Shown here one piece after another: positions 1 to 64,000 of a stretch of 64,000 nucleotides of DNA. Under the pieces are notes generated by a model. That model saw nothing but the letters and a program-made list of their open reading frames with translations. It was not told the origin of the DNA and did no database searches. Where the stretch lies: the NCBI GenBank assembly GCA_034658815.1, contig JAYEFY010000030.1, positions 3,337 through 67,336 of the forward strand. Reading direction: 5' to 3'. Origin of the DNA: Patescibacteria group bacterium. Its GTDB lineage: Bacteria; Patescibacteriota; Minisyncoccia; Moranbacterales; DUUL01. The position numbers and the translations under genes were made by a program. How positions within the stretch are numbered: position 1 is the stretch's first letter; every line of letters starts with the position of its first letter.

Positions 1-819
1 AGTATTAGTTGGTATGACGCGAAAAAGAATATATTTAACAAGGCTTGGGCATTTCGAAATAAAGAATGGATTAAAATTGATGCTCCGATTCAGCCGGATA
101 TGATATTTGATAAAACCGCGGGAAAGTACGACTACGAATTGTATGATGCAAAACAAAGGGCTTCCAGAAATGTGTTGTTTTTTAATCATCCAACGTTCAA
201 AACTTTATTAAGCAGCAAGCTTTCCCAGTACCTTATCTTTGAAGAATTTATGGCAAAGTCTTTTATTGCGGAAAGTGCTGCTGAGCTTGTAAATGTTTGT
301 AAAGAAATTTCAAGTGAAACAGTTGTCGTTAAGCCACTGCATGGTTCAGGAGGGGAAGGTATTGTTATTGGCAAAAAAAGAGAAATTGATCTGAATAGTT
401 TAAAATACCCGGTACTCATTCAGGAATTCATAAAAAACATAAATGGGGTGCCCGGATTTTCCAAAAAAAACACAATAGCCGATCTTCGCTTAGTATACAT
501 TGATTCAAAGCGTATTTATGCCGTATCAAGAACAGCGAAAGCCGGATCTTTTTTCACGAATTTTCATCAAGGAGCAACCGGGAAATCGGTTCCCGAGCAT
601 TTTATACCTGAAAGCGCTGATAAGATGGCTCAAAAAATAGTGCGAAAGCTTTCAATATTTTCAGATACCTACTATTCATTGGATTTTATTTTCAATGAGA
701 ATGATAAGCCGATTTTAGTTGAAATTAATACAACCCCGGGACTTGATTTGCTCTACGCAATCGGTGATAAGAAAGCATGGGAACGAAATTTTGATGCTTT
801 TTTGACTATTCTTAAATAG
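1..819 (+). CDS. ATP-grasp family ligase (RimK/GshB-like), probably 5'-partial
   Basis: ORF 100..819. It carries the ATP-grasp motif VVVKPLHGSGGEGIVIG and LVEINTTPGL. The frame is open back to position 1 with no stop, and a 239 aa protein is short for an ATP-grasp enzyme, so the N-terminus probably lies upstream of the window. Confidence 0.5.
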   Translation, partial: SISWYDAKKNIFNKAWAFRNKEWIKIDAPIQPDMIFDKTAGKYDYELYDAKQRASRNVLFFNHPTFKTLLSSKLSQYLIFEEFMAKSFIAESAAELVNVCKEISSETVVVKPLHGSGGEGIVIGKKREIDLNSLKYPVLIQEFIKNINGVPGFSKKNTIADLRLVYIDSKRIYAVSRTAKAGSFFTNFHQGATGKSVPEHFIPESADKMAQKIVRKLSIFSDTYYSLDFIFNENDKPILVEINTTPGLDLLYAIGDKKAWERNFDAFLTILK

Positions 820-847
820 TCATAAAGTTAAAAGCTAATTTGCGTTT

Positions 848-2302
848 ATGAAAACTTCGGTTGAAAAAATTTCCTCGATTACTGACGTAAAAAAAATATT
901 AGCTGAGCACAATGTCAAAATATATGGAATTGGCGGACTTCCGACTACCAGAAGTGAAATTTGGCCGCTTATAGATGATTTCGAATTGATATGCGCGAAC
1001 AAAACAGGGGAATTCGAATCGGTTGCGCGAAAAGTAAAAATAAAATATTTTCAATTTTCGAAAACAAAGTTTGTAAAAAAACCGGATAAGATCTTATCGG
1101 ATAAGAAGGTCATTCGATACATAAAGGAAGGATCAAAAGGCAAAAAAGTCGGGATCTATGTCTTAAGGCCAACAGAAAAAATACACGAAATATGCAATAA
1201 AAACGGCTGGACATTGATCGCAAATTCTGAAAAATTATATAACAAACTGGAAGACAGATTGGAATTTTTTAAGATCTTAAAGAAAATCGGTCTTGACAAA
1301 GAATTTTGTGTTTTAAAATTATCAAAATTTGAGAAAAAAATTGACTCGTTGCTTAAAAAATTTGGAAATAAAATCGTAGTCCAGTTTTTGAGTGGAGGAG
1401 GAGGTATCGGTACTTTTTTTATAACCGGTAATGAGGATAAAAGAACCGTTATTGATGAAATTAGAAAACGCATAGAAATCGCGAAAAATACAGACAAGAA
1501 TCCGAAATTGATCGTAAGTAAATTTATTGAGGGCTCATCAGTCAGTGTCAGTGGATGCGTAACAAAAGACAATGGAATCTTAACTACCCATGCTCAATAT
1601 CAGCTTATTGATATCAACGAGTCCGTAAAGGGAAAAGATGACGCGCAGGGTGTTTTTTGCGGCAATGATTGGGAATATTCAAATAGAATTTCTTACTCGG
1701 TGCACAATGAGGCGGAAAAGATAACGAAAAAAGTCGGGAAGGAAATAAAAAAAAGAGGGTATCTCGGAATATTCGGTATTGATTTTATGTTGGACAAGGA
1801 AAGGAAGAAGCTGGTACCCATTGAGTTGAATCCGCGATTACTGGGAACGCTTCCGGTAATTGTTTATGTACAGCTTGATAAAAAAGAGGTGCCAATTGTT
1901 GCTTTTCATCTGCTGGAATTTCTTAAAATTCCGTACTCAATAAAAAATAAAAGTGTTTATAAAAAAGATCGCAAGCGCGCGGGAACACATCTGATAATTT
2001 TCAATCCGCTAAAGCGCAAGATCAGGTTCAAAAAAGATATTCCAGGCGGTGTTTATAAAATAAGCAACGGCAGTCTGATATTTGTTCGTAAAGGAGTGGA
2101 AATGGAAGATCTAAGGAGAGACAACGAATTTATTTTGACTGATGGTGTGCCGGTGAAAGGTTTTTCGTACAGTAAGAACAGGAAAATTTTAAGGATAATC
2201 ACGAAAAGATCAATTGCGACAAATGGCGGCGGAGCGCTGAATAAGCGGGGAAGGAACATTGCCGAAAAAACAATTGAGTATATAAAGAATAATGCCATCT
2301 AA
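848..2302 (+). CDS. ATP-grasp domain protein (PurK/CPSase-like nucleotide-binding fold) with C-terminal extension
   Basis: Motifs KIVVQFLSGGGGIGTFFI and IELNPRLLG. Tightly spaced with the neighbouring ATP-grasp genes. Confidence 0.5.
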   Translation: MKTSVEKISSITDVKKILAEHNVKIYGIGGLPTTRSEIWPLIDDFELICANKTGEFESVARKVKIKYFQFSKTKFVKKPDKILSDKKVIRYIKEGSKGKKVGIYVLRPTEKIHEICNKNGWTLIANSEKLYNKLEDRLEFFKILKKIGLDKEFCVLKLSKFEKKIDSLLKKFGNKIVVQFLSGGGGIGTFFITGNEDKRTVIDEIRKRIEIAKNTDKNPKLIVSKFIEGSSVSVSGCVTKDNGILTTHAQYQLIDINESVKGKDDAQGVFCGNDWEYSNRISYSVHNEAEKITKKVGKEIKKRGYLGIFGIDFMLDKERKKLVPIELNPRLLGTLPVIVYVQLDKKEVPIVAFHLLEFLKIPYSIKNKSVYKKDRKRAGTHLIIFNPLKRKIRFKKDIPGGVYKISNGSLIFVRKGVEMEDLRRDNEFILTDGVPVKGFSYSKNRKILRIITKRSIATNGGGALNKRGRNIAEKTIEYIKNNAI

Positions 2303-3317
2303 GCACATGAAAAAAATTGATCCCAAACTGAACAAATATATCAAAGCACTGGGCAGAATGTCAGAAAAAGAATTAATAATTCGCATGATCAAGCTGGGCG
2401 CTGACATAGAACTTGTTTCAAAAAAGAACCAGCTTTTAAAAATAAAACACAAGGGCAAGAAGAAATACATGATCCTTAATAGATTTTATTTTAACACTAT
2501 TTCAAGCATTATACTCACTAAAAACAAAGAACTCACTAAGATAATATTGGAAGATAATAATTTTAGTATCCCAAGAGGAATAACCGCAAGTGATTTTACA
2601 AACGCAAAAAGAAAGATCAAAGACAACGGTATTGAGTTCCCATTGGTCATAAAGCCGCTTGACGGGATTAAATCGAAAGGTGTGTTCATGAACATTGAAA
2701 ATTTTGCCCGGCTTCAAAGATCGATCGTGGAACTCAGAAACAAGTTCATCGGAAAACAGGACAGCTTTATCGTGGAAGAGGTCGTGCCAGGGAATAATTT
2801 TAGAATTTCAGTGCTGAATGGAAAAATGATCGCGTGCGCGCAAAGAATTCCTGCTCATATTGTCGGAGATGGAAAAATGACAATTAGAGCTCTTATAGAA
2901 AAACACAATAAGCGCGCGGTTAAAACTGTCGGTATTTTTAAAATTCGCATAGATAAGGAAGTCCGTGAAAAATCAAAGCTTGAAAAATTAAGCATGGACT
3001 CTGTGCCGGAAAAAAACAGATTAGTTATATTTAGAGATATTGCCAGTATGGCAACTGGCGGCACGGCGATTGATAAAACAGGTAAAGTCAGCCCGTTTTT
3101 TAAAGAAATTGTTGAAAGCGCCGCAAATATTTTTGGTTTGAATCGAGCCGGTATTGATCTGATAACGGAAGACATTTCTTCAAATGACCCGAAGGCAAAA
3201 TACGCTATCATTGAACTGAACAGTGATCCGGGGATAATGTTTCATGGAAAGCCGGTAATAATCGGAAGAGGCGTGGATGTCGTGAAGAAAACTTTTTTAG
3301 CGTATATGAATTGTTAA
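2292..3317 (+). CDS. cyanophycin-synthetase-like ATP-grasp ligase (standalone CphA N-domain homolog)
   Basis: Matches remembered CphA N-terminal ATP-grasp blocks: FSIPRG, PLVIKPLDGxxxxGV, VLNGKMIACAQRIPAHIVGDG, ATGGTAID, GLNRAGIDLITEDIS and IIELNSDPG. It lacks the C-terminal Mur-ligase-like half. Overlaps the upstream gene by 11 nt. Confidence 0.6.
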   Translation: MPSKHMKKIDPKLNKYIKALGRMSEKELIIRMIKLGADIELVSKKNQLLKIKHKGKKKYMILNRFYFNTISSIILTKNKELTKIILEDNNFSIPRGITASDFTNAKRKIKDNGIEFPLVIKPLDGIKSKGVFMNIENFARLQRSIVELRNKFIGKQDSFIVEEVVPGNNFRISVLNGKMIACAQRIPAHIVGDGKMTIRALIEKHNKRAVKTVGIFKIRIDKEVREKSKLEKLSMDSVPEKNRLVIFRDIASMATGGTAIDKTGKVSPFFKEIVESAANIFGLNRAGIDLITEDISSNDPKAKYAIIELNSDPGIMFHGKPVIIGRGVDVVKKTFLAYMNC

Positions 3318-3412
3318 GAATTGATTAAATATTCAACAAAGATCGATAGAAAGAAGAAATAAATTGTCGGATCTTCCGTAAAATAAAGCAAGGATGAATA
3401 ACCAAAAGAAAA

Positions 3413-6094
3413 ATGATTGACATTAAGATAAAAATAGCCATACTGTTGATTGTCATTTATTTTCTTGGCAAGCTGATTATAATTAATGAACTTGGCATGA
3501 AAAAGAAAAAAACGAGTAGATCAACGCTGAAGAAAAGCACATTATTGAAATCCAAAAGACCGAAAAAGTTGAAAAAATATAAAAAGTTGAAACTTTTTTT
3601 GATCATTGTTGGAATATCCATGGTCATAGGTATCTTCGGAGTTGTTGGATTATTCATATATTACGCAAAAGATCTTCCTGATCCTGAGAAAGTAAACAGG
3701 CGGGTAATTGCCGAATCGACTAAAATATTTGATAGAACCGGCGAGCATCTTCTTTATGAGATCCATGGCGAGGAAAAAAGAACTATTATTCCGATAGAAG
3801 AAATTCCAGGCACAGTCAGATACGCGACAATTGTTCTTGAAGATCAGATGTTCTATTCACACCACGGGATTGATTTTCGCGGAATTTTACGTGCCGTTAT
3901 GAAAGATGTGCTAAAACGCGAGGCCAGCCAGGGAGGCTCGACTATTACCCAGCAATTCATAAAAAACTCAATTCTCACATCCGAAAAAAAGCTTTCAAGA
4001 AAGATCAAAGAAGTAATACTGGCAATCGAAATTGAGCAGAAATTTGGAAAGGATGACATTTTAAGGATGTACTTGAATGAAATTCCTTACGGTTCAAATG
4101 CCTATGGAATCGAAGCGGCCGCGCAGACATTTTTTGGAGTTCACGCAAAAGAATTAACACTGGTGCAATCAGCGCTTCTGGCATCTCTCCCAAAGGCTCC
4201 AACCTACTATTCTCCCCATGGCTCGCACATAGACAGGCTTCTGTCAAGATGGCGGCACACGCTTGATCAAATGGCTAACCTTGGATATATAACGAAGGAA
4301 CAGGCCGAGGATGCCAAAAACGAAGATATTTTAGCGCAGGTGAAAACATTTAAGGCTGATATAAAAGCGCCTCATTTTGTTCTTTACGTGAAAGAAAAAT
4401 TAGTTGAAGAGTTCGGAGAGGATAAAATTGAAAAGCAGGGACTGAAAGTCATCACCACGCTCGACTGGGATATGCAGCAGCTTGGCGAAAAAGTTATACG
4501 GGAAGGTGTTGAAGAAAACGGAGGCAGGTATGGATTTTCAAACTCTGCTCTAGTGGCTATAAATCCAAAGAACGGACAAGTCCTGGCCATGGTCGGTTCA
4601 AAAGATTATTTTAATGAATCAATTGACGGCAATGTCAATGTTGCCATTCGTCTTCGCCAACCGGGATCATCGTTTAAGCCATATGTTTATGCCCAAGCGT
4701 TTCGCGAGGGCTATCGGCCCGAAACCGTGCTTTTTGATGTTGAAACGGAATTTTCAACGAGTAGCGAGAACAAATACAAGCCTCAAAATTATGATGGATC
4801 ATTTCACGGGCCGGTCAAAATGAAAAACGCGCTGGCAAGGTCGTTGAATATTCCGGCAGTAAAAACACTATATCTTGCCGGTGTAAAAGATTCGATAAAA
4901 CTTGCCAAAGCAATGGGCATTACCTCATTGGATCATCCAAGCAGATATGGATTGGCGCTTGTTCTTGGCGGCGGTGAAGTAAAACTTATTGACCATGTGG
5001 CCGCGTTTTCCGTATTTGCGAATGAAGGGATAAAACATGACCAAAGAGTCATTTTAAAGATTGAGGATAATAATGGCAATATTCTGAATGACTATTCAAA
5101 GTCTGAAGGAAAGCGCGTTCTGGAACAAGAAGTCGCGCTTCAAATTTGTAGTATTTTATCAGATAACAAACTTCGTTCTCCGGCATTTGGCGCGAATAAC
5201 GTGCTGGTTATTCCGGGCAAGACAGTAATGGGCAAGACCGGAACGACAAATGAGTATCGTGACGGATGGCTTGTTGGTTCGTCGCCGTCACTGGCCGCGG
5301 GCGTATGGTCGGGAAATAATGACAATACCGCGATGAAAGCCGGAGCTGCCGGTGTAAATGTCTCCGGACCGACATGGCATAAATTTATGGAGGAAGCGCT
5401 GAAAAACTATCAAGATGAAAAATTTGCCAAGCCGAAGAAACTTGAAAAAACGGACAAACCGGTTCTTGATGGAACGATGAAAATTGTGGATAAGGTGAAG
5501 GTTTGCAAATATAATGATGGAAAATATTGTCTTGCTAATAGCAAATGTCCTGAAAAGAAGGTGAAAAAGAAGAAATATTTTGTCGCGCACAATATTTTGC
5601 ATTATATCGACAAGAATGATCCGCTTGGCGACCAGCCAAAACGTCCAAAAGATGACCCGCAATACAAAAAATGGGAAAGGGCGGTTGAAAGGTGGGGAGA
5701 AAAAAAAGCTGATGGAAAAGGCCGTGATCCCGTGCCTCAAGAAGAATGCAAGGCAAAATATTTCTCTTCTGATTTTTCAAACGTGAAAATTGCTTTTCCA
5801 ACGGATGGAGAGATCATCAATAACCAAATAATAAATATTGAGGCCAGCATTTTTGGTGACGCGAAAATTAAGCAAGTTGACTTTTTTTTCGACGGGGACA
5901 ATATTGGATCGAGAACAAAAACACCATATGAGATAAGCTACACGATCCCTGAATCAAAGAATTATGGAACTTCAATAATAAGGGTAAAAATATACAATGA
6001 AGAAGGCGGCAGTGACGAAGATGAAGTTGAAATTGCCATTGAAATCCCGGACAGCGAATTCAGCGCGGTTTACTCGGCTAATAAGTGGGTGTGA
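3413..6094 (+). CDS. mrcA: penicillin-binding protein 1A (bifunctional transglycosylase/transpeptidase) with Lys/Cys-rich C-terminal extension
   Basis: GT51 motifs EDQMFYSHHGID and RxxxxQGGSTITQQ. Transpeptidase SSFKP (SxxK). One N-terminal TM helix. An alternative start lies at M(3497) MKKKKTSRS. Confidence 0.85.
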   Translation: MIDIKIKIAILLIVIYFLGKLIIINELGMKKKKTSRSTLKKSTLLKSKRPKKLKKYKKLKLFLIIVGISMVIGIFGVVGLFIYYAKDLPDPEKVNRRVIAESTKIFDRTGEHLLYEIHGEEKRTIIPIEEIPGTVRYATIVLEDQMFYSHHGIDFRGILRAVMKDVLKREASQGGSTITQQFIKNSILTSEKKLSRKIKEVILAIEIEQKFGKDDILRMYLNEIPYGSNAYGIEAAAQTFFGVHAKELTLVQSALLASLPKAPTYYSPHGSHIDRLLSRWRHTLDQMANLGYITKEQAEDAKNEDILAQVKTFKADIKAPHFVLYVKEKLVEEFGEDKIEKQGLKVITTLDWDMQQLGEKVIREGVEENGGRYGFSNSALVAINPKNGQVLAMVGSKDYFNESIDGNVNVAIRLRQPGSSFKPYVYAQAFREGYRPETVLFDVETEFSTSSENKYKPQNYDGSFHGPVKMKNALARSLNIPAVKTLYLAGVKDSIKLAKAMGITSLDHPSRYGLALVLGGGEVKLIDHVAAFSVFANEGIKHDQRVILKIEDNNGNILNDYSKSEGKRVLEQEVALQICSILSDNKLRSPAFGANNVLVIPGKTVMGKTGTTNEYRDGWLVGSSPSLAAGVWSGNNDNTAMKAGAAGVNVSGPTWHKFMEEALKNYQDEKFAKPKKLEKTDKPVLDGTMKIVDKVKVCKYNDGKYCLANSKCPEKKVKKKKYFVAHNILHYIDKNDPLGDQPKRPKDDPQYKKWERAVERWGEKKADGKGRDPVPQEECKAKYFSSDFSNVKIAFPTDGEIINNQIINIEASIFGDAKIKQVDFFFDGDNIGSRTKTPYEISYTIPESKNYGTSIIRVKIYNEEGGSDEDEVEIAIEIPDSEFSAVYSANKWV

Positions 6095-6099
6095 TCTAA

Positions 6100-6300
6100 A
6101 AATTTTAAGCACCGCGCTTTTTCTTTTTTGTTCATCCCTTCCTTGAAAAAGATGGGATGAAATGAAAGAACCAATTGGCTTTCCCCTCCTTGGATAAGGA
6201 AGGGGTGCTCCCGCTTAGCCAGAGCGGGGTGGTTGGAGAGCGTTCCGCGCCTGGAGCGAACCTTCGATCCCGAGCGTTCGGGATTTATTAGTTTTCCGCA
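6100..6300 (+). ncRNA. unassigned GC-rich structured element (candidate small RNA; identity and strand unresolved)
   Basis: About 200 bp at roughly 50% GC in a roughly 33% GC intergenic region. It contains several perfect hairpins (TCATCCC..GGGATGA, CCCGCT-tagccag-AGCGGG, CGAAC..GTTCG). No credible ORF. I could not match it to tmRNA, SRP or RNase P by eye. Confidence 0.25.
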
Positions 6301-6366
6301 AAGCAACCTTTGTTCTACAAAAAATTATTTGACGGGACAAATCTTGCAAACTTTCCAATTCCGCAT

Positions 6367-6394
6367 ATGACATTTTATGTTTAAGTGGTATAAT
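6367..6394 (+). promoter_or_regulatory. sigma70-like promoter with extended -10 (ATGACA-N16-TGgTATAAT) upstream of plsC
   Basis: The sequence atgacattttatgtttaagTGgTATAAT lies about 60 nt upstream of the ATG at 6454. Confidence 0.3.
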
Positions 6395-6453
6395 AAGGCG
6401 GTTGCGCGATAATATTAAAAAGGGAGTAAAAGGATTATTATAATGAGAATACT

Positions 6454-7143
6454 ATGCCCTACAAAATAAAAAATTATCTGTCAAAATTCATTCTTCATGT
6501 GAATCAGCGAGTTTTTTATTACACGTTTCTTTATTGGTTAAGACATTTGTTTCGAACTGACGTTCTGCATATTAATGAGCTCACAAAGAGACTTGATCGT
6601 CCGATTGTGGTCGTTTCAAACCATATTTCGAGATGGGATCCGTTTCTAATTCTCTCATCAATGCGCAGGAGCTTTTATTTTAGAAATTTAGTGTGGCGAA
6701 TTCCGGCTTACCACGGATTTTTCGGAAGACTGAAGTATATTCATTTTCAAATGCTTTTTTTATTTTTAGGTGTTTATCCGATAGGAGGAAAAGGAAGTAT
6801 AGAAAAAAAGCTTGAAAACACAATCAATTTACTTAAAAACGGCCATAGCACGGTTTTTTTCCCTGAAGGAAAAAGGGCGGTTGCCGGAGAAAAGACGAAA
6901 CCCAAAAATGGGATCGGGTATGTGATCAGTCATCAAGATGTATATATCTTGCCGGTTAACGTCCAATACTCAAAAAGAAAACAATGCGGGCTGGGGATAA
7001 AGATCAACAGCAAAGCCCGAGTGGTATTCGGCAAAATTTACAAATCTGAATATTTTCGAGAAAAATATGATGAAAATGCAATATACCATGGTGTTATGGG
7101 ATCGGTTTTTGAATTGGAGAATACACTTAGGCCGACTTCATGA
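6454..7143 (+). CDS. plsC: 1-acyl-sn-glycerol-3-phosphate acyltransferase
   Basis: The HxxxxD acyltransferase motif (VVSNHISRWDP) and FPEGKR block. Confidence 0.75.
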   Translation: MPYKIKNYLSKFILHVNQRVFYYTFLYWLRHLFRTDVLHINELTKRLDRPIVVVSNHISRWDPFLILSSMRRSFYFRNLVWRIPAYHGFFGRLKYIHFQMLFLFLGVYPIGGKGSIEKKLENTINLLKNGHSTVFFPEGKRAVAGEKTKPKNGIGYVISHQDVYILPVNVQYSKRKQCGLGIKINSKARVVFGKIYKSEYFREKYDENAIYHGVMGSVFELENTLRPTS

Positions 7144-7241
7144 AAGTAGAATAGAATATTACACGATTAGATTGTTTGAGATTAAATAATTGGTTGGAGT
7201 AAAATTTAGCAGCAGGCACATAAACTATGTAAGACATAAAT

Positions 7242-8165
7242 ATGCAAAAAGAATATTTTGTAAAAGAAAAAAAGTGTCCCATTTTATTCCTCTTTTTTCT
7301 TCACTTGGTTTCTTTTTGGGCATTGGTAAAATATATTGTTTTACATTTTTTATTTAAGCTAGATACGAAGAAAATAAGAGGAAAGTTTTATGGAAGTTTG
7401 TGGGTAGATCGTTTCAGTTCGTTTAATAGGGGGATAAGATTAAATGCGACAAATTGGAAAGCTCTTGATTCTTTATATAATTACCAAGAAAAAATGAAAG
7501 GATGCGGACTTGTAGAAAGATTCTTTAGTGGCTTTTGGACTAATATGGAAAATTTTCATGCTATAAATAATAGAGCGGAAAAGGTAACAATGATAATAAA
7601 GAAAGAGCTTCAAAAAAATTTTAATAGACAAGAAGTCGGAGAGATCAATGTACTTTCGATAGCTTCAGGCTCCGCGCAGCCATTATTAGAAGCTATAAGA
7701 TCTTTTAGTAGCAAACAACAACAAAGAATAAATTTGACACTTTTAGATTTAGACAAGTCAGCTCTTGATAATAGCAAGGCTTTGTTTGCGGAGTTTAAAA
7801 TAAAAAGCAATCTAAAAACAATAAAAGACTCTGCTCATAACCTAGAAAAATTATTTAATAAAAGAAATTTTGATATAATTGAAATGGTGGGTTTTCTGGA
7901 TTATAGACCAAAATTACGAGCAATTTGCTTAATAAAAAAAATCAAAAAATTAATGAAAAAGCAAGGGATTTTTTTAACGTGCAATATTTATCCTAATAAG
8001 GAAAAATATTTTTTAGACTGGGTGCTACTTTGGCCAATGATTTATAGAAAAAAAGAATTTAAGGAAATATTATTAAAAAGCGGGTTCAAAGATAAGAATA
8101 TTAAAATAATATTTACTCAGTTTACAATACACCAATTGGCTATTTGCTATAACAGAAATAAATAA
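7242..8165 (+). CDS. class I SAM-dependent methyltransferase-like protein with N-terminal TM segment
   Basis: Motif I-like VLSIASGSAQ, acidic LLDLD and FDIIEMVGFLDY. Confidence 0.4.
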   Translation: MQKEYFVKEKKCPILFLFFLHLVSFWALVKYIVLHFLFKLDTKKIRGKFYGSLWVDRFSSFNRGIRLNATNWKALDSLYNYQEKMKGCGLVERFFSGFWTNMENFHAINNRAEKVTMIIKKELQKNFNRQEVGEINVLSIASGSAQPLLEAIRSFSSKQQQRINLTLLDLDKSALDNSKALFAEFKIKSNLKTIKDSAHNLEKLFNKRNFDIIEMVGFLDYRPKLRAICLIKKIKKLMKKQGIFLTCNIYPNKEKYFLDWVLLWPMIYRKKEFKEILLKSGFKDKNIKIIFTQFTIHQLAICYNRNK

Positions 8166-8172
8166 GCTTCGT

Positions 8173-10383
8173 ATGCAGTATATTTTTGCAATTTCAGGGC
8201 TAATAAATGCTATAGCTGCAATATTTTTCAGTTCCCTTATTGTTATTAAAAATAAAAAGGGTGCTGTCAACAAATTATGTCTTTCACTCACTGTAGCAAC
8301 GGCTTTTTGGTCGTTTTTTTACTGGCGATGGCTCTTGGTTTACAATGATGAGCAGAACGCCTTATTTTTTGTTAGACTTTTATCAATTGGTTCCACATTC
8401 TTACCAATAATATTTTTTCATTGGATCCTGACCCTGCTTGAAATAAAAAGAAAGAAAGTATTGATTTTCTATTACTTCCTTACTTTTTTTTACAGCCTAT
8501 TTTTTTTCTCAGATTTATTTATAAAAGGAGTTGAGCCAAAACTAGCTTTTTCTTTTTGGCCAGTTCCAGGTCCAATTTATGATTGTTACTTGATTACTCA
8601 TTACGGAGTTTTACTCTTTTACGCTTTTATTCTTTTGATAAAAGGCTATAAAAAATTCAGTGGGATCAAAAAATTGCAAATAAGATACGTACTGCTTGGT
8701 TCTGTGCTTGGGTTTGGGGGCGGAGCAACAAATTTTTTTCTATGGTATGATATTTCAATACCTCCATTTGGAAACTTTTTTGTTGTCTGCTACATTTTTT
8801 CATTTACCTACGCAATCATTCAACATAGGTTTATGAGTATTCGATTATTGATGAGTAAGGTTTACGTGACACTCATTATTTCCATATGCGCCTATATTTT
8901 ATTTCAAGCGTTTATATATCTCTACTTTCTTTTCATTTCCTTGCATTTGGGACAGATTCAGGTAATCACAATTGAATTTTTTATTGCGTTTATCGTAGCT
9001 GTTTTACTCATTCCATTCTTGAACTATATTCAAAAGTCAAGCGACTATCTTTTTTTTCGAAAAGGCAATCCGTCAACAATGATAAAAAACGTTTCATTGA
9101 AATTGAGTAGTGCCATTGACATGAAACAGCTCTTGTTTCTTTTGAATGCGGAATTCAAGAAAATAATCGGCACCGAGTTTATTTCAATTATTTATACAAC
9201 CCGAAAAACAAGTAGAAGGGCGAGAAAACAAGAACTTATCACGTTCAAAAAAAATGTTCTGAAAACAGTGCCAATAGACAAAGAAAGCAGCCTAATAAAT
9301 TATTTGCTTAAAGGAAGGAAAGTATTTGTTATTGATGAAATTAATGATAGTAATAGTAAGAGTGATATGGAACTTCTCTGGGAACTTAAAAGATATAACG
9401 CGCACATTATTGCTCCGATCGAATCACGCGGAAAGATTATGGGAGCAATTATTTTTGGGCCTAAAATGACTCGGAATGCCTACACGAAAGAAGATATTGA
9501 ATTCATTGAAATAGTGAGTTTTCAAGCGGGAACCACCATTGAAAGCGCGTATTTATATCAGGAAATTAAAAATTTTAATATTCATTTAAAGCGGGAAATT
9601 AAGAAAGCGACAACAGACCTGAAAGCCGCTAATAAGAAACTTATTATTGCATACGAAAAGTTGCACAAGCTTGATCGTGCGAAGTCAGAATTTCTTTCCA
9701 TTGCATCGCATCAATTACGTACGCCGCTTACTTCAATAAAAGGATTTACTTCACTTTTACTTGAAGGCTCATATGGAAAAATCTCAAAAGAAGTAAAGGA
9801 AGTCCTTGAAAAGATATTTTTATCAAATGAACGGCTTGTTCAATTAGTGGAAGATCTGCTTAACATCTCTCGCATTGAATCAGGCAGATTTGTCCTTGAA
9901 CTGAAAAAAAATAATATTTCCAATCTTCTTAAAGGTATTGTCGATTCTTTCGTAATATCGGCTAAATCGAAAAATATTTCGCTTAAATTAATACTTCCAA
10001 AGAAAAAAATCAGAGACTTTTATTTTGACAGCGGCAAGATTCAAGAGGTCATCTCGAATTTTATTGATAACGCGTTAAAATACTCCCAAAGCGGAACCAT
10101 AGCCATTGAGGCGAAAAATATGAAAGATGTAGTTAGAATAGCTGTAACTGACAATGGGCGCGGAATTCTAAATGACGAACTCAGGTACATTTTTGAGAAA
10201 TTCCAGCGCGGTAAAGACGTAAATCAAATTCACACTGAAGGAATTGGACTGGGACTGTATGTCTGCAAAGTAGTCATTAAAGCGCATAAGGGTAAAATTT
10301 GGGCTGAATCAAGGGGCGCCGGGAAAGGCAGTACATTTTTATTCGAACTGAAAAAAGGACTAAAACCAAAAGATATAAAATAA
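8173..10383 (+). CDS. membrane sensor histidine kinase (multi-TM N-domain, GAF-like, HisKA, HATPase)
   Basis: About 7 N-terminal TM helices. H-box SEFLSIASHQLRTPLTSIKG. N/G boxes NALKYS, DNGRGI and GIGLGL. Confidence 0.8.
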   Translation: MQYIFAISGLINAIAAIFFSSLIVIKNKKGAVNKLCLSLTVATAFWSFFYWRWLLVYNDEQNALFFVRLLSIGSTFLPIIFFHWILTLLEIKRKKVLIFYYFLTFFYSLFFFSDLFIKGVEPKLAFSFWPVPGPIYDCYLITHYGVLLFYAFILLIKGYKKFSGIKKLQIRYVLLGSVLGFGGGATNFFLWYDISIPPFGNFFVVCYIFSFTYAIIQHRFMSIRLLMSKVYVTLIISICAYILFQAFIYLYFLFISLHLGQIQVITIEFFIAFIVAVLLIPFLNYIQKSSDYLFFRKGNPSTMIKNVSLKLSSAIDMKQLLFLLNAEFKKIIGTEFISIIYTTRKTSRRARKQELITFKKNVLKTVPIDKESSLINYLLKGRKVFVIDEINDSNSKSDMELLWELKRYNAHIIAPIESRGKIMGAIIFGPKMTRNAYTKEDIEFIEIVSFQAGTTIESAYLYQEIKNFNIHLKREIKKATTDLKAANKKLIIAYEKLHKLDRAKSEFLSIASHQLRTPLTSIKGFTSLLLEGSYGKISKEVKEVLEKIFLSNERLVQLVEDLLNISRIESGRFVLELKKNNISNLLKGIVDSFVISAKSKNISLKLILPKKKIRDFYFDSGKIQEVISNFIDNALKYSQSGTIAIEAKNMKDVVRIAVTDNGRGILNDELRYIFEKFQRGKDVNQIHTEGIGLGLYVCKVVIKAHKGKIWAESRGAGKGSTFLFELKKGLKPKDIK

Positions 10384-10467
10384 GTACCGACGGTTTATTT
10401 ATTGACTGCCAATTATTTTTATCAGAGTGTCGATTGACTGGAAGTTGGCGGCTTGGCTGACTATAAT

Positions 10468-10491
10468 AAAACCAGGCATAGGCCTGGTTTT
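10468..10491. terminator. bidirectional rho-independent terminator (9-bp stem AAACCAGGC/GCCTGGTTT)
   Basis: Perfect hairpin with flanking A and T runs. It lies between the kinase 3' end and the tRNA-Lys 3' end. Confidence 0.55.
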
Positions 10492-10497
10492 ACGGCG

Positions 10498-10571
10498 TAG
10501 GTGCAGAGGGAATCGAACCCCCGACCTTCAGCTTAAAAGGCTGTTGCTCTACCTAGCTGAGCTATGCACCC
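10498..10571 (-). tRNA. tRNA-Lys (anticodon UUU)
   Basis: Manual cloverleaf. Acceptor GGGTGCA/TGCACCT with a G1-U72 wobble. D-arm GCTC..GAGC. Anticodon stem CAGC/GCTG with loop CTTTTAA. T-arm GGGGG-TTCGATT-CCCTC. Discriminator A. No encoded CCA. Confidence 0.85.
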
Positions 10572-10841
10572 GAATAAAATTCAAAATTTGAATATCAAAA
10601 TGCAATATGCCGAATAAATGATAACAATTAGGCGAAGTTGGAAACTGCCTGGCACCCGAATAAAATAAAGATAATCCAAAACAACCCATTCTTCATTGTA
10701 CTATAACTTGCGGAAACGTCAATGGAAACGTATAATAGAACTATTCCAAAGCCAACTCTCCCATTCCAAGCTGCTGCCGTTACAGCTTGGAAACACAGTT
10801 CAATGGCGTAGAAAAAGACTTAAACAAATAACTCGAAATAA

Positions 10842-12095
10842 GTGAAGATAAAAAAAATTAAAGCTCATGAAATTCTTGATTCCAGGGGGAATCCAACCGT
10901 TGAGACAACTGTTGTTCTTGAAAGCGGCATAAAAGCAAAAGCGGCTGTGCCATCGGGAGCTTCAATAGGAACAAAAGAAGCCAAGGAGATTCGTGACGGT
11001 GATCAAAACCGTTTTGGCGGAAAAGGTGTTCTTAAAGCGTGCCAAAACGTGGATAGTGTGATCACTCCCGCTTTAATAGATAAAAATGCTGAGGATCAAG
11101 TGGAAATTGACAAAAGAATGCTTCAACTTGATGGAACCGAAAACAAAGAAAAATTAGGAGCAAACGCGATTCTTTCCGTTTCCCTTGCCGTAGCCCGCGC
11201 CGCGGCGGCAAGGAAGAACATACCTCTTTGGAAGCATATTGTTGATGCATTTTCACTTGATCGTAATATTTCATTTCCCATTCCGGGATTTAATGTTATC
11301 AATGGAGGCGCCCATTCAGATAGCGGGCTGGATATTCAAGAATATATGGTCTTGCCTGTTGGACTTGATACATTTGAAAAGCGCTTTCAAGCCGGGTCTG
11401 AGATATACCACATTCTAAGGGAAAGTTTAAAAGAAAAAGGATATAGAGTTGCCATTGGCGACGAAGGAGGATTTGCGCCAAGATTGGAAACAAATCAAGA
11501 GGCATTACAAATAATCATTGGCGCGATAAATAAAAGTAATTATGAATTAGGCGGGGAAATAAAAACAGGTATTGACGCGGCGGCCAGTGAATTCTATGAT
11601 GCTGAAAATAAAACCTATGATCTCGCGCTTGACAAAAAAACGCGCAGCAATGATGATCTGCTGGAAATGCATGAATCGTGGATTGATGAATTTCATATGG
11701 AGGCTATCGAGGATCCAATGAGCGAATTTGATTGGGATGGCTGGATAAAGTGCAATAAGAGAATTGGAAAGAAGGTAGCGATAGTCGGGGATGATCTAAC
11801 AGTCACGAACAAAAAAATTATTCGAGAGGCGCACGAAAGAGACGCGATAAACACAGTTTTAATAAAAGCCAACCAAATCGGCTCATTAACGGAAACTATT
11901 GAAAGTATTAATACGGCTCGTGAGTTTGGCATGAAAATTTTCCTATCGCACCGAAGCGGAGAAACGATTGACGATTTTGTTTCGGATCTTGCGGTAGCGG
12001 TTGCAGCTGACTATGTAAAGTTCGGAGCTCCCGCGAGGGGAGAGCGAGTAAGTAAATACAATAGAATACTTGAAATAGAAAGGTCTCTTCAATAA
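10842..12095 (+). CDS. eno: enolase (GTG start)
   Basis: Canonical KIKKIKAHEILDSRGNPTVE N-terminus with enolase signature blocks throughout. Confidence 0.95.
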   Translation: MKIKKIKAHEILDSRGNPTVETTVVLESGIKAKAAVPSGASIGTKEAKEIRDGDQNRFGGKGVLKACQNVDSVITPALIDKNAEDQVEIDKRMLQLDGTENKEKLGANAILSVSLAVARAAAARKNIPLWKHIVDAFSLDRNISFPIPGFNVINGGAHSDSGLDIQEYMVLPVGLDTFEKRFQAGSEIYHILRESLKEKGYRVAIGDEGGFAPRLETNQEALQIIIGAINKSNYELGGEIKTGIDAAASEFYDAENKTYDLALDKKTRSNDDLLEMHESWIDEFHMEAIEDPMSEFDWDGWIKCNKRIGKKVAIVGDDLTVTNKKIIREAHERDAINTVLIKANQIGSLTETIESINTAREFGMKIFLSHRSGETIDDFVSDLAVAVAADYVKFGAPARGERVSKYNRILEIERSLQ

Positions 12096-12096
12096 C

Positions 12097-13659
12097 ATGA
12101 ATAAGAAAAAAAATCCGATTATTTTCACGATTTTGGATGGTTGGGGAGTGGGTCCAAAAGATAAGGGCATTAATGCCATCGAGGCAGCCAGAACGCCCTT
12201 TTTTGATGATACTGTTGCTAACTGCCCATATACTCAATTGAGCGCGACAGGCATTGATGTCGGGCTGGAGAAGAATCAAATGAGCGGGTCTGAGTCAGGG
12301 CATCTTAATATTGGCGCGGGAAGAATTGTTGAACAAGACGTAAGAATTATTTTGGAAGCAATTGGCAATGAATCATTTTTTAAAAATTCGGCTTTTCTGG
12401 GTGCTGTCCGCCATATGCGGCATTATAATTCAAATATTCATCTGATGGGGCTGCTTGGAAACGAAGACAGTCCTCACGCGCATCCGGATATATTGCTTGC
12501 GCTTCTCATATTTTTGAAAAGACATGGATTAAGCAAGCGTGTTTTTCTGCATTTTTTTACTGATGGAAGAGATTCATATCCAAAAAGCGCCCTTGAACAT
12601 TGGAAATTGTGGAAAGAATTATTAAATGACAAGAAAATTGCAAAGTGCGCAACGGTTTGTGGAAGATTTTACGCCATGGATAGGGTAAAAAACTGGGATA
12701 GATTGCTCAAAGCTTATAACGCAATGGTCAATGGAGAAGGCGAGCGATACGCTCAATTCGAAGATGTTGTTAAAGCAAATTACAAGAAAGGAAAGTTTGA
12801 TGAATATATTGAACCTTCGATTTTAACTGAAAACGGGAAACCTGTTGCCGCGATCACTGATAATGACGCGATCATATTCTTTAATTTTCGCTCAGATAGA
12901 GCGCGGCAAATATCCAAGCTCTTTGTGGGGACGAACACCAAAAAAGAGAAAGGATTTCCGAAAATACCAAAACTCAAGAACTTGTTTTTTGTCGCGATGA
13001 CTAATTTTGGGCCTGACTTGAATCTGGAAACGGCTTTTCGATCGAATCCGCTGGCCGGAACATTACCGGTTGCCTTATCAAGTTTAAGACAACTCTACAT
13101 TGCGGAAACTGAAAAGTTTGCGCATGTGACATATTTTATTAATGGCGGATACGCGGATGCTGTTGGAAGAGAAGATCGTATAATGGTTCGTTCGCCGATT
13201 GTGAGATCATACGCTGAAAAACCTGAAATGTCAGCCGGTGATATTACCGATGTAATTATAAAAAGCATACGTCATGACATATATGATGCCATTGTTGTTA
13301 ATTACGCGAATACTGATATGGTAGGACATACAGGTAATTTTAAGGCAGTTGTTCAGGCGGTTGAATGCGTTGATAAACAGCTGATACGGCTGTCCAAAGC
13401 GCTTAAGAACAAAGATGGCACTCTTGTTATTTCCGCTGATCACGGGAACGCTGATATAATGATAGATAAACAGACGCAAAAAGTATTTACTTTTCATACA
13501 AAGAATCCTGTTCCTTTTGTTATTATTTCCAGCCGGAAAGAAATGAAAAAAAAGAAGCTTCAAAGCGGAGGAGTGCTTGGAAATATCGCACCGACAATTC
13601 TTGATCTGCTCGATCTTCCAAAGCCAAAAGAAATGAACAAAGAGTCGTTAATTAATTAA
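12097..13659 (+). CDS. gpmI: 2,3-bisphosphoglycerate-independent phosphoglycerate mutase
   Basis: iPGM N-terminus IIFTILDGWGVG and metal-binding blocks. It starts 1 nt after the eno stop. Confidence 0.9.
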   Translation: MNKKKNPIIFTILDGWGVGPKDKGINAIEAARTPFFDDTVANCPYTQLSATGIDVGLEKNQMSGSESGHLNIGAGRIVEQDVRIILEAIGNESFFKNSAFLGAVRHMRHYNSNIHLMGLLGNEDSPHAHPDILLALLIFLKRHGLSKRVFLHFFTDGRDSYPKSALEHWKLWKELLNDKKIAKCATVCGRFYAMDRVKNWDRLLKAYNAMVNGEGERYAQFEDVVKANYKKGKFDEYIEPSILTENGKPVAAITDNDAIIFFNFRSDRARQISKLFVGTNTKKEKGFPKIPKLKNLFFVAMTNFGPDLNLETAFRSNPLAGTLPVALSSLRQLYIAETEKFAHVTYFINGGYADAVGREDRIMVRSPIVRSYAEKPEMSAGDITDVIIKSIRHDIYDAIVVNYANTDMVGHTGNFKAVVQAVECVDKQLIRLSKALKNKDGTLVISADHGNADIMIDKQTQKVFTFHTKNPVPFVIISSRKEMKKKKLQSGGVLGNIAPTILDLLDLPKPKEMNKESLIN

Positions 13660-13673
13660 ATAAATTAACACGC

Positions 13674-14684
13674 GTGAAAAAAATAATTTGCATAGGATCC
13701 GTGACCAGGGATATCTTTATTTCGCTAAAAGAAACAAAGATCATTGATACTCCGGAAGATCTCACATCCAAACAACTCATGGGATTTGAGTTTGGCGCGA
13801 AGATATACGCTGACGACTTTAGGGAAGAAGTGGGGGGAAGCGCGGTTAATATTGGATTTGGAATGTTGTTGTGCGGCATAAAGCCTTTTGTGTTTTCAAG
13901 GACATCAAAATCGGAATCCGGAAAATGGATCTTAAAACAAATAGGGAAAATGAAGCTGAAAAAAAATTACATGCAGCGAAACGGTCGAAAAGAAAGCGAA
14001 ACTTCGGTTATTTTAACAGACAAAAAACACAAGGATCATGTTATTTTCAGAACCGGTGATTCGGTTGAATTGTTTGATGTGAAAAAAGCATTAAAAAAAT
14101 TCAGAGAAAAAGTTGATCTTATTTATGTTGGATCTCAAAAAACGGGATGGAACGAGAATTTTTTGGCGATCATTGAATTTGCCGGTAATAAAAAGGCTCC
14201 AGTCGCGTTTAATCCGTCAAGCTACCAAATAGAAAACGATGCCGAAAAGATCGTTAAATTTTTATCCGGTGTTAAGGTACTGCTTGTCAATAAAGACGAG
14301 GCGATTGAACTGGTGAGAAATGTTAACGGTAAAGCCAGTAACGACGTTGCGTATTTAAGCAATCAACTTCTTGGCAAAGGATGCGAAATTGTTGTCATTA
14401 CCGATGGATCGCGGGGCGCGTATGCCGCGGATGACAAAGATCTTTTTCACATTCCAACAAAAACCGTGAAAGTTGTTGATACGGTGGGAGCCGGGGATGC
14501 TTTTGCAAGCGGGTTTTTGTCATCTTTACTGAAAGATAATGATCTTAAAATGTCCCTTGTTTGGGGAGTTGTGAATAGCGCCGGAGCAGTTTCTAAATGC
14601 GGGGCAACAAAAGGTCTTTTAACCGAAAAAGAATTAAGAAACGCGGGAAAGAAACACTTAGGATCAATAAGTAAACTCAGATAA
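13674..14684 (+). CDS. PfkB-family carbohydrate kinase (ribokinase-like; substrate unknown)
   Basis: PfkB signature DTVGAGDAFASGFL. GTG start. Confidence 0.7.
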   Translation: MKKIICIGSVTRDIFISLKETKIIDTPEDLTSKQLMGFEFGAKIYADDFREEVGGSAVNIGFGMLLCGIKPFVFSRTSKSESGKWILKQIGKMKLKKNYMQRNGRKESETSVILTDKKHKDHVIFRTGDSVELFDVKKALKKFREKVDLIYVGSQKTGWNENFLAIIEFAGNKKAPVAFNPSSYQIENDAEKIVKFLSGVKVLLVNKDEAIELVRNVNGKASNDVAYLSNQLLGKGCEIVVITDGSRGAYAADDKDLFHIPTKTVKVVDTVGAGDAFASGFLSSLLKDNDLKMSLVWGVVNSAGAVSKCGATKGLLTEKELRNAGKKHLGSISKLR

Positions 14685-14690
14685 ATATAC

Positions 14691-16757
14691 ATGAAAAAAA
14701 TATTCGAACCTAAAACGATTGCTATTGTCGGAGCCTCATCATTAAAGGGAAAGATCGGGAATATATTAATGAAGAATCTTCAGCAGAATAATTCTCTGAA
14801 ATTGTATCCTGTTAATATCAAAAGGCCGCGAGTAATGGGAATTAAAGCGTATCCATCCGTTATGGATATTAAAAATAAAGTCGACATAGCGATCATAGCG
14901 GTACCGGCCATGTTTGTTGGGAAGATCGTAGAAGAATGCGCGTGTTGCACGCACCCGATACAAAATATTATTATTATTTCCGCCGGATTTTCTGAGATTG
15001 GAGAGAAAGGCAGGGAACGGGAAAAAAAGATCATAAAATTAGCCGATAAATACAAGCTTAATATTATCGGTCCGAATTGTCTTGGAGTGGTTAATACTCA
15101 CTATGGGCTTAACGCGTCTTTTGCAAAACGCGATATTCCGAAAGGAAAGATCGGTTTTATCGCGCAATCAGGAGCGCTTACGACAGCTCTTTTTGATTTG
15201 CTTAAGGAACACGGGCTGGGGTTTTCACTTGTTGCGACACTTGGCAATAAAGCTAATGTTGATGAGAATGATTTTATTGAATTTTTTGCCAGTGACCCGG
15301 AAACTAAAATTATCGCGCTTTACCTTGAGGATATTACCGACGGAAAACGTTTTGCGGCCATTATTAACAAAATATCACGCAGAAAACCGATTGTCATTAT
15401 TAAGGCCGGCTCATCCAAAAAAGCTCAGCTGGCGATTCAATCGCACACCGGCGCAATGGCTGGAAATGCCGATATTATTCAAGAAGTCATTAAAGATAAC
15501 GGAGGGATAATTTGCAATAATCTTCCCGATTTTGTCGGAATACTAAAATTGTTAAATGGCTTTAAGCGTCCTTTGAACAAAAACACTGTTTTTATTACCA
15601 ATGCGGGAGGACCGGGTGTCATAGCAACGGATCTTACGGAAAGCCGGGAAGACGTGTCGCTTTACACTTTTTCAGAAAAAGAGAAGAATGCGTTAAAAAA
15701 ATATCTTCCGGCTGAAAGTTCCGTTGAAAATCCTGTTGATGTGCTCGGTGACGCGATGGAGGACAGATACAAAAACATCTTTCATGAATGCGCCAAATTC
15801 AAAAAGATCGGATCAGTTTGCGTGATCGTTACTCCACAAGCGCAAACACCAATTAGCCGCATTGCAAGCGAAATTAGCGCTGCAAATAGGAAATACAATA
15901 TTCCTTTTGTGCCAATCGTTATTGGCGGGGAAGCGTATCATCAGGCAACATCAGTATTGAACAAGTACGGCCATAGCTCTTTTATTTTCCCTTATCAAGC
16001 AATTCGATCATTATCCAAATATATAAAATACGCGGATGACATTAAAAGAGATAAAAAGATCATTATAAAAGAATTGCCGGCTAGATCCGGCGGCTTGATA
16101 GAAAAATTAAAAAAAGAACGGAGAGCAGTGCTTTTATATGACGAAGCTCGCTCAATCGGCGAAGAATACAAACTCAACATTCTGTCCGCGAAAATTATTA
16201 GCGGCAAAGACGATGTAAAAAAAATAAACAGCGGATTTCCATTGGTGGCAAAAGTTGATAGTCCGAACATTCTTCATAAAAATGCCAAGGGCGGCCTGTC
16301 CTTGAATATATTGAATAGCAGGGAATTGATAAGAGAGTTTGATCGCTTGAAAAAACTTTTTAAAGATGATCAAGTTATTGTGCAAAAGCAGGTAGAACAA
16401 GGGCTGGAACTTATTATTGGCATAAAAAAAGATTCAGTATTTGGCCATATTTTGATGCTGGGTCTCGGAGGAGTGTTTACTGAAGCCCTTAATGTCAAGT
16501 GTTTATGGCTTCTTCCCGTAAGCCAAAAACAAATCGTCGAAAAAATTAGAAACTCTCCGCTCGCGAAAATAATCCATAAAAAGAAGATCAACATTTCAAG
16601 AATAGCGAAAGAAGCTGAAAAAGTTGGGAAAATTGTGCAAAAGCATGCCTATATCAACGAACTTGACGTGAATCCGATCATGATGTATCCGGACAAAAAA
16701 CCGGTCATTGTGGACATTAAAATTATTGTTGATATTAAGGGACTGCTATCAAACTAA
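14691..16757 (+). CDS. acetyl-CoA synthetase (ADP-forming), fused alpha/beta (NDP-forming acyl-CoA synthetase)
   Basis: N-terminal CoA-binding domain (IAIVGAS..). Succinyl-CoA-synthetase-like flavodoxin domain. C-terminal ATP-grasp. 688 aa. Confidence 0.8.
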   Translation: MKKIFEPKTIAIVGASSLKGKIGNILMKNLQQNNSLKLYPVNIKRPRVMGIKAYPSVMDIKNKVDIAIIAVPAMFVGKIVEECACCTHPIQNIIIISAGFSEIGEKGREREKKIIKLADKYKLNIIGPNCLGVVNTHYGLNASFAKRDIPKGKIGFIAQSGALTTALFDLLKEHGLGFSLVATLGNKANVDENDFIEFFASDPETKIIALYLEDITDGKRFAAIINKISRRKPIVIIKAGSSKKAQLAIQSHTGAMAGNADIIQEVIKDNGGIICNNLPDFVGILKLLNGFKRPLNKNTVFITNAGGPGVIATDLTESREDVSLYTFSEKEKNALKKYLPAESSVENPVDVLGDAMEDRYKNIFHECAKFKKIGSVCVIVTPQAQTPISRIASEISAANRKYNIPFVPIVIGGEAYHQATSVLNKYGHSSFIFPYQAIRSLSKYIKYADDIKRDKKIIIKELPARSGGLIEKLKKERRAVLLYDEARSIGEEYKLNILSAKIISGKDDVKKINSGFPLVAKVDSPNILHKNAKGGLSLNILNSRELIREFDRLKKLFKDDQVIVQKQVEQGLELIIGIKKDSVFGHILMLGLGGVFTEALNVKCLWLLPVSQKQIVEKIRNSPLAKIIHKKKINISRIAKEAEKVGKIVQKHAYINELDVNPIMMYPDKKPVIVDIKIIVDIKGLLSN

Positions 16758-16795
16758 TTCCCGCCGAAAGCAGATAACAATTAAAATATCAATCA

Positions 16796-17362
16796 ATGGA
16801 ATCTAAAAAAAATAAAATACTTCTTGTTGATGACGATGAAGATATCCGTACGATGTATGCAAACTTGCTGCGCGAAAATAGTTTTGAGGTGATTGAAGCA
16901 AAGGACGGAGTTGAGGGGCTTGATTTGGCGGCAAGCAGTGAAGGAGTCGATCTTATTTTTACTGGGATCATAATGCCGAGAATGGACGGGTTTCAATTGA
17001 TCCAATCGTTAAAAGAATACACAAGCACCGCTAACATCCCGGTAATTGTGAGTTCTCATTTGGGAAGGGAAGAAGATCGAAAGCATATGGATAAACTCGG
17101 GGTAAAAGATTTTATTGTTCAGGGAATGACAACGCCTGCCGAAGTCATCAAGCGTATTTTACAGGCAATCAGGCACGGAGAGTATGATCTTGGAATAAAT
17201 CCTCTTGAATTTGACGGGCAGCGTTTCATTGAGGACTATAATTTTTCTCCGGAAATGAAATGCGAGAACTGTGGAAGCGAATTGGCGCTTAATATAAAAT
17301 ATTATAACGATAAAGTTTTTAAAGCTTACGTCCATTGTCCGAATTGCCAAAGAAAATATTAA
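16796..17362 (+). CDS. response-regulator receiver protein with C-terminal C4 zinc-ribbon
   Basis: REC domain (ILLVDDDED, phospho-acceptor Asp context, KxxG). The C-terminus CENCGSE..CPNCQRKY replaces a DNA-binding output domain. Confidence 0.7.
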   Translation: MESKKNKILLVDDDEDIRTMYANLLRENSFEVIEAKDGVEGLDLAASSEGVDLIFTGIIMPRMDGFQLIQSLKEYTSTANIPVIVSSHLGREEDRKHMDKLGVKDFIVQGMTTPAEVIKRILQAIRHGEYDLGINPLEFDGQRFIEDYNFSPEMKCENCGSELALNIKYYNDKVFKAYVHCPNCQRKY

Positions 17363-19072
17363 ATGAAAAATAACTGGAATATTAACGAGCAGCCGATACT
17401 TAATAGCAGGATCTTTCCCGAGCTTGAACCGGCGACTGAACGTCTTCTGCTGATAAGAGGCATAAAAACGAAAAAACAAAAAAGATCTTTTTTTGTTGCC
17501 GATTACGAAAAAGATTCCCATGATCCCTTTTTAATGTTCGATATGGATAAGGCGGTTAACAGACTTTTACAGGCAATTAAGAATAAAGAAACTGTCTGTG
17601 TTTTTGGTGATTACGATGCTGACGGCGTGACCGCGTCAGTGATGTTGCTCGACTTTTTCCAACAAATAAATATAAACACGATCAGTTATATTCCGGACAG
17701 AAATAAGGAAGGTTATGGATTAAATAATAAAGCTATTGATTATATTAAGAAAAAAGGCGCATCCCTTATTATCACCGTAGACTGCGGCATTTCCAATGAA
17801 AAGGAGGTTGACTACGCATCGAAATTAGAAATTGACTCAATAATTCTTGACCATCACCATGTCCCATCGGCAATTCCCCGTGCCATTGCCGTTGTTGATC
17901 CAAAAAGAAATGGGGATGCGTATCCTGATAAAAACCTTGCCGGTGTTGGCGTCGCGTTCAAATTTATTCAGGCTGTTGCTTCAAAAATTTCAAAATACGA
18001 TAAACAACAATTGAAATGGTTTTTGGATATTGTGGCTATTGGAACTATCGCTGATTGCGTGCCGCTTATAGGTGAAAACAGAATGTTAGCGAAATACGGC
18101 CTATTGGTTTTATCGAAAACAAAACGTGTTGGTCTGCGGCAGTTGTTTCATGTTGGACGTATCGCGATCAGCGAATCGCGTGTTCCGAGCGCTGAAGTTA
18201 TTTCTTTTCAAATTGCACCGCGCATCAACGCGGCCGGAAGGATGGATCATGCGAGCATAGCGCAAGAATTGTTACTTTGCAAGGCTGCGGAAGAATCAAC
18301 GGCTCGACTTTTAGCGCTGGATCTTGAGGACAAAAACAATCATCGCCAGAAGGTTACAAAAGAGGTTGTGCGGCAAGTTCGAAAACAGTATCTTGGCGGC
18401 AAAAAACCGCATAATATTATTATCGCAACGTCGCCGCACTGGGAGCTTGGAATTGTCGGATTAGCTTCTGGAAAAATAACCGAGGAATTTCGAAAACCTT
18501 CAATTTTATTGAAAGAATTTGATGAATATTTCAAAGGTTCGGGAAGATCGGTGCGCGGATTCAATCTTATTGAAGCGCTTGAGCGCCAGAAAGATCTGCT
18601 TGTGAAATATGGCGGACACCCGCGAGCTGCCGGGTTTGAAATAACAAAACAGAATTTTGAACTTTTTACCGAAAATATTCAGTGCGATGCTGATTCATTG
18701 CCGAAAGATCTATTTGTCAAACAGATAACCATTGACTTGGATTTGTCGATAAATGAACTGAATTTGAAATTTCTTGACGAACTTGATCAGTTTGGGCCGT
18801 TTGGTGAAAAAAATCGCTGTCCGCTATTTCTTACCAGCAATCTTCGAATTATACGAAAAAGAACGGTTGGAAATGGTGAAGCGCATCTTAAGTTGATATG
18901 CGCTGACAACGATGACTCCAATACCATTGTTGAAGCAATTGGCTTTGGAATCGCGAAAGATTACCAGTCTTTATCGGAAGGCGACAAAATTAATCTTGTT
19001 TACCGTTTAGAGCGGAATATTTGGAATGGAAAAGAGTCAATTCAGGCAAGGATAGAAGATATAGAATTATAA
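17363..19072 (+). CDS. recJ: single-stranded-DNA-specific exonuclease RecJ
   Basis: DHH motifs VFGDYDADGVTAS and ILDHHH. DHHA1 region GGHPRAAG. The start abuts the stop of the response regulator. Confidence 0.85.
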   Translation: MKNNWNINEQPILNSRIFPELEPATERLLLIRGIKTKKQKRSFFVADYEKDSHDPFLMFDMDKAVNRLLQAIKNKETVCVFGDYDADGVTASVMLLDFFQQININTISYIPDRNKEGYGLNNKAIDYIKKKGASLIITVDCGISNEKEVDYASKLEIDSIILDHHHVPSAIPRAIAVVDPKRNGDAYPDKNLAGVGVAFKFIQAVASKISKYDKQQLKWFLDIVAIGTIADCVPLIGENRMLAKYGLLVLSKTKRVGLRQLFHVGRIAISESRVPSAEVISFQIAPRINAAGRMDHASIAQELLLCKAAEESTARLLALDLEDKNNHRQKVTKEVVRQVRKQYLGGKKPHNIIIATSPHWELGIVGLASGKITEEFRKPSILLKEFDEYFKGSGRSVRGFNLIEALERQKDLLVKYGGHPRAAGFEITKQNFELFTENIQCDADSLPKDLFVKQITIDLDLSINELNLKFLDELDQFGPFGEKNRCPLFLTSNLRIIRKRTVGNGEAHLKLICADNDDSNTIVEAIGFGIAKDYQSLSEGDKINLVYRLERNIWNGKESIQARIEDIEL

Positions 19073-19375
19073 AGCTCCGCGTGTTTACGCGCGCAGTTCA
19101 TTATTTCTTAGGCGTAGCAAGATCTGTTGAAGCAGAAGAGCGGCAATATTGTAAATAACGCTCTAATCTCTAACATATAAACTGAAAATTTGTGCCGCGA
19201 ACTTCCTGAATTGATAAGCCATGCAAGCCATACGATTATTGACCGAACTTCAATTTTTCGCTATAGTAAAAGGGAGTTTCGTTATAGCGACTATTCCCAA
19301 ACCGGCTTCATTAGCAAAGATTTTTGGCAGGAGCCGGCTTGGGATCAATTTTTTATAATGACATTTTATGCTCTA

Positions 19376-19447
19376 AGGCCCTATCGTCTAGTGGCTAGGA
19401 CGCAAGGTTCTCATCCTTGTAACAGGGGTTCGATTCCCCTTAGGGCT
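19376..19447 (+). tRNA. tRNA-Glu (anticodon CUC)
   Basis: Manual cloverleaf. Acceptor GGCCCTA/TAGGGCT. D-arm GTCT..GGAC. Anticodon stem CAAGG/CCTTG with loop TTCTCAT. T-arm AGGGG-TTCGATT-CCCCT. Discriminator A. Confidence 0.8.
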
Positions 19448-19503
19448 ACGTTAACTGTCAGCAGATAATTTGACGGCAAGAATTAATAAATAAAAAAGAA
19501 AAA

Positions 19504-20574
19504 TTGGACGCACTCAAGCTTTTAAGCGATTACCGGAAACGACTGCATCCCTATTTAGAGTGTTTTTTTAATGAAAAACTCGAGCAGGCAAAAGAAATTA
19601 ATGCGATTTCTGAAGAGGCTGTTGCAATGATTCGTGATTTTACAATGGCTGGCGGCAAACGTATTCGTCCGGCTGTAATGTATTATGGCTATCTTGCGGC
19701 AGGCGGAACAGAGCGTGAAAAAATGATAAAGACTTCCATGTCAATTGAACTTGCCCATAATTTTCTTCTTATTCATGATGATATTATAGATAATGACGAA
19801 CTTCGCCATGGCATAAAAACGATACATGAACAGTACAAAGAAATGGCTCAAAAAATGTTTCCTAAAACAGACCCTGTTCACTTTGGAAATTCAATGGCAA
19901 TAGTCACCGGTGATATGACAGCGTCAATGAGCAATGAGATCATGTTTACTGCTGATTTTCCCGCCGAGTATATTGTGAAAGCGCTAAATAAGCTGCAGCA
20001 GGTTGTTTACGCCACTATTCCCGGAGAAATGGTGGATGTTATGTTGGAAGCCAGGGGAAGAGCGACAGAAGAGGAGATTATGAATATGTATGAAGCAAAA
20101 ACCGCGTGCTACACATTCGAAGGACCTTTGCACTTGGGAGCAATTCTTGCGAAAGCAAATGATGGGATACTTAAAAAATTTACCGATTATTCAATTCCAC
20201 TTGGAATTGCCTTTCAGATTCGTGACGATAGCCTGGGTATCTTTGGACAGCAAGAAAAGCTTGGAAAGCCTGTCGGTTCGGATATTATTGAGGGAAAGCA
20301 AACAATTCTTATAGTCAAGGCGCTTGAAATGGGCGATAAAGAGCAAAGAAAAACTATCTTGCGCCTTCTTGGAAAAGAAGATATAAGCGAAAGCGAGATT
20401 GAAATATTCAGAAATATAATCAGAGAAACGGGATCGCTGGATTATGCTTATGATCTTTCCGATAAACTAGTGAACAGATCTTTAGAGGCATTTTCAGTAA
20501 TGGATATTCAGCATAAGGAATCAAAAATTTTTCTCGAAGGCATTGCCCGTTTCATCATAGAACGGCAATATTAA
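19504..20574 (+). CDS. trans-polyprenyl diphosphate synthase (GGPP/FPP synthase family)
   Basis: FARM LIHDDIIDNDELRHG and SARM FQIRDDSLG. TTG start as called; an internal ATG start is possible. Confidence 0.8.
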   Translation: MDALKLLSDYRKRLHPYLECFFNEKLEQAKEINAISEEAVAMIRDFTMAGGKRIRPAVMYYGYLAAGGTEREKMIKTSMSIELAHNFLLIHDDIIDNDELRHGIKTIHEQYKEMAQKMFPKTDPVHFGNSMAIVTGDMTASMSNEIMFTADFPAEYIVKALNKLQQVVYATIPGEMVDVMLEARGRATEEEIMNMYEAKTACYTFEGPLHLGAILAKANDGILKKFTDYSIPLGIAFQIRDDSLGIFGQQEKLGKPVGSDIIEGKQTILIVKALEMGDKEQRKTILRLLGKEDISESEIEIFRNIIRETGSLDYAYDLSDKLVNRSLEAFSVMDIQHKESKIFLEGIARFIIERQY

Positions 20575-20587
20575 TTAATATACACCA

Positions 20588-21316
20588 ATGACAGCAGGCA
20601 AATTTACAATTCCTAACCATGTAGCTATTATTCCTGACGGCAACAGGCGATGGGCTAAACGAAGATCACTTAAACCATGGAAAGGACATGACGTAGGCGC
20701 GCGAAGAACAGAAGAGCTTATTAAAGAAGCATTTAATGTTGGCATACGACATTTGACTTTTTGGGGATCATCAAGAGATAATATTCAAAAACGTCCACTG
20801 GTTGAAAAAAGGGTGCTACTTAGCATTTACGGGCAATATTTTAAGAAACTTATTGAGAGCGATGAAGTCTATGAAAAACAGGTGCGCATTGATATTATCG
20901 GGAAATGGAAAAAGCAATTTCCAAAAAAGTTAGTGAATATACTGTCCGAAGCTGTTGAAAGAACAAAGCACCATTCAAAGTATTTTTTAACGTTCTTGCT
21001 TGCGTATAATGGTGATGACGATATCATTTTTGCGGCGCAAAAACTGGTTGAAAAAGCGCATCTCTTAAAAAAACAATTTAAAGTAACAAAATCGGAACTT
21101 AAATCACAATTAATGACATCGCGGATCCCCAATGTCGATTTGTTGATTCGAACCGGTGTTGAAAATGATCCTCACAACAGCACCGGGTTTTTGATGTGGC
21201 AGACTCGCAACACACAGTATTATTTTTCCGATCTTATGTATCCTGATTTTTCCGCTTCTGAATTTCGAAAGGCTGTGAAAAATTTTTCCAAAAGAGCGAG
21301 AAGATTTGGAAGCTAG
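20588..21316 (+). CDS. uppS: isoprenyl transferase (undecaprenyl-diphosphate synthase, cis-IPPS)
   Basis: Signature HVAIIPDGNRRWA and DLLIRTGVEN. Confidence 0.9.
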   Translation: MTAGKFTIPNHVAIIPDGNRRWAKRRSLKPWKGHDVGARRTEELIKEAFNVGIRHLTFWGSSRDNIQKRPLVEKRVLLSIYGQYFKKLIESDEVYEKQVRIDIIGKWKKQFPKKLVNILSEAVERTKHHSKYFLTFLLAYNGDDDIIFAAQKLVEKAHLLKKQFKVTKSELKSQLMTSRIPNVDLLIRTGVENDPHNSTGFLMWQTRNTQYYFSDLMYPDFSASEFRKAVKNFSKRARRFGS

Positions 21317-21358
21317 TTTGGAAACAATTTCATAACTATAAAAATTAACAATTTACGC

Positions 21359-21673
21359 ATGGCACTTGAATTGAATGACAAAAATTTTGAAGACAAAATT
21401 CTTAAAGGCGACAAGATCGCACTTGTTGATTTTTGGGCTCCATGGTGCGGACCCTGTCAAATGATGAGCTCGATCATCGAAGAAACAGCAAAAGAGATTG
21501 GCGGCAAGGCGGTTGTTGGAAAACTTAACGTTGATGAAAGTCCGGAAACTGCCCAAAAATACGGCGTAATGTCAATTCCAACGGTTATCATTTTTAAGAA
21601 CGGAGAGATCGCCAAACAAATAGTTGGTGTTCAGTCAAAGGAAGTTCTGCTTGACGAACTCAAAAACGCATAG
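21359..21673 (+). CDS. trxA: thioredoxin
   Basis: WAPWCGPCQ active site. 104 aa. Confidence 0.9.
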   Translation: MALELNDKNFEDKILKGDKIALVDFWAPWCGPCQMMSSIIEETAKEIGGKAVVGKLNVDESPETAQKYGVMSIPTVIIFKNGEIAKQIVGVQSKEVLLDELKNA

Positions 21674-21750
21674 CATAAAATGGTTCAAGGTTCAAGGCAG
21701 GAGCCATTGAATTTACAAGAAAACAATCCCATAATAATTTTCAGAATATA

Positions 21751-22704
21751 ATGTACGATCTTATTATTCTTGGCGCTGGTCCTGCCGGACTGACTGCTTC
21801 GATTTATGCTTCAAGATATGGCATTGATCATGTTTTGATTGGCGCTGAAACTGGAGGATATTTGAATGAAATTCATAAAGTTGAAAATTATCCGGGGCTT
21901 CCAAGCATTGCCGGATTTGACTTAGCGCAAAAAATGAAAGAGCATGTTGAATCATTTGGTGATTATATCAGACAAGGGACGATCAGGAATATTACCAGGA
22001 CGGAAAAAGGATTTGAACTCGAAACTGAAAAAAAGAAAACTTATCTGGCAAAACATCTCATATATTCGATTGGGACAACATGCAGGAAGCTTAACATTTT
22101 GGGAGAGGATGACTTTTTGGGCAAAGGCGTGTCGTACTGCGCGACGTGTGACGGCCCATTTTTCAAGAAAAAGGATGTGATTGTCATCGGTGGAGGAAAT
22201 TCAGCTGCTATGGCGGCGCTGATGCTTTCCGGATATGCAAAAACAGTTACTATCGTTTATCGCAGGGAATTGTTAAGATGCGATCCGGCATATGCCGATA
22301 AAATAGAAGAAGCCGGCAATATTACCGTTTTATACAATACAGTCGTAGAAGAAATTAACGGGAAAATGGCCGTCCAAAGCGTAATACTGAAAACAAAAGG
22401 GAAGAAGTCAACTTTTAAGACAGACGGGGTGTTTATTGAGATCGGTTCTGATCCGAATCGTGAAATAATCTCCAAGCTAAATGTTATGACTGACAAATTT
22501 GGATATGTTATCACTAAACCGGATCAATCGACAAATGTTCCGGGATTTTATGCTGCCGGCGATATTACTACGAATTCGAATGGTTTCAGACAAATAATTA
22601 CAGCGGCATCCGAAGGAGCTATCGCGGCACTCTCAGTTTTCGAGAACATTAAGGGAGCTGTTGCCAAATCAGCTACTGCTAAAATAAGTACTAAAGGCAA
22701 GTAG
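21751..22704 (+). CDS. trxB: thioredoxin-disulfide reductase
   Basis: FAD motif GAGPAGLTAS, redox CATCDG and NADPH motif GGGNSA. Confidence 0.85.
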   Translation: MYDLIILGAGPAGLTASIYASRYGIDHVLIGAETGGYLNEIHKVENYPGLPSIAGFDLAQKMKEHVESFGDYIRQGTIRNITRTEKGFELETEKKKTYLAKHLIYSIGTTCRKLNILGEDDFLGKGVSYCATCDGPFFKKKDVIVIGGGNSAAMAALMLSGYAKTVTIVYRRELLRCDPAYADKIEEAGNITVLYNTVVEEINGKMAVQSVILKTKGKKSTFKTDGVFIEIGSDPNREIISKLNVMTDKFGYVITKPDQSTNVPGFYAAGDITTNSNGFRQIITAASEGAIAALSVFENIKGAVAKSATAKISTKGK

Positions 22705-22705
22705 A

Positions 22706-23842
22706 ATGAATCCACTATCCTTAAGCAAGAACGGCAAACTCAATATAACGTCAAAAATAAAGCTTACCTCAAAAAATATTTCCTCAATTTACACGCCGGG
22801 CATTGCTGATGTTGTGGCTGAGATCACAAAAGATCGCAGCAAAGTTTATGATCTTACATGGAAAGGGCGAACTGTCGCGATCGTGAGTGACGGCAGCGCT
22901 ATTTTGGGGCTTGGAAATCGCGGTCCGGAAGCGGCGCTACCGGTTATGGAGGCAAAAGCAGTACTTTTTCGAGAATTAGGCGGTATCAATGCCATACCAT
23001 TGGTCATCGACACACAAAACGAAAATGAAATTATTAAATTCGTTAAAATGATATCGCCGGGATTTGGCGGAATTAACCTTGAAGACATTTCGGCGCCCAG
23101 ATGTTTTACCATTGAAGAAAAACTTAAAAAGTCTCTTAATATTCCGGTTTTTCACGATGATCAGCATGGAACAGCTATTGTTGTTCTTGCCGGACTTTTG
23201 AATGCGGCAAAAGTAGTTCGAAAAAATTTAAAAAAATGCTCCGTTGTAATTTCCGGCGCTGGCGCTGCCGGAATCGCGATCACGAGCCTTCTTTTACGTT
23301 ACGGTTTGAATAATATTGTGGTCTTTGACTCAAGAGGCCCGCTGTACGAGAGGCGCAAGGCTCAAATGAATTTTGCCAAAAAGAAAATTGCCAGCCATAC
23401 TAATCTGAAAAATTTTCGAGGCACGCTTCATGAAGCGCTTAAAGGAACAGACATTTTTATTGGAGTATCTGCGCCAAACATCATTGGCAGTTCTGATGTC
23501 AAACAAATGTCACGAAAGCCGATCGTGTTCGCCTTGGCTAATCCGTGTCCAGAAATAATGTCCGGTGAGGCCAAGAAAGGCGGCGCCGCGGTTATCGCGA
23601 CCGGACGATCGGATCTTGGCAATCAAATCAATAATGCTTTGGTGTTTCCGGGAATATTTAAAGGAGCATTGCTTTCACGCACCGTGCTGATTACCGACGA
23701 AATAAAAATAAAAGCCGCCCAAGCCCTTTCGGCGATCGTTAAAAATCCTGCTCCGGCAAGAATTATTCCCGGAGTGATGGACAAACGAGCTGTTAATGTA
23801 ATGGCGAATATTTTTAAGCGGCCTCATGCCAAACCGCGATAA
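22706..23842 (+). CDS. NAD(P)-dependent malic enzyme (short form)
   Basis: Blocks VAIVSDGSAILGLGN, FHDDQHGTA and GAGAAGIA. Confidence 0.8.
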   Translation: MNPLSLSKNGKLNITSKIKLTSKNISSIYTPGIADVVAEITKDRSKVYDLTWKGRTVAIVSDGSAILGLGNRGPEAALPVMEAKAVLFRELGGINAIPLVIDTQNENEIIKFVKMISPGFGGINLEDISAPRCFTIEEKLKKSLNIPVFHDDQHGTAIVVLAGLLNAAKVVRKNLKKCSVVISGAGAAGIAITSLLLRYGLNNIVVFDSRGPLYERRKAQMNFAKKKIASHTNLKNFRGTLHEALKGTDIFIGVSAPNIIGSSDVKQMSRKPIVFALANPCPEIMSGEAKKGGAAVIATGRSDLGNQINNALVFPGIFKGALLSRTVLITDEIKIKAAQALSAIVKNPAPARIIPGVMDKRAVNVMANIFKRPHAKPR

Positions 23843-23943
23843 GCAAGAGCATGGTAAAGTTGCATTGTTTTCTGTTTTTGTTACACTGGAATCATGGAAA
23901 GTTATTTAAGGACTGTTTCCAATTAAGAATTTAACCGGCAAAG

Positions 23944-24384
23944 ATGAAAGTTGTATTGCTAAAAGATGTTGAAAATGTCGGAGAAGCGGGAGGGGTCAGA
24001 ACCGTTGCCGATGGTTTTGCGCGAAATTTTCTTATTCCAAACAAGCTTGCGGAACCGGCTACTGCCGTAAATCTTGCGTATTCTAAAAAAGCCGCAAAGG
24101 AGCGAACGCGGAAGACAGAAAAAGAGCTTGTACAAGCGCAAAAAGATGCAGAGAGAATCGACGGAGAAGAATTTATATTTAGCGTAAAAACCGACGAGGA
24201 TAAACTGTTCGGATCCATTGACAAAAAAGCGATAATTGAAAAAGTGAATGAACTCGAAATAAAGATCGATGAATCATCGATAGAACTTGACAAACCTATT
24301 AAAGAATTAGGAGAGTTTCCAATAAAGTTTTTTTTCAACCATGGAATCGAGGCGAATGCGAAAGTGATCATTGAGAAAGAATAG
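23944..24384 (+). CDS. rplI: 50S ribosomal protein L9
   Basis: MKVVLLKDVENVGEAG N-terminus typical of L9. Confidence 0.85.
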   Translation: MKVVLLKDVENVGEAGGVRTVADGFARNFLIPNKLAEPATAVNLAYSKKAAKERTRKTEKELVQAQKDAERIDGEEFIFSVKTDEDKLFGSIDKKAIIEKVNELEIKIDESSIELDKPIKELGEFPIKFFFNHGIEANAKVIIEKE

Positions 24385-24638
24385 GTTATAGTGGGCTTTC
24401 ATTATATCAAGAGACTGTTCCCGGGCATCATTTTTACTGCAAGAGCGTGTTCAGGAACAATCCCATTAAAGTCGTTAGCTATTTCAGGGGTGGCGGCTTT
24501 TTGTATATTCAAAAAGTATTAAGTGGCTGTTTTCAAACTAGCTTCCGCCAAAAAATGTTCTGAGCGCTTGGAGTTCGTAATGAAATTTCATAGTTTTTTA
24601 TTGGCAAAGCTGAGTTGAAGACAGCCAAGTAAAATGAA

Positions 24639-26288
24639 ATGAAAAGAAAAAACTCGAAAAAAAATGCCAAATATATTTTTGTATTTGGAGGCGTCATGTC
24701 CGGAATCGGAAAAGGCATAGCAGTCTCATCAATTGCAAAGATAATCCAAGCGAGAGGGTTTAATGTCACAGCCATTAAAATTGATCCTTACGTTAATGTT
24801 GATGCCGGAACTATGAATCCGACAGAACACGGAGAAGTTTTTGTTTTAGCAAGCGGGCTTGAAACAGACCAAGATATGGGGAATTACGAACGTTTTTTAA
24901 GTACCACGCTCCCGCCAACAAATTATATGACAACCGGGAGTGTTTATCGGCATGTCATCCAAAAAGAACGTGATCTTGAATACGAGGGCAAGTGTGTTCA
25001 AGTGATCCCTCATGTCACAGGCGAGGTTATTGAAACCATTGAAAACGCGGCCTCTGTCAACAAATCTGAAATTGTGATCATTGAAGTTGGCGGAACAACC
25101 GGTGACTATGAAAACGACATGTTTACTGAAGCTGCCCGGCAAATGAAAATGCGTCATCCAGACAATGTCTTATTTGTGATGATCAGTTATGTTCCGTATC
25201 CGAATAAGATCGGTGAAATGAAAACAAAGCCGACCCAGCAAGCGGTTCGATCTTTGAATTCTGCCGGAGTACAACCGGATATTATCATTGCCAGATCCGA
25301 GCAGGATATTGATAAAAAACGCAAAGAAAAAATTTCTCTTTTTTGCAATGTGAGCGATGAAGAAGTTATCTCAGCTCCCGATGTCAGTTCAATTTATGAA
25401 GTGCCTCTTAATTTTGAAAAGGACGATCTTAGCTCGATCATTCTAAAAAAACTCTCGATTCAAATAAAGCAAATAAATCTTAAAAAATGGAAAAGATTTG
25501 TTAATAAAATAAACAATGCAAAAATTCCTGTAAAGATCGGTATAGTGGGAAAGTATTTCGGGACAGGTGATTGTATTCTTTCCGATTCTTATATTTCAGT
25601 GATTGAGGCGATCAAGCATGCCTCGTACTCCCAAGATCGTGTTCCGGATATCCAATGGATCAATTCGGAAGTGTATGAAAGAGATCCGCGGAAACTGCGT
25701 GAATTGGAAAGTTTTAATGGAATTATTGTTCCCGGAGGCTTCGGTGAACGTGGAGTTGAAGGGAAAATTGCCGCCATTCAATATGCGCGCGAGCACAGGA
25801 TACCATATCTTGGCCTATGCTATGGAATGCAGCTTATGATTATTGAGTTTGCCCGCAATGTTGCAGGCCTAAAGGATGCGCATACTACGGAAATAAAACC
25901 GCGAACAAAATGTCCGGTAATTGATCTTATGATCGAACAAAAGAAAAATATGCAGGAGCATCACTACGGCGCGACAATGCGTTTAGGAAATTATCCATGC
26001 AAGATCAAGAAAGGCACAAAAGCCTTTAAAGCATACAAAAAAACAAATATTGAAGAACGGCACCGCCATCGTTACGAGGTTAATCCGCGATACATTAGAC
26101 AACTGGGGAAAGCCGGGCTTATATTTTCAGGAATCTCTCCAAATAAACAGCTTATGGAAATTGCCGAGCTTTCCCCAAGTACGCATCCATTTATGATGGG
26201 AAGCCAATTCCATCCCGAGTTTACATCAACTCCGTTAAGACCGGGCTCTTTGTTTTTTCAATTTATCAAAGCGGCAAAGAATGCGTAA
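24639..26288 (+). CDS. pyrG: CTP synthase
   Basis: KYIFVFGGVMSGIGKGI N-terminus and a glutamine amidotransferase C-domain (GLCYGMQ). Confidence 0.95.
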   Translation: MKRKNSKKNAKYIFVFGGVMSGIGKGIAVSSIAKIIQARGFNVTAIKIDPYVNVDAGTMNPTEHGEVFVLASGLETDQDMGNYERFLSTTLPPTNYMTTGSVYRHVIQKERDLEYEGKCVQVIPHVTGEVIETIENAASVNKSEIVIIEVGGTTGDYENDMFTEAARQMKMRHPDNVLFVMISYVPYPNKIGEMKTKPTQQAVRSLNSAGVQPDIIIARSEQDIDKKRKEKISLFCNVSDEEVISAPDVSSIYEVPLNFEKDDLSSIILKKLSIQIKQINLKKWKRFVNKINNAKIPVKIGIVGKYFGTGDCILSDSYISVIEAIKHASYSQDRVPDIQWINSEVYERDPRKLRELESFNGIIVPGGFGERGVEGKIAAIQYAREHRIPYLGLCYGMQLMIIEFARNVAGLKDAHTTEIKPRTKCPVIDLMIEQKKNMQEHHYGATMRLGNYPCKIKKGTKAFKAYKKTNIEERHRHRYEVNPRYIRQLGKAGLIFSGISPNKQLMEIAELSPSTHPFMMGSQFHPEFTSTPLRPGSLFFQFIKAAKNA

Positions 26289-26373
26289 ATATCCAAAAAA
26301 ACCGATTCGTGAAGTTCTACAGACTTACGTCTGGAGCTTTTTGGCGCATGGGTAAAATTTCAAAATAAAACAC

Positions 26374-26405
26374 AAAAGACAGCCGCGCGAACGCGGCTGT
26401 CTTTT
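26374..26405. terminator. bidirectional rho-independent terminator (14-bp stem, loop CGAA)
   Basis: The sequence aaaagacagccgcg-cgaa-cgcggctgtctttt lies between convergent pyrG and rpmA. Confidence 0.7.
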
Positions 26406-26423
26406 AATCAGAAAAAAATACAG

Positions 26424-26696
26424 CTATTTCACTTCAATGTATTTTGTTTTTTTCATTTTACCTGTGAATCGGGTAACTTTTTTTGTGAGAAATTTCACAA
26501 CTCCGCTTTTAAGCGCGATAATAGTGTCATCACCGGTTCTTTTCGTATTTCTTCCCGGTCGAAATTTTGTGCCTCTTTGGCGAATGAGTATTTCTCCACA
26601 GTTCACTTCTTGCCCGCCAAAACGCTTTACGCCAAGATATTTTGGTTTGGAGTCGCGTCCAAGCGAAGTCGAACCGCCTGCTTTTCTATGGGCCAT
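26424..26696 (-). CDS. rpmA: 50S ribosomal protein L27
   Basis: [17 protein letters not shown]-terminus. Confidence 0.9.
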
Positions 26697-26819
26697 TTTT
26701 ATTTATAAAACAGAAAAGCAAAGTCTGCCGCCCTTCTGCCTTTTTCTTACGATTTATGCTACACTATACCTAAAATACTTGAAAAATAAACAATCTAATC
26801 ATAATAGCATTTATGCCGT

Positions 26820-27263
26820 ATGTCAAATAAAATATGTGACTTTTGGAAAGCACATGACACTAAAATACTTACTGTTCTAGCGATTGTCTTAGTGGCTGTT
26901 GTCGCTTTTCGCGCCGGACAGACACAGGAAAGAGAGAATGTCGCCGCCAATATAAATGTTTCGATCAATCCGCTCACAGCGGCGAATCCGGCAGAGCAAA
27001 AAGTAAAAACGCTCGGAGAAACGCTTCAGCGCAAAGGGATCTCAATGAACGAAATTAACGGCGAATCCCAAAAGCAGGGAAGTACGGATACGCAAAACAA
27101 AGAATGTGTCTTTGTGGGAAGCAAGAATTCCAATAAATACCATTTTCCAACTTGTAGCTATGCCAAGCGCATAAAACCGGCAAATATAGTCTGTTTTTCC
27201 GGCGAAGAAGACGCCAAAAGCAAAGGCTACGTTCCCGCCGGATGCTGCGTGGGGAAGAAATAA
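26820..27263 (+). CDS. membrane-anchored hypothetical protein with C-terminal His/Cys-containing putative metal-binding domain
   Basis: One TM helix, then a low-complexity linker. The C-terminus reads KYHFPTCSYAKRIKPANIVCFSGEEDAKSKGYVPAGCC. Confidence 0.4.
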   Translation: MSNKICDFWKAHDTKILTVLAIVLVAVVAFRAGQTQERENVAANINVSINPLTAANPAEQKVKTLGETLQRKGISMNEINGESQKQGSTDTQNKECVFVGSKNSNKYHFPTCSYAKRIKPANIVCFSGEEDAKSKGYVPAGCCVGKK

Positions 27264-27359
27264 CCTTGCTGAACATATCAGATTTGTGTTTAAGTATATA
27301 GTTGATTTTTAAGATGAGGGAGGATATAATCAGAGAAGCACAAAAAATAATTTAACCTT

Positions 27360-28385
27360 ATGAAAACCCAAGAACTTATTAAAAGAATTGAAGAAAAAAG
27401 AGGTTCGAAAGTAATCACCTATATTACCAGTGATCGGCAGGGACCGTTAAACGCCAAAGTAGCGATGGATATTATTCCGATAATCAGCAACCAATTGCGG
27501 CAAATTGGAAAAACGGAAGCAATTGACTTGTTGCTTTACAGCACGGGAGGGGACACTATGGTGCCTTGGCGGCTGGTTTCCATGATCCGCGAATACTGTG
27601 ATAAGTTTTCAGTTCTCATTCCTTACAAAGCCCACAGCGCGGCGACAATGATCGCTTTGGGAGCGGATGAAATTGTAATGAGCGATCTTTCCGAGCTTTC
27701 GCCGATTGATCCGTCAACGGCCAATGTTTTTAACCCACAGGATCCTAAAAATCCCCAGGGAAAAATCCCGATTTCCGTGGAAGATGTAATGGCATACTTT
27801 GATCTGGCGAAAAATAAATTCGGGATTAAGAATGATGAAGATTTAACTAAAATTTTTAACAAGTTCGTGGAATCCAACCCGCAAATTCATCCTTTGGCGC
27901 TGGGCAATGTGAACCGAACCCATAATCTCATAAGAATTCTAGCTAAACGTCTTTTGGAAAGCCACCGAGAGCCAATGAGCGGTGATGAGATTGGTAAAAT
28001 CGTGGACTTTCTCACGGAAAAGCTTTATTCCCACCAGTATTTTATCGGCAGGAAAGAAGCCAAGGAAGATTTAGGAATTAAAACAGTGGCTTACGCCGAT
28101 AAAGATTTAGCCGATCTGATGACGCAAGTTTATGAAGAATGCGGAAGCGAAATGAAGATGAATAAAATCTGGAATCCGGAAATTGAACTGGGAGAAAACC
28201 AATCGTTTAATAAAAAGGATTATAAAATCGCTTACATTGAAAGCGCGGCTCTAAGCAATTGTTTTCAATTAACCGTTGAATTTAAAAAAGTCCAGCAAAC
28301 CGTTGCCCAGCCAGCTCCCCAAGGATCCATCAATATCCCGCAGGAACAAGTAGTTTGGAGGGTAATTAAACAAGGGTGGAAGTAA
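27360..28385 (+). CDS. SDH-family (ClpP/crotonase-fold, S49-like) serine protease
   Basis: KAHSAATMIALGADEIVMSDLSELSPIDP matches the SDH_sah/ClpP-class nucleophile region remembered as A.SAGT.IALGADEI.M..LGP.DP. Confidence 0.65.
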   Translation: MKTQELIKRIEEKRGSKVITYITSDRQGPLNAKVAMDIIPIISNQLRQIGKTEAIDLLLYSTGGDTMVPWRLVSMIREYCDKFSVLIPYKAHSAATMIALGADEIVMSDLSELSPIDPSTANVFNPQDPKNPQGKIPISVEDVMAYFDLAKNKFGIKNDEDLTKIFNKFVESNPQIHPLALGNVNRTHNLIRILAKRLLESHREPMSGDEIGKIVDFLTEKLYSHQYFIGRKEAKEDLGIKTVAYADKDLADLMTQVYEECGSEMKMNKIWNPEIELGENQSFNKKDYKIAYIESAALSNCFQLTVEFKKVQQTVAQPAPQGSINIPQEQVVWRVIKQGWK

Positions 28386-29047
28386 ATATGAAGGAATTTA
28401 AATATAAAAACTATTCTATGATAATAGATGAGTCTGGGATAGATTCATTTAAATACTTAACGAGTTCAAATAATTTGAGTAGTTTTGATATTTTTTCTTT
28501 TCTTGATAGCAATAATATTGATCTGATCGTAACAAAAAATTCAACTAAAGAATTAGTTAAGCAGCCATATTTTCCGTGTTTGTTTGCAGGAGAACATGTT
28601 ATAGAATCAATTAATCATAAAGTAAGCCAGACGAGTGCGAGCGATTCACAAAATAACTTAGGAATCTCTAGCTTCAATCTTACTCTTACGAGTACTGCAA
28701 TTGATCAGGCTGCTTATCCTATAAGTGTTTGTAATCCTGAAATTAAAGATAATCTTTGGAGCTATACAAAATTTTGGCCAAGATTGTCAGAAGTAGATAA
28801 AAGTATTTTATATGTATGCAGATCACTTTCTCTTGAAAGAGATAATTTTTTTGTTTTGGTAAATGATAATGATTTAATATATCAGCTAGATTTTGAGGGT
28901 TTTTCCTATTTAAGGAATAGTCAATTTTTAAAATATATGACCAAAAATCATATTATTTCATCTCAAAAAGGTGTAGCTGGATTTGGCAAATGGAGTACTT
29001 ATGATCCGCAATGGATTAAGAAAGACACAACCTTTAAAGATATTTGA
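28376..29047 (+). CDS. hypothetical protein (AT-rich; overlaps protease gene by 10 nt, GTG start)
   Basis: ORF only. No recognisable motif. Translational coupling to the protease gene. Confidence 0.4.
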   Translation: MEVNMKEFKYKNYSMIIDESGIDSFKYLTSSNNLSSFDIFSFLDSNNIDLIVTKNSTKELVKQPYFPCLFAGEHVIESINHKVSQTSASDSQNNLGISSFNLTLTSTAIDQAAYPISVCNPEIKDNLWSYTKFWPRLSEVDKSILYVCRSLSLERDNFFVLVNDNDLIYQLDFEGFSYLRNSQFLKYMTKNHIISSQKGVAGFGKWSTYDPQWIKKDTTFKDI

Positions 29048-29204
29048 ATAAGTATTAAATAAATTTATGCAAAACAGAACTCTTTATTTTGGTGATAATT
29101 TGGAAATCTTGCGCAAGAAAATTGCGGATGAGAGTTTTGACAAATCGGAATTTGAAAAAGTTTAAAGAAAATTTTTGAGTTTCAGTTAGTTTATTTTAAA
29201 ATAT

Positions 29205-29930
29205 ATGAAGCAACATGAAGCAGTTATAAAAACAATGGAAGAAAGCGGCGGTTTTGCAACACTTGGTTTTTTAAATCAAAATGTCGATGTTTCCAATTGG
29301 AAAACAAAAACACCTTTTGCAAGCATCAGGCGCATTGTTCAAGATGCCAGATTTTTCTTTAAAATAAGACCCGGCCTTTGGGCTTTAAAAACTTATAAAA
29401 ATAAATTGCCTGAAAATATTTTTCCAGCAGAAGAAATTTCTGAAACAAAACAAGAAGAGTTTAATCATTCGTATTACCAAGGACTGCTTGTGGAAATAGG
29501 CAATATTAAAAAACAAGAGACATTTGTGCCATATCAAGATAAGAACAAAAAATATTTAGAAAAAAGTTTGTCCGAAGTAACGACTGTTAAAAAGTTCTAT
29601 AATTTTACCTATGAAGATTTATTAAGAAGTGCGATGACAATTGATGTTGTTTGGTTTAATAAGAGAAAAATGCCGTCCAATTTTTTTGAAGTAGAGCATA
29701 CTACAGACATTAAAAACTCTCTTGGCAAGTTTGTTCAACTGCAAGACTTTTACACAAAATTTTATATTGTAGCTGATATTGCAAGAAAAAGAGAATATAA
29801 TGACAAATTAAAATTAAGTATATTTAATTCTGTTCAAAGCAGAGTTAATTTTATTGACTATGAAAGTTTATCTAACTGGCATACAAAAAGTTTTGAAGTA
29901 TGTAAATTAGAAAATAATTTTAATTTTTAA
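29205..29930 (+). CDS. hypothetical protein: N-terminal winged-helix (Mrr_N/HARE-HTH-like) plus C-terminal nuclease-like region
   Basis: N-terminus PFASIRRIVQDARFFFKIRPGLWALKTY resembles the Mrr N-domain ending ..G.WA..Y. The C-terminus IDVVWF..FFEVEHTTDIK has a D..E.E..K pattern. Very AT-rich. Confidence 0.35.
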   Translation: MKQHEAVIKTMEESGGFATLGFLNQNVDVSNWKTKTPFASIRRIVQDARFFFKIRPGLWALKTYKNKLPENIFPAEEISETKQEEFNHSYYQGLLVEIGNIKKQETFVPYQDKNKKYLEKSLSEVTTVKKFYNFTYEDLLRSAMTIDVVWFNKRKMPSNFFEVEHTTDIKNSLGKFVQLQDFYTKFYIVADIARKREYNDKLKLSIFNSVQSRVNFIDYESLSNWHTKSFEVCKLENNFNF

Positions 29931-29933
29931 AAA

Positions 29934-30092
29934 ATGAAACTAAAAGATTTTATTAAAAAATTAGAGAATATTGTAAATAAACATGGAAATGATATAGAGG
30001 TTATTATGGCTGATAATATTTCTGTGGTTAATCCTGTTTTTTCAAAAAAATATCCAAGTGGGAAAAATGTGATTATAACTGATGAGAAATAG
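29934..30092 (+). CDS. small hypothetical protein (52 aa)
   Basis: The ATG lies 3 nt after the upstream stop. Not in the supplied ORF track because it is under 60 aa. Translated manually. Confidence 0.25.
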   Translation: MKLKDFIKKLENIVNKHGNDIEVIMADNISVVNPVFSKKYPSGKNVIITDEK

Positions 30093-30103
30093 GAACTCAA
30101 GAA

Positions 30104-30334
30104 GTGGCTGGCTCTACGGATGAAAAATTGCAAACTTGCGATTTTAAAATTAAGCAGTATAGAAAGCTCCTATCGCGATTAAATATTGAAGTGCAGTATA
30201 TTTATATTCTAAATGATTGGTTCAAAAAGCCAGAATATAAAGATATTTTGGACTATATTATTTCAATAAACGGCTGTTCATATTATTTTAATTATTTGCC
30301 GTTGCAAAAAATCGGTTTACCAATACCAGAATGA
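30104..30334 (+). CDS. small hypothetical protein (76 aa)
   Basis: ORF only. Confidence 0.3.
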   Translation: MAGSTDEKLQTCDFKIKQYRKLLSRLNIEVQYIYILNDWFKKPEYKDILDYIISINGCSYYFNYLPLQKIGLPIPE

Positions 30335-30437
30335 TAGTGAACAGTAAAATTGCCAGTGGTTTTTGCAAGAAACTGTTACAAGGAGACTAAACTTGCTAAG
30401 CTAAAAAAAATAATTCTAACCAAGTTAAAATGGAATT

Positions 30438-31145
30438 ATGAATTCTAAAAAAACTATTGTCATTTCTTTAGGAGGATCGCTAATTGTTCCGGAAGAAGTT
30501 GATTGGAGATTCTTGAAGAAATTTCGCGAATCAATTATTGGGCAAATTCACAAAAACAGGCGATTTGTGATTGTTACCGGAGGAGGGAATACTGCGCGAA
30601 AATATCAAAAAGCTGCGGGCAAAGTAACGAAATTAACTCGTGATGACATGGACTGGATCGGCGTTCATTCAACGCGGCTCAACGCTCATTTGATCAAAAC
30701 CATCTTTCGGCGGTACGCGCATCCTCGTATCAATAAAAACCCGCGCACAAAAGCCGATCTACAAAAACATTTCGCGCATAAAGAGGGAATTGTAGTTGCC
30801 GCCGGATGGCGCCCAGGCTGGTCAACAGATTACGTTGCCACAATTTTAGCTGAACGATTCAAGGCAAAAACAATCATCAATCTTTCTAATATTAAATATG
30901 TCTACGACAAAGATCCCAAAAAGCATAAGGACGCGAAAAAGATCAAAGAGATCTCCTGGAAAGATTTTCGCAAGATAGTGGGGAATAAGTGGGATCCCGG
31001 GCTCAATATGCCATTTGACCCAGTGGCTTCAAAACACGCGCAAAAACTGGGACTCAAAGTTATCATCGCAAAAGGGAAAAATATCAAAAACCTAGAAAAG
31101 ATTTTTAAAGGGGAAAAATTTCAGGGGACTATGATTGAAGGATGA
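30438..31145 (+). CDS. pyrH: UMP kinase, archaeal-type (amino-acid-kinase family)
   Basis: IVISLGGSLIVPE and VVTGGGNTAR resemble archaeal UMPK rather than bacterial PyrH. An isopentenyl-phosphate kinase is the alternative. Confidence 0.6.
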   Translation: MNSKKTIVISLGGSLIVPEEVDWRFLKKFRESIIGQIHKNRRFVIVTGGGNTARKYQKAAGKVTKLTRDDMDWIGVHSTRLNAHLIKTIFRRYAHPRINKNPRTKADLQKHFAHKEGIVVAAGWRPGWSTDYVATILAERFKAKTIINLSNIKYVYDKDPKKHKDAKKIKEISWKDFRKIVGNKWDPGLNMPFDPVASKHAQKLGLKVIIAKGKNIKNLEKIFKGEKFQGTMIEG

Positions 31146-31297
31146 CTTATAATTAATTACGAATTACGGATAGAAAAACCAAGACTTAAGAAAGAATACT
31201 TGTTTGATCTTATTGATTGTAGTATACTGAATCAGGAGGGAAGCTAGAATGAAAAGAAGCTCCGAAGAAAAAATTCTGCTTAAAAGGAGGTGGAAAA

Positions 31298-31423
31298 ATG
31301 TATTATACAGGTGTAGTTCTGTATACTTTATTTTATTCAGCTGTTTCTCTAATTCTTCCAAAGAAGGTTAGGAAATGGCTGAAAGATTACATCGAATTTA
31401 AACTGCCAATGATGAGAAACTAG
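31298..31423 (+). CDS. small hydrophobic protein (41 aa, one TM helix)
   Basis: SD AAGGAGGTG lies 6 nt upstream. MYYTGVVLYTLFYSAVSLILPKK. Followed directly by a terminator. It overlaps an alternative 40 aa ORF (31249..31371) that also has a strong SD. Confidence 0.35.
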   Translation: MYYTGVVLYTLFYSAVSLILPKKVRKWLKDYIEFKLPMMRN

Positions 31424-31442
31424 ATCTTTATTGGCGCAAAAA

Positions 31443-31466
31443 GGCTGAAATTCAGCCTTTTTTATT
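31443..31466 (+). terminator. rho-independent terminator (GGCTGA-aat-TCAGCC + T6)
   Basis: A perfect hairpin followed by TTTTTT. Confidence 0.6.
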
Positions 31467-31478
31467 GGTTCTAAATCC

Positions 31479-31952
31479 ATGTTTTTGTTGGTAAATCAAG
31501 AAGTGTGCTATAATTCAATATTAATACACTTGAAACGCATGGAAAAAAGTTTACTTAAGCAATCTTTTCAAAAAGCCATTCAGTCTTTTAAAGTTTCTTT
31601 GCCGATGATGTTCGGAATTTTATTGCTGATCAGTCTTTTAAATACCGGCTGGCAAGGGTATTACGAGCGTATTTTTACCGGCAATGTGTTTTTAGATCCG
31701 TTGATTGGCGCTTTAGCTGGCAGTATTTCTTTTGGCATTCCGATAGTAAGCTATATTGCTGGCGGGGAACTGCTGGAACAAGGAGTCAGCTTGCTGGCGG
31801 TAACGGCCTTTATGCTGGCTTGGGCCACCGTCGGTATAGCTATGCTGCCGTTAGAAGCCAAATTTTTGGGCTGGCGGTTTGCTTTGGTAAGAAACGCTGT
31901 CAACTTTATTTTTGCCATTGTGATTGCTATCTTAACTGTTTATACAATTTAG
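31479..31952 (+). CDS. predicted permease, N-terminal half (DUF318/two-component permease-like)
   Basis: A polytopic membrane protein. It is followed, after the repeat element, by a second similar-size membrane ORF. Confidence 0.45.
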   Translation: MFLLVNQEVCYNSILIHLKRMEKSLLKQSFQKAIQSFKVSLPMMFGILLLISLLNTGWQGYYERIFTGNVFLDPLIGALAGSISFGIPIVSYIAGGELLEQGVSLLAVTAFMLAWATVGIAMLPLEAKFLGWRFALVRNAVNFIFAIVIAILTVYTI

Positions 31953-31962
31953 GATAATGAAT

Positions 31963-32155
31963 GTTAGAAATTAGAGCGTTATTTACAATATTGCCACTCT
32001 TTTGTCATCCCGAACGAAATGAGTGAAGTATGAACGAATGAAGTCGAGGGATCACTTCGCGTAAATAAGTTCACGACCAAGGGATTCTTCATCCCGAGTA
32101 CTCGGGACTCAGAATGACAAGGATGAAAGTGTAAACAACGCTAGAGTTTCTTACA
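31963..32155 (+). repeat. palindromic MITE-like repeat element, copy A (expanded, about 193 bp)
   Basis: Imperfect terminal inverted repeats gttagaaattagagcgttatttaca / tgtaaacaacgctagagtttcttac. Internal palindrome cccgagtactcggg. It has an about 88-bp extra segment relative to copy B. Confidence 0.6.
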
Positions 32156-32166
32156 AATTTAGGGCA

Positions 32167-32706
32167 ATGAACAACCAAGTAAAAAAACAGAAGATAGGTG
32201 GTGGTACAAAGTTTTTAATGGCAGTTTTGATTTTATACGCGGTTATGGCCTTGTCTAATTTTCAATTTGCGTCTGAAGCTTTTTTAAGTTTTTTGCGTAT
32301 GTTAGTCCGTATCACCCCGATATTAATTGTAGTATTTTTTATTATAGCAGGAGTCAACTTTTACTTCACTCCCCAAAAAGTTAAGAAATATCTGGGACAT
32401 GGTTCCGGCTTCAAAGGATGGCTGTACGCTGTTATTTCCGGAATTTTAGTTTCCGGTCCGCCGTATATATTATTTCCGCTTTTAGGAGAACTAAAAGAAC
32501 GCGGAATGAAAAATTCTCTGCTGGCTGTGTTTCTATACAATAGAAATGTAAAAATACCATTTTTGCCGGTAATGGTATTTTATTTTGGCTTAAGTTTCAC
32601 TGTTGCCGTTTCCGTATTTATAATTTTCTTTTCTATTTTGAACGGCTTGTTGTTAGGATGGTGGGTAGCGGACAATCAAAAAATTTATAACAAAGAAGCC
32701 AAGTAG
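32167..32706 (+). CDS. predicted permease, C-terminal half
   Basis: A polytopic membrane protein that starts 12 nt after the repeat end. Confidence 0.45.
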   Translation: MNNQVKKQKIGGGTKFLMAVLILYAVMALSNFQFASEAFLSFLRMLVRITPILIVVFFIIAGVNFYFTPQKVKKYLGHGSGFKGWLYAVISGILVSGPPYILFPLLGELKERGMKNSLLAVFLYNRNVKIPFLPVMVFYFGLSFTVAVSVFIIFFSILNGLLLGWWVADNQKIYNKEAK

Positions 32707-32716
32707 CCGTTTCTGC

Positions 32717-33850
32717 TTAGCTCCTATTTTTTTTTATACTCAAACCCCAGCTTTCTCTGGCAAGCTCGCGGGTTTTTTCTATCTCTTTTTTTTCGGGTAA
32801 GGGAAGTGTTTCCATCACTTTCTTGAGTTGAGTTTGATTAAGTTTCACGACCGTGTCCCACAAGTCTTTTTTCTCAAGAATTTCTTTGAGCTTGTCCTCG
32901 TTGTAAGCAAAGGTTTGGCGGTGTGTTTTCGCGACAATTTTGTTCTCTCCGAACAGCCGTTCGACATTTTCTTGCTCCATGATCTCAAGAATTTTTTGCT
33001 GAAGTTCGGCGGCTTTCCTTCGTTCGCTTTTCGCGTTTTCTTGCGCTTTTAAATACTCTTCAATAATTTTCTTTTGCTGTCTGTCATCAAACGTTTCTTC
33101 TTTGAATTTGTGTTTCCACATAGGGCAAATTTTTTGGTGTTCACACCAACCGCACAAAGGACTCATGATGGCAGGGAAGTCCGAATTCTTGATTTGATGA
33201 ATAATTTCCATGACTTCCTTTCGTCCTTTTTGAAGTTCTTCTGTTGTTTTGGTTGAGCTTAATTTTGCTGAATGTCGCAGGAAATACAATGATAAGCTAA
33301 TATTGCCAAGACCGCTTTCTTCTTTTGGATAGCGCTTCAAAAAAGCCAGAAGATAGATCAATAATTGCAAGTTGTCATCAATTGACTTTTGCGGAGGCAT
33401 TTTTTTTGAAGTCTTATAATCAATGATCTCATATCCTTTATCTGTTTTATCGATTCGATCAATAATACCGGAAATAAAATGTTTTTCTTTTGATTCGCTA
33501 TCTTCAAGTTCAATGACGAACCGTGACTCAAGATCAACAATTTTTGCCATGGCCGGGTCATTTTTTTGGTAGTATAGCTGGATAATGTTAATTCCTTGCG
33601 CGAAGGCTGACCGTTCATTTATCTCATCATCGAAAACATCAGGATTCCAATGGGTCGAAAAGTGATTTAGAGCCTCTTTGAGCGATGGATTGGTAAATCC
33701 TCCGCTATGGATAAACTTCATCGTATCATGGATAAGTGTTCCAAATACGGCTTCGGGAGATTTTTTGGTTTTGATCCTGTCGACTACCTGGAATTTATAT
33801 TTTAGCGGGCATGTTTTAAATGTATTGAGCGCGGAGAAAGAAGTATTCAT
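32717..33850 (-). CDS. PD-(D/E)xK nuclease, Cas4/RecB-like with 4-Cys Fe-S motif (standalone)
   Basis: N-terminus TCPLKYKF. Nuclease motifs GIIDRID..EIIDYKTSK. C-terminus CGWCEHQKIC. No neighbouring cas genes. Confidence 0.7.
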   Translation of the reverse strand: MNTSFSALNTFKTCPLKYKFQVVDRIKTKKSPEAVFGTLIHDTMKFIHSGGFTNPSLKEALNHFSTHWNPDVFDDEINERSAFAQGINIIQLYYQKNDPAMAKIVDLESRFVIELEDSESKEKHFISGIIDRIDKTDKGYEIIDYKTSKKMPPQKSIDDNLQLLIYLLAFLKRYPKEESGLGNISLSLYFLRHSAKLSSTKTTEELQKGRKEVMEIIHQIKNSDFPAIMSPLCGWCEHQKICPMWKHKFKEETFDDRQQKKIIEEYLKAQENAKSERRKAAELQQKILEIMEQENVERLFGENKIVAKTHRQTFAYNEDKLKEILEKKDLWDTVVKLNQTQLKKVMETLPLPEKKEIEKTRELARESWGLSIKKNRS

Positions 33851-33912
33851 GGAGTAGTTTAAAATTTACAATTTTTTTAAGCTCGAAAGGGAAGCAGTGC
33901 GACAATATGGTG

Positions 33913-34509
33913 TTATTGCTTTTTTATGTTAATGACAACGCCATATAGTTTTATATCATCATAACACAGCCATCCCATATCACGCGAGTCAAAAGAGTTG
34001 TTTTGATTGTCTCCCAAAACCCAATAGCAGCCGTTTTTATCGATTTCATACAATCTCTTAGTATAGGGACTGTTACCAAGCTAACTCCTACCAAAAATTG
34101 TTAATTTTACCCACAGCTTTGAAAAAAATTATTGCCTATGCTAATGCATAACCAAAAATTTTATTTCTTCTCTGTGAATAAAATTTCCTAGTCCCGAGTA
34201 CTCGGGACTAACGCCTGCCTGCCGGTAGGCAGGGAGCTAGCTCGGAAACAATCCCTGGAGAATTTCATCAGAAGAGACGTTCGGGCAGGTTAGGCAGGAA
34301 AAAACGATAATATCACCCGGTTTCGGCTCTTGTTTCGGATCCACGGTTAATTCGTCACCGTCAGACAAGGTTGGCTCCATTGAGTTGCCGGTTCCCAGAA
34401 AAACATCATATCGATCTGAAGGCAAAAAATAAAAGCCGACTACCAGAAAAGTTACGGCAATAATGAATACAACCAAATAAAATCCTTTTGAAAGTTCTCC
34501 TTCTCTCAT
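33913..34509 (-). pseudogene. lepB: signal peptidase I (LepB/S26) pseudogene with decayed, stop-containing middle section
   Basis: N-fragment 34237..34509 has TM plus GNSMEPTL (Ser box) and GDIIVF. C-fragment 33913..34080 has YWVLGDNQNNSFDSRDMGW (box D/E). Both are in the same frame. They are separated by 156 nt carrying 4 in-frame stops and two perfect palindromes. Confidence 0.55.
34189..34233. repeat. repeat-family core palindrome (tagtcccgagta|ctcgggacta) plus second hairpin (cctgcct-gccggt-aggcagg), copy D
   Basis: A 22-bp perfect palindrome sharing the cccgagtactcggg core with copies A and B. It sits inside the lepB pseudogene. Confidence 0.45.
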
Positions 34510-34793
34510 ATATTTGTAAAGACAGGGAGGGCAGGCGGGGTATAGTTATGATTAGCCATAAAATAACATAAAGAGGCGCTAGAGAGGATAAACACACAAC
34601 GTCGCACAATGTATATTATGCGACTCAACATTCTTTTCTACTGCATCATTCATCATTCCCGGTATTCTATTTGCATTTGCCCTGCGCGCTTTCTTTCTTT
34701 ATTACTATGTTCAGAAAATAAGCAATTAGCATTCAGTAGCGGCTAACTGTGGCAATTGATTGATGTCCAGTGCTACCTACCTACCAGTGGGTT

Positions 34794-35051
34794 TTACTCA
34801 ACCTGGTAATTTTCAACTTGATCTTGCTGAATTTTATTTAGATTAGCTTCAAACTGTTTCATTTGGTTGTTTACTTGATCCTCAATCTGTTTTACTTGAT
34901 CCTCAGCTTGTTTTTTTGTTTCAACCGCAGTCCGGTAGCGGTTTGAATAATAAGTACCCGCTAAAACCATAATTATTGCCAAAACAAGCAATAAAATAAT
35001 CAGAGCAAACCCATTTTGATTTTTGTCTTTTGTAAATTTAGAAGTTCTCAT
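34794..35051 (-). CDS. small membrane-anchored coiled-coil protein
   Basis: One TM helix followed by a Q/E/K-rich helical tail. Confidence 0.3.
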   Translation of the reverse strand: MRTSKFTKDKNQNGFALIILLLVLAIIMVLAGTYYSNRYRTAVETKKQAEDQVKQIEDQVNNQMKQFEANLNKIQQDQVENYQVE

Positions 35052-35221
35052 GTTATGCGAGCTATGCCAGTAAATTTTTTATTAAAAAACTGTTTCTAAA
35101 TAGGATTGTTTCTAAAATATTCCGGAATATTTTCAAGATCCTTTTTATTCATAAAATATGCTGCTGCTGCTTTTGTTCCTTTCCGCTTCTTCCCTGCTGG
35201 ATAGATTCGGGGAAGCGTTTG

Positions 35222-36511
35222 CTATCGCTTTTTATATATCAGCATTTGGTCAACTGTTACCGAACTGTTATAAATTGCGCCGACAAGTTTTTTTGTTGTT
35301 TCTAAATACAGGTTTGGACCAAAAAGCGGATCGTGTACAACGTAACGGCCTTTCTTGTCTCTTCCGTGAATCACTACGTAATGTCCTTTTCCTCCATGCG
35401 CGCGAACAAAAATAATCACCGGATGTTCCTTTTTTGCCTCCTTCTTAATTTTTTTCCAGTCAATATTTCCATGAGCTGTTGATGAATTCAGCTTAAGTGA
35501 TTTCCAGTGTTTAGGCCAGACAATGAGGTCTCTGTAGAATATTGGCTGACTGGAAAGTTTCCCCGGGCTTATTTTGTTGTTGTAATGCGTGAAGATCATG
35601 GATAGTGATGTTACCGCGCAGCCATAATCTTTCATCAGTGAAGATGAAAGGCCAATTCTTTTGTATGCCCACCTATCATCATCTTGGGCATAATACCATT
35701 TTTTTGATGCCAGACCGCTGCTTGGCTTTGGCGCATTTGCAAGAATTTCATTAAGCGCTTGTCTTGTTTCACCTGAAAGCGAATCAAGATCAATAAGTTC
35801 TTGTTTTTGTTTTTCAACTCTGACGAGCAATTCATGATATCTATCTTCTTGTCCTCGTGTTTTTTCAAGAAGGATATTTTTTGACAATTTCTCATTTCCG
35901 GCATATAAAATTTTTTCGCTTAAGTCCTCTTTTCTGGCAATCAACTCTTCTTTCTTTTGTTTATATTTGTTTTGCTGCTGCTTAAGTTCATTTTTTTTCA
36001 CTTTCAAAACATTTAAAAACTCATCAACTTTTTGTGAAGTCTGATTGATATATTCCGATTGGTTTAATATTATCGAAAGATCTTTATCTCCTGATACGAA
36101 TTCCAGACCCAGCTCTTGATCGATCTGATAATAAAGGCGGATCATTTCAGAGAGGTTATTTTTTGTTCTGTTGAGCTCTTTTTCTTTCCGGTCAAGATCT
36201 CGTTGAATTTCTTTTATTTCAAGATCATTTTTTTCAATCTCATGTTTTGTCATTTCAATATCATTTTGAAAGCTTTCAATTTGAATGTCCATCAATCCAA
36301 GTTGGTTTTGCAATGACATTTGCTGTTGTTGTTTGAGATTGATCATTTGCTTGTAATTTTGTGCTTTTTGTTCAAGTGATTCAAGTTTCCCGTTATTGTC
36401 ATCGGCGTGGGCGAAGGGATGCAACACCAAAAGAACCGTGAATACAAAGACGGCCAGTATACTATTTTTTAGAAAAGTTCTTGATCTTGTTTTGTTTTTG
36501 GTATTAAACAT
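35222..36511 (-). CDS. secreted coiled-coil protein with C-terminal papain-like cysteine peptidase (C39-like) domain
   Basis: Signal/TM segment, a long heptad-rich region, then GCAVTSLSMIF (Cys) and GKGHYVVIHG (His). Confidence 0.55.
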   Translation of the reverse strand: MFNTKNKTRSRTFLKNSILAVFVFTVLLVLHPFAHADDNNGKLESLEQKAQNYKQMINLKQQQQMSLQNQLGLMDIQIESFQNDIEMTKHEIEKNDLEIKEIQRDLDRKEKELNRTKNNLSEMIRLYYQIDQELGLEFVSGDKDLSIILNQSEYINQTSQKVDEFLNVLKVKKNELKQQQNKYKQKKEELIARKEDLSEKILYAGNEKLSKNILLEKTRGQEDRYHELLVRVEKQKQELIDLDSLSGETRQALNEILANAPKPSSGLASKKWYYAQDDDRWAYKRIGLSSSLMKDYGCAVTSLSMIFTHYNNKISPGKLSSQPIFYRDLIVWPKHWKSLKLNSSTAHGNIDWKKIKKEAKKEHPVIIFVRAHGGKGHYVVIHGRDKKGRYVVHDPLFGPNLYLETTKKLVGAIYNSSVTVDQMLIYKKR

Positions 36512-36607
36512 ATTTTAAAATCGCTTTCTTCATTGGTTATAAGATATCAAAGTTTTATCTAAAAATCAATTTATTCGCCGCCATACTTGCCTGGACGGGG
36601 AGAGATT

Positions 36608-38137
36608 TCACTCTGCTGAAGAAATAGGAGGTGCCGCGCGCGTGAACGTGCCGAGCTTCATTTTTTCGATTGCCGAGGCGATTCTTTTTAGAGCTTCTTC
36701 TTTTCCAATTACCCATGCCACCTCAAACGGACTGGAACTTTTTTCAACGCCTGTTAACGCGACTCGCAACGGCCATAATAGATCCCCGCGTTTATCACCA
36801 GCGGTTTTCATGAGAGTTTCTTGAATAATATCAAGATCAAATTTTTCTTTTTTGATTTCTTCAATGGTTTTTCGCGCCATTTGCAGAGAATTCTCTGTCT
36901 GTTTACTGCTGTTGCTTTTCCACTTTAAAAGCTCCGGATCATATTCTTTCAACGCAAAATAAAAACCAATATTTTCTGTTACGTCTTTGATTTTTTTCAT
37001 TCTTTCTCTCTCTACTTTCGTGATTTTCTCCAGTAGCGGTGTTTCGTGCGAGTAAGCATTTTTTTGGCAATAGGCTTCCAGTCGCGGCCGTACAAGTTCA
37101 AAAAGCTCCTTATCGTTTTTCTGTCTAATATAATAGCTGTTCATCCAATCAAGTTTTTTGTAATCGAACACAGCACCGGCCTTATGAAGACCTTCAACAT
37201 TAAAGATCTTTGATAATTCACTAAGAGTGAAATACTCTTGTTCGTTTTTAGGATTCCATCCAAGAAGCGCGATGAAATTAACGATCGTTTCGGAGAGGTA
37301 TCCTTCTTTTTTAAAATCTTCAACGCTAATGTCTCCCCGGCGTTTTGATAATTTTTTTCTGTTTTCTCCTAAAATATTTGGCACATGGATAAAGATTGGA
37401 TGCTTCCAGTTAAAATACTTGTAAAGAAGAATATGTTTGGGCGTACTCGGAAGCCAATCTTCTCCGCGTACAACATGTGTGATGTTCATAAGATGATCAT
37501 CAATTACAACTGCTAGGTGGTAAGTCGGGAACCCGTCCGATTTGATCAATACTTGATCATCAATTGTGCTGCCTTTTACAGAAATTTTTCCATAAACTTC
37601 ATCGTTGAATTCAATAATTTTATTATCCGGCACATTTAGGCGAAGCACATATTTTTCACCCGCTTCAATTCGTTTTTTTACTTCTTCTTTGGAAAGTTCA
37701 AGGCAATGCTTGTCGTATTTTGGCGGTTTCTTTTCCTGTTGCTGTTTTTTTCTTAGATCGTCTAAACGCTCTTTTGAACAAAAGCAAGGATATGCGGTTC
37801 CCTGCTTCCTCAGCTTATCGGAGTACTTTTTGTAGATATCAAGCCGTTTTGATTGAAAATATGGCCCATAATCGCCTTTTTCGATGATCTTATTTTGGTT
37901 GTCCAGTATCACGCCTTCATCGTTTCTAATTCCGGCCCATCGCAATGCATTTAATATTTTTTCAAGCGCGTCCTCCGCAAAGCGCGCTCTGTCCGTGTCC
38001 TCTATTCTGATAATGAATGTGCCTTTATTCTTTTTTGCGACAAGATAAGCGTACAAGGCGGTTCTTAGATTTCCAATATGCATTGGGCCTGTCGGAGACG
38101 GCGCAAATCTTGTTCGGATATTTTGATTGGAATTCAT
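36608..38137 (-). CDS. gltX: glutamyl-tRNA synthetase
   Basis: RFAPSPTGPMHIGNLRTALY (HIGH) and KLSKR (KMSKS). Confidence 0.9.
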   Translation of the reverse strand: MNSNQNIRTRFAPSPTGPMHIGNLRTALYAYLVAKKNKGTFIIRIEDTDRARFAEDALEKILNALRWAGIRNDEGVILDNQNKIIEKGDYGPYFQSKRLDIYKKYSDKLRKQGTAYPCFCSKERLDDLRKKQQQEKKPPKYDKHCLELSKEEVKKRIEAGEKYVLRLNVPDNKIIEFNDEVYGKISVKGSTIDDQVLIKSDGFPTYHLAVVIDDHLMNITHVVRGEDWLPSTPKHILLYKYFNWKHPIFIHVPNILGENRKKLSKRRGDISVEDFKKEGYLSETIVNFIALLGWNPKNEQEYFTLSELSKIFNVEGLHKAGAVFDYKKLDWMNSYYIRQKNDKELFELVRPRLEAYCQKNAYSHETPLLEKITKVERERMKKIKDVTENIGFYFALKEYDPELLKWKSNSSKQTENSLQMARKTIEEIKKEKFDLDIIQETLMKTAGDKRGDLLWPLRVALTGVEKSSSPFEVAWVIGKEEALKRIASAIEKMKLGTFTRAAPPISSAE

Positions 38138-38147
38138 AAACTCATTT

Positions 38148-38256
38148 GTTAGAAATTAGAGCGTTATTTACAATATTGCTGCTCTCTTGCCATCCCGAGT
38201 ACTCGGGACTCAAAATGACAAGGATGAAAGTGTAAACAACGCTGGGGTTTCTTACA
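38148..38256 (+). repeat. palindromic MITE-like repeat element, copy B (compact, about 109 bp)
   Basis: Same TIRs and core palindrome as copy A. It fills the whole gap between the NUDIX stop and the gltX start. Confidence 0.6.
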
Positions 38257-38266
38257 GTTTATTCAT

Positions 38267-38788
38267 TTAAACAATTAATTTTTTCTCAGTAAGTATTTTA
38301 AGAAAGCGCATGGATACGCGTCTTTTCTCATGCTGGCGAATTTTCTGCAATAATATCCTTGCCTGATCAAATGAAGCAAGGATATAGCCATCAAATTCAG
38401 TTTCTTCTATCGTTACATCTTTTGTGTTTATTTGTATAGCAAAAGCGTAATAATATTTTCCTTTCATCATCACTTCCCTTCCGCTGTCATTTTTTAGCGT
38501 GCGGTTCCCCCAATATTTTTTCGGGAAATGAATTTTGTCTTCCGCGAAAAATTCTTCATTCTTTACTTGACTATAAAGCGTATTTCCAAGTTCTTCAGTC
38601 ATTTCTCTCAAAAGAGCGTTTTTTATTTCTTCCAAATTTCTAACACCGCCCTGCGGAAATTGCCATAAATCATATTTCTTGTCATAAAATAAAAAAATTT
38701 TCTTATTGTGCAAAAAACACCCAACCACCTCCGGGCGAAAGCCCAAATTTCTTTTCTCATTTATCTCTAAAACCGTGACAGTTCTCAT
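38267..38788 (-). CDS. NUDIX hydrolase
   Basis: Nudix box GGVRNLEEIKNALLREMTEELG. The start is probably the internal M (38788) rather than 38839. Confidence 0.65.
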   Translation of the reverse strand: MRTVTVLEINEKRNLGFRPEVVGCFLHNKKIFLFYDKKYDLWQFPQGGVRNLEEIKNALLREMTEELGNTLYSQVKNEEFFAEDKIHFPKKYWGNRTLKNDSGREVMMKGKYYYAFAIQINTKDVTIEETEFDGYILASFDQARILLQKIRQHEKRRVSMRFLKILTEKKLIV

Positions 38789-39498
38789 TTTTTTGAATAT
38801 ATTATTCCGTAAATAGGAAAAACAACTAATGCATTCCAAATTCTTTTTATTCTATTTGGTTGAGTAATGACACGCCACAGCCATTCAAAGCCGTATTTTC
38901 TAAATATCCTCGGCGCTCGTTTTTGCCTGTTTGTCCAGAAATCCAATGTTCCGCCCACGCCAATCGCACAGCGAAGATTTGGCAAGTTCAACAAGCGCCG
39001 ATCTATGAACTTTTCCTGATAAGGCGCTCCCAATCCAACGATCAATAATTCTGTATCGCCGGCAATGCTTGAGCGAGAACCGTTTCTTTTTTCTTCAATT
39101 ACGGAATAATTCGTAAGGAAAAATTTATTCTCCAGCATTCTTTCAACTTCTCTTTTTGAGCTTAATCCATCAGAATGGATCACCACTGTTGTTTTTACAT
39201 GACGCTTCACCGCTACTGAAAGAATTTTTTCAGTCAATTCAACGCCTGCGATCCTTTCTCCTATCTTTAAGCCTTTGACCGCGGCAACCAATTTGATTCC
39301 AAATCCGTCCACGATATTGACGCTCTTTTTTAAAATATTCTTATATTCATTATCTTGGCGCGCCTTTAACGCTATTTCCGGATTTAATGTCACTAAAAAA
39401 AGCGGTTTTGACCCTGAGCTTATCAGGCAATTCTCAATAAGATGAAATATACCTATCTTAGTGTGTCTTGGAATGTCAATTGAAAATATTGATGCCAT
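38785..39498 (-). CDS. WecB/TagA/CpsF-family glycosyltransferase
   Basis: Blocks NPEIAL, DGFGIKL, RIAGVEL, GLGAPYQEKFI, AIGVGGTLDF and FEWLWRVITQPNR. Confidence 0.6.
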   Translation of the reverse strand: MASIFSIDIPRHTKIGIFHLIENCLISSGSKPLFLVTLNPEIALKARQDNEYKNILKKSVNIVDGFGIKLVAAVKGLKIGERIAGVELTEKILSVAVKRHVKTTVVIHSDGLSSKREVERMLENKFFLTNYSVIEEKRNGSRSSIAGDTELLIVGLGAPYQEKFIDRRLLNLPNLRCAIGVGGTLDFWTNRQKRAPRIFRKYGFEWLWRVITQPNRIKRIWNALVVFPIYGIIYSKK

Positions 39499-39500
39499 AA

Positions 39501-40049
39501 TTATACAAGTTCAATACTATCAAGGGTTTGATATGTTTTTTTCCCATTTTCAAAAATGCTTTCCATTACGTCAATGCTGTAGACGGGTATGACTGCGCGA
39601 ATATCAATTGATGAAAGATCTATGATCGTTTCAGTGCTTTGAACACGTTTTTTTTGTAAGCGAGCGAGAGTAACATGCGGGCGGAATTGCTTGGCATCTG
39701 TTTCCATACTTGAAATCGTTTCCTCAACAAGTTTCCTTATTTCGGATAAACAATTATTTCGCGGACCCTGCAGCCAGATCATTTTTTTTCTAACACTATC
39801 CGGTCCCCACGCGAAACTGTCAAATGTTATGTCAAAAATATTCTCTCCGGCCAATGATTTGCTTAACAACGCGCAAATATTTATAAGTGTGTTATCATTT
39901 TGATAGCCGAGAAAAGACAAGGTGAGATGATAATTTTCGCTCGGTACCCATTTTGCGTTAATTGTCTTAATAAGCGGATTTAATTTTCGATGAATGTATT
40001 TTTTTGTTGAACCGTCAAAATTTATCGCTACAAAAATCTTTCTTTGCAT
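39501..40049 (-). CDS. 2'-5' RNA ligase / 2H phosphoesterase (LigT/ThpR family)
   Basis: Two HxT motifs: HLTLSFLG and HVTLARL. Confidence 0.7.
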   Translation of the reverse strand: MQRKIFVAINFDGSTKKYIHRKLNPLIKTINAKWVPSENYHLTLSFLGYQNDNTLINICALLSKSLAGENIFDITFDSFAWGPDSVRKKMIWLQGPRNNCLSEIRKLVEETISSMETDAKQFRPHVTLARLQKKRVQSTETIIDLSSIDIRAVIPVYSIDVMESIFENGKKTYQTLDSIELV

Positions 40050-40141
40050 ATTGTTTTCCGAACATTTTTTAATGGGATTGTTTTCAAATTAGTTTCCCTG
40101 CCTCATCGCCTGTCTGCCGCCTGTGAAAGGCGGGGCGTTAG

Positions 40142-41200
40142 TCAACTCTTGGTAGGAATTGGTTTGACAACAGTCTCTTTATTGATTGCATCTCCAATAA
40201 GCAGACTGGCTGCGGTGGCAAAAGGCACGGCAATGATCACGCCTGAAGCTCCGGCAAGTGTTCCGCCGATAAGCAAGGAAAGAATTATTACAACAGGATT
40301 CAAGCCAACTGCTGTTCTCATTATCAATGGAACGAGAACGTAATTTTCAAACAGCTGGATTACAATGTAGGCTAAAAAAACAAACAAAGCGGTAAGCGGT
40401 GAAATGGTTAATGCCGCAAGAACTGCCGGAATAATCGCTATAGTGGGTCCGATAAATGGAATGATCTCAAGGAGACCTCCGATCAATGCGATGATAAGGG
40501 CGAATGGAACACCGAGGACACTCAGCGCGAGAAAATCAAGGGAGAAAACAATGGCGATCAAGGTTATTTGCCCGATCAACCAACGCCCGATCTTTGCTTG
40601 AATTCTTAAAACAAGTTCAATGGTATGATCCAGATGCTTTTTGGGAACTATTTGCTGTAAAAATCCGCGTGTCCCGTTTTTTTTCACAAGCATATAAAAT
40701 GAGAGAGATACGATGATAACGAGTTTGAATATGCCCGTTATAAATTGCAGAGAGTTGGAAAAAATTCCGGATAATGAATTAGCAATGCCATTTACCGTGT
40801 TATTGACCAAATATTGAAAGTTTTCTTCAAAATGGTAATCGACCGCTATTTGTGATATGCCCTTAAAAAAGGTGTTAATGTTGTTAAAATAAAGAGGGAA
40901 ACTTTCCGCGAATTCTTTTAGTTCGTTTATGATGATTGGAATGATAAGATAAAATACTAATCCGAGAACAAAGAAGAAAAACGTAAACAACCCGAGAGCG
41001 CTTGCAACGCGCGGTATTTTTTTCTTTTCTGATCTGTCAACAAACGGCTGCGCAGCGCTCACAACAATTATTGAAAGCAGTAGCAATAAGATAATATCGC
41101 GAATCAGGAATAATATCCACAAAAACAACAAAATAAAAACTGTTTGCCAGATTATCTTTGTTGATATCTCAATTTTTTTCATGTTTTTCATTTTAGACAA
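40142..41200 (-). CDS. AI-2E family transporter (PerM/YhhT-like)
   Basis: About 8 TM helices. C-terminal region GLNPVVIILSLLIGGTLAGASGVIIAVP. Confidence 0.55.
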   Translation of the reverse strand: MSKMKNMKKIEISTKIIWQTVFILLFLWILFLIRDIILLLLLSIIVVSAAQPFVDRSEKKKIPRVASALGLFTFFFFVLGLVFYLIIPIIINELKEFAESFPLYFNNINTFFKGISQIAVDYHFEENFQYLVNNTVNGIANSLSGIFSNSLQFITGIFKLVIIVSLSFYMLVKKNGTRGFLQQIVPKKHLDHTIELVLRIQAKIGRWLIGQITLIAIVFSLDFLALSVLGVPFALIIALIGGLLEIIPFIGPTIAIIPAVLAALTISPLTALFVFLAYIVIQLFENYVLVPLIMRTAVGLNPVVIILSLLIGGTLAGASGVIIAVPFATAASLLIGDAINKETVVKPIPTKS

Positions 41201-42462
41201 AGCATGTTTTCGATAGCCTGCTTATCTTTGTGCGGACCGACAACAGCTACATTCAAGCCACCGTTTCTGATTATTTTTTTCGCGACGTGCTGGATATCTT
41301 CCGCTGAAATGCCGTCGATTTTTTCGAAAAGTTGCTGCGGTGTTCTGATCTCTTTTCTGAAAAGTTCTTGATCGCCAAAAAATGTCGCGACAGCGCTAGT
41401 TGACTCAAGGGACATCAGCATTCTTCCCTTTAGATATTCTTTTGCTTTTCTTAATTCTTTTTTAGACACTTTTTTATCACGTATTTTCTCAAGTTCATTT
41501 AAAATTAATTTTATTGCCTTTTGCAGATTTTTGTGTTCAACTCCGGCGGCAAAAAAGAGATATCCGGTATCAGTGGCCATATCCATCGCGGCGTTAATAT
41601 AATATGTCAGCCCGTAGCGTTCTCTGATGTTGATAAATGCTCTACTGCTCATACCACCGCCCAGAATTGTTCCCAAAAGGACTGCTTTGTACCTGTCAGG
41701 GCTGAACATATGCGGTCCGCGCAATCCAACGATAAGATGCGTCTGATCTGTGTCTTTCCCATATAATTTAACAGCTGGTTTTGTTTGTTTTTCAATAGTT
41801 TTCCTTTTGGAGATCTTTTTTCGACTCTTTTTTTTGCTGTTGAAATATTGTTTGACGCGAGCTAGCGCTTTTTCCTCATCAAAATTTCCCGCGATTGTTA
41901 TAACTGTCGCGCGCGGAATGTACATCCTTTTCATATAATCAACGAATTTTTTTCTGTTGAATGTTTCAATGTTTTTTTCAGATCCGATGATATTCCATCC
42001 TGCCGGTTGGTCGCTGTAAAGCAATTCTTCAAAAACATCCCATACATACCGCATCGGTGTATCACGATACATTGCCGCTTCCTGCAATATCACTCCTCTT
42101 TCTCTGTCAATTTCATCTTGTGAAAGCAGAGAGTTCAGATATATGTCGCTGATAACATCCAGAGCCTTGCCAAAATGTTTTGTGGGAACTTTTATCCAAT
42201 ATCCGGTTTGTTCTTTTCCCGTGAAAGCGTTATATTCACCGCCGACATTATCCAGGAGTTCGGTAATGATCTTTGTTGTAGGACGGTTTTTTGTTCCCTT
42301 GAACATCATATGTTCCAGAAAATGCGAGATGCCGTTATTGAGCTTGTTCTCATATTTAGATCCCGCCTCAACAAGTATTTGTGTTGTTACCGTTTGGGTG
42401 TCTCTCATTGGAACAAATATGACTCTTAAGCCATTCTCCAATACATGTTTTTTGTATTCCAT
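41188..42462 (-). CDS. M16-family zinc peptidase (insulinase-like)
   Basis: Inverted zincin HFLEHMMFKGT (HxxEH). Confidence 0.75.
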   Translation of the reverse strand: MEYKKHVLENGLRVIFVPMRDTQTVTTQILVEAGSKYENKLNNGISHFLEHMMFKGTKNRPTTKIITELLDNVGGEYNAFTGKEQTGYWIKVPTKHFGKALDVISDIYLNSLLSQDEIDRERGVILQEAAMYRDTPMRYVWDVFEELLYSDQPAGWNIIGSEKNIETFNRKKFVDYMKRMYIPRATVITIAGNFDEEKALARVKQYFNSKKKSRKKISKRKTIEKQTKPAVKLYGKDTDQTHLIVGLRGPHMFSPDRYKAVLLGTILGGGMSSRAFINIRERYGLTYYINAAMDMATDTGYLFFAAGVEHKNLQKAIKLILNELEKIRDKKVSKKELRKAKEYLKGRMLMSLESTSAVATFFGDQELFRKEIRTPQQLFEKIDGISAEDIQHVAKKIIRNGGLNVAVVGPHKDKQAIENMLCLK

Positions 42463-42539
42463 CTGAAAATATTATTAAATTAACCCAGTTGTGGCTGTTT
42501 TCGTTCTCATGGTAGCAAGTAACATAACAAAACTCAAGT

Positions 42540-43397
42540 CTAAGCCATTCTAAGCCATTCCTTGATTGCCTCCTTGTAATTTCTAAGTTTTGGGAATTTC
42601 GTATTCAAGAGTACTGATGAACGCGGTCTTTTTGCGGGTCGAGGAAACTCTTCGGAACTCACGGGAATAACGCTCGTTTTAATCTTGGCAATTTCAAATA
42701 ATGTTTTGACTCCTTCGTACCATGTTACGGCGCCTTCATTTATCAAGTGATAGATTCCGTAACGGTACTCTTCTTCAACCAATCTTTTTGTTGCCTTGGC
42801 AAGATCCGGGACATAAGTAAAACACGATCTTTCACTGTCAATTACTTTCAATGAATCTTTTTCTTTCGCGAGCATGAGTATAGTCTCAAAAAAACTTTTT
42901 TTAGCTTCTTTTGATTTTCCGGGTTTTCCAAAAAGTTTTGAGGTGCGGATCAAATAATATTTATCTCCAACACGTTTTACATTCTTTTCACCCAGATCCT
43001 TTGATCTTCCGTATCGTGAAATAGGGTTTGTTCGGTCTGTTTCGGCATATTCTCCTTTTTCTCCGTCAAAAACATAGTCGGATACGTATTGGACAAAAAC
43101 TGCGTTGTGTTTTTTCGCCGCGCCGGCAAGGAATTTTGGCGCTTCACCATTTGTCATCTTTGCTTTTTCATATTCTTTGTCATCTTCTTCCGCTTTATCA
43201 ACCGCATTATAGGCTGCGGCGTTAATAACTATATCCGGCATTTCTTTGAGAAAGAGCATGTCTACTTGATCTTTACTGGTAATATCAATATTTTCAATGT
43301 CATACGCGGCAACTTCATAATTTTTATCAGCTGAAAACAGATCAACCAGTTCGCTTCCCAGCGTTCCTTTTGCTCCGATGATAAGCACTTTTTTCAT
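42540..43397 (-). CDS. rfbD: dTDP-4-dehydrorhamnose reductase
   Basis: MKKVLIIGAKGTLGSEL Rossmann N-terminus and RmlD-like blocks. Confidence 0.8.
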   Translation of the reverse strand: MKKVLIIGAKGTLGSELVDLFSADKNYEVAAYDIENIDITSKDQVDMLFLKEMPDIVINAAAYNAVDKAEEDDKEYEKAKMTNGEAPKFLAGAAKKHNAVFVQYVSDYVFDGEKGEYAETDRTNPISRYGRSKDLGEKNVKRVGDKYYLIRTSKLFGKPGKSKEAKKSFFETILMLAKEKDSLKVIDSERSCFTYVPDLAKATKRLVEEEYRYGIYHLINEGAVTWYEGVKTLFEIAKIKTSVIPVSSEEFPRPAKRPRSSVLLNTKFPKLRNYKEAIKEWLRMA

Positions 43398-43417
43398 TTT
43401 TTAATATCTTTTAAAAT

Positions 43418-43446
43418 GTTAGAAACCCCAGCGTTGTTTACACTTT
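43418..43446 (-). repeat. solo terminal repeat of the MITE-like family, copy C
   Basis: The reverse complement aaagtgtaaacaacgctggggtttctaac equals the right TIR of copy B. It lies 21 nt upstream of the rfbD start. Confidence 0.45.
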
Positions 43447-43517
43447 AATACTCAATACTCAATGATTGAACATTAAAACATTGATTATTGGATATTAAGC
43501 CATGCTCATCTATTCTA

Positions 43518-44543
43518 TCACGCAACAGAATTTTGCTTCGGTGAACCGTATTGCTTTTTATAATATTCTTGGTACTTGCCGGATTTGACGCTTTTCCACC
43601 ATCTTTTGTTATTTTTGTACCATTCCACGGTTTCTCGCAGCCCGTCTTCGAAAGAAATTCTTGGCTCCCATCCCAACTCTTTCTTTATTTTTGAAAAGTC
43701 AATGGCGTATCGCCTGTCATGCCCCGGCCGGTCTTTAACATATTCAATTTCTCCATCTTCCCTGCCCATTATTTTCAAGATCGCGCGCGTAATTTCCATA
43801 TTGGTTTTTTCGCTGTCTCCGCCAACACAATAAGTCTCTCCAATTTTTCCGTTATGGATTATTTCATCAATAGCCCGGCAATGATCTTCTACATGCAGCC
43901 AGTCGCGAATGTTCTTCCCGTCGCCATAAACGGGAATTTTCCCCCCTTCAATTAAATTAGTCGCGAAAAGAGGGATCAGTTTTTCCGGAAATTGGTACCG
44001 ACCATAATTATTGGAACAGTTGGAAATGGTAATGGGCAAATCATAGGTATGAAAATACGCCCGCACCAAATGATCAGAGGCCGCTTTTGAAGCGCTGTAG
44101 GGGCTTCGCGGGTCATACGGCGCGCTCTCATTGAATGCCGAGTCATTCTTTTCGAGTGATCCGTACACTTCATCAGTGGAAACATGATGGAAACGTTTAT
44201 TTCCACTGTTTTTAGCGGTTTCCAGTAATGTGTGTGTGCCGTTGACATTTGTTCTTATGAAAGTGTCACTGTTAAGGATCGATCTGTCCACGTGGGATTC
44301 TGCCGCGAAATGAACGATTGTGTCCGCATCTTTTACAAGCTTGTTAACCAATTTCTTGTCAGTAATATCACCTTTTACAAATTCATAATTAGGATTATTC
44401 TCGATTCCTTTCAGATTTTCCAGATTTCCGGCGTAAGTAAGAGCGTCCAGATTGACAATTTTGTGATCTGGATATTTCTTAAGAATATAATGAATAAAAT
44501 TACTGCCTATGAATCCGCAACCTCCTGTAACCAACAGTTTCAT
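43518..44543 (-). CDS. rfbB: dTDP-glucose 4,6-dehydratase
   Basis: MKLLVTGGCGFIGSNF with catalytic YxxxK context. Confidence 0.9.
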   Translation of the reverse strand: MKLLVTGGCGFIGSNFIHYILKKYPDHKIVNLDALTYAGNLENLKGIENNPNYEFVKGDITDKKLVNKLVKDADTIVHFAAESHVDRSILNSDTFIRTNVNGTHTLLETAKNSGNKRFHHVSTDEVYGSLEKNDSAFNESAPYDPRSPYSASKAASDHLVRAYFHTYDLPITISNCSNNYGRYQFPEKLIPLFATNLIEGGKIPVYGDGKNIRDWLHVEDHCRAIDEIIHNGKIGETYCVGGDSEKTNMEITRAILKIMGREDGEIEYVKDRPGHDRRYAIDFSKIKKELGWEPRISFEDGLRETVEWYKNNKRWWKSVKSGKYQEYYKKQYGSPKQNSVA

Positions 44544-44573
44544 AAATAATGATAGTTTAAAATTTAATTAGAG

Positions 44574-44648
44574 TTAAAGCCGACCTGTCCGCCGAAGCTT
44601 TAGCGAAAGCGGATGAATCCCGGCGCCGCCGGTAACCAATAATTTCAT
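44574..44648 (-). pseudogene. 5' remnant of a second NAD-dependent epimerase/dehydratase (rfbB-like) gene
   Basis: The minus strand reads ATGAAATTATTGGTTACCGGCGGCGCCGGG = MKLLVTGGAG, then runs into a stop after 24 codons. It parallels the rfbB start 100 nt away. Confidence 0.4.
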
Positions 44649-45014
44649 AAAGTTTTTTAAGTTATTATATGTTACAATCTAAATTCTATTATATTCCCTG
44701 TTTTTTATCAACATTCTTGTGAAAAGTTTTGGTATTGTCATTCCGATCCCGCTCTAGCGGGAGAGGAATCGCTTCGCGGAAAATAGAAAGCATTTCAATG
44801 CAAAGGAATCCTTCGTCTGCCTAAGGCGAATCAGAATAATAGGGAAAGTGCCTAGTATCAAGCATATTAATTCCCAATTTAATTTATTGATAATTGAGAA
44901 ATTGATAATTGAATGAAAATTGTAAATTGTAAATTTATTCAAAGTTTCCGTCTTTGTCCTGTATAAGTAGTATTGGGTTTTGAATGCAGTAAGGTGGATA
45001 GAATATTGACCAAC

Positions 45015-45044
45015 TTTCTTTTTAATGCATATACTCTATTAGTT
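45015..45044 (+). promoter_or_regulatory. sigma70-like promoter (TTGACC-N18-TATACT) upstream of fabF
   Basis: Hexamers read directly. A strong SD GGAGG lies 7 nt before the ATG at 45124. Confidence 0.3.
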
Positions 45045-45123
45045 CCTAAAAAATTGGTTCTTTCAGATATTTCGAAAATATCATACCGACACTGAAAGTA
45101 AATACAGAAATAATAAATGGAGG

Positions 45124-46356
45124 TTGATCATGAAAAGAAGAGTTGTTGTGACAGGCATGGGGCTGATTTCCAGCATCGGCAGTTCCGTTGATGAAGTAGC
45201 GAACGCGCTCTTTAGGGGAAGATCGGGGATCGTTTTTTGCTCTGAATACGCGGAAATGGGCATGGCGTCTCATATTGCCGGAAACTTGCCGGATCCTAAA
45301 GAAATGATTGGCAATAAAAGAACAACTCGTTTTATGAGTATGGGCGCGGCTTTTGCTTATTTGGCAATGCAACAGGCTATAAATGATTCCGGTCTTAGTG
45401 AAAAAGATGTTAGTAATTCGCGAACAGGATTGATTGTTGGGACAGGAGGCGGATCACCGGCTGATTCCGTTTTTGTGGCTGACACGCTTCGAAATAAGGG
45501 CTTCAAGAAAGTGCTGCCAACACTTGTTCCAAGATGTATGGATAGCTCCCCGTCTGCCAATCTAAGTGTATTATTTAGCACAAAGGGGGTATCCTTTTCT
45601 ATTGCTTCCGCCTGCGCGACAAGCGCTCACTGCATTGGCGAAGCTTGGGAAAAAATAGTATTCGGAAAACAAGAAGTTATGTTTGCCGGCGGTTCGGATG
45701 AAAAGGATTGGATTATTGCGTCAACGTTTGACAGAGCGGGTGCATTATCAAGGCGCAATGATGCTCCGGAGCGAGCATCCAGGCCATATGACAAAGATCG
45801 TGACGGTTTTGTTATGGCGGGTGGCGGAGGTGTTATCGTTTTAGAAGAACTGAACCACGCGCTAGAACGCAACGGGGAAATTCACGCGGAAATTATCGGA
45901 TATGGCACCACATCCGATGGCTTAAGCATGACTCAACCGTCAGAAAAAGGTACTGCGCGGTGCATGCGACAGGCGCTGGAAGTTGCCAGCCTGAATAGCA
46001 AATCAGTGAATTATATAAACACTCATGGCACAAGCACTCCAGCTGGAGATATAGTTGAACTGAAGGCCATTAAGAAAGTGTTTGGCAACAATATTCCATT
46101 TATTAGCTCCACCAAGTCAATGACCGGGCATGGACTTGGCGCGGCCGGAGCGCATGAACTGATCTTCTCGATCATAATGATGCAGCGCGGTTTTATCGCG
46201 CCGTCCATCAACATTGAAAATCTGGACACGGACGCCAAGAATTTTCCGATCATAACTGAAACCATGGAAAACTACGCGCCGGAAATCGTAATGTCCAATA
46301 GCTTTGGTTTCGGAGGAACTAATGTAACGCTTATCGTGAAGCGTTATGCGAACTAG
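45124..46356 (+). CDS. fabF: beta-ketoacyl-ACP synthase I/II
   Basis: Active-site SACATSAHCIG (Cys). HGTSTPAGD and GHGLGAAG (His/His). Visibly GC-richer than its neighbours. Confidence 0.85.
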   Translation: MIMKRRVVVTGMGLISSIGSSVDEVANALFRGRSGIVFCSEYAEMGMASHIAGNLPDPKEMIGNKRTTRFMSMGAAFAYLAMQQAINDSGLSEKDVSNSRTGLIVGTGGGSPADSVFVADTLRNKGFKKVLPTLVPRCMDSSPSANLSVLFSTKGVSFSIASACATSAHCIGEAWEKIVFGKQEVMFAGGSDEKDWIIASTFDRAGALSRRNDAPERASRPYDKDRDGFVMAGGGGVIVLEELNHALERNGEIHAEIIGYGTTSDGLSMTQPSEKGTARCMRQALEVASLNSKSVNYINTHGTSTPAGDIVELKAIKKVFGNNIPFISSTKSMTGHGLGAAGAHELIFSIIMMQRGFIAPSINIENLDTDAKNFPIITETMENYAPEIVMSNSFGFGGTNVTLIVKRYAN

Positions 46357-46386
46357 GACTCTGTAGCACAGAGATCCTGACAAAAA

Positions 46387-46427
46387 CGCCGGGTGTTTCC
46401 ACGAAACATCCGGCGATCTTTATTTCT
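46387..46427. terminator. bidirectional terminator (about 12-bp stem CGCCGGGTGTTTC/GAAACATCCGGCG + T-tract)
   Basis: A hairpin between convergent fabF and the NUDIX gene, followed by atctttatttct. Confidence 0.5.
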
Positions 46428-46483
46428 AATAACAATTTTTGCCGATAATCGGCATTTTTACACTTGCCTGCAAAAAACTGTCT

Positions 46484-47059
46484 TCAATTATTCCGAGGGC
46501 TACTATTCAATAAAATTTTGCGCGCAAAAGATAACGAAGCAATTGTTTGACCATCAATAATCTTTCCGTCGTTTATCATCTTGTACGCTTCTTTTATTCC
46601 GATTTCAACAACTTTCATTTTTGCTTCCTTTTCTGAATCTTCAAGCTTTTGACCGACAAATTCCAGATCTTTTGCTAAATAGACAAAACATATTTCCGAG
46701 GTTATTCCCGAAATAGAAGAAAATTTTCCAATTTTCTTTATCGAGCCGCTTTGATAGCCGGTTTCTTCTCTTAGTTCATTTTTAGCAGTTTGCGGCGGAG
46801 TGTTTCCTTTCCCAATTACTCCGTTGGGAAGTTCCAATGTCCGCTGTTTAAGAGGATAACGATATTGTTTTACAAAGATTATCTTATCCTTCCTTACAGG
46901 AACCACAAAAGACGAATTACCGGTGTCTATGACATAATAATTTCCTTTTTTTCCGCTTGGCAATGAAAATTTCTCATGTTTTACGCAGTACCATGGATTT
47001 TTATGAACTGTTTTTGATGATAACGTCTGCCAATTTCTTGTTTTCTTATTTTTCTTCAT
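46484..47059 (-). CDS. NUDIX hydrolase (ADP-ribose pyrophosphatase-like)
   Basis: Nudix box GKGNTPPQTAKNELREETG. The start is likely the internal M at 47059 rather than 47092. Confidence 0.6.
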   Translation of the reverse strand: MKKNKKTRNWQTLSSKTVHKNPWYCVKHEKFSLPSGKKGNYYVIDTGNSSFVVPVRKDKIIFVKQYRYPLKQRTLELPNGVIGKGNTPPQTAKNELREETGYQSGSIKKIGKFSSISGITSEICFVYLAKDLEFVGQKLEDSEKEAKMKVVEIGIKEAYKMINDGKIIDGQTIASLSFARKILLNSSPRNN

Positions 47060-47618
47060 ACGTAAAGTCTTTTGCGATACTCTTAAAAGCACTGTTTTTT
47101 TGATCTTTTTCTGAAATAATCGGTTTATCGATTCTGTATTTTTCCATCTGCCAATCAGTGTTCAAATCCGGATCGTTCCACATTATTCCCCTTTCCGATT
47201 CAGGGCTATACGAATTGGTGCATTTGTAACTGAAAATTGTGTCATCTTTCAGCGAAATAAAGCCGTGTGCGAACCCGAGCGGGATCCAAAGTTGTTTTTT
47301 ATTCTCCTCGTTGAGTTCCACAGACATATATTGTCCAAAAGTCGGTGATCCAAAACGAATATCAACTGCCACATCCAAGATTGCGCCTTGAATTACATAA
47401 ACTAGCTTGCCTTGAGCGTAGGGATTAATTTGATAATGAAGTCCGCGCAAAACTCCTTTGGCGGATTTAGACAAATTGTCCTGAAGAAAATCATATTTTA
47501 TTCCCGCTTCTTTGTACTTTTCTTGATTGTAAGTTTCCAAAAAAAAGCCGCGTTCGTCTCCGAATACTCGCGGTTCAATGGTCAAAAGCCCTTCAATTTT
47601 TGTTTTAATCACTTTCAT
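47046..47618 (-). CDS. rfbC: dTDP-4-dehydrorhamnose 3,5-epimerase
   Basis: RmlC blocks RGLHYQ, VIQGAILDVAVDIRFGSPTFGQY and FAHGF. The likely start is MKVIKTK (47618), not the extended ORF start. Confidence 0.85.
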   Translation of the reverse strand: MKVIKTKIEGLLTIEPRVFGDERGFFLETYNQEKYKEAGIKYDFLQDNLSKSAKGVLRGLHYQINPYAQGKLVYVIQGAILDVAVDIRFGSPTFGQYMSVELNEENKKQLWIPLGFAHGFISLKDDTIFSYKCTNSYSPESERGIMWNDPDLNTDWQMEKYRIDKPIISEKDQKNSAFKSIAKDFTYEEK

Positions 47619-47733
47619 GCTGTTTAAATGATAATATAACTTTTTTAAAAAAGCAACAAGCGTTAAGAATAAATTTATTTTGTTCAAATAAAATGAGTCC
47701 TGCAGAATTTTCCGCAGAGCTCATATCTCTAAG

Positions 47734-48374
47734 TTAGAATCTTATTTCCAAACCGGTTAAGATTGCGTCGGCCTGCATCCCTTTATCATTCCATTTGCGT
47801 TGGATTATGGCAAAAGGGGCTAAGCCGTTTTTGAATTTATAGCCGATTTTAAACGGCCGGAAATGGAAATTTTCTGTTCCGTTCTTGGTATGATAATACC
47901 AAGTCTCTATTCCGCAGTACCATCCGTGTCTTTTGTTGTTTATCAGGCGCAGAAACAAGTCTATCTTATCTCTGCCATCCGTAAGGTCAAAGTAGTAAGT
48001 GCCTACTGTAAAAACAGACACTTTACCACAGAACCCATAAAACGAAAAGAAGGGCCGGCTGTTTCGTTGCCCAGTGAATCAGAGCTGTATTCAGCTCCGA
48101 ACTGCCAGCCATTGCCAATCTTGTAATAGACACAGGGAATGATCAGCTTAAAATTATTTTCACCGGTAATAAACCGAAATCCCAATGCCCATTTGTCAAG
48201 GCTGTTATTACCGAAGACGTTATAGGTACCGGTATAACTATCTCCTCCTTTGATTTTGCCGGTTTCATAGTGAAGCATGAGGTAATTATCTTTGGCTCCG
48301 CCCGCGTAAATTACTGGCACCAGTACTTGGCAAAAGAAAAGCACTAAAAAAAGTGTTGAACATGTATGTTTCAT
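47734..48374 (-). pseudogene. beta-barrel outer-membrane-protein-like gene interrupted by a single frameshift
   Basis: N-part 48003..48374 has a signal peptide and alternating aromatic strands. C-part 47734..48021 is in another frame and ends ..LEIRF (terminal Phe). The frames overlap near the run cttcttttcgtttt. Confidence 0.4.
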
Positions 48375-48424
48375 TTATTTCTTCCCTTTTTTGAATTGCC
48401 GGAAGAAACAATTTTATCTTCCGG

Positions 48425-49636
48425 TTATTTTAATTGATGGATTGTAAATTGCCCGAAATTAAAATAACCGAAAATTGGCACATGTTCAATTTTTTGCACA
48501 ATGATTTGACGAGGAAAACGTCCCCAAAAGACTTTGATAATTGCCGAAGACCCAAAGGTAATTAACTGAATTATCAGCGCTTCGGTGCCTGTTTTTTGAG
48601 GATAGTCACCGTCATCACTGTTGTCGTTTCTTTGATCAATGTTTCCGTTTTCTATTTCTTGAAAGGCGGAAACGATTTTGGTCATGGTTGAACCGTCCCT
48701 TGCTTGAATTGCTTGTTGAGCAAAGGATATTTCTATTGCCGGCGAGAATACGTACAGCAAAATAGCCGGAATCAAGGCCGCGAAAAGTGTTCTTTCGAAA
48801 GAATGGCTGTTAACCAGTCGAAATTGCTTTATCCAATTTTGGCAGTTTCCGGATTGAGCAACTTCTTGAGCCAGCTTTTTTTCTTCCGCGCTCAAATGCC
48901 GGAAAAACTTTCCTAACCTGCGCAGTTCCGCTTCTACCCGAATTTCGCGAACGACATTAAACGGGTAGCGAAAGAGGAAAACAGGCCACAATAAAACAGA
49001 TGATAAAAACCTTGTTTTGTCCGCTAAAATTGTTTCAAGGATTCCTTTTCTTTCTGACATTCTTACGCAATAAAGAAGAATGATCAGAAAGAAGGCTCGT
49101 GAATAGAGAGTCATAGCCCAATTCAGTAAACACTTTAGACTTTCGTCCCAACCTTTCTCTTCAATGTCCGCGTAGCATTCTTCTCTATAACCTGCTCGGG
49201 TTTCCAGCCATTTGCGGTAAGAGACTCTGGCAATTTCAATATCATGATGTGTAAATTTCTTGCCAATGCTTTTTCGGTTGATATTCTGAAGATTAATAAG
49301 TTTGAACGGAAATCCATACGAAAAATCATATCCCAGTTTTTCTCCAATTTCCGTTTCTTTTCCGTTAACTTTTTTCAGATCTTCAAAATAGTCCCGTGGA
49401 CTATAATCATCTCCTTTTTCTTGAGCTTTCATTACTAGCTCAGCTACTAATAGATCAATTTCCCTGTTTGCTTTTTTTTCTTCTACCCAGTCTCTTTTTT
49501 TATCGAACTCCATGTTCTCTAAAATTGCAACCTTGACCGGAGTAAAAAATTGTCCGGCGCAAAAAATAAGCAAAATCCATATTCCCGTCTTAAGAAGCCA
49601 GGAATAATCATCAAAAAACCTTTCCAGTTTTTTCAT
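48425..49636 (-). CDS. hypothetical membrane protein
   Basis: ORF with several TM segments. No recognised motif. Confidence 0.4.
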   Translation of the reverse strand: MKKLERFFDDYSWLLKTGIWILLIFCAGQFFTPVKVAILENMEFDKKRDWVEEKKANREIDLLVAELVMKAQEKGDDYSPRDYFEDLKKVNGKETEIGEKLGYDFSYGFPFKLINLQNINRKSIGKKFTHHDIEIARVSYRKWLETRAGYREECYADIEEKGWDESLKCLLNWAMTLYSRAFFLIILLYCVRMSERKGILETILADKTRFLSSVLLWPVFLFRYPFNVVREIRVEAELRRLGKFFRHLSAEEKKLAQEVAQSGNCQNWIKQFRLVNSHSFERTLFAALIPAILLYVFSPAIEISFAQQAIQARDGSTMTKIVSAFQEIENGNIDQRNDNSDDGDYPQKTGTEALIIQLITFGSSAIIKVFWGRFPRQIIVQKIEHVPIFGYFNFGQFTIHQLK

Positions 49637-49880
49637 TTTTCCCGATCTCCTTTTCTATGGGTTATTTTCTTGTGAATTATTCTGTTTTCAAATAACTGCG
49701 CTTTTTATTAAAAAGAAAGCGACTTTTGAGTATGGCATAGAACAGAATTTATGTCAAGCTCGCGTGCTTTCGTTAAACTCACTTTTAGATTTGCGCGCTT
49801 AAAAATTAATAAAAGAGAGCCTTGCCTTGCTTCAGCCTCAGCTCCCTTTTTATGTTTTTCGCGAGTTTGTTTTATATCAC

Positions 49881-50171
49881 CTAATAGGTAATGAATGAGT
49901 AACGCGGACACCGTTTATTTCTTTTGAAATCCGAATTTCCAGCTATTCGAATAAAGATCTCAGTGTCAGGATAAACAAAGGCCTTTCCGCGTATTCCCCT
50001 GATCAGGGCTTGTTCCATAAATTCCCCTTTTACCACGAACAGGATTCCCCTTTCGGACTCTTCCGTGCTCGGATCCAATATCCTTGACACATTTACTCTT
50101 GTCACGCGAGACCCCGTCAAAAAAATGATCTCTTCATTTGTTAATTTCTGTCTTGCTTCCTCTAAATTCAT
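49881..50171 (-). CDS. DUF370/RemA-like small protein (tentative)
   Basis: The pattern EIIFLTGSRVTRVNVSRILDPSTEES resembles RemA [24 protein letters not shown]. Confidence 0.3.
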   Translation of the reverse strand: MNLEEARQKLTNEEIIFLTGSRVTRVNVSRILDPSTEESERGILFVVKGEFMEQALIRGIRGKAFVYPDTEIFIRIAGNSDFKRNKRCPRYSFITY

Positions 50172-50323
50172 AGTCTTCCCCCTCCTTGCTTTTTCACGGC
50201 TTGAATTTATGGCTTAAGAACTGATTCTACAATATTATAACAATTAAAATTCGTCAAAAAAACTCAAGAATCACTCGCCTATTTATCAGCTTTTGCGAAA
50301 AGATAGCGGTACGAGAACATTCT

Positions 50324-51724
50324 CTATTTTTTTATCTCCCAATCATGGTTAAGCTCCACATCATAGCCGCTTCCCTTCCCGTTTGAATCAATGATCCTTA
50401 TTTCGCCTTTCACGTTTTTAACTCCTGACTGTTTTTGGATTAAAAGGCGATAGTTATTCTCGTTGACCGTATCAGGCAGATAATAAGAAAAAGAAACAGT
50501 TTTAGTTTTGCCAAGCGGGACTTTAATAATTGTTCCGAAATATTTTTTTTCTTGTTCTCGCCCGAACTTGACATCGTTTATTTCATCAGGATTAATGAGC
50601 CAACTGCCATCAGGGACATAAACGCGAAGATAAGATGTGTAATCCGTGAACAGCCAATCACGAACCCTGCCTTTATGCTCGTAGGATATTTTTAGATTCG
50701 CGCGCGGACGTTCACTCGTGAAATCAACAGTGTATTCGAAGCTTCTGCCAATTACCTGGTCCGTTTTAAGCGACGCGAGATTCGCGTCAACTATCATCAG
50801 ATAATCTTGCTTTGCCGGATTTACTTCCCCGCTCCAATTAAGATCTTTTATCTTTTCCTGTAATTTCTCATCTTTAAAATAGACCATCACATCTTTTCGA
50901 TTCAGGTGTTCCTCGATCTGTTCCGCGAATTTCTTCTTTTCCGACCAGTTGAGGTCTCGCGCTTCTTCAAGAATCTTCTTTGACAGTTCTTTGATGATAT
51001 ATTTTCTTTTCCCTTTTTCAATATCTTGGTCAACATATCCTTTTTCAACTTGATACTGAAGTTTGGAAATCGCGTTTTTACTGTTGTATTCCCCTTGATA
51101 GCCGTTAACTTCTATCGGGCCGGTGATCTCAAGAAATGAAGGAAGAAGTTCCGTGGAAACCGCCACAACTCCGGCTATGTTCTCTTTTCCGCCCTCAAGA
51201 TGATAAAAATATTCGGCTTTCTTTGCGTTTGTCGGAAAATCGGCAGACCAATTACTGTCGCGCATTTCCCAGCTTGATATCTTCAATAGCGAGCCCATTG
51301 GGAAAGGCGGCTCTATTCCCGTTTCTATTTTCGAATCAAACACATTAGTATCGTGAGTGTCAATGAAAGTTACTTTTTCATCTTTTATTTTCAGTATTCC
51401 GAATGTTCCTATGTATCCTCCTCCGGGACGAAGCTCGTGATTATTTTGAAACAGGATCAAGAACGCTTTTTCCTCTCCTTTCGCAATTTTCGGGAGAATG
51501 TTAAAGATCACGTCCAATTCTTCCTTTTGGCGGTTTTCGATTGGCAGTACTTTAACAATAGGTCGAGCGTAATTCAGCATGCTCAAATAGCCTTTGTTCT
51601 TAACTTGCCAAAAAATATGCCAGCCAACTAAAAATAAAATTGAAATTATCCAAAAAAGGATCCAAAATTTCCATTCTTTTCCACTCTCTTGATTCATATT
51701 TTTAACAGCGTTATAATCATTCAT
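50324..51724 (-). CDS. DUF4012-domain membrane-anchored protein
   Basis: N-terminal TM helix plus the hallmark ELRPGGGYIGTFG motif. Confidence 0.65.
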   Translation of the reverse strand: MNDYNAVKNMNQESGKEWKFWILFWIISILFLVGWHIFWQVKNKGYLSMLNYARPIVKVLPIENRQKEELDVIFNILPKIAKGEEKAFLILFQNNHELRPGGGYIGTFGILKIKDEKVTFIDTHDTNVFDSKIETGIEPPFPMGSLLKISSWEMRDSNWSADFPTNAKKAEYFYHLEGGKENIAGVVAVSTELLPSFLEITGPIEVNGYQGEYNSKNAISKLQYQVEKGYVDQDIEKGKRKYIIKELSKKILEEARDLNWSEKKKFAEQIEEHLNRKDVMVYFKDEKLQEKIKDLNWSGEVNPAKQDYLMIVDANLASLKTDQVIGRSFEYTVDFTSERPRANLKISYEHKGRVRDWLFTDYTSYLRVYVPDGSWLINPDEINDVKFGREQEKKYFGTIIKVPLGKTKTVSFSYYLPDTVNENNYRLLIQKQSGVKNVKGEIRIIDSNGKGSGYDVELNHDWEIKK

Positions 51725-51755
51725 TAGCGTATGTATTATTGGGAACGATCCTTTG

Positions 51756-53309
51756 TTAAAGCAATCTATGTTTTTGTGTTAAGTGAGTTTCAGTTAGCCC
51801 AAAAACGATCTGCTTGTATTTAAGATTTTCAATAGCCCCGAATAACAGCCAGAAAACGATTGCCGCCGGACCAAAGAAAAATGAATTGCTGATAAAGCCT
51901 AAAAATAAAAATTCCAAAAAAATCGCGAGAATTCCAATCAGCCAAATCCTTTTCTCCCCATCCGACTTTCTGTAGTTGCCATATAATTCCCTGAAGTATT
52001 TCCATAGAATAATAGCAAAAACGGCGATTCCCAAAATTCCAAAATATTTCCAGATCAAAATGTATGAATTTTTTATCGATTCTGCTCCGTGGGATTCATC
52101 ACTGCCAATTTTCCAGCCGCTTCCCCATATCCAGTGATCTTGGACTGATTCCCAGCCGGAAAACCATCGCGCGGCATTGATTTCCGACTCTTTTATTACA
52201 GTCGAAAAAGTACCGGGCAGAACAAGTGCCAGCGCAACGATTATCGCGGCCATAAACAAGATCAATTTTTTATTTCTGAGTAAAATACCCATTGCGAAGA
52301 TCCCGATTGCGGCAATGATCAATGAAACATATGAAAATGTAAAAACCAGCGCTATTGCCTGTATGGCAATTAAAATACCAAAAAACATTCTGCCCGAGAA
52401 AATTTTTTTAATCTTTTGCTTGTTCATCCCATGTTTGATCTTTTGGATCAAGCTGCCGCTAAAAAAGTTTGTTCTTTTGGAAAAACTGGCTGAGTCAAAA
52501 AAGCGGACTGTTTTTTCGATTTTTTTCAAAGGCCTCGTACACTTCTTTCTTTTTCTTGTGTTCAGAAGCAATGCATATGTAAGCGGGATCGTTACCAATA
52601 AAAAAGGCGCGAGAGCGTTATTTCCCACACGTAAACTGTATCCATCTCCCAAGAAACCATTGATCTGATATTTGACATTTTCAAACGCAAGAAATTGGGT
52701 CTTTCCGCTTGTAATGCCTAATCCGGTTGGGGTTTGGAAGCCGAATCCGAATGTTATGAGGCCAAACATTGAATGAATGACACCAATTGTAATAAGAAGA
52801 ACAAAAAATCTCCGCAAACGTTTTTGTGTCTGGAAAAAATATTGGAATGCCGCTGTTATGATCCAATACGTTGCGATAGTGATCACAATGATCAAAACAA
52901 AGGGATCCGGCTGCTGCCCGAATATTTTAGCGAATAGTATGATGCTCAAACCGATCAATTCAAAAAGAAAAAGATAATATGATATTGCCGCGAGAGAGAC
53001 TTTTGTGTTTTCAGCCAAGATCATTTCCAGGCTGATAATTGCAAGAATAATAAGAAAAATATCATGGATCGTAAAAGCGGCACCGCTGATCTTCATTGAC
53101 GGAAAAAGCAGCAAGATCAATAATAGAAAAAGCCAGCCTCTGGAAAAACTTTTCTGGAAGATCGCCACAGCCGCAAACAGCAAAAAAACAATGACTGCAG
53201 AGATCATATTGAGCGTTGTAACAAGCACTATCACAAATGCTACAATGCCGATAATGATGGTGATCAGTGCATCCTTGTAGGATGATTTGAAAAAATAATA
53301 AAGATCCAT
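51756..53309 (-). CDS. O-antigen ligase/polymerase-family polytopic membrane protein
   Basis: About 12 TM helices with a large loop. Glycan-gene context. Confidence 0.45.
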   Translation of the reverse strand: MDLYYFFKSSYKDALITIIIGIVAFVIVLVTTLNMISAVIVFLLFAAVAIFQKSFSRGWLFLLLILLLFPSMKISGAAFTIHDIFLIILAIISLEMILAENTKVSLAAISYYLFLFELIGLSIILFAKIFGQQPDPFVLIIVITIATYWIITAAFQYFFQTQKRLRRFFVLLITIGVIHSMFGLITFGFGFQTPTGLGITSGKTQFLAFENVKYQINGFLGDGYSLRVGNNALAPFLLVTIPLTYALLLNTRKRKKCTRPLKKIEKTVRFFDSASFSKRTNFFSGSLIQKIKHGMNKQKIKKIFSGRMFFGILIAIQAIALVFTFSYVSLIIAAIGIFAMGILLRNKKLILFMAAIIVALALVLPGTFSTVIKESEINAARWFSGWESVQDHWIWGSGWKIGSDESHGAESIKNSYILIWKYFGILGIAVFAIILWKYFRELYGNYRKSDGEKRIWLIGILAIFLEFLFLGFISNSFFFGPAAIVFWLLFGAIENLKYKQIVFGLTETHLTQKHRLL

Positions 53310-53519
53310 AAAAATTCCTGAATAAAGCTGTTTATTTGCTACAAAAGCGTGTTCGGGAGCAGTCTCTTATTATTCCGCCCATCATAGCACAATTTCATAA
53401 TTTTGGCAATACTTGCGTGCCGGTTAATATTATGCTACACGTTATAGAAGCATTGACTATTATTGAGAAATAAAATAGGCAAAGATTGTTAGCATAATAT
53501 GTAAATTAATCATCTCAGA

Positions 53520-54806
53520 ATGAAACAAAAGAAAACTACTGTTGCAATTGTAGGTTTGGGATATGTCGGACTTCCTCTTGCGATCAGGTGCTGTGAATGC
53601 GGATATAATGTTGTCGGTTTTGACTTGGACAGTAAAAAGATCGAATCCATCAAAAAAGGCAAGATTCCTTTCAAAGAGAAGTTTGTTGAGGAGCGAAAGG
53701 AATTTCTTGGGAAAATAACCGCGACTGATTCTCCTCGGCGGCTCAAAAAGGCCGATGTTGTTCTTATCTGTGTTCCGACTCCGGTAGACAAACAATTTTA
53801 CCCGAATCTTGAGCCGCTGAGATCCGCTGTTCAAACGGTGATCAAAAATCGCAAACCGAGCCGGCTTATCATTATTGAATCAACAATTAATCCCGGAGTG
53901 TGCGAAGAAGTCATAGAACCGCTTTTTTATGGCGCAGGTCTTAAGGATGGAAGAGATTATTTTCTTGCCCATTGTCCGGAAAGAATTGATCCCGGAAACA
54001 AAGATTGGAACCTGATCAATATTCCTCGCGTCGTCGGTTCATTGTCGCGCAAGGGACTTCAGCGGGCAGTAAGTTTCTATAATTCGATCATCGACGGAGA
54101 AATACATCCAATGAGATCTATTCGGGAGGCAGAAGCAGTTAAAGTTGTCGAAAATTCTTTCCGGGATATTAATATAGCTTTTGTTAATGAGCTTGCGAAA
54201 AGTTTCGACCAAATGAATATTGATGTTAAAGATGTCATTGAGGGAGCGGCAACAAAACCATTCGCTTTTATGCCGCATTTCCCCGGAAGGGGCGTTGGAG
54301 GGCATTGTATTCCGGTTGATCCTTATTATCTTATCGAGCAGGCAAAAAAAGAAGGATTTGACCATCATTTACTGCGCGTCGCGCGGGAGGTTAATAATAA
54401 CATGCCTTCTTATACTGTTGAGTTGCTTCAGGATCTTCTCAATGAGATCAAACTTCCAATGAAAGGCATCCCAATTGGTGTAATGGGGCTGTCATACAAA
54501 GCCAATATTGATGATCTGCGCGAATCTCCATCGCTGAAGATCATAAAGGAACTTGAAAAGAAAAAAGCGAAAATCATCAAATACGACCCGTTTATATTGA
54601 AAATGTCCAACGTCTCCTCGACCCGAGAATTGCTTAAAAAGTCGAAAGCATTGATCTTGGTTACTGACCACAGTGAATTTCTTGAACTCGATGAAGCCGA
54701 GTTCAAGAAATATGGCATCAAGGCGGTTGTTGACGGAATGAACTGTTTAAATGCCGGAAAGATCAAGCGGCTGGGCATAAAATATCATGGAATCGGACGG
54801 AAGTAA
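53520..54806 (+). CDS. nucleotide-sugar (UDP-glucose/UDP-ManNAc-type) dehydrogenase
   Basis: TVAIVGLGYVGLPLA Rossmann N-terminus. Catalytic Cys context GGHCIPVDP. Confidence 0.85.
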   Translation: MKQKKTTVAIVGLGYVGLPLAIRCCECGYNVVGFDLDSKKIESIKKGKIPFKEKFVEERKEFLGKITATDSPRRLKKADVVLICVPTPVDKQFYPNLEPLRSAVQTVIKNRKPSRLIIIESTINPGVCEEVIEPLFYGAGLKDGRDYFLAHCPERIDPGNKDWNLINIPRVVGSLSRKGLQRAVSFYNSIIDGEIHPMRSIREAEAVKVVENSFRDINIAFVNELAKSFDQMNIDVKDVIEGAATKPFAFMPHFPGRGVGGHCIPVDPYYLIEQAKKEGFDHHLLRVAREVNNNMPSYTVELLQDLLNEIKLPMKGIPIGVMGLSYKANIDDLRESPSLKIIKELEKKKAKIIKYDPFILKMSNVSSTRELLKKSKALILVTDHSEFLELDEAEFKKYGIKAVVDGMNCLNAGKIKRLGIKYHGIGRK

Positions 54807-54976
54807 CACGCGGGTTGCTAATGAATGACAAAAAACAAATGGTCCGTGAGAGAAAAAAGGATTAGGCCATCCTAATGCGGGTTCAATGGTTCCTATCTTG
54901 AACCACTTAGGAATATTGCATTTTTTGCATTTTTTTGGCATAATCAAGGTACTTAATTATTTTCAAGAATGCTTTA

Positions 54977-56014
54977 ATGAAATTGATTGTTAACATTCCC
55001 GCGTATAACGAAGAAGATGTCATCGCGCAGACAATAAAAAGGATCAGGGCAAGCTTTGATAATGAGTTTTACCGTTCCGGACCGGGTTCGCGCATTAAAG
55101 AAAAATTGATTCAAGTCGTTGATGACGGCTCGGTTGATAATACGGCAAAAATCGCTAAATCTGCCGGAGCGGACATTATCATTTCTTATCAGCCAAATCG
55201 CCGGCTTGCGTACGCGTTTAAACAAGCAGTAGAAAGCTCATTGAATAACACTGCTGATTTTATGGTTAATATTGACGCGGATGGCCAATTTGATCCCGAA
55301 GATATGCCTAAGTTACTTACTCCTGTGCTCGAAAAAAAAGCGGACATGGTTATCGCGAATCGTTTTGGAAAACACAAAGCGGCAAATATTCCTTGGATAA
55401 AAGATTTTTTAAATAGATTTGCGGCTCGTATGATCGGTTTTTTTCTAAATCATAAGATCGACGATCTCACTTGCGGATTCAGGGCGCACAACCAGGAAAC
55501 GCTTTTAAGGCTTAGTTTGGCTAATGTTTATTTTACCTATACTCAGGAAACAATTATTGACGCAATAGGGAAAAATTTAAAGATTCAGTGGGTTCCCGTA
55601 AAAGTGTCATATCCCAAGGATCGCCAATCAAGAATGGTAAAATCCGTATGGCAATTCGTGAATAGCTCGGGAAAAGTCATTCTTCGAGCGGTTAGAGACG
55701 TCCGTCCGCTAAAATTTTTTGGCTGGCCGGGGTTAATTCTTGTCGGTCTCGGGATCATCGGGTTCGGAATATTCTTCTATAATTATTTGCAGGAATTTAA
55801 AATTAAACCCTTTCAGAATTATATCCTTTTCTCATTTGTCTTCTTGACGCTTGGCGTTCAGCTTATTATTTTCGCGCTGATCGCTGATATGATAAAATCA
55901 AACAGGCAGCTGACAGAGGATTTTATGTACAGGGTAAAAAGATCCAAAATTGAAAAGATCAAAAATGCATCAAAAGAGGAAAGAACTTCCAAAAAAATGA
56001 GTTTTGATATATAA
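54977..56014 (+). CDS. family-2 glycosyltransferase, polyprenyl-phosphate sugar transferase-like (GtrB/DPM1-like) with C-terminal TM helices
   Basis: VNIPAYNEE, VVDDGSVDNT and DxD NIDADGQ. Confidence 0.8.
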   Translation: MKLIVNIPAYNEEDVIAQTIKRIRASFDNEFYRSGPGSRIKEKLIQVVDDGSVDNTAKIAKSAGADIIISYQPNRRLAYAFKQAVESSLNNTADFMVNIDADGQFDPEDMPKLLTPVLEKKADMVIANRFGKHKAANIPWIKDFLNRFAARMIGFFLNHKIDDLTCGFRAHNQETLLRLSLANVYFTYTQETIIDAIGKNLKIQWVPVKVSYPKDRQSRMVKSVWQFVNSSGKVILRAVRDVRPLKFFGWPGLILVGLGIIGFGIFFYNYLQEFKIKPFQNYILFSFVFLTLGVQLIIFALIADMIKSNRQLTEDFMYRVKRSKIEKIKNASKEERTSKKMSFDI

Positions 56015-56094
56015 TCATAATTGATAGCGATGAAGATTGTGTGCTTATTGTCAAGGTCGTGATTCGTAAATAAATAAAAAACTAAAATCAAAAA

Positions 56095-56325
56095 ATGAAG
56101 AAGAAAAACGGCGGAAAAGAAAAACAGATGAGCAAGCTCAGATTCCTGCTGGGATTGCTTATCGTAATAACCGGAGGTTCTTTGATGATTGATCTTCTCG
56201 GATTAAGCATAAGGAATTACACCGCGAATGTAGGTGAAGTCGTGTTGTTTCCAATGGCGATGCTGTTATTGATAACTGGAATTGGAATCGTTGCCAAAAA
56301 TTCCGAAGCGCTTGATAGGAAGTAA
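56095..56325 (+). CDS. small membrane protein (2 TM)
   Basis: ORF in an intergenic slot. Hydrophobic. Confidence 0.3.
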   Translation: MKKKNGGKEKQMSKLRFLLGLLIVITGGSLMIDLLGLSIRNYTANVGEVVLFPMAMLLLITGIGIVAKNSEALDRK

Positions 56326-56406
56326 GCTGTTAGCCAAAACGCTGTTATAAATAATTAATACGCGCTAAGTTTTACTGATCGAACGAGCTGACGTTACTTA
56401 TATTGT

Positions 56407-57510
56407 ATGAGAATATTGTTTCTATCACATTCATATCCTCCAATTGTTGGGGGTGTCGAGAATCATAATTGCAGTCTTGCGAGTCATTTGAAAGAGATTT
56501 CAGACGTAACAGTTCTTGCGAACTCAAAAGGGAAAAAAGCGCTTCCCTTTTTTTTGATCTATACTTTTGTCAGATCTTTTTTTGCTATGACGCGGCATGA
56601 TGTATGTTTGTGCGGAAGCGGCGTTTTGGCTCCTCTCTGTGCTGTTTTGAGATTTTTTCATCCCCAAAAGCGTTTCTATTGCGTTACTCATGGTCTTGAT
56701 GTTACGTATGCCGAAAGATCCGGATTTCTTCCGCTTATTTATCGAAAGATCAATATTCCTTCTTTGAAAAAGATGGACAGGATTTTCATGGTTGGAAACC
56801 CAACGGTTGAAGAGGCTGTAAAACAAGGAGTGCCGCGTGATAAGTGCGTAGTTATTCCAAACGGAGTTGATCCCGGTGAGCTTCAAGAAAAACATTCACG
56901 CGCGGAATTGGAAGGTCTTCTTAAAATTAACCTTGAAGATAAAAAGGTGATTTTGCGCTTGGGAAGATTTGTCCCGCATAAAGGGACAAGCTGGTTCATT
57001 AAAAGTGTCATGCCGCTTTTGCCGGATTCCGTTATATTTGTTGTCGCCGGCAACAGAGTTTCAGAAAATACAGCCGGCGATAAAGATGATTATCCGCTTT
57101 GCGAAAAGATTATTAAAGAAGAGAAATTAGAAAAACGCGTTCTCTTGCTTCCGTCTTTGCCCCAAAAAGATCTAAAGATCCTTCTTAATACGGTTGATCT
57201 TGTTGTTTCACCAAATATAAAAGTTCCGGGAACAATGGAAGGTTTTGGAATTAATGTTATTGAAGCGGGCGTGTGCGGAAGATTCGTTGTCGCCTCAGAT
57301 CTTGAAGGCCTGGCCGATGCGATAGAAAATGGCCAGAACGGAATTCTCATTGAACCGGAAAATGCGGAACATTGGCAGAAAAAGATCCAAGCTATTTTTG
57401 ATGCCGGGGGCGAGTTTATTGAAAAATTTGGAGACCGTGCAGCCGATTATGTAGAAAGACGCTTTAGCTGGGACAGTATCGCCAAACGATTTTTAGATCA
57501 GATGAAATAG
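56407..57510 (+). CDS. family-4 glycosyltransferase (GT-B)
   Basis: The E-x7-E region EGFGINVIEAGVCGRFVVASDLEGL. Confidence 0.8.
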   Translation: MRILFLSHSYPPIVGGVENHNCSLASHLKEISDVTVLANSKGKKALPFFLIYTFVRSFFAMTRHDVCLCGSGVLAPLCAVLRFFHPQKRFYCVTHGLDVTYAERSGFLPLIYRKINIPSLKKMDRIFMVGNPTVEEAVKQGVPRDKCVVIPNGVDPGELQEKHSRAELEGLLKINLEDKKVILRLGRFVPHKGTSWFIKSVMPLLPDSVIFVVAGNRVSENTAGDKDDYPLCEKIIKEEKLEKRVLLLPSLPQKDLKILLNTVDLVVSPNIKVPGTMEGFGINVIEAGVCGRFVVASDLEGLADAIENGQNGILIEPENAEHWQKKIQAIFDAGGEFIEKFGDRAADYVERRFSWDSIAKRFLDQMK

Positions 57511-57524
57511 TTCCCAATAATGAA

Positions 57525-59483
57525 ATGTTGATTCCACTCTTAAAGCTATATATCGCGATCTTTGTTATCCTTTTTCTACCGGGATATTTTTTTGTAATGG
57601 CGTTGTTTGGCAAAAAAAGAAGCAAGATATCACTTGTAGAGCGCTTCTTTCTATTTTTTGGATTAAGTATTACATCAATTAACGCGATTTTTTTATTTCT
57701 GAATTTTTTGGAAGTTCCTTTGAATAAATCTTCAATCTTAACATCGATAATAATTTTTTCTTTATTGTGTTTTACAATTTCAAAGCGATCTTTTCTGTTT
57801 TCCAAAAAGGCAAAACAAAAAGAAAGTACGAACAGCCTATTCTCGACCCTTAACAGCTGGTCATATCGCCATATGCTTATTTTTGTTGTTATTCTGCTAT
57901 TGGCTGTCGGTTTTAGGGCTTTCTATATTTCACAAGGCATTATGCCCAAGACAACGGATCTCGGACATCATATGTACTGGTCAAAATATATTGTGGATTT
58001 CTCCATGCTTCCCGAATACGGAATGCCGGATTTTATTATAGGCGAGCACATTATTTTTTCGGCCATATCAATTCTATCAGGCGCATCGCTTATCAGTACT
58101 ATGCCTGTTTCTGTTCTATTGATAGTAAATATATTCTCACTTTTGGCGATTTTCGTGTTAACTTATCGATTTTCTGAATTGTTATTCAATAAAAAAGATG
58201 CTAAACAGATCGCTCTCTTTTCATTGCTGATCATCGGCTGTTTTTACGCGATATCGTCTCCCCAGTCAAAATTTGTTTCCGGAGGAGTTATAGGGAATAT
58301 CATCGGGAATTTGTTCATTCCGCTTGCGATATATTCTCTTTTGCAGGCAATTAAGCGCAAAGACGTGCTTTTTGCCCAGTTATTTATTATTTTTACCGTA
58401 TCTCTTGCGTACACCCATCATCTATCGACATTTATTCTTCTTTATGTTCTGGCGGGAGTGGCGCTTGCCGGTATGGTCATTTTTTTGGCGCGAAGCAAGG
58501 GGAGATTATCGATTTTCTATTCGAACGTCCGATCCGTTTTTCTTCCATTTTTTCATTTTCACACAGTCATTACATTATCATTGGTTGCCTTGTTCGTTTT
58601 TTCAGTGCATATACCTTCTTATCTTAATGAATCAGCCATAAATACGGCTGTCGGAACTCCCATAAAAGCCACCAGAACAGGATATACCATCAATCACATC
58701 ATTGAAAAATCCGGACCGTGGAGAATGTGCTATGCAGGTATCGCCGCGATCATAATTTTAGCGCTGGTCTTTTTCAGAAAACCGGTAAAAATAGAAAGTG
58801 CTAAGAAAACATTGTGTATTGTTGGCTCCTCAGTTATTATCATGTGGGCTGTAATGATCTTTATGATGAGCTGGAAACCCGCGTTGCTACACGTTGACAT
58901 ACCTTCAAATCGTGTTGTGAACTATCTGACATACCCATTATCGATCTTAAGCGCTATTGGCGCGTTTGTTTTACTTAAAAGATCTCGGGAAAAAGTCTCT
59001 CCTTTTTTGTATTCCATTGTATTTCTTGTAATACTTGGAACCGGATTCATCTCAGCCTATGGTGATTTTTCAGATTCGGCGCGAACTTATGATAAGCAGC
59101 AAGAGAAAAAAGTCGGACAGACGTTCTTGGCATCAAAATATCTTAATAAAATTTCCAGTGCGGACGAAAATATCTTAAAAGATCATATTTACATTGAAGG
59201 AGATACTTGGATTAAATTATTTTTCATGAGAGGATATAAGTATCCTCTATCAAGATCGTTTCTCAAACGCTATGACGATCCGATAAAACCGCGCGAAACT
59301 TGTACCAGAGACATGATCGCTATTCCGGATTCCGAAACAGGAATAAAATGCTTTGAAAGCGCCAAAGTAAAATACGTGATGTTGAGCAATGGCAAGGATA
59401 CCGCGCAGTTTGAGAGATCCGCGAATTTTAACAAAATATACGCGTCAGACCATGTTGTAATTTTTCAAAGAAGATTGCCATGA
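57525..59483 (+). CDS. large polytopic membrane protein, GT-C-like (ArnT/PMT/oligosaccharyltransferase-like) candidate
   Basis: About 13 TM helices plus a C-terminal soluble domain. Sits between GT genes. Confidence 0.35.
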   Translation: MLIPLLKLYIAIFVILFLPGYFFVMALFGKKRSKISLVERFFLFFGLSITSINAIFLFLNFLEVPLNKSSILTSIIIFSLLCFTISKRSFLFSKKAKQKESTNSLFSTLNSWSYRHMLIFVVILLLAVGFRAFYISQGIMPKTTDLGHHMYWSKYIVDFSMLPEYGMPDFIIGEHIIFSAISILSGASLISTMPVSVLLIVNIFSLLAIFVLTYRFSELLFNKKDAKQIALFSLLIIGCFYAISSPQSKFVSGGVIGNIIGNLFIPLAIYSLLQAIKRKDVLFAQLFIIFTVSLAYTHHLSTFILLYVLAGVALAGMVIFLARSKGRLSIFYSNVRSVFLPFFHFHTVITLSLVALFVFSVHIPSYLNESAINTAVGTPIKATRTGYTINHIIEKSGPWRMCYAGIAAIIILALVFFRKPVKIESAKKTLCIVGSSVIIMWAVMIFMMSWKPALLHVDIPSNRVVNYLTYPLSILSAIGAFVLLKRSREKVSPFLYSIVFLVILGTGFISAYGDFSDSARTYDKQQEKKVGQTFLASKYLNKISSADENILKDHIYIEGDTWIKLFFMRGYKYPLSRSFLKRYDDPIKPRETCTRDMIAIPDSETGIKCFESAKVKYVMLSNGKDTAQFERSANFNKIYASDHVVIFQRRLP

Positions 59484-59908
59484 AAGAAAGAGTCTTGATT
59501 CTGTTAATATCTCTTATCGTAATAATCGCCGTGGGCATCTTGTTCCAATATGGCGAAAAGATCATACACGGAGATGCTGTTGAAGGATATTCAACTGTGT
59601 ATTTCAATTCTTCAAACTGCTCCGTAACGCCGGATTCGGAAAATACTGATGCTCTAAGATTCACTATTCGCAATCTTAACCAAGAGGAGCGCGTCTATAG
59701 AATTATATTTTTGATCAACAACGAAGAAATAAGAGTATCAGAACAAAATATTGGCAGTCAGGAAAGAAAATCCATTAGCCCGTCCAAAACAGTCACGCGG
59801 GAATTGCAAAATTTTGAGTTAGATGATTCATTTGAATATACGGCTGTAGTTGAATGGAACGGCTTAAGACAAATGATCTCAAAACAAATAACTGTCCGCG
59901 ATGAATAA
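59480..59908 (+). CDS. hypothetical protein with N-terminal TM anchor
   Basis: ORF overlaps the neighbouring genes by 4-8 nt. Confidence 0.3.
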   Translation: MKERVLILLISLIVIIAVGILFQYGEKIIHGDAVEGYSTVYFNSSNCSVTPDSENTDALRFTIRNLNQEERVYRIIFLINNEEIRVSEQNIGSQERKSISPSKTVTRELQNFELDDSFEYTAVVEWNGLRQMISKQITVRDE

Positions 59909-61079
59909 CCAGGACAAAAAAGACATTTTGCTTTTCACTCGCCCATTGGCTCCGCCATGGGATGAGGCGTCAAAAAATCTGGCTTTTGATATTGCCTCAA
60001 ATGCGTCCGGACCGTTCAATTTTCGTGTTCTCACTACCACTGATTACGCGAAGCATCTTCGAAGCAAGCCGGCTGACAGTCGATTGGCGCGTATTATTCC
60101 TGAACCGCTATTCAATACCACGCGCTTTAGGAGATATGAAAAATTTTTATTGGTCTCGCGAATCTTCCGTCCGCGAATAGGCGCTCATATTATTCATTTT
60201 CTTTTCACTCCCCGAAAATTTACTTCAAATCTTATCCGTACAAGACTGTGGTTTTCAAAAGTAAGAACAGTTCAAACGATCGCGACAATTTCCGATTCAA
60301 TAATTAACAATCCTGAAAGGCTTCGTAACGTTTTGTTTGCCGATTCAATCGTGGCGCAATCACGGTATACCAAAACGAAACTGGAGAAATCCGGAATGTT
60401 AAATGTTAAAATGATCTACCCCGGCATCAATATGCAAAAATTTTCTCCGGCTCCAAAGAACACGCAGCTTATGCGGCAATTCGGCATACAGCACAATGAG
60501 TTTGCGATTCTCTTCGCCGGAGAATACACCAGACTGAAAGCCATTGACGGCATTATTGACGCTTTTCAACAAGTTCTGCTTGAAAAAGATCCCAGCGAGC
60601 ATTTTAAGTTAGTTCTTGCCTGTAGGATCAAATCTCCTCAAGACAAAATAAAGAAGAAAGAAGTTATTGAAAAAGCCAAAAAGCTGGCTTGTCATAAGAA
60701 CATCGTTTTTATTGATACATTTTCGGACATGCCGGTGTTGTACAATATATCTGACATCAATATTTTTCCCGTTCAGGAAATGACAGGAAAATTTGATATA
60801 CCGCTTGTTCTTGTTGAAGCCATGGCCTGTGGAAAACCGGTCATTGTTAGTGATATTCCCGTTCTTGAAGAATTTATAGAGCATGGGAAAACCGGTTTTA
60901 TTATTCCCAAAAAAAATCCAAAACAGTTGGCTCAAAATATTCTCGCACTTTCACGAAACAGAGAAAAAGCGCATGAAATTGCCGATAATGCTTTTTATTA
61001 CGCACGAAAATATTTTAATATCGTGAATACCGTCAAAGAATACGAGAATCTTTATAAAGGGCTGTTTCCTATAAAATAA
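59901..61079 (+). CDS. family-4 glycosyltransferase (GT-B)
   Basis: VEAMACGKPVIVSDIPVLEEFIEHGKTGFII. Confidence 0.75.
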   Translation: MNNQDKKDILLFTRPLAPPWDEASKNLAFDIASNASGPFNFRVLTTTDYAKHLRSKPADSRLARIIPEPLFNTTRFRRYEKFLLVSRIFRPRIGAHIIHFLFTPRKFTSNLIRTRLWFSKVRTVQTIATISDSIINNPERLRNVLFADSIVAQSRYTKTKLEKSGMLNVKMIYPGINMQKFSPAPKNTQLMRQFGIQHNEFAILFAGEYTRLKAIDGIIDAFQQVLLEKDPSEHFKLVLACRIKSPQDKIKKKEVIEKAKKLACHKNIVFIDTFSDMPVLYNISDINIFPVQEMTGKFDIPLVLVEAMACGKPVIVSDIPVLEEFIEHGKTGFIIPKKNPKQLAQNILALSRNREKAHEIADNAFYYARKYFNIVNTVKEYENLYKGLFPIK

Positions 61080-61096
61080 TTTAAAGAATAATTCCA

Positions 61097-62593
61097 ATGC
61101 TCAAAATCGATAAAATTTCCCAATACCAGCAGTGTATTAGGCCCCGTGGTTCGCAAAAAGTGCCTGTCCGGTTTTATGTATCGGAAGACTTGATGCCGAA
61201 CTATGAAACGATCAGCCAGCTTGTTGAAGTCGCGTCCAATAAGCATGTTTTTCACCATGTAGCGGCACTCACCGATATTCATCAAAAACCGGGAAGAAAA
61301 AATCCTTCCGGATCTGTTGTGGCGACAAAAAAATATTTTCTTCCCCAGCTTATAGATACCGCGCCCAATTGCGGAATGAGGCTTATCGCAACGCCTTTTG
61401 GCGAAGGAGACCTTTCTGAAAAACAACTGGATGATCTTTTCAATGAACTGGTTGAAGTGATCCCGACAAAAACATATGTTGGCCATGGATCTCCGGTTTC
61501 CTATAAGACAGCTGTTGAAATTTCACGCCGTGGCTCCGTGGCACTGCTTGAATCGTTAAAAGAAAACACCGAGGAGACTCAAAATATTATGATGAACGGC
61601 AGTATGTTCGAGGATGAGAAGATATCGAAAGAAGACCTTTACAGCGCGATTCCCCGAATGTTCTTCCGGATCGCCCAGTTTCGCCTGGGTATTTTGGGAA
61701 TGGCGGGAAATCATTTTCTTGATCTAATGAAAATTACCGATATCATTGATGAAGGTCTGGCTTCTGAGTTTAATTTAAAAAAGAACCAGTATGTTTTTAT
61801 GATGCATACCGGATCCGGACTTTTTGGGCAATATGCCAGTTATTTCTACACCCCCAAGCAAAAGGAACATCTGAGCCAAAAAGCTATTATGGAGATCTCC
61901 CGTTTCTTCTTCCTGAACAACGAGATCGGCTGGCATAGAACTCTTGAAACGGAAATACCGAAATACAAGAACAAAAAAGAATTTTTCGCGATTGACAGTG
62001 AATCCGAGCTGGGCAGAAATTATTTCATCGCGCACCGCGCGGCCGCCAATCATGGATTCGCGAACAGAACGATGTTGCAGCACAATATTAAAAAAGCCAT
62101 CAAAAAAGTATTGAAGAAAGATAATGCCACTCGCCTGATCTATGATATGTCTCATATACTCGCCACGAAGGAAAAACACTTCGGAGAAGATATTATTGTG
62201 CATCGCAATAACGCTACACGCGCCTTCGGATCGAAAAGAATGGAAGGAACGTCTTTTGAGAGAACGGGCGAACCTGTGTTCATGCCCTCGTCAATGAGCA
62301 CGGAAGCGTATTTTGGCGTTGGAACGGACGAAAATGAATCAACATTTTTTTCGGCCGCGCACGGTACCGGTAAATCAAAGACAAAAACATCAGAGGTGCC
62401 GCAAGATAAAAAAGAATTGCTTGAAAAAATGAAGAAAAGGCAAATTCGCCTTTATAATGCCCAGTCAAAAGAGGTGATCAATCAGGATGCCTCTTCTTAT
62501 AAGGATCCTGCCATCGCTATTGAAGGAATGAGAGTCAATAAAGTCATGAAGCCGGTGGCAAAGATGATGCCTGTCGCGGTTTTAATGGCGTAA
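61097..62593 (+). CDS. rtcB: RtcB-family RNA ligase (divergent)
   Basis: RtcB blocks VAALTDIHQKPG..GSVVAT, PNCGMRL, GNHFLDL, MMHTGSGLFG and AAHGTGKS. Confidence 0.65.
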   Translation: MLKIDKISQYQQCIRPRGSQKVPVRFYVSEDLMPNYETISQLVEVASNKHVFHHVAALTDIHQKPGRKNPSGSVVATKKYFLPQLIDTAPNCGMRLIATPFGEGDLSEKQLDDLFNELVEVIPTKTYVGHGSPVSYKTAVEISRRGSVALLESLKENTEETQNIMMNGSMFEDEKISKEDLYSAIPRMFFRIAQFRLGILGMAGNHFLDLMKITDIIDEGLASEFNLKKNQYVFMMHTGSGLFGQYASYFYTPKQKEHLSQKAIMEISRFFFLNNEIGWHRTLETEIPKYKNKKEFFAIDSESELGRNYFIAHRAAANHGFANRTMLQHNIKKAIKKVLKKDNATRLIYDMSHILATKEKHFGEDIIVHRNNATRAFGSKRMEGTSFERTGEPVFMPSSMSTEAYFGVGTDENESTFFSAAHGTGKSKTKTSEVPQDKKELLEKMKKRQIRLYNAQSKEVINQDASSYKDPAIAIEGMRVNKVMKPVAKMMPVAVLMA

Positions 62594-62643
62594 ACGTGAA
62601 AATTTAATGTCAAGTATAAAAATATCTACTTAATTCTGAAGAA

Positions 62644-63333
62644 ATGAAACTTGTTTTAATTTCCGGACTGGATGGCTCAGGGAAATCAACTCAAATCGAA
62701 CTTTTGAAAAATTACTTGGAATCGCGGGGAAAGCGGGTTTTTTATTTTCACGCGGTAGAATTTTCCATTGGCAACGCTTATAAGATTTTCAGCAAAAAAC
62801 GCCGAAAACTGAAAACAGCTGATAAGAAAGCTCCAAGTATCACGAAAGAAAATCAACTGCAGATCCAACTCCGAAAAATCGCTCTGCGGATTGATATTTG
62901 GAGATTTAAAAGGTTAATGAAAAAGTTGGAAAAACAAGGTTATGATTACATTTTAAGCGACCGTTTTTTTTACGACAGCGCAATAAACATTGAATATTTG
63001 TCAAATCTCTCTCCCTTTAGAAAAGGGAGAGTTGGAGAGGGATTTTTAAACCGAGCAAGAAATATTAAATCCCCCTTAATCCCTATTTTCCAAAGAGGGA
63101 AACCGAAGATTCAAAATTCACTGTCCGTTTATCTCCAAACCTCTCCCCGAAACATAATGAACCGCGACCATGTCCCCGACCAAGGGCTGGAATATCTTGA
63201 AAAGAAAAAAGAGCTGTACGACGCTAAAACTAAAGTCTGGAACTGGAAAATCATTGACGGCAATAGATCCAAAGAAGAAATTTTTGAGGAAATGAAGCTG
63301 GTGCTGGAGCGAATCTCTGATCCGGTTCGTTAG
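62644..63333 (+). CDS. tmk: thymidylate-kinase-like nucleoside monophosphate kinase
   Basis: P-loop ISGLDGSGKSTQ, DRF(FYDS) and LSVYLQTSPRNIM. The central region is about 15 aa longer than E. coli Tmk. Confidence 0.5.
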   Translation: MKLVLISGLDGSGKSTQIELLKNYLESRGKRVFYFHAVEFSIGNAYKIFSKKRRKLKTADKKAPSITKENQLQIQLRKIALRIDIWRFKRLMKKLEKQGYDYILSDRFFYDSAINIEYLSNLSPFRKGRVGEGFLNRARNIKSPLIPIFQRGKPKIQNSLSVYLQTSPRNIMNRDHVPDQGLEYLEKKKELYDAKTKVWNWKIIDGNRSKEEIFEEMKLVLERISDPVR

Positions 63334-63558
63334 TTTCTAAATAAAGGATACGAGTTGCCCTTCAGTACGGCGGACAGGCAAACTCGGATCAGCGCGTGAA
63401 ATTTTTGAGGAGATAAAAGAAGCCACCAACCGGATTTCCGACTGGTGGCTAATTTAACACATTGAATGTTGTTCAATAATCAAAAAACGATAATTCTACC
63501 GCAGGCGGCCATAAGCGCCATTTTTTGATGACAGTCAGGCTTTTTACAGACTTTTCTG

Positions 63559-63835
63559 CTTTACCGGCGGCAACGCCGATGGCAGAAAATATATTCCCTC
63601 CCGCTTTACCGGTGGCAACGCCGATGATAGAAGCGATAATATCCTTTTCCGCTTTACCGGTGGCAACGCCGATGAAAGAAAATATATCCCCTCCCGCTTC
63701 ACCAGTGGCAACGCCGACGGCAGAAGCGATATTCTTTCCCGCTTTACCGATAGCAACGCCGATGAAAGAAAATATATTCCCTCCCGCTTTACCGGTGGCA
63801 ACGCCAATGACAGAAAATATATCTTCCCCTGCCCG
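63559..63835. repeat. tandem repeat, 6 units of 45-49 bp (ctttaccggtggcaacgccgatg + a similar variable half)
   Basis: Units read directly. The period is 15 codons. ORFs are open on both strands (+: ALPVATPMxENIxPP; -: LPPVKREGIYFLSSA). Confidence 0.7.
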
Positions 63836-63958
63836 AGTGCTAACTATCGATCCTATGGAATAGATGTTCTTTGCTTCGTTACAAAAGCTAATGAAGCAAA
63901 AAATATTGCCATTTGGAGCATTCCTCCCGATAAGAGATACTTTGCTGTCACCTATATT

Positions 63959-63987
63959 TATTACTATTATCAGTGATAATAGTAATA
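63959..63987. promoter_or_regulatory. 29-bp perfect palindrome tattactattatca-g-tgataatagtaata (operator-like)
   Basis: Read directly. 14-bp arms. AT-rich. Confidence 0.2.
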
Positions 63988-64000
63988 AAAGAAAAAGACA

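Follow-up and report, generated by a model that had tools for sequence, protein, structure and literature searches.

ATP-grasp ligase genes upstream of PBP1A are variable cargo of a conserved Patescibacteria gene cassette

Introduction

Three ATP-grasp ligase genes in tandem, followed by the gene of a class-A penicillin-binding protein (PBP1A), raise the question of what such ligases make and whether they form a unit of their own. We analysed this arrangement in a 64,000-nucleotide stretch of DNA from a Patescibacteria group bacterium (GCA_034658815.1, JAYEFY010000030.1:3337-67336), called the window in the following. A preliminary description had regarded the third gene as a standalone homolog of one half of cyanophycin synthetase (CphA) and had proposed that the three enzymes together build or modify a peptide or poly-amino-acid.

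Results

Gene arrangement in the window

An initial ORF listing gave, on the same strand, reading frames at 100-819, 848-2302 and 2292-3317, followed by an 893-aa frame at 3413-6094. Together with Pfam and NCBIfam profile searches it confirmed the three co-directional ATP-grasp genes that had been described ahead of a class-A PBP (Table 1). The reading frame of ORF1 is open from base 1, i.e. the gene is 5'-truncated by the left edge of the window; its full-length ortholog in the closest relative (L001:3298-4260) has 320 aa. For ORF3 the most likely start is at 2307 (MKKIDP), shared with the NCBI protein P0001 and the ortholog P0002, while an alternative ATG at 2292 would overlap ORF2. With the likely start a gap of 4 nt follows ORF2, such that of the "short gaps or overlaps" reported before the gap probably holds for ORF2/ORF3 and the overlap does not. 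PBP1A scored 521.7 bits against TIGR02074 (cut-off 508.75), with domain scores of 203.7 (Transgly), 73.4 (Transpeptidase) and 37.3 bits (Big_7). A start of this protein at 3497 (M29) is possible. Promoter-like hexamers are located at 3417-3444, and no terminator-like site was found in the interval between ORF3 and PBP1A (3317-3413).

Table 1. Coordinates of the ligase genes and PBP1A in the window.
Feature	Position	Strand	Description
ORF1	1-819	+	RimK/GshB-like ATP-grasp ligase, 3' part, 272 codons
ORF2	848-2302	+	484-aa ATP-grasp ligase, biotin-carboxylase / PurD / L-amino-acid-ligase architecture, extra C-terminal beta domain
ORF3	2307-3317	+	336-aa standalone ATP-grasp ligase, CphA-G / GshF / Ngg type, G-omega insertion
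PBP1A (class-A penicillin-binding protein)	3413-6094	+	893 aa; glycosyltransferase, transpeptidase, C-terminal Big_7

ORF1 and ORF2

Proteins were assigned to the ATP-grasp superfamily of carboxylate-amine ligases if they carried a Pfam domain above its gathering cut-off as well as the Mg-binding E-x-N motif. Both were found in all three proteins, in agreement with the earlier assignment; the motifs read VEINTTPG, IELNPR and IELNSDPG for ORF1, ORF2 and ORF3, respectively. ORF1 matched RimK PF08443 with 56.6 bits (cut-off 21), GSH-S_ATP with 48.1 bits and RimK in the PDB with E=2.4e-7. Its scores against the narrower families remained below their cut-offs: 51.6 vs 143.4 bits for TIGR00768, 33.7 vs 331 bits for the S6 ligase NF007764 and 21.4 bits vs 243-246 for D-alanine--D-alanine ligase (Ddl). 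Judged from such profiles, ORF1 and also ORF3 are RimK-like at the superfamily level only.

ORF2 matched ATP-grasp_3 PF02655 with 51.5 bits (cut-off 23.2). Its AF2 model (pLDDT 94) had biotin carboxylase, PurK, PurD and BacD as best Foldseek matches in the PDB, with a TM score of about 0.55. The biotin carboxylase-like family PRK06524 (NF005096) aligned over the full length with 123.3 bits, far under the cut-off of 684; given this score and a TM score to biotin carboxylase of only about 0.55, we rejected an assignment to PRK06524. The ORF2 family occurs in Patescibacteria at 40-52% identity, and E326, N328 and R330 are invariant across the family. In P0072, ORF2 is fused to a RimK-like domain.

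ORF3 and cyanophycin synthetase

The best NCBIfam match of ORF3 was cyanophycin synthetase TIGR02068 with 203.4 bits, restricted to model positions 209-462 of 862, and NF010623 gave 202.3 bits. These values are far under the respective cut-offs of 850 and 877, such that ORF3 is not a CphA1. In second and third place came the ATP-grasp module of GshF with 152.9 bits and N-acetylglutaminylglutamine synthetase (Ngg) with 131.1 bits. In Pfam, RimK PF08443 was matched with 30.7 bits (cut-off 21), while the RimK family TIGR00768 (45.6 bits, cut-off 143.4) and Ddl (32.5 bits, cut-off 243) stayed below threshold. CphA1 (7wac/7lg5) was matched in the PDB by sequence at E of about 1e-41 (2.6e-41 for 7wac), and an AF2 model with a pLDDT of 90 superimposed by Foldseek onto CphA1 with TM 0.77-0.82 (7wac/7wae; 0.82 for TeCphA1, 7wae), onto GshF with 0.75 (3ln6) and onto CphA2 with 0.74; values for RimK and Ddl were about 0.5 (Ddl about 0.45-0.48). 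A better score against Ddl or RimK had been named beforehand as speaking against the CphA relationship; since the CphA score lies far above both, this relationship stands.

The profile, PDB and Foldseek data likewise bear out that ORF3 corresponds to the ATP-grasp half of CphA without the Mur-ligase half. The label "N-domain homolog", which had been attached to it, is misplaced, as the match falls in the G domain (TeCphA1 residues 162-487; PMC9427784) and not in what the CphA literature calls the N domain. A Pfam search found no N domain (PF18921) in ORF3, P0001 carrying PF08443/PF02655 only. Residue 72 of ORF3 corresponds in the alignment to residue 213 of CphA, which puts the beginning of the protein approximately at the G-domain boundary; its C-terminus coincides with the end of the G domain, and no Mur-ligase-like M domain follows. 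Searching all ORFs of the window by phmmer with two full-length CphA1 sequences matched ORF3 only, i.e. no M-domain homolog was found in the 64 kb.

With residue roles and numbering taken from TeCphA1 (PMC9427784), ORF3 keeps the ATP, Mg and acyl-phosphate residues K220, K261, R309, D431, E450 and N452. Recognition of cyanophycin and aspartate involves E215, H267, R323, N394, S396 and R458 (PMC9427784). The corresponding residues of ORF3 are I, K, R, S, A and M; R323 alone is retained and five of the six are replaced. Full-length CphA1 proteins in the same alignment almost always keep R323, N394, S396 and R458 and have E/D/S at position 215 and H/Q/K at position 267. In a tree the ORF3 type formed its own clade outside CphA1 and CphA2. 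An identity with CphA2, which we defined by a G domain with a truncated, inactive M domain behind it and a total length of about 620-720 aa, was rejected as well: at 336 aa ORF3 has no M remnant and clusters apart from CphA2-like sequences. From its residues ORF3 is predicted to be a catalytically active ligase that would not be specific for cyanophycin.

A conserved core that probably lies upstream of the window

L001, the closest relative with an ORF3 of 81% identity, has the gene order 7TM protein, fusion protein, ORF1, ORF2, ORF3, PBP1A, acyltransferase and methyltransferase; the window shows the same order from ORF1 on. From this order the two leading genes, which we call the core, appear to lie just upstream of base 1 and outside the window. 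P0248, with 92% identity to the fusion protein of L001, appears to be on the same contig as the window's own P0001 and P0046, the longest contig being 69,966 bp for all three. The preliminary description had missed this core, which probably lies just left of the window.

The first core gene encodes a seven-helix membrane protein of ~220 aa (229 aa in L001, L001:1203-1892). The L001 protein scored 97.7 bits against PF14402 and 76.6 bits against RloB NF052267 (cut-off 900), in the latter case over model positions 298-507 of 508 only, and is without the transglutaminase-like part of RloB. The C-terminal tail of the 7TM protein is basic, unlike an acidic acceptor of the RimK type. The second core gene encodes a fusion of ~460 aa between an ATP-grasp domain like alpha-L-glutamate ligase (close to RloC/TIGR02291) and a retropepsin resembling RimB/RloA. 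Fusions from L001 and L003 cover nearly the whole TIGR02291 model with 279.2 and 282.6 bits, just under the cut-off of 314.2, and the ATP-grasp domain PF14397 scored about 230 bits. The retropepsin gave 31.9-40.4 bits against PF05618 and weak matches to the RloA1-3 models; the catalytic DTG is present in at least 90% of the fusions. Since the retropepsin forms the C-terminal part of the ligase and a signal peptide is absent, it is cytoplasmic and not secreted. The best 120 of 5,019 matches to the fusion protein were all at least 60% identical. ORF1-3 and the L001 7TM and fusion proteins had no match at E<=1e-3 among the PADLOC anti-phage models.

Conserved core, variable cargo and the PBP1A neighbour

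Wherever the upstream flank was long enough, in 21 of 21 distinct Patescibacteria loci, the 7TM protein and the ATPgrasp_ST/retropepsin fusion are encoded upstream of a standalone CphA-G-like gene, which follows the fusion directly or after a few cargo genes. Outside Patescibacteria, 12 loci hold standalone G-like genes, and the same arrangement was found in none of them. As to co-conservation, the exact triad ORF1-ORF2-ORF3 occurs, besides the window, in L001 only. Each of its gene types recurs elsewhere at the same cassette position in other combinations. ORF1-type genes also directly follow the fusion gene in L087, L089, L090, L059, L060 and L072, and the ORF2 family sits in the same cassette in L086, L088 and L087, where the L087 contig begins within the fusion gene. 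Look-ups seeded with ORF2 or with the fusion led to the same cassette with different cargo. This cargo comprises RimK-like genes, ORF2, G-like genes, GT4, GNAT, methyltransferase, YdjC, MATCAP and DUF3541; the G-like gene is optional, L090 being without one. No conserved small precursor ORF stood out when the gene maps of the cassette loci were inspected. The three window genes are thus variable cargo of a larger Patescibacteria cassette and not a self-contained triad.

The cassette directly precedes PBP1A in 14 distinct Moranbacteria-type loci. The arrangement of ATP-grasp ligases beside a class-A PBP, which had been considered unusual, is therefore normal in this lineage. PBP1A stays adjacent although its far side varies, with an acyltransferase in the window, DciA-DnaN-DnaA in L003, HTH-enolase in L086 and Cpn60 in L087. 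The adjacency is restricted to the Moranbacteria-type lineage. It is absent in 12 loci of Saccharibacteria and Dojkabacteria that keep the core and G-like genes; it is also broken in L088, and two genes intervene in L089. In part it could be inherited synteny near oriC (YebC-RuvC ... PBP1A-DciA-DnaN-DnaA).

Discussion

We consider the cassette, with a probability of about 0.6, to be a module at the membrane by which a peptide tail is built up and trimmed; it would be related to the Pseudomonas Rlo and the RimK/RimB systems and is probably tied to the envelope. The ligases would work on the cytoplasmic side of the membrane, at the 7TM protein or close to it. In the reaction order that we infer, the core ligase would add acidic (Glu-type) residues to a carboxylate acceptor, and the fused retropepsin would trim the added residues, as is thought for RimK/RimB and RloC/RloA. 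ORF1, ORF2 and ORF3 would each convert a carboxylate to its acyl-phosphate and couple more amine or amino-acid units to it, so that a peptide moiety specific to the lineage results. ORF3 may extend a terminal alpha-carboxylate, like the CphA G domain and GshF, on an acceptor and with a nucleophile that would differ from those of cyanophycin synthesis. The product is probably connected to cell envelope or peptidoglycan synthesis, because PBP1A is a persistent neighbour and sugar-modifying genes occupy the same variable slot in relatives. The earlier proposal that the ligases build or modify a peptide is, in its general form, the most reasonable reading. A wider version appears rather unlikely to us, namely a membrane-anchored, ribosome-independent peptide builder across Patescibacteria that consists of the RloB-type 7TM protein, the RloC-retropepsin fusion and swappable ATP-grasp ligases and places its product on peptidoglycan precursors, another lipid-linked envelope intermediate or a PBP1A complex.

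Amino acids are added to peptidoglycan precursors by ATP-grasp enzymes such as Aslfm, the D-aspartate ligase of Enterococcus. The cassette ligases might accordingly edit UDP-MurNAc-peptide or lipid II at a free stem-peptide carboxylate or side-chain amine, with PBP1A polymerising the altered precursor. The 14 loci with PBP1A directly downstream despite differing outer flanks, the YdjC, GT4 and GNAT genes in the variable slot, the extension of terminal alpha-carboxylates by CphA-G/GshF-type enzymes (PMC9427784) and the Rlo mutant phenotypes in cell shape and towards cell-wall antibiotics agree with such editing. We nevertheless regard it as unlikely: the cassette has no Mur-ligase or Fem-type partner, Saccharibacteria and Dojkabacteria do without the PBP1A adjacency, the Ddl-type score of ORF3 is very low, and retropepsin and MATCAP-type peptidases fit the trimming of a tail better than precursor synthesis. 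Still less probable is that Glu-rich C-terminal tails are added to and trimmed from a soluble protein, e.g. ribosomal protein S6, to tune translation, the PBP1A neighbour being coincidental. ORF1 and the core ligase are RimK-like, the latter is fused to a RimB-type retropepsin lacking a signal peptide, as a cytoplasmic RimK/RimB pair predicts, and relatives show a MATCAP-type carboxypeptidase and TTL-like matches. Yet all scores are well under the RimK equivalog cut-offs, glycan-modifying cargo is ill-suited to a ribosomal target, and the 7TM partner is invariably adjacent, whereas RimK/RimB systems have none (PMC11957051).

A small soluble metabolite, i.e. a di- or tripeptide osmolyte or thiol like NAGGN or glutathione that the 7TM protein exports or senses, would agree with GshF and Ngg as next-best families of ORF3, with the resemblance of the ORF2 fold to the L-amino-acid ligases BacD/YwfE and with the link of the Pseudomonas Rlo system to osmotic stress. 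The GshF and Ngg scores are, however, far under the cut-offs of 425 and 569, the window's cluster holds no GshA or GNAT partner, and a fused protease with a variable number of ligases favours a polymer or tail over one defined molecule, which makes this reading very improbable. The least credible is the option that had led the preliminary description, a cyanophycin-like storage polymer with ORF3 as Asp-adding enzyme. ORF3 does match the G domains of CphA1 and CphA2 best, in sequence as well as in fold, and R309 and R323 are retained; against it stand the missing N and M domains, the I, K, S, A and M replacements, a score of 203 bits vs 850 and the separate clade.

The ORF3 family marks an annotation trap, as pipelines label standalone or short CphA-G-like proteins of Patescibacteria "cyanophycin synthetase" (JGI names). 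Cyanophycin synthetase genes have been counted in MAGs of Saccharimonadia (a 2026 preprint), and these genes may include the present family; at least the ORF3 type is without the domains and residues needed for cyanophycin. The core fusion protein is probably important to organisms that can spare very few genes, and the changing set of ligases suggests that a feature of the envelope is under diversifying selection. A compact, cytoplasmically fused Rlo version beside PBP1A and glycan-modifying genes adds independent comparative support to the peptidoglycan-homeostasis hypothesis, and it would be simpler to reconstitute than Rlo. Should the membrane-anchored peptide builder be true, it would mean a lineage-specific cell-wall chemistry for ultrasmall bacteria and would reveal the biochemical function of the Rlo system.

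Comparison with known systems

The closest known systems are RloABC, which Lormand et al. (2025) proposed to be linked to peptidoglycan homeostasis (PMC11957051), and, along with it, the RimK/RimB pair. RloA of P. aeruginosa cleaves polyglutamate, and mutations in rloB or rloC suppress the cell-shape, osmotic and cell-wall-antibiotic defects of a triple protease mutant; 96% of RloB matches are in Proteobacteria (PMC11957051). We did not come across a published account of such a system from Patescibacteria in the literature searched. As in RloABC, a PF14402/RloB-type 7TM protein is encoded beside a RimK-like ATP-grasp, here close to TIGR02291, and a DTG-bearing retropepsin that resembles RimB/RloA, and for both RloABC and the cassette the cell envelope is indicated by gene linkage or phenotype. 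Unlike RloB, the Patescibacteria 7TM protein is without the periplasmic inactive-transglutaminase domain, in whose place the L088 protein has a PKD domain. The retropepsin is fused to the ligase C-terminus in the cytoplasm, whereas RloA is secreted, and, unlike RloABC, the cassette holds an additional one to four ATP-grasp ligases along with other enzymes and is followed by PBP1A.

ORF3 shares with the CphA1 G domain the ATP-grasp fold with G-omega insertion and about 29-30% identity to TeCphA1, and differs from CphA1 and CphA2 in its domain composition, recognition residues and clade. Its match to GshF (GshAB) and Ngg includes the N-terminal 70 residues as well, and like these enzymes it would add an amino acid to a terminal alpha-carboxylate, but it stands alone, without a fused GshA or GNAT domain.

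Predicted amidoligase/peptidase gene neighbourhoods were reportedly described by Iyer, Abhiman, Burroughs and Aravind in 2009 (Mol Biosyst 5:1636, cited in PMC11957051). Going by the Pfam descriptions, these share with the cassette the domain vocabulary of ATPgrasp_ST, 7TM_transglut, a retropepsin-like "Zn_protease" and DUF1704, which we take to be the family now named MATCAP (PF08014). Compared with those neighbourhoods, the present cassette would be distinguished by its CPR-specific arrangement, its CphA-G-like ligases and its linkage to PBP1A.

Gene arrangement and identity of the ligases

The AT-rich window (GC about 0.35-0.42), part of a Patescibacteria metagenome-assembled genome, starts with four co-directional genes at positions 1-6094, encoding three ATP-grasp proteins (ORF1, ORF2 and ORF3) and a class-A penicillin-binding protein (PBP1A). 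This arrangement, put forward in the preliminary description, was confirmed: all three ligases scored above the Pfam ATP-grasp cut-offs and carry the E-x-N Mg-binding motif, and the fourth gene matched TIGR02074 with 522 bits. ORF2 and ORF3 encode proteins with identical NCBI entries, annotated 'Patescibacteria group bacterium' and located on a 69,966-bp contig. Gaps of 28 nt (ORF1-ORF2), 4 nt (ORF2-ORF3, or an 11-nt overlap) and 95 nt (ORF3-PBP1A) separate the genes, and no terminator-like sites were found between them. Due to the short gaps and the lack of such sites, co-transcription of ORF1-ORF3 and PBP1A is plausible. The hydrophobic N-terminal extension of PBP1A also occurs in L001, the closest related locus. 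Promoter-like hexamers within the extension region, together with an alternative start that could be the true one, would allow PBP1A to have a promoter of its own.

Coordinates of features in the window and in related loci
Feature	Locus	Position	Remark
ORF1	window	100-819 (listed)	frame open from base 1, gene cut by window edge
ORF2	window	848-2302	co-directional with ORF1 and ORF3
ORF3	window	2292/2307-3317	two possible starts
PBP1A	window	3413-6094	893-aa ORF
PBP1A 5' end	window	3413-3497	28-codon hydrophobic extension (MIDIKIKIAILLIVIYFLGKLIIINELG), then second Met and Lys-rich tail
Promoter-like hexamers	window	3417-3444	
Possible PBP1A start	window	3497	
Acyltransferase (PF01553) and SAM-methyltransferase	window	6454-8165	after PBP1A
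Same pair	L001	9963-11417	after PBP1A
Histidine kinase	window	8173-10383	N-terminal 7TM sensor region (HisKA_7TM)
ADP-forming acetate-CoA ligase	window	14691-16757	fourth ATP-grasp-fold protein, metabolic
Response regulator	window	16796-17362	lone
Polyprenyl synthase and undecaprenyl-diphosphate synthase	window	19504-21316	pair; wall-synthesis lipid carrier
Doubled RimK-like gene	L072	5612-7513	633 aa
MATCAP-type (PF08014) carboxypeptidase	L082	12252-13415	adjoins cassette
7TM protein with PKD domains	L088	4963-6486	507 aa
Saccharibacteria/Dojkabacteria-type cassette	L075	6172-11939	example
Halomonas CphA-G-like clusters	L036; L037	2529-16214; 2413-16217	co-directional, 14 kb

ORF1 reached 51.6 bits with TIGR00768 (cut-off 143) and E = 2e-7 with RimK in the PDB; its sequence marks it as RimK/GshB-like at the superfamily level only. 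The AF2 model of ORF2 (pLDDT 94) has a generic biotin-carboxylase/PurD/PurK/L-amino-acid-ligase-like fold, with a TM-score of only about 0.55, and an additional beta domain at the C-terminus. With NCBIfam PRK06524 this protein obtained 123 bits, the cut-off being 684.

At about 32.7 kb long ORFs change from the plus to the minus strand, and the cumulative GC skew has its maximum at about 34 kb. The pattern at ~32,000-35,000 resembles that of a replication terminus, or of a junction produced by assembly or rearrangement.

Relation of ORF3 to cyanophycin synthetase

ORF3 is nearer to cyanophycin synthetase (CphA) than to RimK or Ddl, as originally proposed. It matched TIGR02068 with 203 bits, only over model positions 209-462 of 862, followed by the GshF ATP-grasp module (153 bits), NAGGN synthetase (131), RimK (46) and Ddl (33). 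Its AF2 model (pLDDT 90) superimposed on the G (ATP-grasp) domain of TeCphA1 with a TM-score of 0.82 over ~325 columns, compared with 0.74 for CphA2, 0.75 for GshF and about 0.5 for RimK and Ddl.

Individual residues were compared in an alignment of 126 G-type domains taken from related loci, with residue roles as established for TeCphA1 (PMC9427784). K220, K261, R309, D431, E450 and N452, which serve ATP, Mg and acyl-phosphate, are invariant across all domains including ORF3, because of which ORF3 is expected to be an active ligase. Full-length CphA1 proteins in the alignment nearly always contain the aspartate-recognition residues R323, N394, S396 and R458, with E/D/S at position 215 and H, Q or K at position 267. 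In ORF3 positions 215/267/394/396/458 read I/K/S/A/M, and R323 alone is retained. ORF3 possesses neither the N domain (PF18921) nor the M domain, and no M-domain homolog was found in the whole 64-kb window. Neighbour-joining placed the ORF3 type in a clade of its own, separate from the CphA1/CphA2 clade. Since recognition residues are replaced, both domains are absent and the clade is separate, ORF3 is, as judged from its sequence, not a cyanophycin enzyme.

A conserved cassette with variable cargo

Look-ups of individual ORF3 homologs gave one gene order every time: a ~220-aa PF14402 membrane protein (7TM), a ~460-aa ATPgrasp_ST ligase with a C-terminal retropepsin-like domain (fusion), variable genes, a ~330-aa ligase homologous to the CphA G domain (G-like) and PBP1A. 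GTDB species genomes were scanned with a 5-sequence alignment as query, and the neighbouring genes were labelled by phmmer. The 7TM and fusion genes precede the G-like gene, immediately or with a few cargo genes between, in all of the 21 distinct Patescibacteria loci whose upstream flank was long enough (Moraniibacteriota, Saccharibacteria, Dojkabacteria/WS6). Near standalone G-like genes of other taxa they occur at none of 12 loci (Nostoc, Alkalibacterium, Halomonas, Methanosarcinales, Nanoarchaeota). According to NCBIfam, the 7TM protein corresponds to the C-terminal 7TM half of RloB and lacks the transglutaminase-like domain, and the fusion combines a RloC-type ligase (TIGR02291, 279 bits, cut-off 314) with a RloA/RimB-type retropepsin, whose catalytic DTG is kept in at least 90% of fusions. 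In the 7TM protein of L088, N-terminal PKD domains replace the transglutaminase-like domain.

In L001 the order is 7TM, fusion, ORF1, ORF2, ORF3, PBP1A, acyltransferase and methyltransferase, and the window is the same from ORF1 on. Because of this match, and because P0248, a protein with 92% identity to the L001 fusion, is encoded on a contig whose length, 69,966 bp, is exactly that of the contig with the ORF2 and ORF3 proteins, the core genes appear to lie directly left of window base 1.

Look-ups seeded with ORF2 and with the fusion, which are independent of ORF3, revealed that the slot between fusion and PBP1A varies in content. It holds RimK-like genes of the ORF1 type, which are frequent, further RimK-like genes, ORF2-type genes (once, in P0072, joined to a RimK-like domain), at least two types of G-like genes, DUF3541, MATCAP-type carboxypeptidase, YdjC deacetylase, GT4 glycosyltransferase, GNAT and methyltransferase genes. 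In L090 the G-like gene is absent; the ORF3 type is therefore optional cargo. The preliminary description had singled out the three ligases as a set; apart from the window, exactly this set was found only in L001. Elsewhere in the 64-kb window, no MATCAP, YdjC, DUF3541, CphA M domain or more G-like genes were found. L072, labelled Bdellovibrionales, has a Moranbacteria-like gene content and may be misbinned.

The Saccharibacteria and Dojkabacteria (L045, L055, L057, L068, L074, L075, L077, L079, L080, L082, L083, L085) have a version consisting of 7TM, fusion, a 328-aa G-like, a ~563-aa CphA-like and a 318-aa RimK-like gene, with no PBP1A. The 328-aa protein retains the CphA aspartate-site residues R323/N394/T396/G456/R458, and the ~563-aa protein matched NF010623 with 239 bits (model positions 185-567 of 871). 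These genes may account for the 'cyanophycin synthetase' counts in surveys of Saccharimonadia MAGs. Orthology of ORF1 to the 318-aa gene was rejected, the two not being close (BLASTP E = 0.23).

Among the relatives of ORF3, five giant proteins (P0101, P0103, P0107, P0111, P0119; 770-2400 aa) contain 2-3 tandem G-like ATP-grasp domains and an acylphosphatase domain, which is C-terminal in four and internal in P0107; some have TPR or LPG_synthase_C domains. By their domain content they look like an uncharacterised fused multi-ligase family. Halomonas stenophila and H. maura (L036, L037) carry clusters of five CphA-G-like genes (640, 1218, 862, 465 and 354 aa), near which phmmer labelling detected no Rlo-type neighbours.

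Linkage to PBP1A and probable link to the cell envelope

In 14 distinct Moranbacteria-type loci PBP1A is the next gene after the cassette. The genes past it vary (acyltransferase in the window, DciA-DnaN-DnaA in L003, HTH-enolase in L086, Cpn60 in L087), which argues that the adjacency is more than frozen synteny. The linkage is weakened by its absence in Saccharibacteria and Dojkabacteria, by two intervening genes in L089 and the break in L088, and by an oriC-proximal frame (YebC-RuvC ... PBP1A-DciA-DnaN-DnaA) common to many loci. Overall, the cassette is likely linked to the cell envelope. The acyltransferase and SAM-methyltransferase do not follow PBP1A in more distant cassette loci and may or may not be part of the functional unit.

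Proposed function and comparison with known systems

Of the characterised systems, RloABC of P. aeruginosa is the closest; in it, RloA cleaves polyglutamate. Loss of the three RloA proteases causes cell-shape, hypo-osmotic and cell-wall-antibiotic phenotypes, which mutations in rloB or rloC suppress, and a connection with peptidoglycan homeostasis was suggested in that study (PMC11957051). By analogy to Rlo and RimK/RimB, the fusion protein would add acidic residues to a carboxylate acceptor located at the membrane protein and would also trim them, and ORF1, ORF2 and ORF3 would attach further units. ORF3 would act on a terminal alpha-carboxylate like CphA-G or GshF, though its acceptor and nucleophile would differ. 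The idea that the 7TM or fusion protein itself offers an acidic acceptor at its C-terminus was rejected, the 7TM tail being basic and the tails basic or conserved non-acidic. A precursor peptide inside the cluster was rejected as well, since none fits into the window gaps. A defence system was likewise rejected, as PADLOC gave no hits.

Other products were weighed against this reading. Direct editing of peptidoglycan precursors is rather unlikely, and RimK-type tailing of a soluble protein is less probable still. Synthesis of a small peptide metabolite seems quite improbable. The cyanophycin-like polymer, initially among the options, was not borne out given the residues, domains and clade of ORF3, and we give it hardly any weight.

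Literature searches on CphA3 or 'cyanophycin synthetase-like' brought up nothing but the Aeromonas carbapenemase gene cphA3; those on bacterial MATCAP with ATP-grasp found nothing and those on ATP-grasp/RimK in Patescibacteria nothing relevant among the papers listed. The main text of a Saccharibacteria genetics paper does not mention the cassette genes. Every domain family of the cassette and the Rlo/Rim logic are already known, and the Patescibacteria arrangement seems not to have been described in the literature searched, which did not cover the 2009 amidoligase survey. The arrangement is distinguished by the 7TM-only RloB, the fusion of ligase and retropepsin, exchangeable cargo made up of CphA-G-like and other ligases, and the linkage to PBP1A.

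Follow-up and report, generated by a model that had tools for sequence, protein, structure and literature searches.

A probable nested mosaic of two accessory cassettes, joined at a methyltransferase scar, in a patescibacterial genome

The block of five co-directional genes between rpmA and pyrH in the window (the whole stretch of 64,000 nucleotides that was analysed) is probably a mosaic in which two accessory cassettes are nested, located at a variable chromosomal spot in Patescibacteria (CPR), and a methyltransferase gene of a restriction-modification (R-M) system was destroyed at the junction of the two. CPR bacteria have very small genomes, and little is known of their defence systems. 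The original prediction had seen one compact five-gene cassette, which did not hold up: the protease heading the block has a host-like GC content and belongs to a CPR-wide unit (module A) distinct from the last three genes (module B), and these recur elsewhere at 87% DNA identity without the protease. The expected conflict-related content was found, in the form of a restriction-type nuclease, a PIN nuclease and a methyltransferase remnant, and the islet genes may act in defence. No named system was matched, as had been anticipated: PADLOC yielded only a generic REase_II match (7.4e-8, for the 241-aa nuclease), and the PADLOC-DB v2 profiles gave no match for the protease, the PIN protein, p52 or p76. 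The features of the islet and its flanks, in window coordinates, are:

26424-26696, - strand: L27 (rpmA), core flank, from profile searches
26820-27263: 'sunset'-domain protein, flank, from profile searches
27360-28385, + strand: SDH-type serine protease of predicted ClpP fold, 341 aa (PF01972; GC 41.8%)
28388-29047, + strand: predicted PIN-fold nuclease, 219 aa from ATG or 223 aa from GTG 28376 (fold search; GC 28.9%)
29067-29141, + strand: 5' remnant, 25 codons, of a type II/III N6/N4 DNA methyltransferase gene (N-terminal identity to full-length methyltransferases)
29165-29188, + strand: methyltransferase stub tail encoding KKIFEFQL, left edge of module B
29205-29930, + strand: intact winged-helix and NmeDI_C (putative PD-(D/E)XK-type) endonuclease, 241 aa (PF27126; GC 28.9%)
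29934-30092, + strand: p52, small conserved protein of 52 aa that follows NmeDI_C in many loci
30086-30334 (ORF 30104-30334), + strand: p76, truncated small nuclease-like gene, 76 aa (similarity to a gene of locus L001)
30438-31145: PyrH-like amino-acid kinase, flank, from profile searches

All five predicted open reading frames are present on the + strand, and the flanks are core genes as described, except that one extra gene ('sunset') separates rpmA from the protease. The proposed 10-nt overlap of the protease with the second ORF depends on the GTG at 28376 and was given up, since the relatives support the ATG at 28388; this start lies 2 nt past the protease TAA and fits an alignment with 36 relatives, so the coupling is still tight (the NCBI annotation places the start even later, for 209 aa). 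The AT-richness of the genes after the protease, earlier judged by eye, was confirmed by the computed composition, with 24-30% GC against a window average of 38.6% (SD 3.5 points in 700-nt windows). By gene, GC amounts to 41.8% for the protease, 28.9% for both the 219-aa protein and NmeDI_C, 23.9% for p52, 30.3% for p76 and 41.2% for pyrH; the three middle genes have a GC3 of 17-22%. The lowest GC value, 26.0%, is ~3.6 SD under the window mean, and the break falls exactly at the protease stop codon. None of the classical marks of a genomic island or prophage (integrase, tRNA target, flanking direct repeats) was found at the islet, with integrase domains looked for in part of the flanking ORFs: neither an integrase nor a tRNA abuts the block, as had been noted before (the tRNAs of the window are at 10497 and 19377 only), and there are no flanking repeats of note and none like attachment sites. 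An Rfam search of the islet returned no RNA families.

That the block is accessory is borne out by the collinear relative L053, in which sunset and pyrH are adjacent and the whole block is absent from their junction. L053 carries its own protease cassette 5 kb from this junction, so a local rearrangement instead of an insertion could explain the 'empty site', and an alignment of the islet boundaries with it told nothing, the intergenic DNA having diverged too far. A phage origin is not supported, given that scans of viral contigs with the nuclease and with the protease found no relatives and that phage records gave only N-terminal protease matches at 30-37% identity.

Going by its profile scores, the first gene product belongs to the Pfam SDH family, in agreement with its earlier assignment as SDH_sah-type (PF01972, 1.1e-15, 57.8 bits against a cut-off of 31.3), and falls outside the NCBIfam equivalog NF047768, for which it scores 66.4 bits, under the 250-bit equivalog cut-off. 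It also matches phrog_11747 at 3e-41 and has 2,506 homologues at 75-82% identity, and the PDB holds no sequence relative. The residues G63-G64-D65, K90-A91-H92-S93-A94, D117 and H177 are invariant in 23 relatives, and the protein is apparently an active protease of SDH/ClpP fold with S93, H92, H177, D65 and D117 as candidate catalytic residues. What it shares with the SDH family (PF01972, relatives of MEROPS S49) is the N-terminal 125 residues, with the invariant Gly-Gly-Asp and Lys-Ala-His-Ser-Ala motifs; it differs in a conserved C-terminal extension of ~200 aa, in being soluble and not SppA-like, and in heading a variable gene slot, which is undescribed for this family. The genomic contexts of the protease vary, and four genomes have two copies. 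Its identity does not track core-gene divergence, as it is 74.6% to L053 (pyrH 74%) and 77.7% to L013 (pyrH 54%), and the closest relative, in L011 (80%), is directly followed by a full-length counterpart of the methyltransferase whose remnant lies in the islet. Protease GC correlates with host GC (r = 0.69), so the gene is not a recent arrival.

The second protein had been put down as unknown. A fold search with its predicted structure returned only PIN domains, and the model gives it the alpha/beta/alpha fold of a PIN nuclease; DUF3800, suggested by an 'IDESG' motif, was dropped on the same result. D14, D137 and D160 are invariant or nearly so in the alignment of relatives, and a Glu near residue 55 is largely conserved. 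The Pfam, NCBIfam, PADLOC and PHROGs profiles gave no match for the 223-aa form; PIN_4 was matched in only 2 of 37 relatives (E = 0.0026), and the window protein did not reach the Pfam PIN threshold. The predicted fold and the conserved acidic residues recall the VapC/PIN toxins of type II toxin-antitoxin systems, as does the position of the gene in an accessory AT-rich region, with other toxin-like genes in related loci (the PIN, Doc and Fic assignments there are partly Pfam-based and partly from motifs read in the sequences). Unlike those toxins, the islet protein is 219 aa long with an inserted subdomain of ~60 residues, and its gene is coupled to that of the protease instead of a small upstream antitoxin: no small antitoxin gene was found beside it, the 341-aa protease lying 2 nt upstream with no small ORF between.

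The junction of the two modules is marked by the remains of a methyltransferase gene, which was identified by comparison with neighbouring methyltransferases. Its 25 residues are identical at 23 positions to the N-termini of L021:9792-11423 (543 aa) and L011:1160-2683 (507 aa), both encoded just downstream of a protease gene, and the DNA identity is 83.5% over 29062-29140. The remnant's reading frame continues to a stop at 29165, and a Pfam search with the resulting 32 aa gave no match even at E = 10. It lies in the 157-nt 'intergenic' gap and had gone unnoticed before. The stub tail KKIFEFQL is in another reading frame than the remnant; it corresponds to the conserved end of the stubs, ...GLKKDFEFHL, found directly upstream of NmeDI_C genes in 40 of 84 loci. 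A tblastn search with 28 methyltransferases found nothing besides the remnant and the stub tail, and no intact DNA methyltransferase was present in the 64-kb window. The arrangement resembles type III R-M systems (Mod and Res) in that related protease cassettes have an N6_N4 methyltransferase followed by a ResIII helicase and that the window retains the first 25 codons of such a methyltransferase. It differs from them in that the window has neither a functional Mod nor a Res, with no ResIII ORF in the islet, and in that the full-length counterparts in L021 and L011 score best as type II (PADLOC MTase_II at 1.6e-67 for L021) and have no adjacent ResIII.

Module B (~29165-30334) is portable: it is 86.8% identical to L001 over 929 nt of DNA in a different context, with homology starting at 29173. 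A protein identical to the 241-aa nuclease (P0001) carries PF27126 NmeDI_C, as do 120 of the 120 homologues listed. A fold search of the AF2 model, which is poor (pLDDT 60), recovered only the winged helix; this agrees with the winged helix-turn-helix predicted for the third protein, and the putative PD-(D/E)XK core is based on profiles and motifs. The catalytic residues are conserved and dN/dS, computed with sampling, is 0.11 for NmeDI_C and 0.33 for p52, both values being rough because dS is saturated (~1.4). The p52 family has 22 members directly downstream of NmeDI_C, with 62-72% identity in L001, L004 and L076 and only weak PHROG matches. Both predicted mini-ORFs (52 and 76 aa) are present, the second as a gene fragment: p76 is what remains, the 3' 60%, of a gene for a small D...E-x-K nuclease-like protein (128-184 aa in other loci; family lengths from 51 to 184 aa), shares 87% amino acid identity with the C-terminal part of L001:6916-7302 (128 aa, PDDA...LEIK), and has lost its N-terminal part with the P-D motif in a ~170-nt deletion common to L076. 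A programmed frameshift between p52 and p76 was considered and set aside, as the p76 frame is closely preceded by two in-frame TGA codons and no canonical slippery site is present. About half of the 84 loci have a truncated methyltransferase stub immediately ahead of the NmeDI_C cassette. In the loci checked, the methyltransferase's 3' part does not occur downstream of NmeDI_C, and the idea of a split gene was rejected for this reason. Module B is an AT-rich, horizontally travelling cassette of methyltransferase stub, winged-helix/NmeDI_C endonuclease, p52 and small nuclease gene, which probably recombined into the methyltransferase gene of module A, leaving 25 codons and removing anything that followed.

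Module A appears to be a protease-led cassette widespread in CPR, in which the protease would be constant and the slot gene, a few nt away, exchangeable. In 65 of 74 loci the gene downstream of the protease shares its strand; the median gap is 12 nt, and the downstream genes fall into 45 families. Slot examples include PIN, DUF6941 with a membrane protein, RhuM and Bro-N, often with type III R-M behind. Of 53 loci, 15 have a methyltransferase of at least 240 aa within seven genes downstream of the protease and 10 have ResIII; about a quarter of the loci have a type II/III DNA methyltransferase there, in many cases accompanied by a ResIII helicase. The mean GC is 33.6% in the 1.5 kb that follow the protease, compared to 38.3% in the rest of the locus (66 loci). 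The slot would hold swappable effector- or toxin-like genes; recombination at the 3' end of the protease gene, which is conserved, may exchange them. The working pair in the window would be the protease and the PIN RNase, with the protease perhaps controlling PIN activity or stability; literature searches found no link of SDH proteases to PIN nucleases or defence.

Alternatively, the protease may be a housekeeping or proteostasis enzyme whose 3' region is a hotspot for unrelated accessory genes, with no functional protease-PIN link, which I regard as a real but minor possibility. Protease identity was barely dependent on the partner (0.781 vs 0.767), and, with no co-variation between protease and partner, the slot might be no more than an insertion hotspot. 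Its GC is host-like, following that of the host as noted above, many genomes have it inside the hrcA-grpE ... dnaK-dnaJ heat-shock cluster, and the partners (Bro-N, RhuM, DUF6941, DUF6680) are typical genes of the mobile pool. On this view, the genes accumulating 3' of the protease would be those for PIN, R-M and toxin-antitoxin pairs. Against a housekeeping role, the protease changes its chromosomal context, occurs twice in some genomes, is missing from the L053 junction and has an identity independent of core-gene divergence, and the 12-nt median gap and shared strand suggest co-translation. The joint proposal of a CPR-wide conflict architecture of protease plus exchangeable effector, together with an NmeDI_C nuclease that spreads by replacing methyltransferase genes, is tentative and on the whole doubtful.

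Across its family, the NmeDI_C nuclease is intact and under purifying selection and the adjacent methyltransferase is repeatedly truncated or degenerate, so the nuclease is most likely independent of that methyltransferase for self-protection. I favour a solitary nuclease whose winged helix would read a DNA feature such as a base modification, in a type IV-like manner; losing the neighbouring methyltransferase would then do no harm or even be of advantage. The ancestral state, however, looks like a classical M->R operon (L162, L164, L166, L168), which mildly favours a methylation-blocked over a methylation-dependent nuclease. Winged-helix-nuclease fusions are modification-dependent enzymes, e.g. 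of DpnI-like families, and for a HARE-like winged helix the sensing of cytosine modification is more likely (PMC11037411); HARE-HTH-REase fusions are recurrent conflict effectors (PMC12839542). The islet nuclease is similar to the type IV fusion endonucleases (PMC11037411) in combining a winged helix with a PD-(D/E)XK-type domain and in being solitary, with no functional methyltransferase beside it. It differs in its domain order (winged helix, then nuclease), in its HARE-like winged helix and in its family's descent from a methyltransferase-linked operon, its methylation dependence being putative.

It is unlikely that the 241-aa protein is an ordinary type II enzyme against which the host is protected by a methyltransferase of matching specificity encoded at another place in its genome. 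The NmeDI_C family is named after R.NmeDI of Neisseria meningitidis, a characterised type II enzyme with double-sided cleavage around RCCGGY (PMC2095814), and the two share the C-terminal nuclease domain PF27126 and the ancestral order of a methyltransferase followed by an overlapping or abutting nuclease gene. This C-terminal domain is all the two proteins have in common, though: the islet protein has 241 aa with a winged-helix N-terminus and R.NmeDI has 351 aa, the islet partner was a beta-class N4/N6 methyltransferase (now truncated) and that of R.NmeDI is a C5 enzyme, and no Vsr gene is found at the islet. The REase_II match, the near full-length methyltransferases directly upstream in divergent relatives and a C5 methyltransferase two genes downstream in L004 also fit a type II enzyme, and the methyltransferase search covered 64 kb of the genome. 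Against this, the adjacent methyltransferase is truncated or degenerate, beside an intact nuclease, in essentially all loci with data. Restriction genes are usually the first to be lost from R-M systems, and a truncated methyltransferase next to an intact nuclease is the reverse of this decay order.

Less probable still, NmeDI_C could be a homing-type selfish nuclease that inserts near the DPPY motif IV region of methyltransferase genes and destroys its own target site, in which case the broken methyltransferase beside it would result from insertion into the target gene. As with homing endonuclease genes, the stub end-point is fixed, at one conserved position in many divergent loci; L119 and L121 have near-identical NmeDI_C genes and stubs whose identity falls from 96% to 81% to 57% with distance upstream, and the window cassette landed near the same motif in a different methyltransferase family. 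The family is also very large (>7,000 members) and spans phyla, and the cassette is AT-rich relative to its host. Unlike in true homing, however, the second half of the interrupted methyltransferase gene was never found downstream of NmeDI_C. Moreover, stub and nuclease are mostly inherited together (Mantel r = 0.44, p <= 0.001), the average identity differs little between the two sides of DPPY (0.75 before vs 0.80 after), and other truncation points (140 and 237 aa) occur.

The first proposal, that of a single novel antiphage or abortive-infection operon of five genes, is highly improbable: the genes do share one direction, lie close together and encode nucleases and a protease, and no strong + strand terminator is predicted within the block, but the last three are found protease-free in ~84 other loci, the protease is paired with 45 other partner families, a methyltransferase pseudogene remnant divides the two halves, p76 is a fragment, and the five-gene set, whose synteny across lineages had been named as the finding that would speak against an accessory block, is repeated in no locus. 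For annotation, the islet is a reminder that genes in neat co-directional order may look like an 'operon' and yet belong to two unrelated cassettes that meet at a pseudogene scar. A nuclease that outlasts its truncated methyltransferase challenges the usual rule that restriction genes die first, and the NmeDI_C family could represent a large group of self-safe nucleases that has so far escaped notice and is either dependent on modification or directed at methyltransferase genes. If the cassette of protease and slot gene is functional, it would represent a modular immune or toxin architecture that is new and peculiar to CPR, and the slot contents would offer a handle for finding new effectors.

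All five plus-strand ORFs that the original prediction had read as one compact defence cassette between rpmA and pyrH are present, and the genes around them have core functions:

Upstream: thioredoxin-reductase-like gene, malic enzyme, L9, CTP synthase, L27 (minus strand), 'sunset'-domain protein (26820-27263)
27360-28385, plus strand: protease
28388-29047, plus strand: PIN nuclease
29205-29930, plus strand: 241-aa NmeDI_C nuclease
29934-30092, plus strand: p52
30104-30334, plus strand: p76
Downstream: PyrH-like kinase, permease pieces, PD-(D/E)XK/Cas4-like nuclease

The evidence supports the earlier proposal that the islet is accessory and conflict-related and matches no named system. A single compact cassette is not supported, and the islet is read here as a nested mosaic. 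One module is led by the protease and carries a PIN effector in its slot; its methyltransferase would have been overwritten by the other module, an incoming cassette of methyltransferase stub, NmeDI_C nuclease, p52, and p76.

The AT-richness noted for the genes after the protease proved sharp and real once GC was computed: the window averages 38.6% (SD 3.5 points, 700-nt windows), the protease gene has 41.8%, the next four ORFs 28.9, 28.9, 23.9, and 30.3%, and pyrH 41.2%. The break is located at the protease stop codon, and the protease therefore lies outside the AT-rich stretch. Among tRNAs, Rfam families, and flanking repeats, none was found to mark the islet borders. Elsewhere in the window, GC drops under 31% only at 7200-8700. 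ORF 7242-8165 there is the gene of a class I SAM-dependent methyltransferase (Methyltransf_31, 3.6e-8), which is not of a DNA methyltransferase family, and adjoins a 7TM-GAF histidine kinase gene (8173-10383).

L053, a locus from another genome, is collinear with the window (L9, CTP synthase, L27, sunset, pyrH, PD-(D/E)XK; 38-74% amino acid identity), and there the sunset gene directly adjoins pyrH, with a protease cassette of its own ~5 kb off on the opposite side of the core block. In locus L013 a protease cassette with other cargo lies between malic enzyme and pyrH and carries the same methyltransferase remnant. The cassette therefore has no set place among the core genes. The sunset protein (147 aa) begins with a membrane segment, ends in a sunset domain, scores 22 bits against NF051437, slightly below the cut-off, has a weak Ada Zn-binding match, and shows just 41% identity to its L053 counterpart; elsewhere in CPR bacteria this domain is fused to ribosomal proteins. 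The contig is assigned to Patescibacteria from the sunset domain together with the source names of identical proteins. The L27 gene converges on CTP synthase, and the DNA separating them holds a perfect GC-rich hairpin of 14 bp with a T-run at either side (26373-26406), probably a terminator for both directions; a sub-threshold Rfam match to RefA9 (34.8 bits vs 49) is probably merely this hairpin. Downstream lie two neighbouring membrane-protein ORFs, 31479-31952 and 32167-32706, of which the second fits the ArsP_1 permease profile over its first half. Together they may make up one permease, either split or in two pieces; L053 apparently lacks both between pyrH and the PD-(D/E)XK gene.

The protease matches PF01972 (SDH/ClpP-fold) above threshold and falls far under the NCBIfam equivalog cut-off. 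It has 2,506 homologues with 75-82% identity across the full length; mean column identity is 78%, and its G-G-D and K-A-H-S-A motifs are invariant, as would be expected of an active enzyme. Its GC correlates with host GC (r = 0.69), and the gene has thus long been resident in these lineages. The presence of two copies in each of four genomes, a protease identity nearly independent of the following partner (0.781 vs 0.767), and its failure to track core-gene divergence argue that the cassette moves horizontally. Homologues with 71-82% identity in MAGs labelled Promethearchaeota, Gammaproteobacteria, Omnitrophota, Smithella, or Nitrospirae (P0123; L033, L046, L056, L083, L088, L089) reflect either mis-binned CPR contigs or genuine cross-phylum transfer. 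A literature search for systems led by an SDH protease found none.

Neighbour proteins were clustered for 80 protease loci from reference genomes. In 65 of 74 loci the protease and the gene 3' of it share a strand, at a median gap of 12 nt, and these following genes fall into 45 different families; further downstream come an N6/N4 DNA methyltransferase no shorter than 240 aa (15/53 loci) and a ResIII helicase (10/53). Pfam recorded PIN, Bro-N, RhuM, DUF6941, DUF6680, Zeta toxin, and SNase in these surroundings, and motif reading added putative Doc/Phd, Fic, GIY-YIG, AbiEii-like, GmrSD-like, and serine-recombinase genes. Taken with the copy-number, identity, and GC results, this suggests that the protease gene is conserved and that the slot 3' of it is prone to recombination. 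In L013 (5824-6190), a ribosomal protein L33-like 50-aa ORF and ~200 nt possibly holding a tRNA lie between the protease and the DUF6941 gene, so the slot can hold core genes in some lineages. Judging by gene identities read from the sequences, the cassette sits between grpE and dnaK in many genomes; in L022, L029, L031, L032, and L080, protease and variable genes putatively lie inside the heat-shock cluster, 3' of hrcA and between grpE and dnaK-dnaJ. Such a placement might bring the genes under stress regulation, or the site may just be a preferred one for insertion.

In the window the slot holds the PIN gene. A word-index search returned one relative of its product and exhaustive HMMER 48, all full-length at 25-41% identity, with I-x-D-x-S-G, S-x-x-D, and L-x-N-D conserved. 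Their alignment favours the ATG at 28388, 2 nt past the protease stop, so the 10-nt overlap first described was an artefact of start choice, while the tight coupling stands. I infer that the protease would control the PIN nuclease; in the chief alternative, the slot would be no more than a hotspot for insertions.

The 157-nt 'gap' before the NmeDI_C gene holds an overlooked 32-codon ORF, whose first 25 residues (MQNRTLYFGDNLEILRKKIADESFD; remnant, 29067-29141) match the N-terminal ends of full-length methyltransferases at 92% identity; these enzymes are encoded just 3' of the protease in L021, where the enzyme is a clear type II/III methyltransferase, and in L011, which has the protease closest to that of the window. 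Immediately downstream the frame changes, and 29165-29188 encodes KKIFEFQL, the ending typical of another methyltransferase stub, one found with NmeDI_C genes at other loci. At this junction the 5' end of the resident methyltransferase is thus fused to the left edge of the incoming cassette.

The 241-aa protein has 7,394 homologues with PF27126 (NmeDI_C), a few also with HARE-HTH, in CPR and other phyla, and PADLOC assigns its region to a type II REase. E97, D112, E162, E164, and K175 are invariant and D147 nearly so; dN/dS is 0.11. A fold search of the model gave an N-terminal winged helix, and the nuclease core was poorly modelled. DNA identity to locus L001, whose cassette sits between a UvrD-like helicase and pheS, is 86.8% over 29173-30100 and 79.6% over 30097-30321. 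The conserved companion p52 has 22 family members, and p76 corresponds to the 3' portion of a gene for a D...E-x-K protein of 128-184 aa. A ~170-nt deletion common to the window (30078-30110) and L076 (5240-5320) joins the p52 end to the small nuclease gene at its E-I-K region; the cassette thus circulates in a short form as well as in the long form of L001.

Across 84 NmeDI_C loci, a stub of one beta-class methyltransferase family, usually ending ...KKDFEFHL, lies directly 5' of the nuclease in about 40, and its missing 3' two-thirds were not found downstream of NmeDI_C. A longer copy survives only in the most divergent loci, where it is read as truncated in L164 and L166 and as having a degenerate AdoMet motif in L168. 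For the most part, stub and nuclease have diverged together (Mantel r = 0.44); some near-identical nucleases follow very different stub 5' halves, which shows recombination inside the stub. The ~80-aa stub ORFs (L091-L170) have open frames and a dN/dS of about 0.21, with dS saturated. They may be translated and useful, e.g. as a leader for translational coupling or a homology arm, or the ratio may be left over from their time as parts of full genes.

An intact nuclease beside a broken methyltransferase argues that the nuclease does not rely on that methyltransferase. The preferred reading is a modification-reading, type IV-like enzyme, for which winged-helix fusion enzymes (PMC11037411) and HARE-HTH-REase conflict effectors (PMC12839542) offer precedent. 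Two rivals are live: a type II enzyme with protection in trans, and a nuclease directed against methyltransferase genes. One of the two cassette behaviours, or both, may be new.

At the right flank, L118, L119, L125, L128, L131, and L133 carry a recurrent pair of small ORFs after NmeDI_C, of 63 and ~121 aa. The ~121-aa protein ends ...WIQARTKG...RAFYAR..., which presumably recalls the C-terminal part of MutH/Sau3AI-type nucleases; if this resemblance is correct, the right flank of the cassette would be a graveyard or toolbox of nuclease fragments.

Follow-up and report, generated by a model that had tools for sequence, protein, structure and literature searches.

Introduction

Correia elements (CREE/NEMIS) of Neisseria are repeats of ~100-160 bp with terminal inverted repeats (TIRs) of ~26 bp, which occupy intergenic sites, are co-transcribed with adjacent genes as hairpins and generate a TA duplication. 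To our knowledge, they have no transposase of their own and no identified partner insertion sequence (IS), and are confined to Neisseria. In Rickettsia, which has a reduced genome, the palindromic repeats called RPE are ~100-150 bp long and are typically located in frame inside protein genes; we know of no clear IS-type ends and of no partner IS for them. RUP of Streptococcus pneumoniae is a non-autonomous transposable element (MITE) derived from an IS, its parent family being IS630.

The parent of a further element of this kind, MITECca01 of Cardinium, is ISCca4, a member of the IS982 family (PMC9769881). Within the IS481 family, ISLxc2 of Leifsonia xyli is 1105 bp long, encodes a protein of 332 aa, has TGTG ends and generates a 6-bp NCTAGN duplication (PMC2516522).

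The window examined here, a 64-kb stretch of DNA from a Patescibacteria group bacterium, contains in total two full and two partial copies of a short palindromic repeat. The nearest named relatives of the proteins encoded in the window are those of Moranbacteria, according to protein searches. The two full copies (A and B), a solo end and a truncated copy are, with a probability that we put at roughly 0.87, MITEs of an IS481-like IS that were mobilised in trans. Both full copies are non-coding and fall below a size of about 600 bp, are bounded by inverted repeats, have ends that match those of an IS, and show insertion polymorphism. The window elements are therefore of a known kind, the IS-derived MITE, and involve no new mechanism.

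The initial annotation compared the behaviour of these repeats to that of Correia or RPE elements. The likeness is one of analogy only, since the ends, the duplication and the location are all different, and the repeats have an IS481-like IS as their partner. The window MITE is similar to Correia elements in its size, the length of its TIRs, its intergenic site and the absence of its own transposase. However, its end sequence is unrelated, its family duplicates 7 bp (16 bp in copy A), and its partner IS is distributed across many phyla. Membership of the Correia family was rejected on the basis of the ends, which read TGTWAGAAA...AGCGTTRTTTACA, and of the duplications, which comprise 7 or 16 bp and not TA. 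RPE and the window MITE are both palindromic repeats of similar size in a reduced genome, but copies A and B are intergenic and have IS-type ends; only a separate 195-bp insertion in a lepB-like gene is located inside a gene, and it has in-frame stops. Membership of the RPE was likewise rejected, as none of the four copies, full or partial, lies within a gene.

RUP and MITECca01 are, like the window MITE, short non-coding elements that have only their TIRs in common with an autonomous IS, and mobilisation in trans is presumed for all of them. They differ in their parent IS (IS630 and IS982, respectively), and the window MITE is set apart by a modular hairpin interior and a host that belongs to the Patescibacteria. 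In the part of the literature that was covered, no description of Patescibacteria MITEs or of this IS481-like family was found, and the matches to literal sequence motifs were to primers only.

Copies of the Element in the Window

Two full palindromic copies had been described near positions 31963 and 38148, and both were recovered at these coordinates. Once the flanking T and A are counted in, copy A spans 194 bp (31962-32155, plus strand) and copy B spans 110 bp (38147-38256, plus strand). Each TIR, for which a length of about 25 bp had been given, is 26 bp long when these two bases are included. The two ends of a copy are complementary at ~20 of the 26 positions and follow the pattern TGTWAGAAA...AGCGTTRTTTACA, with TGTTAGAAATTAGAGCGTTATTTACA at the left of both copies and TGTAAACAACGCT(A/G)G(A/G)GTTTCTTACA at the right. 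In copy A, the left end, which is IRR-like as discussed below, occupies 31962-31987, and the right end occupies 32130-32155. The corresponding positions in copy B are 38147-38172 and 38231-38256. A core palindrome lies at 32091-32108 in copy A and at 38192-38209 in copy B.

Over their common parts, the two copies are 92% (52 nt) and 95% (66 nt) identical. Copy A has a surplus of 84 bases over copy B (32014-32097, plus strand), a hairpin module with a repeated TCATCCCGA at both borders, in agreement with the extra segment and duplicated start that had been recognised there. RNA folding, which had been proposed as a check on whether each copy can form one long hairpin, predicts a structure with the two ends paired in both cases: copy B folds at -30 kcal/mol (z = -2.5) and copy A at -56.9 kcal/mol (z = -3.8). 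Neither element contains an open reading frame (ORF) of 60 aa or more.

The two partial copies are found elsewhere in the window. The solo end, TGTTAGAAACCCCAGCGTTGTTTACA, is located on the plus strand at 43417-43442, in the 120-nt spacer between rmlB and rmlD and 19 nt upstream of the rmlD start. It corresponds to the solo TIR that had been placed upstream of rfbD, and the spacer holds no recognisable second end or MITE interior. The truncated copy (19132-19176, minus strand) was overlooked in the initial annotation; it consists of a left-type end (19150-19175) and ~18 nt of MITE interior, and its neighbours are recJ (17363-19072) and the gene for tRNA-Glu (19377-19449).

The repeats are far beyond chance. 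A pattern search that allowed up to three mismatches found the left end, the right end and the core palindrome three times each in the window, while the same end and core patterns had no match in 100 shuffles. No further ends were found in the window by a looser search with up to 7 substitutions.

The Partner Insertion Sequence

The end pattern GTWAGARAYYNNAGCGTTRTTTACA was used to scan one genome per species, and at least 99 stretches matched. About half of the 80 matches listed belong to Patescibacteria (Saccharibacteria, Parcubacteria-type groups, Moranbacteria and Peregrinibacteria). The other matches listed come from Neisseriaceae (Bergeriella, Stenoxybacter and Neisseria), Moraxella, Desulfuromonadales, Zetaproteobacteria and others. 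Many of those listed are located at contig ends, as would be expected for repeats that break assemblies. In viral contigs there was a single match to the end pattern, and the family is essentially absent from them.

Beside these ends lies either a gene whose product starts with M-x-I-H-K-x-x-R-L-T-P or a short non-coding interior. Autonomous ISs with matching 26-bp ends are 864-901 bp long and encode a DDE (rve) transposase of 263-268 aa. The IS from Bergeriella (locus L004), for example, has a length of 876 bp, ends that are complementary at 21 of 26 positions and a 268-aa protein. The best NCBIfam match of this transposase is IS481 (E = 3e-54), with a score of 184.5 bits against a cut-off of 224. 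It passes Pfam rve and rve_3, and is ~29% identical to plasmid transposases annotated as IS481. Homologues that are 51-68% identical to it and bounded by the same ends occur in Moraxella, Desulfuromonadales, Synergistales, Saccharibacteria and others, and a divergent homologue (locus L039) has 30% identity.

The IS481 family, as represented by IS481 of Bordetella and by ISLxc2, resembles the partner IS in having a single DDE (rve) transposase, TGT ends (in the case of ISLxc2), a short symmetric target and a duplication of fixed length. The partner IS is, however, smaller than ISLxc2 in both DNA and protein, and duplicates 7 bp at NNT(T/A)ANN rather than 6 bp at NCTAGN. Judging from these sequence comparisons, the partner IS would be IS481-like but part of a distinct compact subgroup. 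The window, by contrast with the IS481 family, holds non-autonomous derivatives only.

The two ends of the IS can be told apart, since TGTAAG is always found at the end where the transposase starts (IRL), and TGTTAG is found at the far end (IRR) only. By this rule, the window MITE has a TGTAAG-type end and an IRR-like one. The left end of the MITE matches the IRR of an IS in a Moranbacteria metagenome-assembled genome (MAG; loci L029, L031 and L042) at 25 of 26 positions. A tblastn search of the 64-kb window found no transposase of the IS481-like kind, consistent with the absence of a transposase that had been reported for it, and any mobilisation would thus have to occur in trans.

Two further observations concern the size of these elements. 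In the ISs at loci L029, L042 and L090, the stop codon TAA of the transposase gene lies inside the right repeat (…TTG TAA ACA…); a coding region that runs into the end of the IS explains an element size below 900 bp. The smallest derivative of this IS family among the loci examined is a 70-bp element in Stenoxybacter acetivorans (L051, 1535-1604), which consists of little beyond two facing 26-bp ends.

Target Duplications

Target duplications were surveyed in 41 inverted end pairs, all of them outside the window. An exact flush duplication was present in 17 of these, and comprised 7 bp in sixteen pairs, while one reads as 8. The elements flanked in this way comprise nine full ISs (875-901 bp) and eight short elements (160-428 bp), and a flush 7-bp match has a probability of 6e-5 per element by chance. 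The consensus of the duplications is NNT(T/A)ANN, with T at position 3 in 16 of the 17 and A at position 5 in 14. Given these duplications around short elements, miniature derivatives are common, and their mode of insertion is that of the IS itself.

The duplications of the window copies are atypical or decayed. Copy A is directly adjoined at its two termini by 16-bp repeats, AATTTAGGATAATGAA on the left (31946-31961, plus strand) and AATTTAGGGCAATGAA on the right (32156-32171, plus strand), of which 14 positions are identical. The left repeat holds the stop codon of the ORF at 31479-31952, and the right one holds the ATG of the permease ORF at 32167-32706 together with an AGG stretch that may act as its ribosome-binding site. 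The length of 16 bp differs from the 7 bp of the wider IS/MITE family. A rare insertion with a long stagger may perhaps have been the sole kind tolerated at this junction.

At copy B, the part of the spacer that is not MITE measures 19 nt as opposed to 12 nt in the closest relative, a surplus of exactly 7, but the candidate 7-mers AATAAAC and AATGAGT are identical at only 4 of 7 positions. Of the target-site duplications that the initial annotation had advised looking for, copy A has a flush one of atypical length, which the empty sites of relatives bear out, and at copy B only the 7-nt surplus of the spacer fits the family. The divergence of 5-8% between copies A and B, along with the imperfect duplications, suggests that the insertions are old.

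Empty Sites in Related Genomes

Syntenic contigs of relatives were recovered via protein matches. They come from GCA_030626045.1 (L100 and L107/L108), with GltX 88% and the permease 87% similar to those of the window; from GCA_034660175.1 (L109/L110), with the permease 86% similar; and from ENA ERZ23500294 (L104/L105) and Logan SRR27456861 (L106), each with a nuclease 74% similar to that of the window. Empty sites for copy A, copy B or the solo end are present in these four independent related assemblies.

Copy B is located between a NUDIX gene (38267-38839, minus strand) and gltX (36608-38137, minus strand). The spacer between these genes is 12 nt in L100, 2 nt in L104, 8 nt in L106 and 13 nt in L109, as opposed to 129 nt in the window, 110 of which are the MITE. 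Copy A is preceded by ORF1 (31479-31952) and followed by a half-size ArsP_1 permease gene (32167-32706); at this junction, L107 and L109 have a 4-nt spacer, and the two genes overlap by 4 nt in L106. Alignment shows that the target sequence of copy A, ...ACAATTTAGGATAATGAAC..., is single in L107 and L109, and when the window is compared with the relatives by BLAST, successive matching segments overlap on the relatives' DNA by 15-16 nt exactly at the copy A site. At the solo end, L104 has a 14-nt overlap of rmlB with rmlD, compared with the 120-nt spacer in the window. No copy of the MITE ends was found in the syntenic DNA that was compared from the relatives. Insertion in the lineage of the window would be the simplest reading of these empty sites.

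Three insertion sites are thus polymorphic, being occupied in the window and empty in relatives. A lack of polymorphic sites, which the initial annotation had named as evidence for a local duplication, is therefore not what the relatives show. Together with the ends that match an IS and the duplications of the family, they support the initial proposal of a mobile family that is non-coding and bounded by inverted repeats. A non-mobile local duplication, in which an intergenic hairpin was spread by recombination within the 64-kb region, might instead be considered, given that only four sites are known, all of them within 25 kb of one window, and that the exact subfamily was not found in metagenome contigs, where the exact junction of end and interior (AGCGTTRTTTACAATATTGC) had three matches, all due to chance and without a full end. 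It is nevertheless barely credible that the copies arose in this manner: their ends match an autonomous IS family of many phyla, the sequence duplicated flush around copy A is present just once in two relatives, and the copies occupy separate gene junctions, each of them otherwise conserved and without the element in relatives. This evidence favours MITEs that transposed into these junctions.

Modular Interior of the Elements

The interior of the MITE has no similarity to that of the IS, and BLAST of the window against the 99 end-pattern loci gave no match. Short elements elsewhere (L071, L073, L081 and L040) contain arrays of hairpin units that start with TGTCATYCYGA, and elements of this type also carry GC-rich perfect palindromes. 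The extra 84 bp of copy A represent one TGTCATYCYGA-type unit, which resembles those found in L073 and L081. Two adjacent units have TCATCCCGA as their common head, and its repetition suggests that copy A gained a unit, rather than having undergone nested transposition.

The nature of the interior also bears on whether the copies might be independent remnants of full-length ISs, which lost the transposase gene by internal deletion and never moved as short elements. They do have ends of the IRL and IRR type, as in a full IS, and the solo end and truncated copy show that decay occurs in the window. However, copies A and B and the truncated copy are alike in the interior that adjoins their ends and unlike the interior of the IS; independent deletions would not yield a common non-IS interior. 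In addition, other genomes commonly contain short elements whose interior is unlike that of the IS and which are flanked by 7-bp duplications. Separate IS remnants are accordingly a very unlikely source of the copies, and MITEs mobilised as short elements are preferred.

A stretch upstream of fabF, beginning near 44741, had been suggested as a degenerate relative of the repeat. A hairpin-module-like stretch is indeed present at 44735-44782 (plus strand), between rmlB and fabF, and contains TTGTCATTCCGA, TCCCGCTCTAGCGGGA and GAGGAATCGCTTCGCG, but it has no terminal repeats. What it has in common with the extra module of copy A is a 12-nt head and a 20-nt block only, and the match has an E-value of 0.002 in a pairwise comparison and, when the whole window is searched, of 0.7. 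A unit in the L026 MITEs is similar to the stretch as well. The stretch is consequently a weak relative of the hairpin module of copy A and not of the whole element.

Palindromes of this sort are also found outside the window. A perfect palindrome, CCTGCCTGCCGGCAGGCAGG, occupies an intergenic position in a relative (L109, 9160-9183), and the near-identical CCTGCCTGCCGGCGAGGCAGG is found inside the MITEs of an unrelated MAG (L026, 2136-2417 and 6512-6787). From these sequences, GC-rich palindromic cassettes seem to be widely common to Patescibacteria repeats.

A Separate Insertion in a lepB-Like Gene

In the window, a lepB-like gene (Peptidase S24/S26) is split by a separate insertion of exactly 195 bp, at 34063-34257 on the minus strand. 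The gene is intact in L104, L106, L107 and L109, where alignment gives a length of 131-142 aa, and the break point in the protein is between ...EEIL and TKRL.... The insertion has 24-bp inverted ends (34233-34256 and 34065-34088; AGGGAYTGTTWCCRAGCTARCTCC) that are complementary at 20 of 24 positions, are unrelated to those of the MITE and have no further occurrence in the window or among 111 loci. It has a predicted fold of -93.8 kcal/mol (z = -10.6). Its length is divisible by 3, yet it contains in-frame stop codons. No recognisable target duplication was found at the insertion, and it has no match in Rfam.

The initial annotation assigned the core palindrome in the lepB pseudogene to the same repeat family. 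The palindrome is real and does lie in the split lepB-like gene, but it is part of this different 195-bp insertion and not a stray member of the family. It is an 18-nt perfect palindrome, GTCCCGAGTACTCGGGAC, at 34191-34208, and the MITE copies carry it with a single base changed (ATCCCGAGTACTCGGGAC). A second hairpin in the insertion, CCTGCCTACCGGCAGGCAGG, is present in the L026 MITEs as well, and at positions 9160-9183 of L109. Different types of element appear to have hairpin cassettes in common.

The 195-bp insertion is read here as a second, different non-autonomous element that inactivates the gene. Although it is tempting to go further, and to regard the palindromes and TGTCATYCYGA hairpins as a pool of cassettes that moves among Patescibacteria elements or independently of them, with the 195-bp insertion as either a second undescribed small mobile element or an intervening sequence that is removed at the RNA level, we consider this doubtful. 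As far as is known, group I and II introns are longer than 195 bp. The reading of the insertion as a group I or II intron, or as a ribozyme, is considered unlikely on account of this size, the lack of Rfam support and the TIR-like ends. A TA-duplicating (IS630-like) element was also considered and dropped, since the left junction does not fit it.

Gene Context and Possible Function

At copy A, copy B and the solo end, the genes on either side have the same orientation. As the spacers in which the elements landed are very short, transcription probably runs through them, so that operon mRNAs would contain the elements as hairpins. A regulatory effect of these hairpins in operon transcripts is possible but unsupported. 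On the gene strands around copies A and B, promoter-like sites are no more frequent than expected from shuffled sequence, and neither copy contains a terminator-like site. The search against Rfam gave nothing relevant at the gathering threshold, nor at E <= 1 over 31500-45000.

These results bear on a further reading, in which the repeats are primarily functional cis-regulatory or RNA elements (a stabiliser, processing site, terminator or promoter donor) that are maintained under selection, and in which transposon ancestry is incidental. The co-oriented genes abut or overlap in relatives, so transcription through the elements is expected; the predicted hairpins are long, and the 16-bp duplication at copy A leaves the stop codon of ORF1 and the start codon of the permease gene intact. 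Against these points stand the absence of an Rfam family even at the permissive threshold, the lack of an internal terminator-like site and the shuffle-expected level of promoter-like sites on the gene strands, while the z-scores of the folds are modest and the relatives function without the elements. Selection for such a function is thus a highly improbable main reason for their presence, and the copies are better regarded as MITEs that may be co-transcribed with their neighbours.

The region around copy A has other features. Right beside this copy, at ~32000-32700, the cumulative GC skew has a peak and the AT skew changes sign. In the same stretch, gene orientation flips from plus to minus, and convergent genes end at 32706 and 32717. 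It is speculative, but this switch in skew and orientation could mark a replication terminus. The convergent arrangement is also seen in relatives that are free of the MITE, and the MITE is therefore not its cause.

Upstream of copy A, the segment 31195-31961 is 90% identical at the DNA level to positions 9235-10005 of L109 (GCA_034660175.1), whereas the flanking genes are only 65-75% identical. The segment contains a small ORF of 42 aa, a terminator-like hairpin and ORF1. This mosaic conservation possibly results from a recent exchange between lineages. At a distance from the elements, positions 63551-63866 hold at least six tandem copies of a 45-bp (15-codon) unit, …GCTTTACCGGTGGCAACGCCGATG…, which presumably encode a repeat protein.

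Proposed Mechanism and Significance

In the proposed mechanism, the 26-bp ends would be the binding and cleavage sites of an IS481-like DDE transposase. The enzyme would be made elsewhere, either in the same genome or in an ancestor, and would recognise the TGT...ACA ends. Insertion would involve a staggered cut, normally of 7 bp at NNT(T/A)ANN. The interior of the MITE, unrelated to the IS, consists of stackable hairpin modules, namely TGTCATYCYGA-headed units and GC-rich perfect palindromes, and in this lineage the elements have landed in very short gaps between genes of the same orientation. We infer the mobilisation in trans, the chemistry of transposition and any effect on expression from the DNA sequence.

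The window elements are mobile DNA of an ordinary kind, and it is their host, an ultra-small (CPR) bacterium with a very small genome, that is unusual. The compact IS481-like IS and its miniatures, with 26-bp ends that are almost unchanged, are common to CPR bacteria and to Neisseriaceae, Moraxella and Desulfuromonadales. In the host, the miniatures land in spacers of a few nucleotides between genes that are adjacent or overlap. As many matches lie at contig ends, the IS/MITE family is likely to break metagenome assemblies. It would also serve as a class in genome annotation and as a marker for variation between strains.

Follow-up and report, generated by a model that had tools for sequence, protein, structure and literature searches.

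A 195-nucleotide MITE-like element without target-site duplication interrupts, and probably inactivates, a mini-S26 peptidase gene in a Patescibacteria genome

The window analysed here, a 64-kb stretch of DNA from a Patescibacteria group bacterium, carries on its minus strand, at positions 33913-34509, a gene for a small signal peptidase I-like protein that is split into two recognizable halves. The single-frame translation of this region opens with MREGEL, proceeds through GNSMEPTL (encoded at about 34389) and GDIIVF to QGLFPS followed by a stop codon, traverses a stop-bearing stretch and then resumes as LGNSPYTKRLYEIDKNGCYWVLGDNQNNSFDSRDMGW, finishing in KKQ and the closing stop. Read out in full, the N-terminal piece is MREGELSKGFYLVVFIIAVTFLVVGFYFLPSDRYDVFLGTGNSMEPTLSDGDELTVDPKQEPKPGDIIVFSCLTCPNVSSDEILQGLFPS and the C-terminal piece is LGNSPYTKRLYEIDKNGCYWVLGDNQNNSFDSRDMGWLCYDDIKLYGVVINIKKQ, each ended by a stop, with 3 further stops in the stretch between them; the four in-frame stops that a first-pass annotation had placed in the middle of the region are thus seen in the minus-strand translation. 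The fragment with the Ser box (34237-34509, minus strand) and that with the Lys box and box E (33913-34080, minus strand) lie in one common frame and, as had also been stated, are 156 nt apart (34236 to 34081, from after the first stop through the last stop). Each fragment by itself matches the Pfam Peptidase_S26 model above its cutoff, and a profile of the intact family matches the two with E = 1e-25 and 1e-26. The features of the locus are as follows:

34259..34509, minus strand: 5' part of the mini-S26 (signal peptidase I-like) gene, from the translation and Pfam S24/S26 matches
34064..34258, minus strand: inserted non-coding mobile element of 195 nt, MITE-like and without target-site duplication, from the alignment (A1) with the sister contig L001
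34237..34239, minus strand: first in-frame stop (TAG), inside the terminal repeat, from the translation
34233..34256, minus strand: terminal inverted repeat, gene-sense 5' arm AGGGATTGTTTCCGAGCTAGCTCC, 2 nt inside the boundary
34214..34233, no strand assigned: GC-rich hairpin CCTGCCTGCCGGTAGGCAGG adjoining the terminal repeat (inverted repeat I6, paired in the RNA fold)
34189..34210, no strand assigned: perfect 22-nt palindrome TAGTCCCGAGTACTCGGGACTA (inverted repeat I3)
34093..34186, no strand assigned: AT-rich backbone that folds into a long imperfect hairpin (from the fold and inverted repeats I1 and I2)
34065..34088, plus strand: terminal inverted repeat, other arm AGGGACTGTTACCAAGCTAACTCC, 1 nt inside the boundary
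33913..34063, minus strand: 3' part of the mini-S26 gene, from the translation and a Pfam S26 match
32717..33850, minus strand: downstream PD-(D/E)XK nuclease gene, from the open reading frame and the gene order conserved in L001

A search with the reconstructed protein, that is, the product of the gene once the repeat-bounded stretch is taken out, retrieved an intact ortholog of 133 aa (P0001; 83% identity, 100% query coverage), encoded on contig L001 of a sister metagenome-assembled genome (MAG; GCA_030626045.1, isolate CSMAG_106). The gene order, with an 85-aa protein, S26, PDDEXK_1 and ArsP_1, is common to the window and this contig, and the PD-(D/E)XK gene and the mini-S26 gene probably form one transcription unit. 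The intact, collinear ortholog bears out the proposal of the first-pass annotation that a single ancestral S26 gene gave rise to both fragments, and it removes the alternative that they are two unrelated small genes. The 5' part of the gene contains the ATG, an N-terminal hydrophobic anchor, the Ser box GNSMEPTL and the GDIIVF box, and extends through the second base of codon L84; the 3' part supplies the third base of that codon, TKRL with the invariant Lys-Arg, GDNQNNSFDSRD (box E) and the stop codon. Both align to the ortholog without gaps, 34259-34509 to L001 886-1136 and 33913-34063 to L001 1137-1287.

In the DNA alignment of the window with L001, which is colinear at ~85% identity, the two halves are separated by one 195-nt gap at 34064-34258. 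The boundaries of the insertion are unambiguous, with GAAATTCT on one side and TAC(T/C)AAGAGA on the other; the ortholog junction joins GATGAAATTCT directly to TACCAAGAGATTG, and in the window GATGAAATTCT is followed by the 195 nt and then by TACTAAGAGATTG. Comparison of the empty site, GAAATTCT next to TACCAAG, with the filled site, GAAATTCT and TACTAAG on either side of the 195 nt, gives zero duplicated bases, and no target-site duplication was found in any junction register or with several plausible ancestral codon variants. A 9-nt direct repeat (ACAATCTCT / ACAATCCCT) was considered as a target duplication and set aside as chance, being out of register with the junctions. The insertion lies between codons L84 and T85, 2 codons upstream of the catalytic Lys (K86-R87), and its sequence starts with CCAGG and finishes with CCCTA. 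Deleting the 195 nt would join GAAATTCT to TACTAAGAGA and restores a 133-aa open reading frame of exactly the ortholog length, with SSDEILTKRLYEID across the join (also written SSDEILTKRLYEIDKNG). Element-derived codons accordingly account for QGLFPS, the last 6 residues of the N-terminal fragment, and LGNSPY, the first 6 of the open C-terminal segment. The 156 nt given in the first-pass annotation therefore hold as a stop-to-stop distance and not as the size of the foreign segment, which is 195 nt.

The same alignment bears on the idea that the locus is an old pseudogene, in which a lepB gene decayed gradually and had its middle replaced by repeat sequence. Such a history would account for four in-frame stops between recognizable halves; however, all four lie inside one 195-nt insertion, every coding base of the ortholog has a counterpart in the window, and none was deleted or replaced at the insertion. 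Outside the insert neither a frameshift nor a stop is present in the 402 nt of gene sequence, at a divergence from the sister genome of dS = 0.85 and with dN/dS = 0.10 (0.145 for the N-terminal part and 0.029 for the C-terminal part). The whole-gene value of 0.10 is in line with those of the neighbouring genes (0.06 for the PD-(D/E)XK gene, 0.16 for ArsP and 0.17 for the 85-aa protein), and no relaxed selection was detectable by dN/dS of the gene relative to these neighbours. As the alignment shows a clean insertion, gradual decay with replacement is refuted in the form in which it had been proposed, and we accord an old pseudogene next to no probability. Because both halves are open and seem to be under purifying selection like that on the neighbouring genes, the insertion is likely to be recent. 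Either it is much younger than the split of the two genomes, or the gene is still functional, and the low dN/dS would fit both equally.

The consequences for the product can be read from the translation. The first stop ends translation after L84 and QGLFPS, giving a 90-aa product without the catalytic Lys, and it is this product that appears in the public annotation as CDS P0002 under the name "S24 family peptidase". It contains the Ser nucleophile and lacks the Lys general base and box E. In the 3' half the first in-frame start, a TTG at 34053, comes only after the Lys codon, and this half is without a membrane anchor. Given the early stop and the missing start ahead of the Lys, the allele as assembled can make only a 90-aa membrane-anchored stub. 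An enzyme split over two polypeptides was considered and rejected, as the first start in the 3' half comes after the Lys codon and this half lacks an anchor. With a stub devoid of the Lys and a 3' half devoid of start and anchor, an enzyme with the Ser/Lys dyad can be made neither whole nor in two pieces, and we infer that the peptidase activity has been lost. The CDS annotated as a 90-aa "S24 family peptidase" should be flagged as a disrupted gene.

The 195-nt element has a distinctive anatomy. Its terminal arms, 24 nt each, are Watson-Crick complementary at 20/24 positions, or at 23/24 with sense-strand G-U pairs included, and the boundaries that flank them were set independently, by the ortholog alignment. 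Terminal repeats equally good were found in only 16 of 200,000 random 195-nt segments of the window, and the terminal-repeat pattern occurs in the window in these two places only, even when 3 mismatches are allowed (0 expected). Of the 4 arm mismatches, 3 could pair as G-U on the sense strand, whereas the antisense strand allows no such pair (P about 1/8), a faint hint of constraint at the RNA level. Folding of the sense-strand RNA yields a minimum free energy of -93.8 kcal/mol for 201 nt (z = -10.9), in a structure closed by the terminal arms. The GC hairpins are confined to one end of the element, and the AT-rich backbone is the part best conserved with a copy in the sister genome described below. 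Stops are present in all six frames of the element, which has 41.5% GC; its length is a multiple of 3, as would happen by chance in 1 of 3 cases. The second hairpin of the first-pass annotation is the GC-rich one at 34214-34233, and its 22-nt perfect palindrome is present at 34189-34210. The palindrome is terminator-like because GAAATTTTAT comes after it on the sense strand, and a terminator-like call was obtained on the minus strand at 34211-34188; this hairpin may thus reduce expression of the downstream PD-(D/E)XK gene through a polar effect.

The palindrome had been described as shared with a MITE-like family of the window, and what is shared is its 18-nt core, TCCCGAGTACTCGGGACT, which also occurs in both copies of that other MITE family (at 32092 and 38193), with no such matches expected in shuffled sequence. 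The view of the insert as a copy of this family does not hold, since the terminal repeats are different and only the 18-nt core is common. In IMG/VR the core has 3 matches, close to chance expectation. Another window-specific insertion, 2 kb away, is a second MITE unrelated to the element.

Evidence for mobility comes from a second copy. A scan for the terminal-repeat pattern through one genome for each of 185,579 species (GTDB) gave a single match, which lies on another contig, L002, of the same sister MAG; the pattern had 0 matches in JGI metagenomes and 0 in IMG/VR. The sister copy starts at L002 4226 with the same terminal arm (TAGG-ACTGTTTCCAAGCTAACTCC), a single base beyond the terminal CCA of a tRNA-Lys(TTT) gene, and is cut off by the end of the contig, so that the known copies number 2, one of them incomplete. 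Over 25 positions the terminal repeats of the two copies differ by a single mismatch and a single indel, L002 4319-4360 is 95% identical to window positions 34109-34150, and the backbone matches include TACCAAAAATTGTT at 14/14 and CACAGC...GCATA at 38/39; the two are distinguished by whole GC-hairpin modules. L002 is syntenic with window positions 10497-14599 at 88% identity, and there the tRNA-Lys gene of the window (10497-10571) is followed by a terminator hairpin and no element. The empty sites are therefore reciprocal, the window being empty at tRNA-Lys and the sister genome being empty in the S26 gene, and from these filled and empty sites in two sister genomes we conclude that the element is mobile. 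Furthermore, the backbones of the copies are ~95-97% identical, as against ~85-88% for the surrounding genomes, and this greater likeness of the copies than of the genomes is a signature of recent transposition. The left flanks of the two copies, ending in CTTAGTA and CCTACCAA, have no common motif. Two matches of an internal 23-mer in JGI metagenomes were discarded as chance, one of them falling, judging by its sequence, in a gene for a Lon-like protease.

These data also speak to whether the interrupted allele could be an artefact of assembly, or belong to a minority strain, with a repeat copy threaded by the assembler into a gene that is intact in the dominant population. The source is a metagenome-assembled genome (the annotation of P0002 reads 'MAG'), and repeats do disturb assembly in this lineage, as the end of the sister contig inside its copy illustrates. 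Against this, the two junctions are base-exact without loss of gene sequence, for which an assembler needs reads spanning both, and the element is single-copy in the 64-kb window, which leaves no nearby repeat to collapse. With two such base-exact junctions we regard an artefact as unlikely, and give it a small share of the probability.

The disrupted gene itself belongs to a little-described group. The reconstructed 133-aa protein passes the signal peptidase I model TIGR02227 marginally (score 50.2 versus a cutoff of 47), and PF10502 scores 51.2 versus 22.9 on a 145-aa concatenate of the open fragments that includes 12 element-derived residues; nickel-SOD maturation protease and archaeal SPase models show resemblance below their cutoffs. 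The features expected of a signal peptidase I, namely the Ser box G-x-S-M-x-P-T, the K-R Lys box and the box E GDN..S.DSR, are all present, and what is missing in the window is one uninterrupted reading frame with both Ser and Lys, the stops intervening between codons 84 and 85. With the ortholog as query, an exhaustive HMMER search recovered 769 clusters at E <= 1e-3, 74 of them at E <= 1e-10; almost all of the best matches are 107-150 aa long, each aligned in one continuous stretch, and the few with a named source, all from Moranbacteria or Patescibacteria, bear the names "signal peptidase I" or "S24/S26 family peptidase". Across the 22 family members aligned in A3, K86, R87, G101, D102, N103, S107, D109 and S110 are invariant, as are G41, M44 and P46 of the Ser box, with S43 nearly so; C72 is also nearly invariant and Cys is frequent at 3 further positions. 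None of the 22 has extra sequence at the codon 84/85 site, the reconstructed protein aligning without an insert to 21 family members, and among the 769 clusters no other member is broken at this position, P0002 being the sole fragment that ends at residue 84. The gene is thus, by sequence comparison, a member of a distinct mini-S26 family (~107-150 aa, mostly Patescibacteria). The neighbourhoods of 2 mini-S26 genes (on contigs of 0.7-1.3 Mb) are not conserved, with ArsP_1 nearby in one; those of these 2 members give no clue to the substrate.

The name lepB given by the first-pass annotation was generous: the TIGR02227 cutoff is passed by a small margin, and the relatives form a separate 107-150-aa mini-S26 set. 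Like LepB/SipS (MEROPS S26A, TIGR02227), the protein has an N-terminal membrane anchor, an SMxPT Ser box, K-R and a GDNxxxSxDSR box E; unlike them, it is just 133 aa long, its boxes C, D and E follow one another with hardly any intervening segment, box D is missing its GxPGD part, and the NCBI name is 'S24/S26 family peptidase'. Motif and profile searches found no other S26 gene within the 64-kb window. From its size, naming and marginal score, mini-S26 would be an accessory paralog and not the housekeeping LepB, on which account its loss would be tolerated.

Some observations run counter to a simple knockout. There is no target duplication despite the apparent youth of the insertion, which is atypical of classical MITEs, and the insertion adjoins the gene's most conserved motif, a placement also seen with homing introns and inteins. 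This raises the question of whether the element might instead be an intervening sequence, removed by excision at the RNA level or by precise excision of DNA in part of the population as a reversible on/off switch, with mini-S26 functional and selected. The length in multiples of 3 and the restoration of the reading frame by exact removal would suit such an arrangement, as would terminal arms that pair and bring the gene halves together in a fold with z = -10.9, the G-U compatibility of 3/4 arm mismatches on the sense strand only, a dN/dS that is not elevated, and a site 2 codons from the invariant Lys; with no target duplication, seamless excision is also chemically conceivable. However, a recent insertion explains the low dN/dS equally well, no other break at this position exists in the 769 homolog clusters, and the second copy, intergenic beside a tRNA gene, behaves as a transposon would.

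No known class of intervening sequence was recognized either. Scanning 33700-34700 against Rfam at E <= 10 returned noise only (FasX, miRNA and snoRNA models, best E = 0.8), all far below gathering scores, and no ribozyme or intron family was matched. Group I introns end in G and group II introns have the boundaries GUGYG...AY; the 3' end here is an A, group II boundary motifs are absent, and neither RF00028 nor a group II model was matched at E <= 10, so that both classes were rejected. Inspection of the fold showed no bulge-helix-bulge geometry that could be drawn at the junctions, only 1 nt remaining after the closing stem, and a bypass of the T4 gene-60 type was dismissed along with it since 195 nt are far too long: to our knowledge, no known translational bypass approaches this length. 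We therefore consider an intervening sequence improbable. Were the element seamlessly removable after all, it would be a new small intervening sequence or genetic switch in bacteria of the candidate phyla radiation (CPR), and mini-S26 would be switchable.

Taken together, we favor, with a probability of about 0.85, insertional inactivation of the mini-S26 gene by a 195-nt MITE-like element without target duplication. Under this proposal a small, non-autonomous and non-coding element with 24-nt imperfect terminal repeats and internal hairpins would have transposed into the coding sequence of mini-S26 and landed between codons 84 and 85, with a stop 6 codons in, and the product would be the stub. 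The missing target duplication suggests that the transposition chemistry operates without staggered target cuts, and argues against a classical DDE cut-and-paste MITE. The base-exact filled and empty sites in sister genomes point to small non-autonomous elements that are currently moving in a Patescibacteria genome, which is of some interest for genomes this small, as is the insertion of a 195-nt element without target duplication; the disrupted gene also draws attention to the mini-S26 peptidase family of 107-150 aa. Current understanding is unchanged by the locus, and its weight would rise only if the element were removable or the gene were the sole signal peptidase.

Several known systems invite comparison. 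Elements of the IS200/IS605 group make no target duplication, may excise seamlessly, have subterminal hairpins at both ends and no long terminal inverted repeats, and have a fixed target of 4-5 nt lying 5' of their left end; IS200/IS605-derived and REP/RAYT-type elements likewise insert downstream of a fixed tetra- or pentanucleotide. The present element resembles the palindrome-associated IS200/IS605 and the REP/RAYT elements in the absence of a target duplication, in its richness in GC hairpins and in the occurrence of a palindrome module, TCCCG..CGGGACT, in different backbones. It differs from them in its 24-nt terminal repeats and in that the two flanks share no motif; with terminal inverted repeats present, GC hairpins at one end only and flanks that differ, an IS200/IS605-type element was rejected. 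Rickettsia palindromic elements, which insert in frame in protein-coding genes, are similar in being palindromic, ~150-200 bp long, situated inside an open reading frame and divisible by three in length. They are, however, open in the host frame and translated, whereas the element described here has 4 stops in the host frame; a translated insertion of this kind was rejected, as stops interrupt the element in the host frame and in the other five.

The closest parallels are with prokaryotic MITEs, which are defined as non-coding elements of <500 bp with terminal inverted repeats of ~4-30 bp, a target-site duplication in young copies, several copies or mobility, a stable stem-loop transcript and a related autonomous IS that gives transposase in trans (PMC10969869, section 2.1). 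The present element is 195 nt long and non-coding, has 24-nt terminal repeats and a stable fold, and is mobile as judged from its two copies; a target-site duplication is absent, and for this reason we call it "MITE-like" and not a typical MITE. A full-text literature search for MITEs in the candidate phyla radiation gave no MITE report, the single paper returned being, by title and abstract, about DGRs. Small non-autonomous elements are well known to knock out genes in both bacteria and archaea, as in the case of MITEaba12 in hns of Acinetobacter, the Correia elements in Neisseria, MITEs in the mcy genes of Anabaena and a type II MITE in pyrE of Sulfolobus (PMC10969869). As in these examples, the element truncates a coding sequence and its presence differs between close relatives; it departs from them in having no target-site duplication, in being known from 2 copies and in its host, a member of the Patescibacteria (CPR). 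The element family is new, and the phenomenon, knockout of a gene by a small non-autonomous element, is of a known kind.

The second MITE family of the window, which is distinct from the 195-nt element splitting the gene for the signal peptidase I-like mini-S26 protein, has terminal repeats of 26 nt (TGTAAGAAACTCTAGCGTTGTTTACA and TGTTAGAAATTAGAGCGTTATTTACA), and there are in addition two solo terminal repeats. The family is represented at the following window positions:

31962-32156, copy immediately upstream of the ArsP_1 gene
38146-38256, copy with an 80-nt internal segment missing
19133-19176, member of the family
43412-43452, member of the family

The ArsP_1-adjoining copy is absent from L001, the sister-genome contig with the intact mini-S26 ortholog, in which the empty site lies near 3084-3098. 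This copy is bounded by a direct repeat, TTCATTRYCCTAAAT(T), that is imperfect and, at 15-16 bp, unusually long; it constitutes a second copy of the ArsP_1 ATG start codon and the bases immediately upstream of it.

The sole sequence common to the two repeat families is an 18-nt palindrome core, TCCCGAGTACTCGGGACT. The core lies at the three window sites below, and the comparison with the sister copy concerns the L002 site:

34192-34209, window
32092-32109, window
38193-38210, window
4294-4310, L002 (the sister contig with the second copy of the 195-nt element)

This second copy contains a different small hairpin, TCCCGCTTAGCGGGACT, at another place in the same backbone, and an additional CTGCC..GGCAG hairpin after the terminal repeat. 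The AT-rich backbones of these elements seem to gain and lose small GC hairpin modules. The 18-nt core is also present in three IMG/VR viral contigs (L005, L006 and L007), which is approximately the chance expectation for an 18-mer in that collection.

In the public annotation the truncated 90-aa N-terminal fragment of mini-S26 (P0002; window 34237-34509, minus strand) is recorded as a normal protein, 'MAG: S24 family peptidase [Patescibacteria group bacterium]', and the coding sequence of its six C-terminal residues, QGLFPS, belongs to the mobile element. Upstream of the peptidase gene, a conserved gene (34794-35051, minus strand) codes for an 85-aa protein that has a pilin-like motif at its start (..KDKNQNG|FALIILLLVLAIIMVLAG..) and continues as a coiled-coil-like tail rich in Gln and Glu. 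This protein is conceivably a substrate or partner of mini-S26.

Elsewhere in the window, six 45-nt units (CTTTACCGGTGGCAACGCCGATG...) are arranged in tandem at 63551-63866 and probably make up a coding region with repeats. In the sister genome, the region upstream of tRNA-Lys(TTT) (L002 3880-4224) contains the promoter region together with approximately the first 13 nt of the tRNA three times, with the first two repeats running on into GC hairpins and then ..GGCAGTTTCCAACTTCGCG.., and the window has one partial copy at about 10575-10660 (minus strand). Integration, or repeated insertion into the tRNA gene, may have left these promoter repeats behind.
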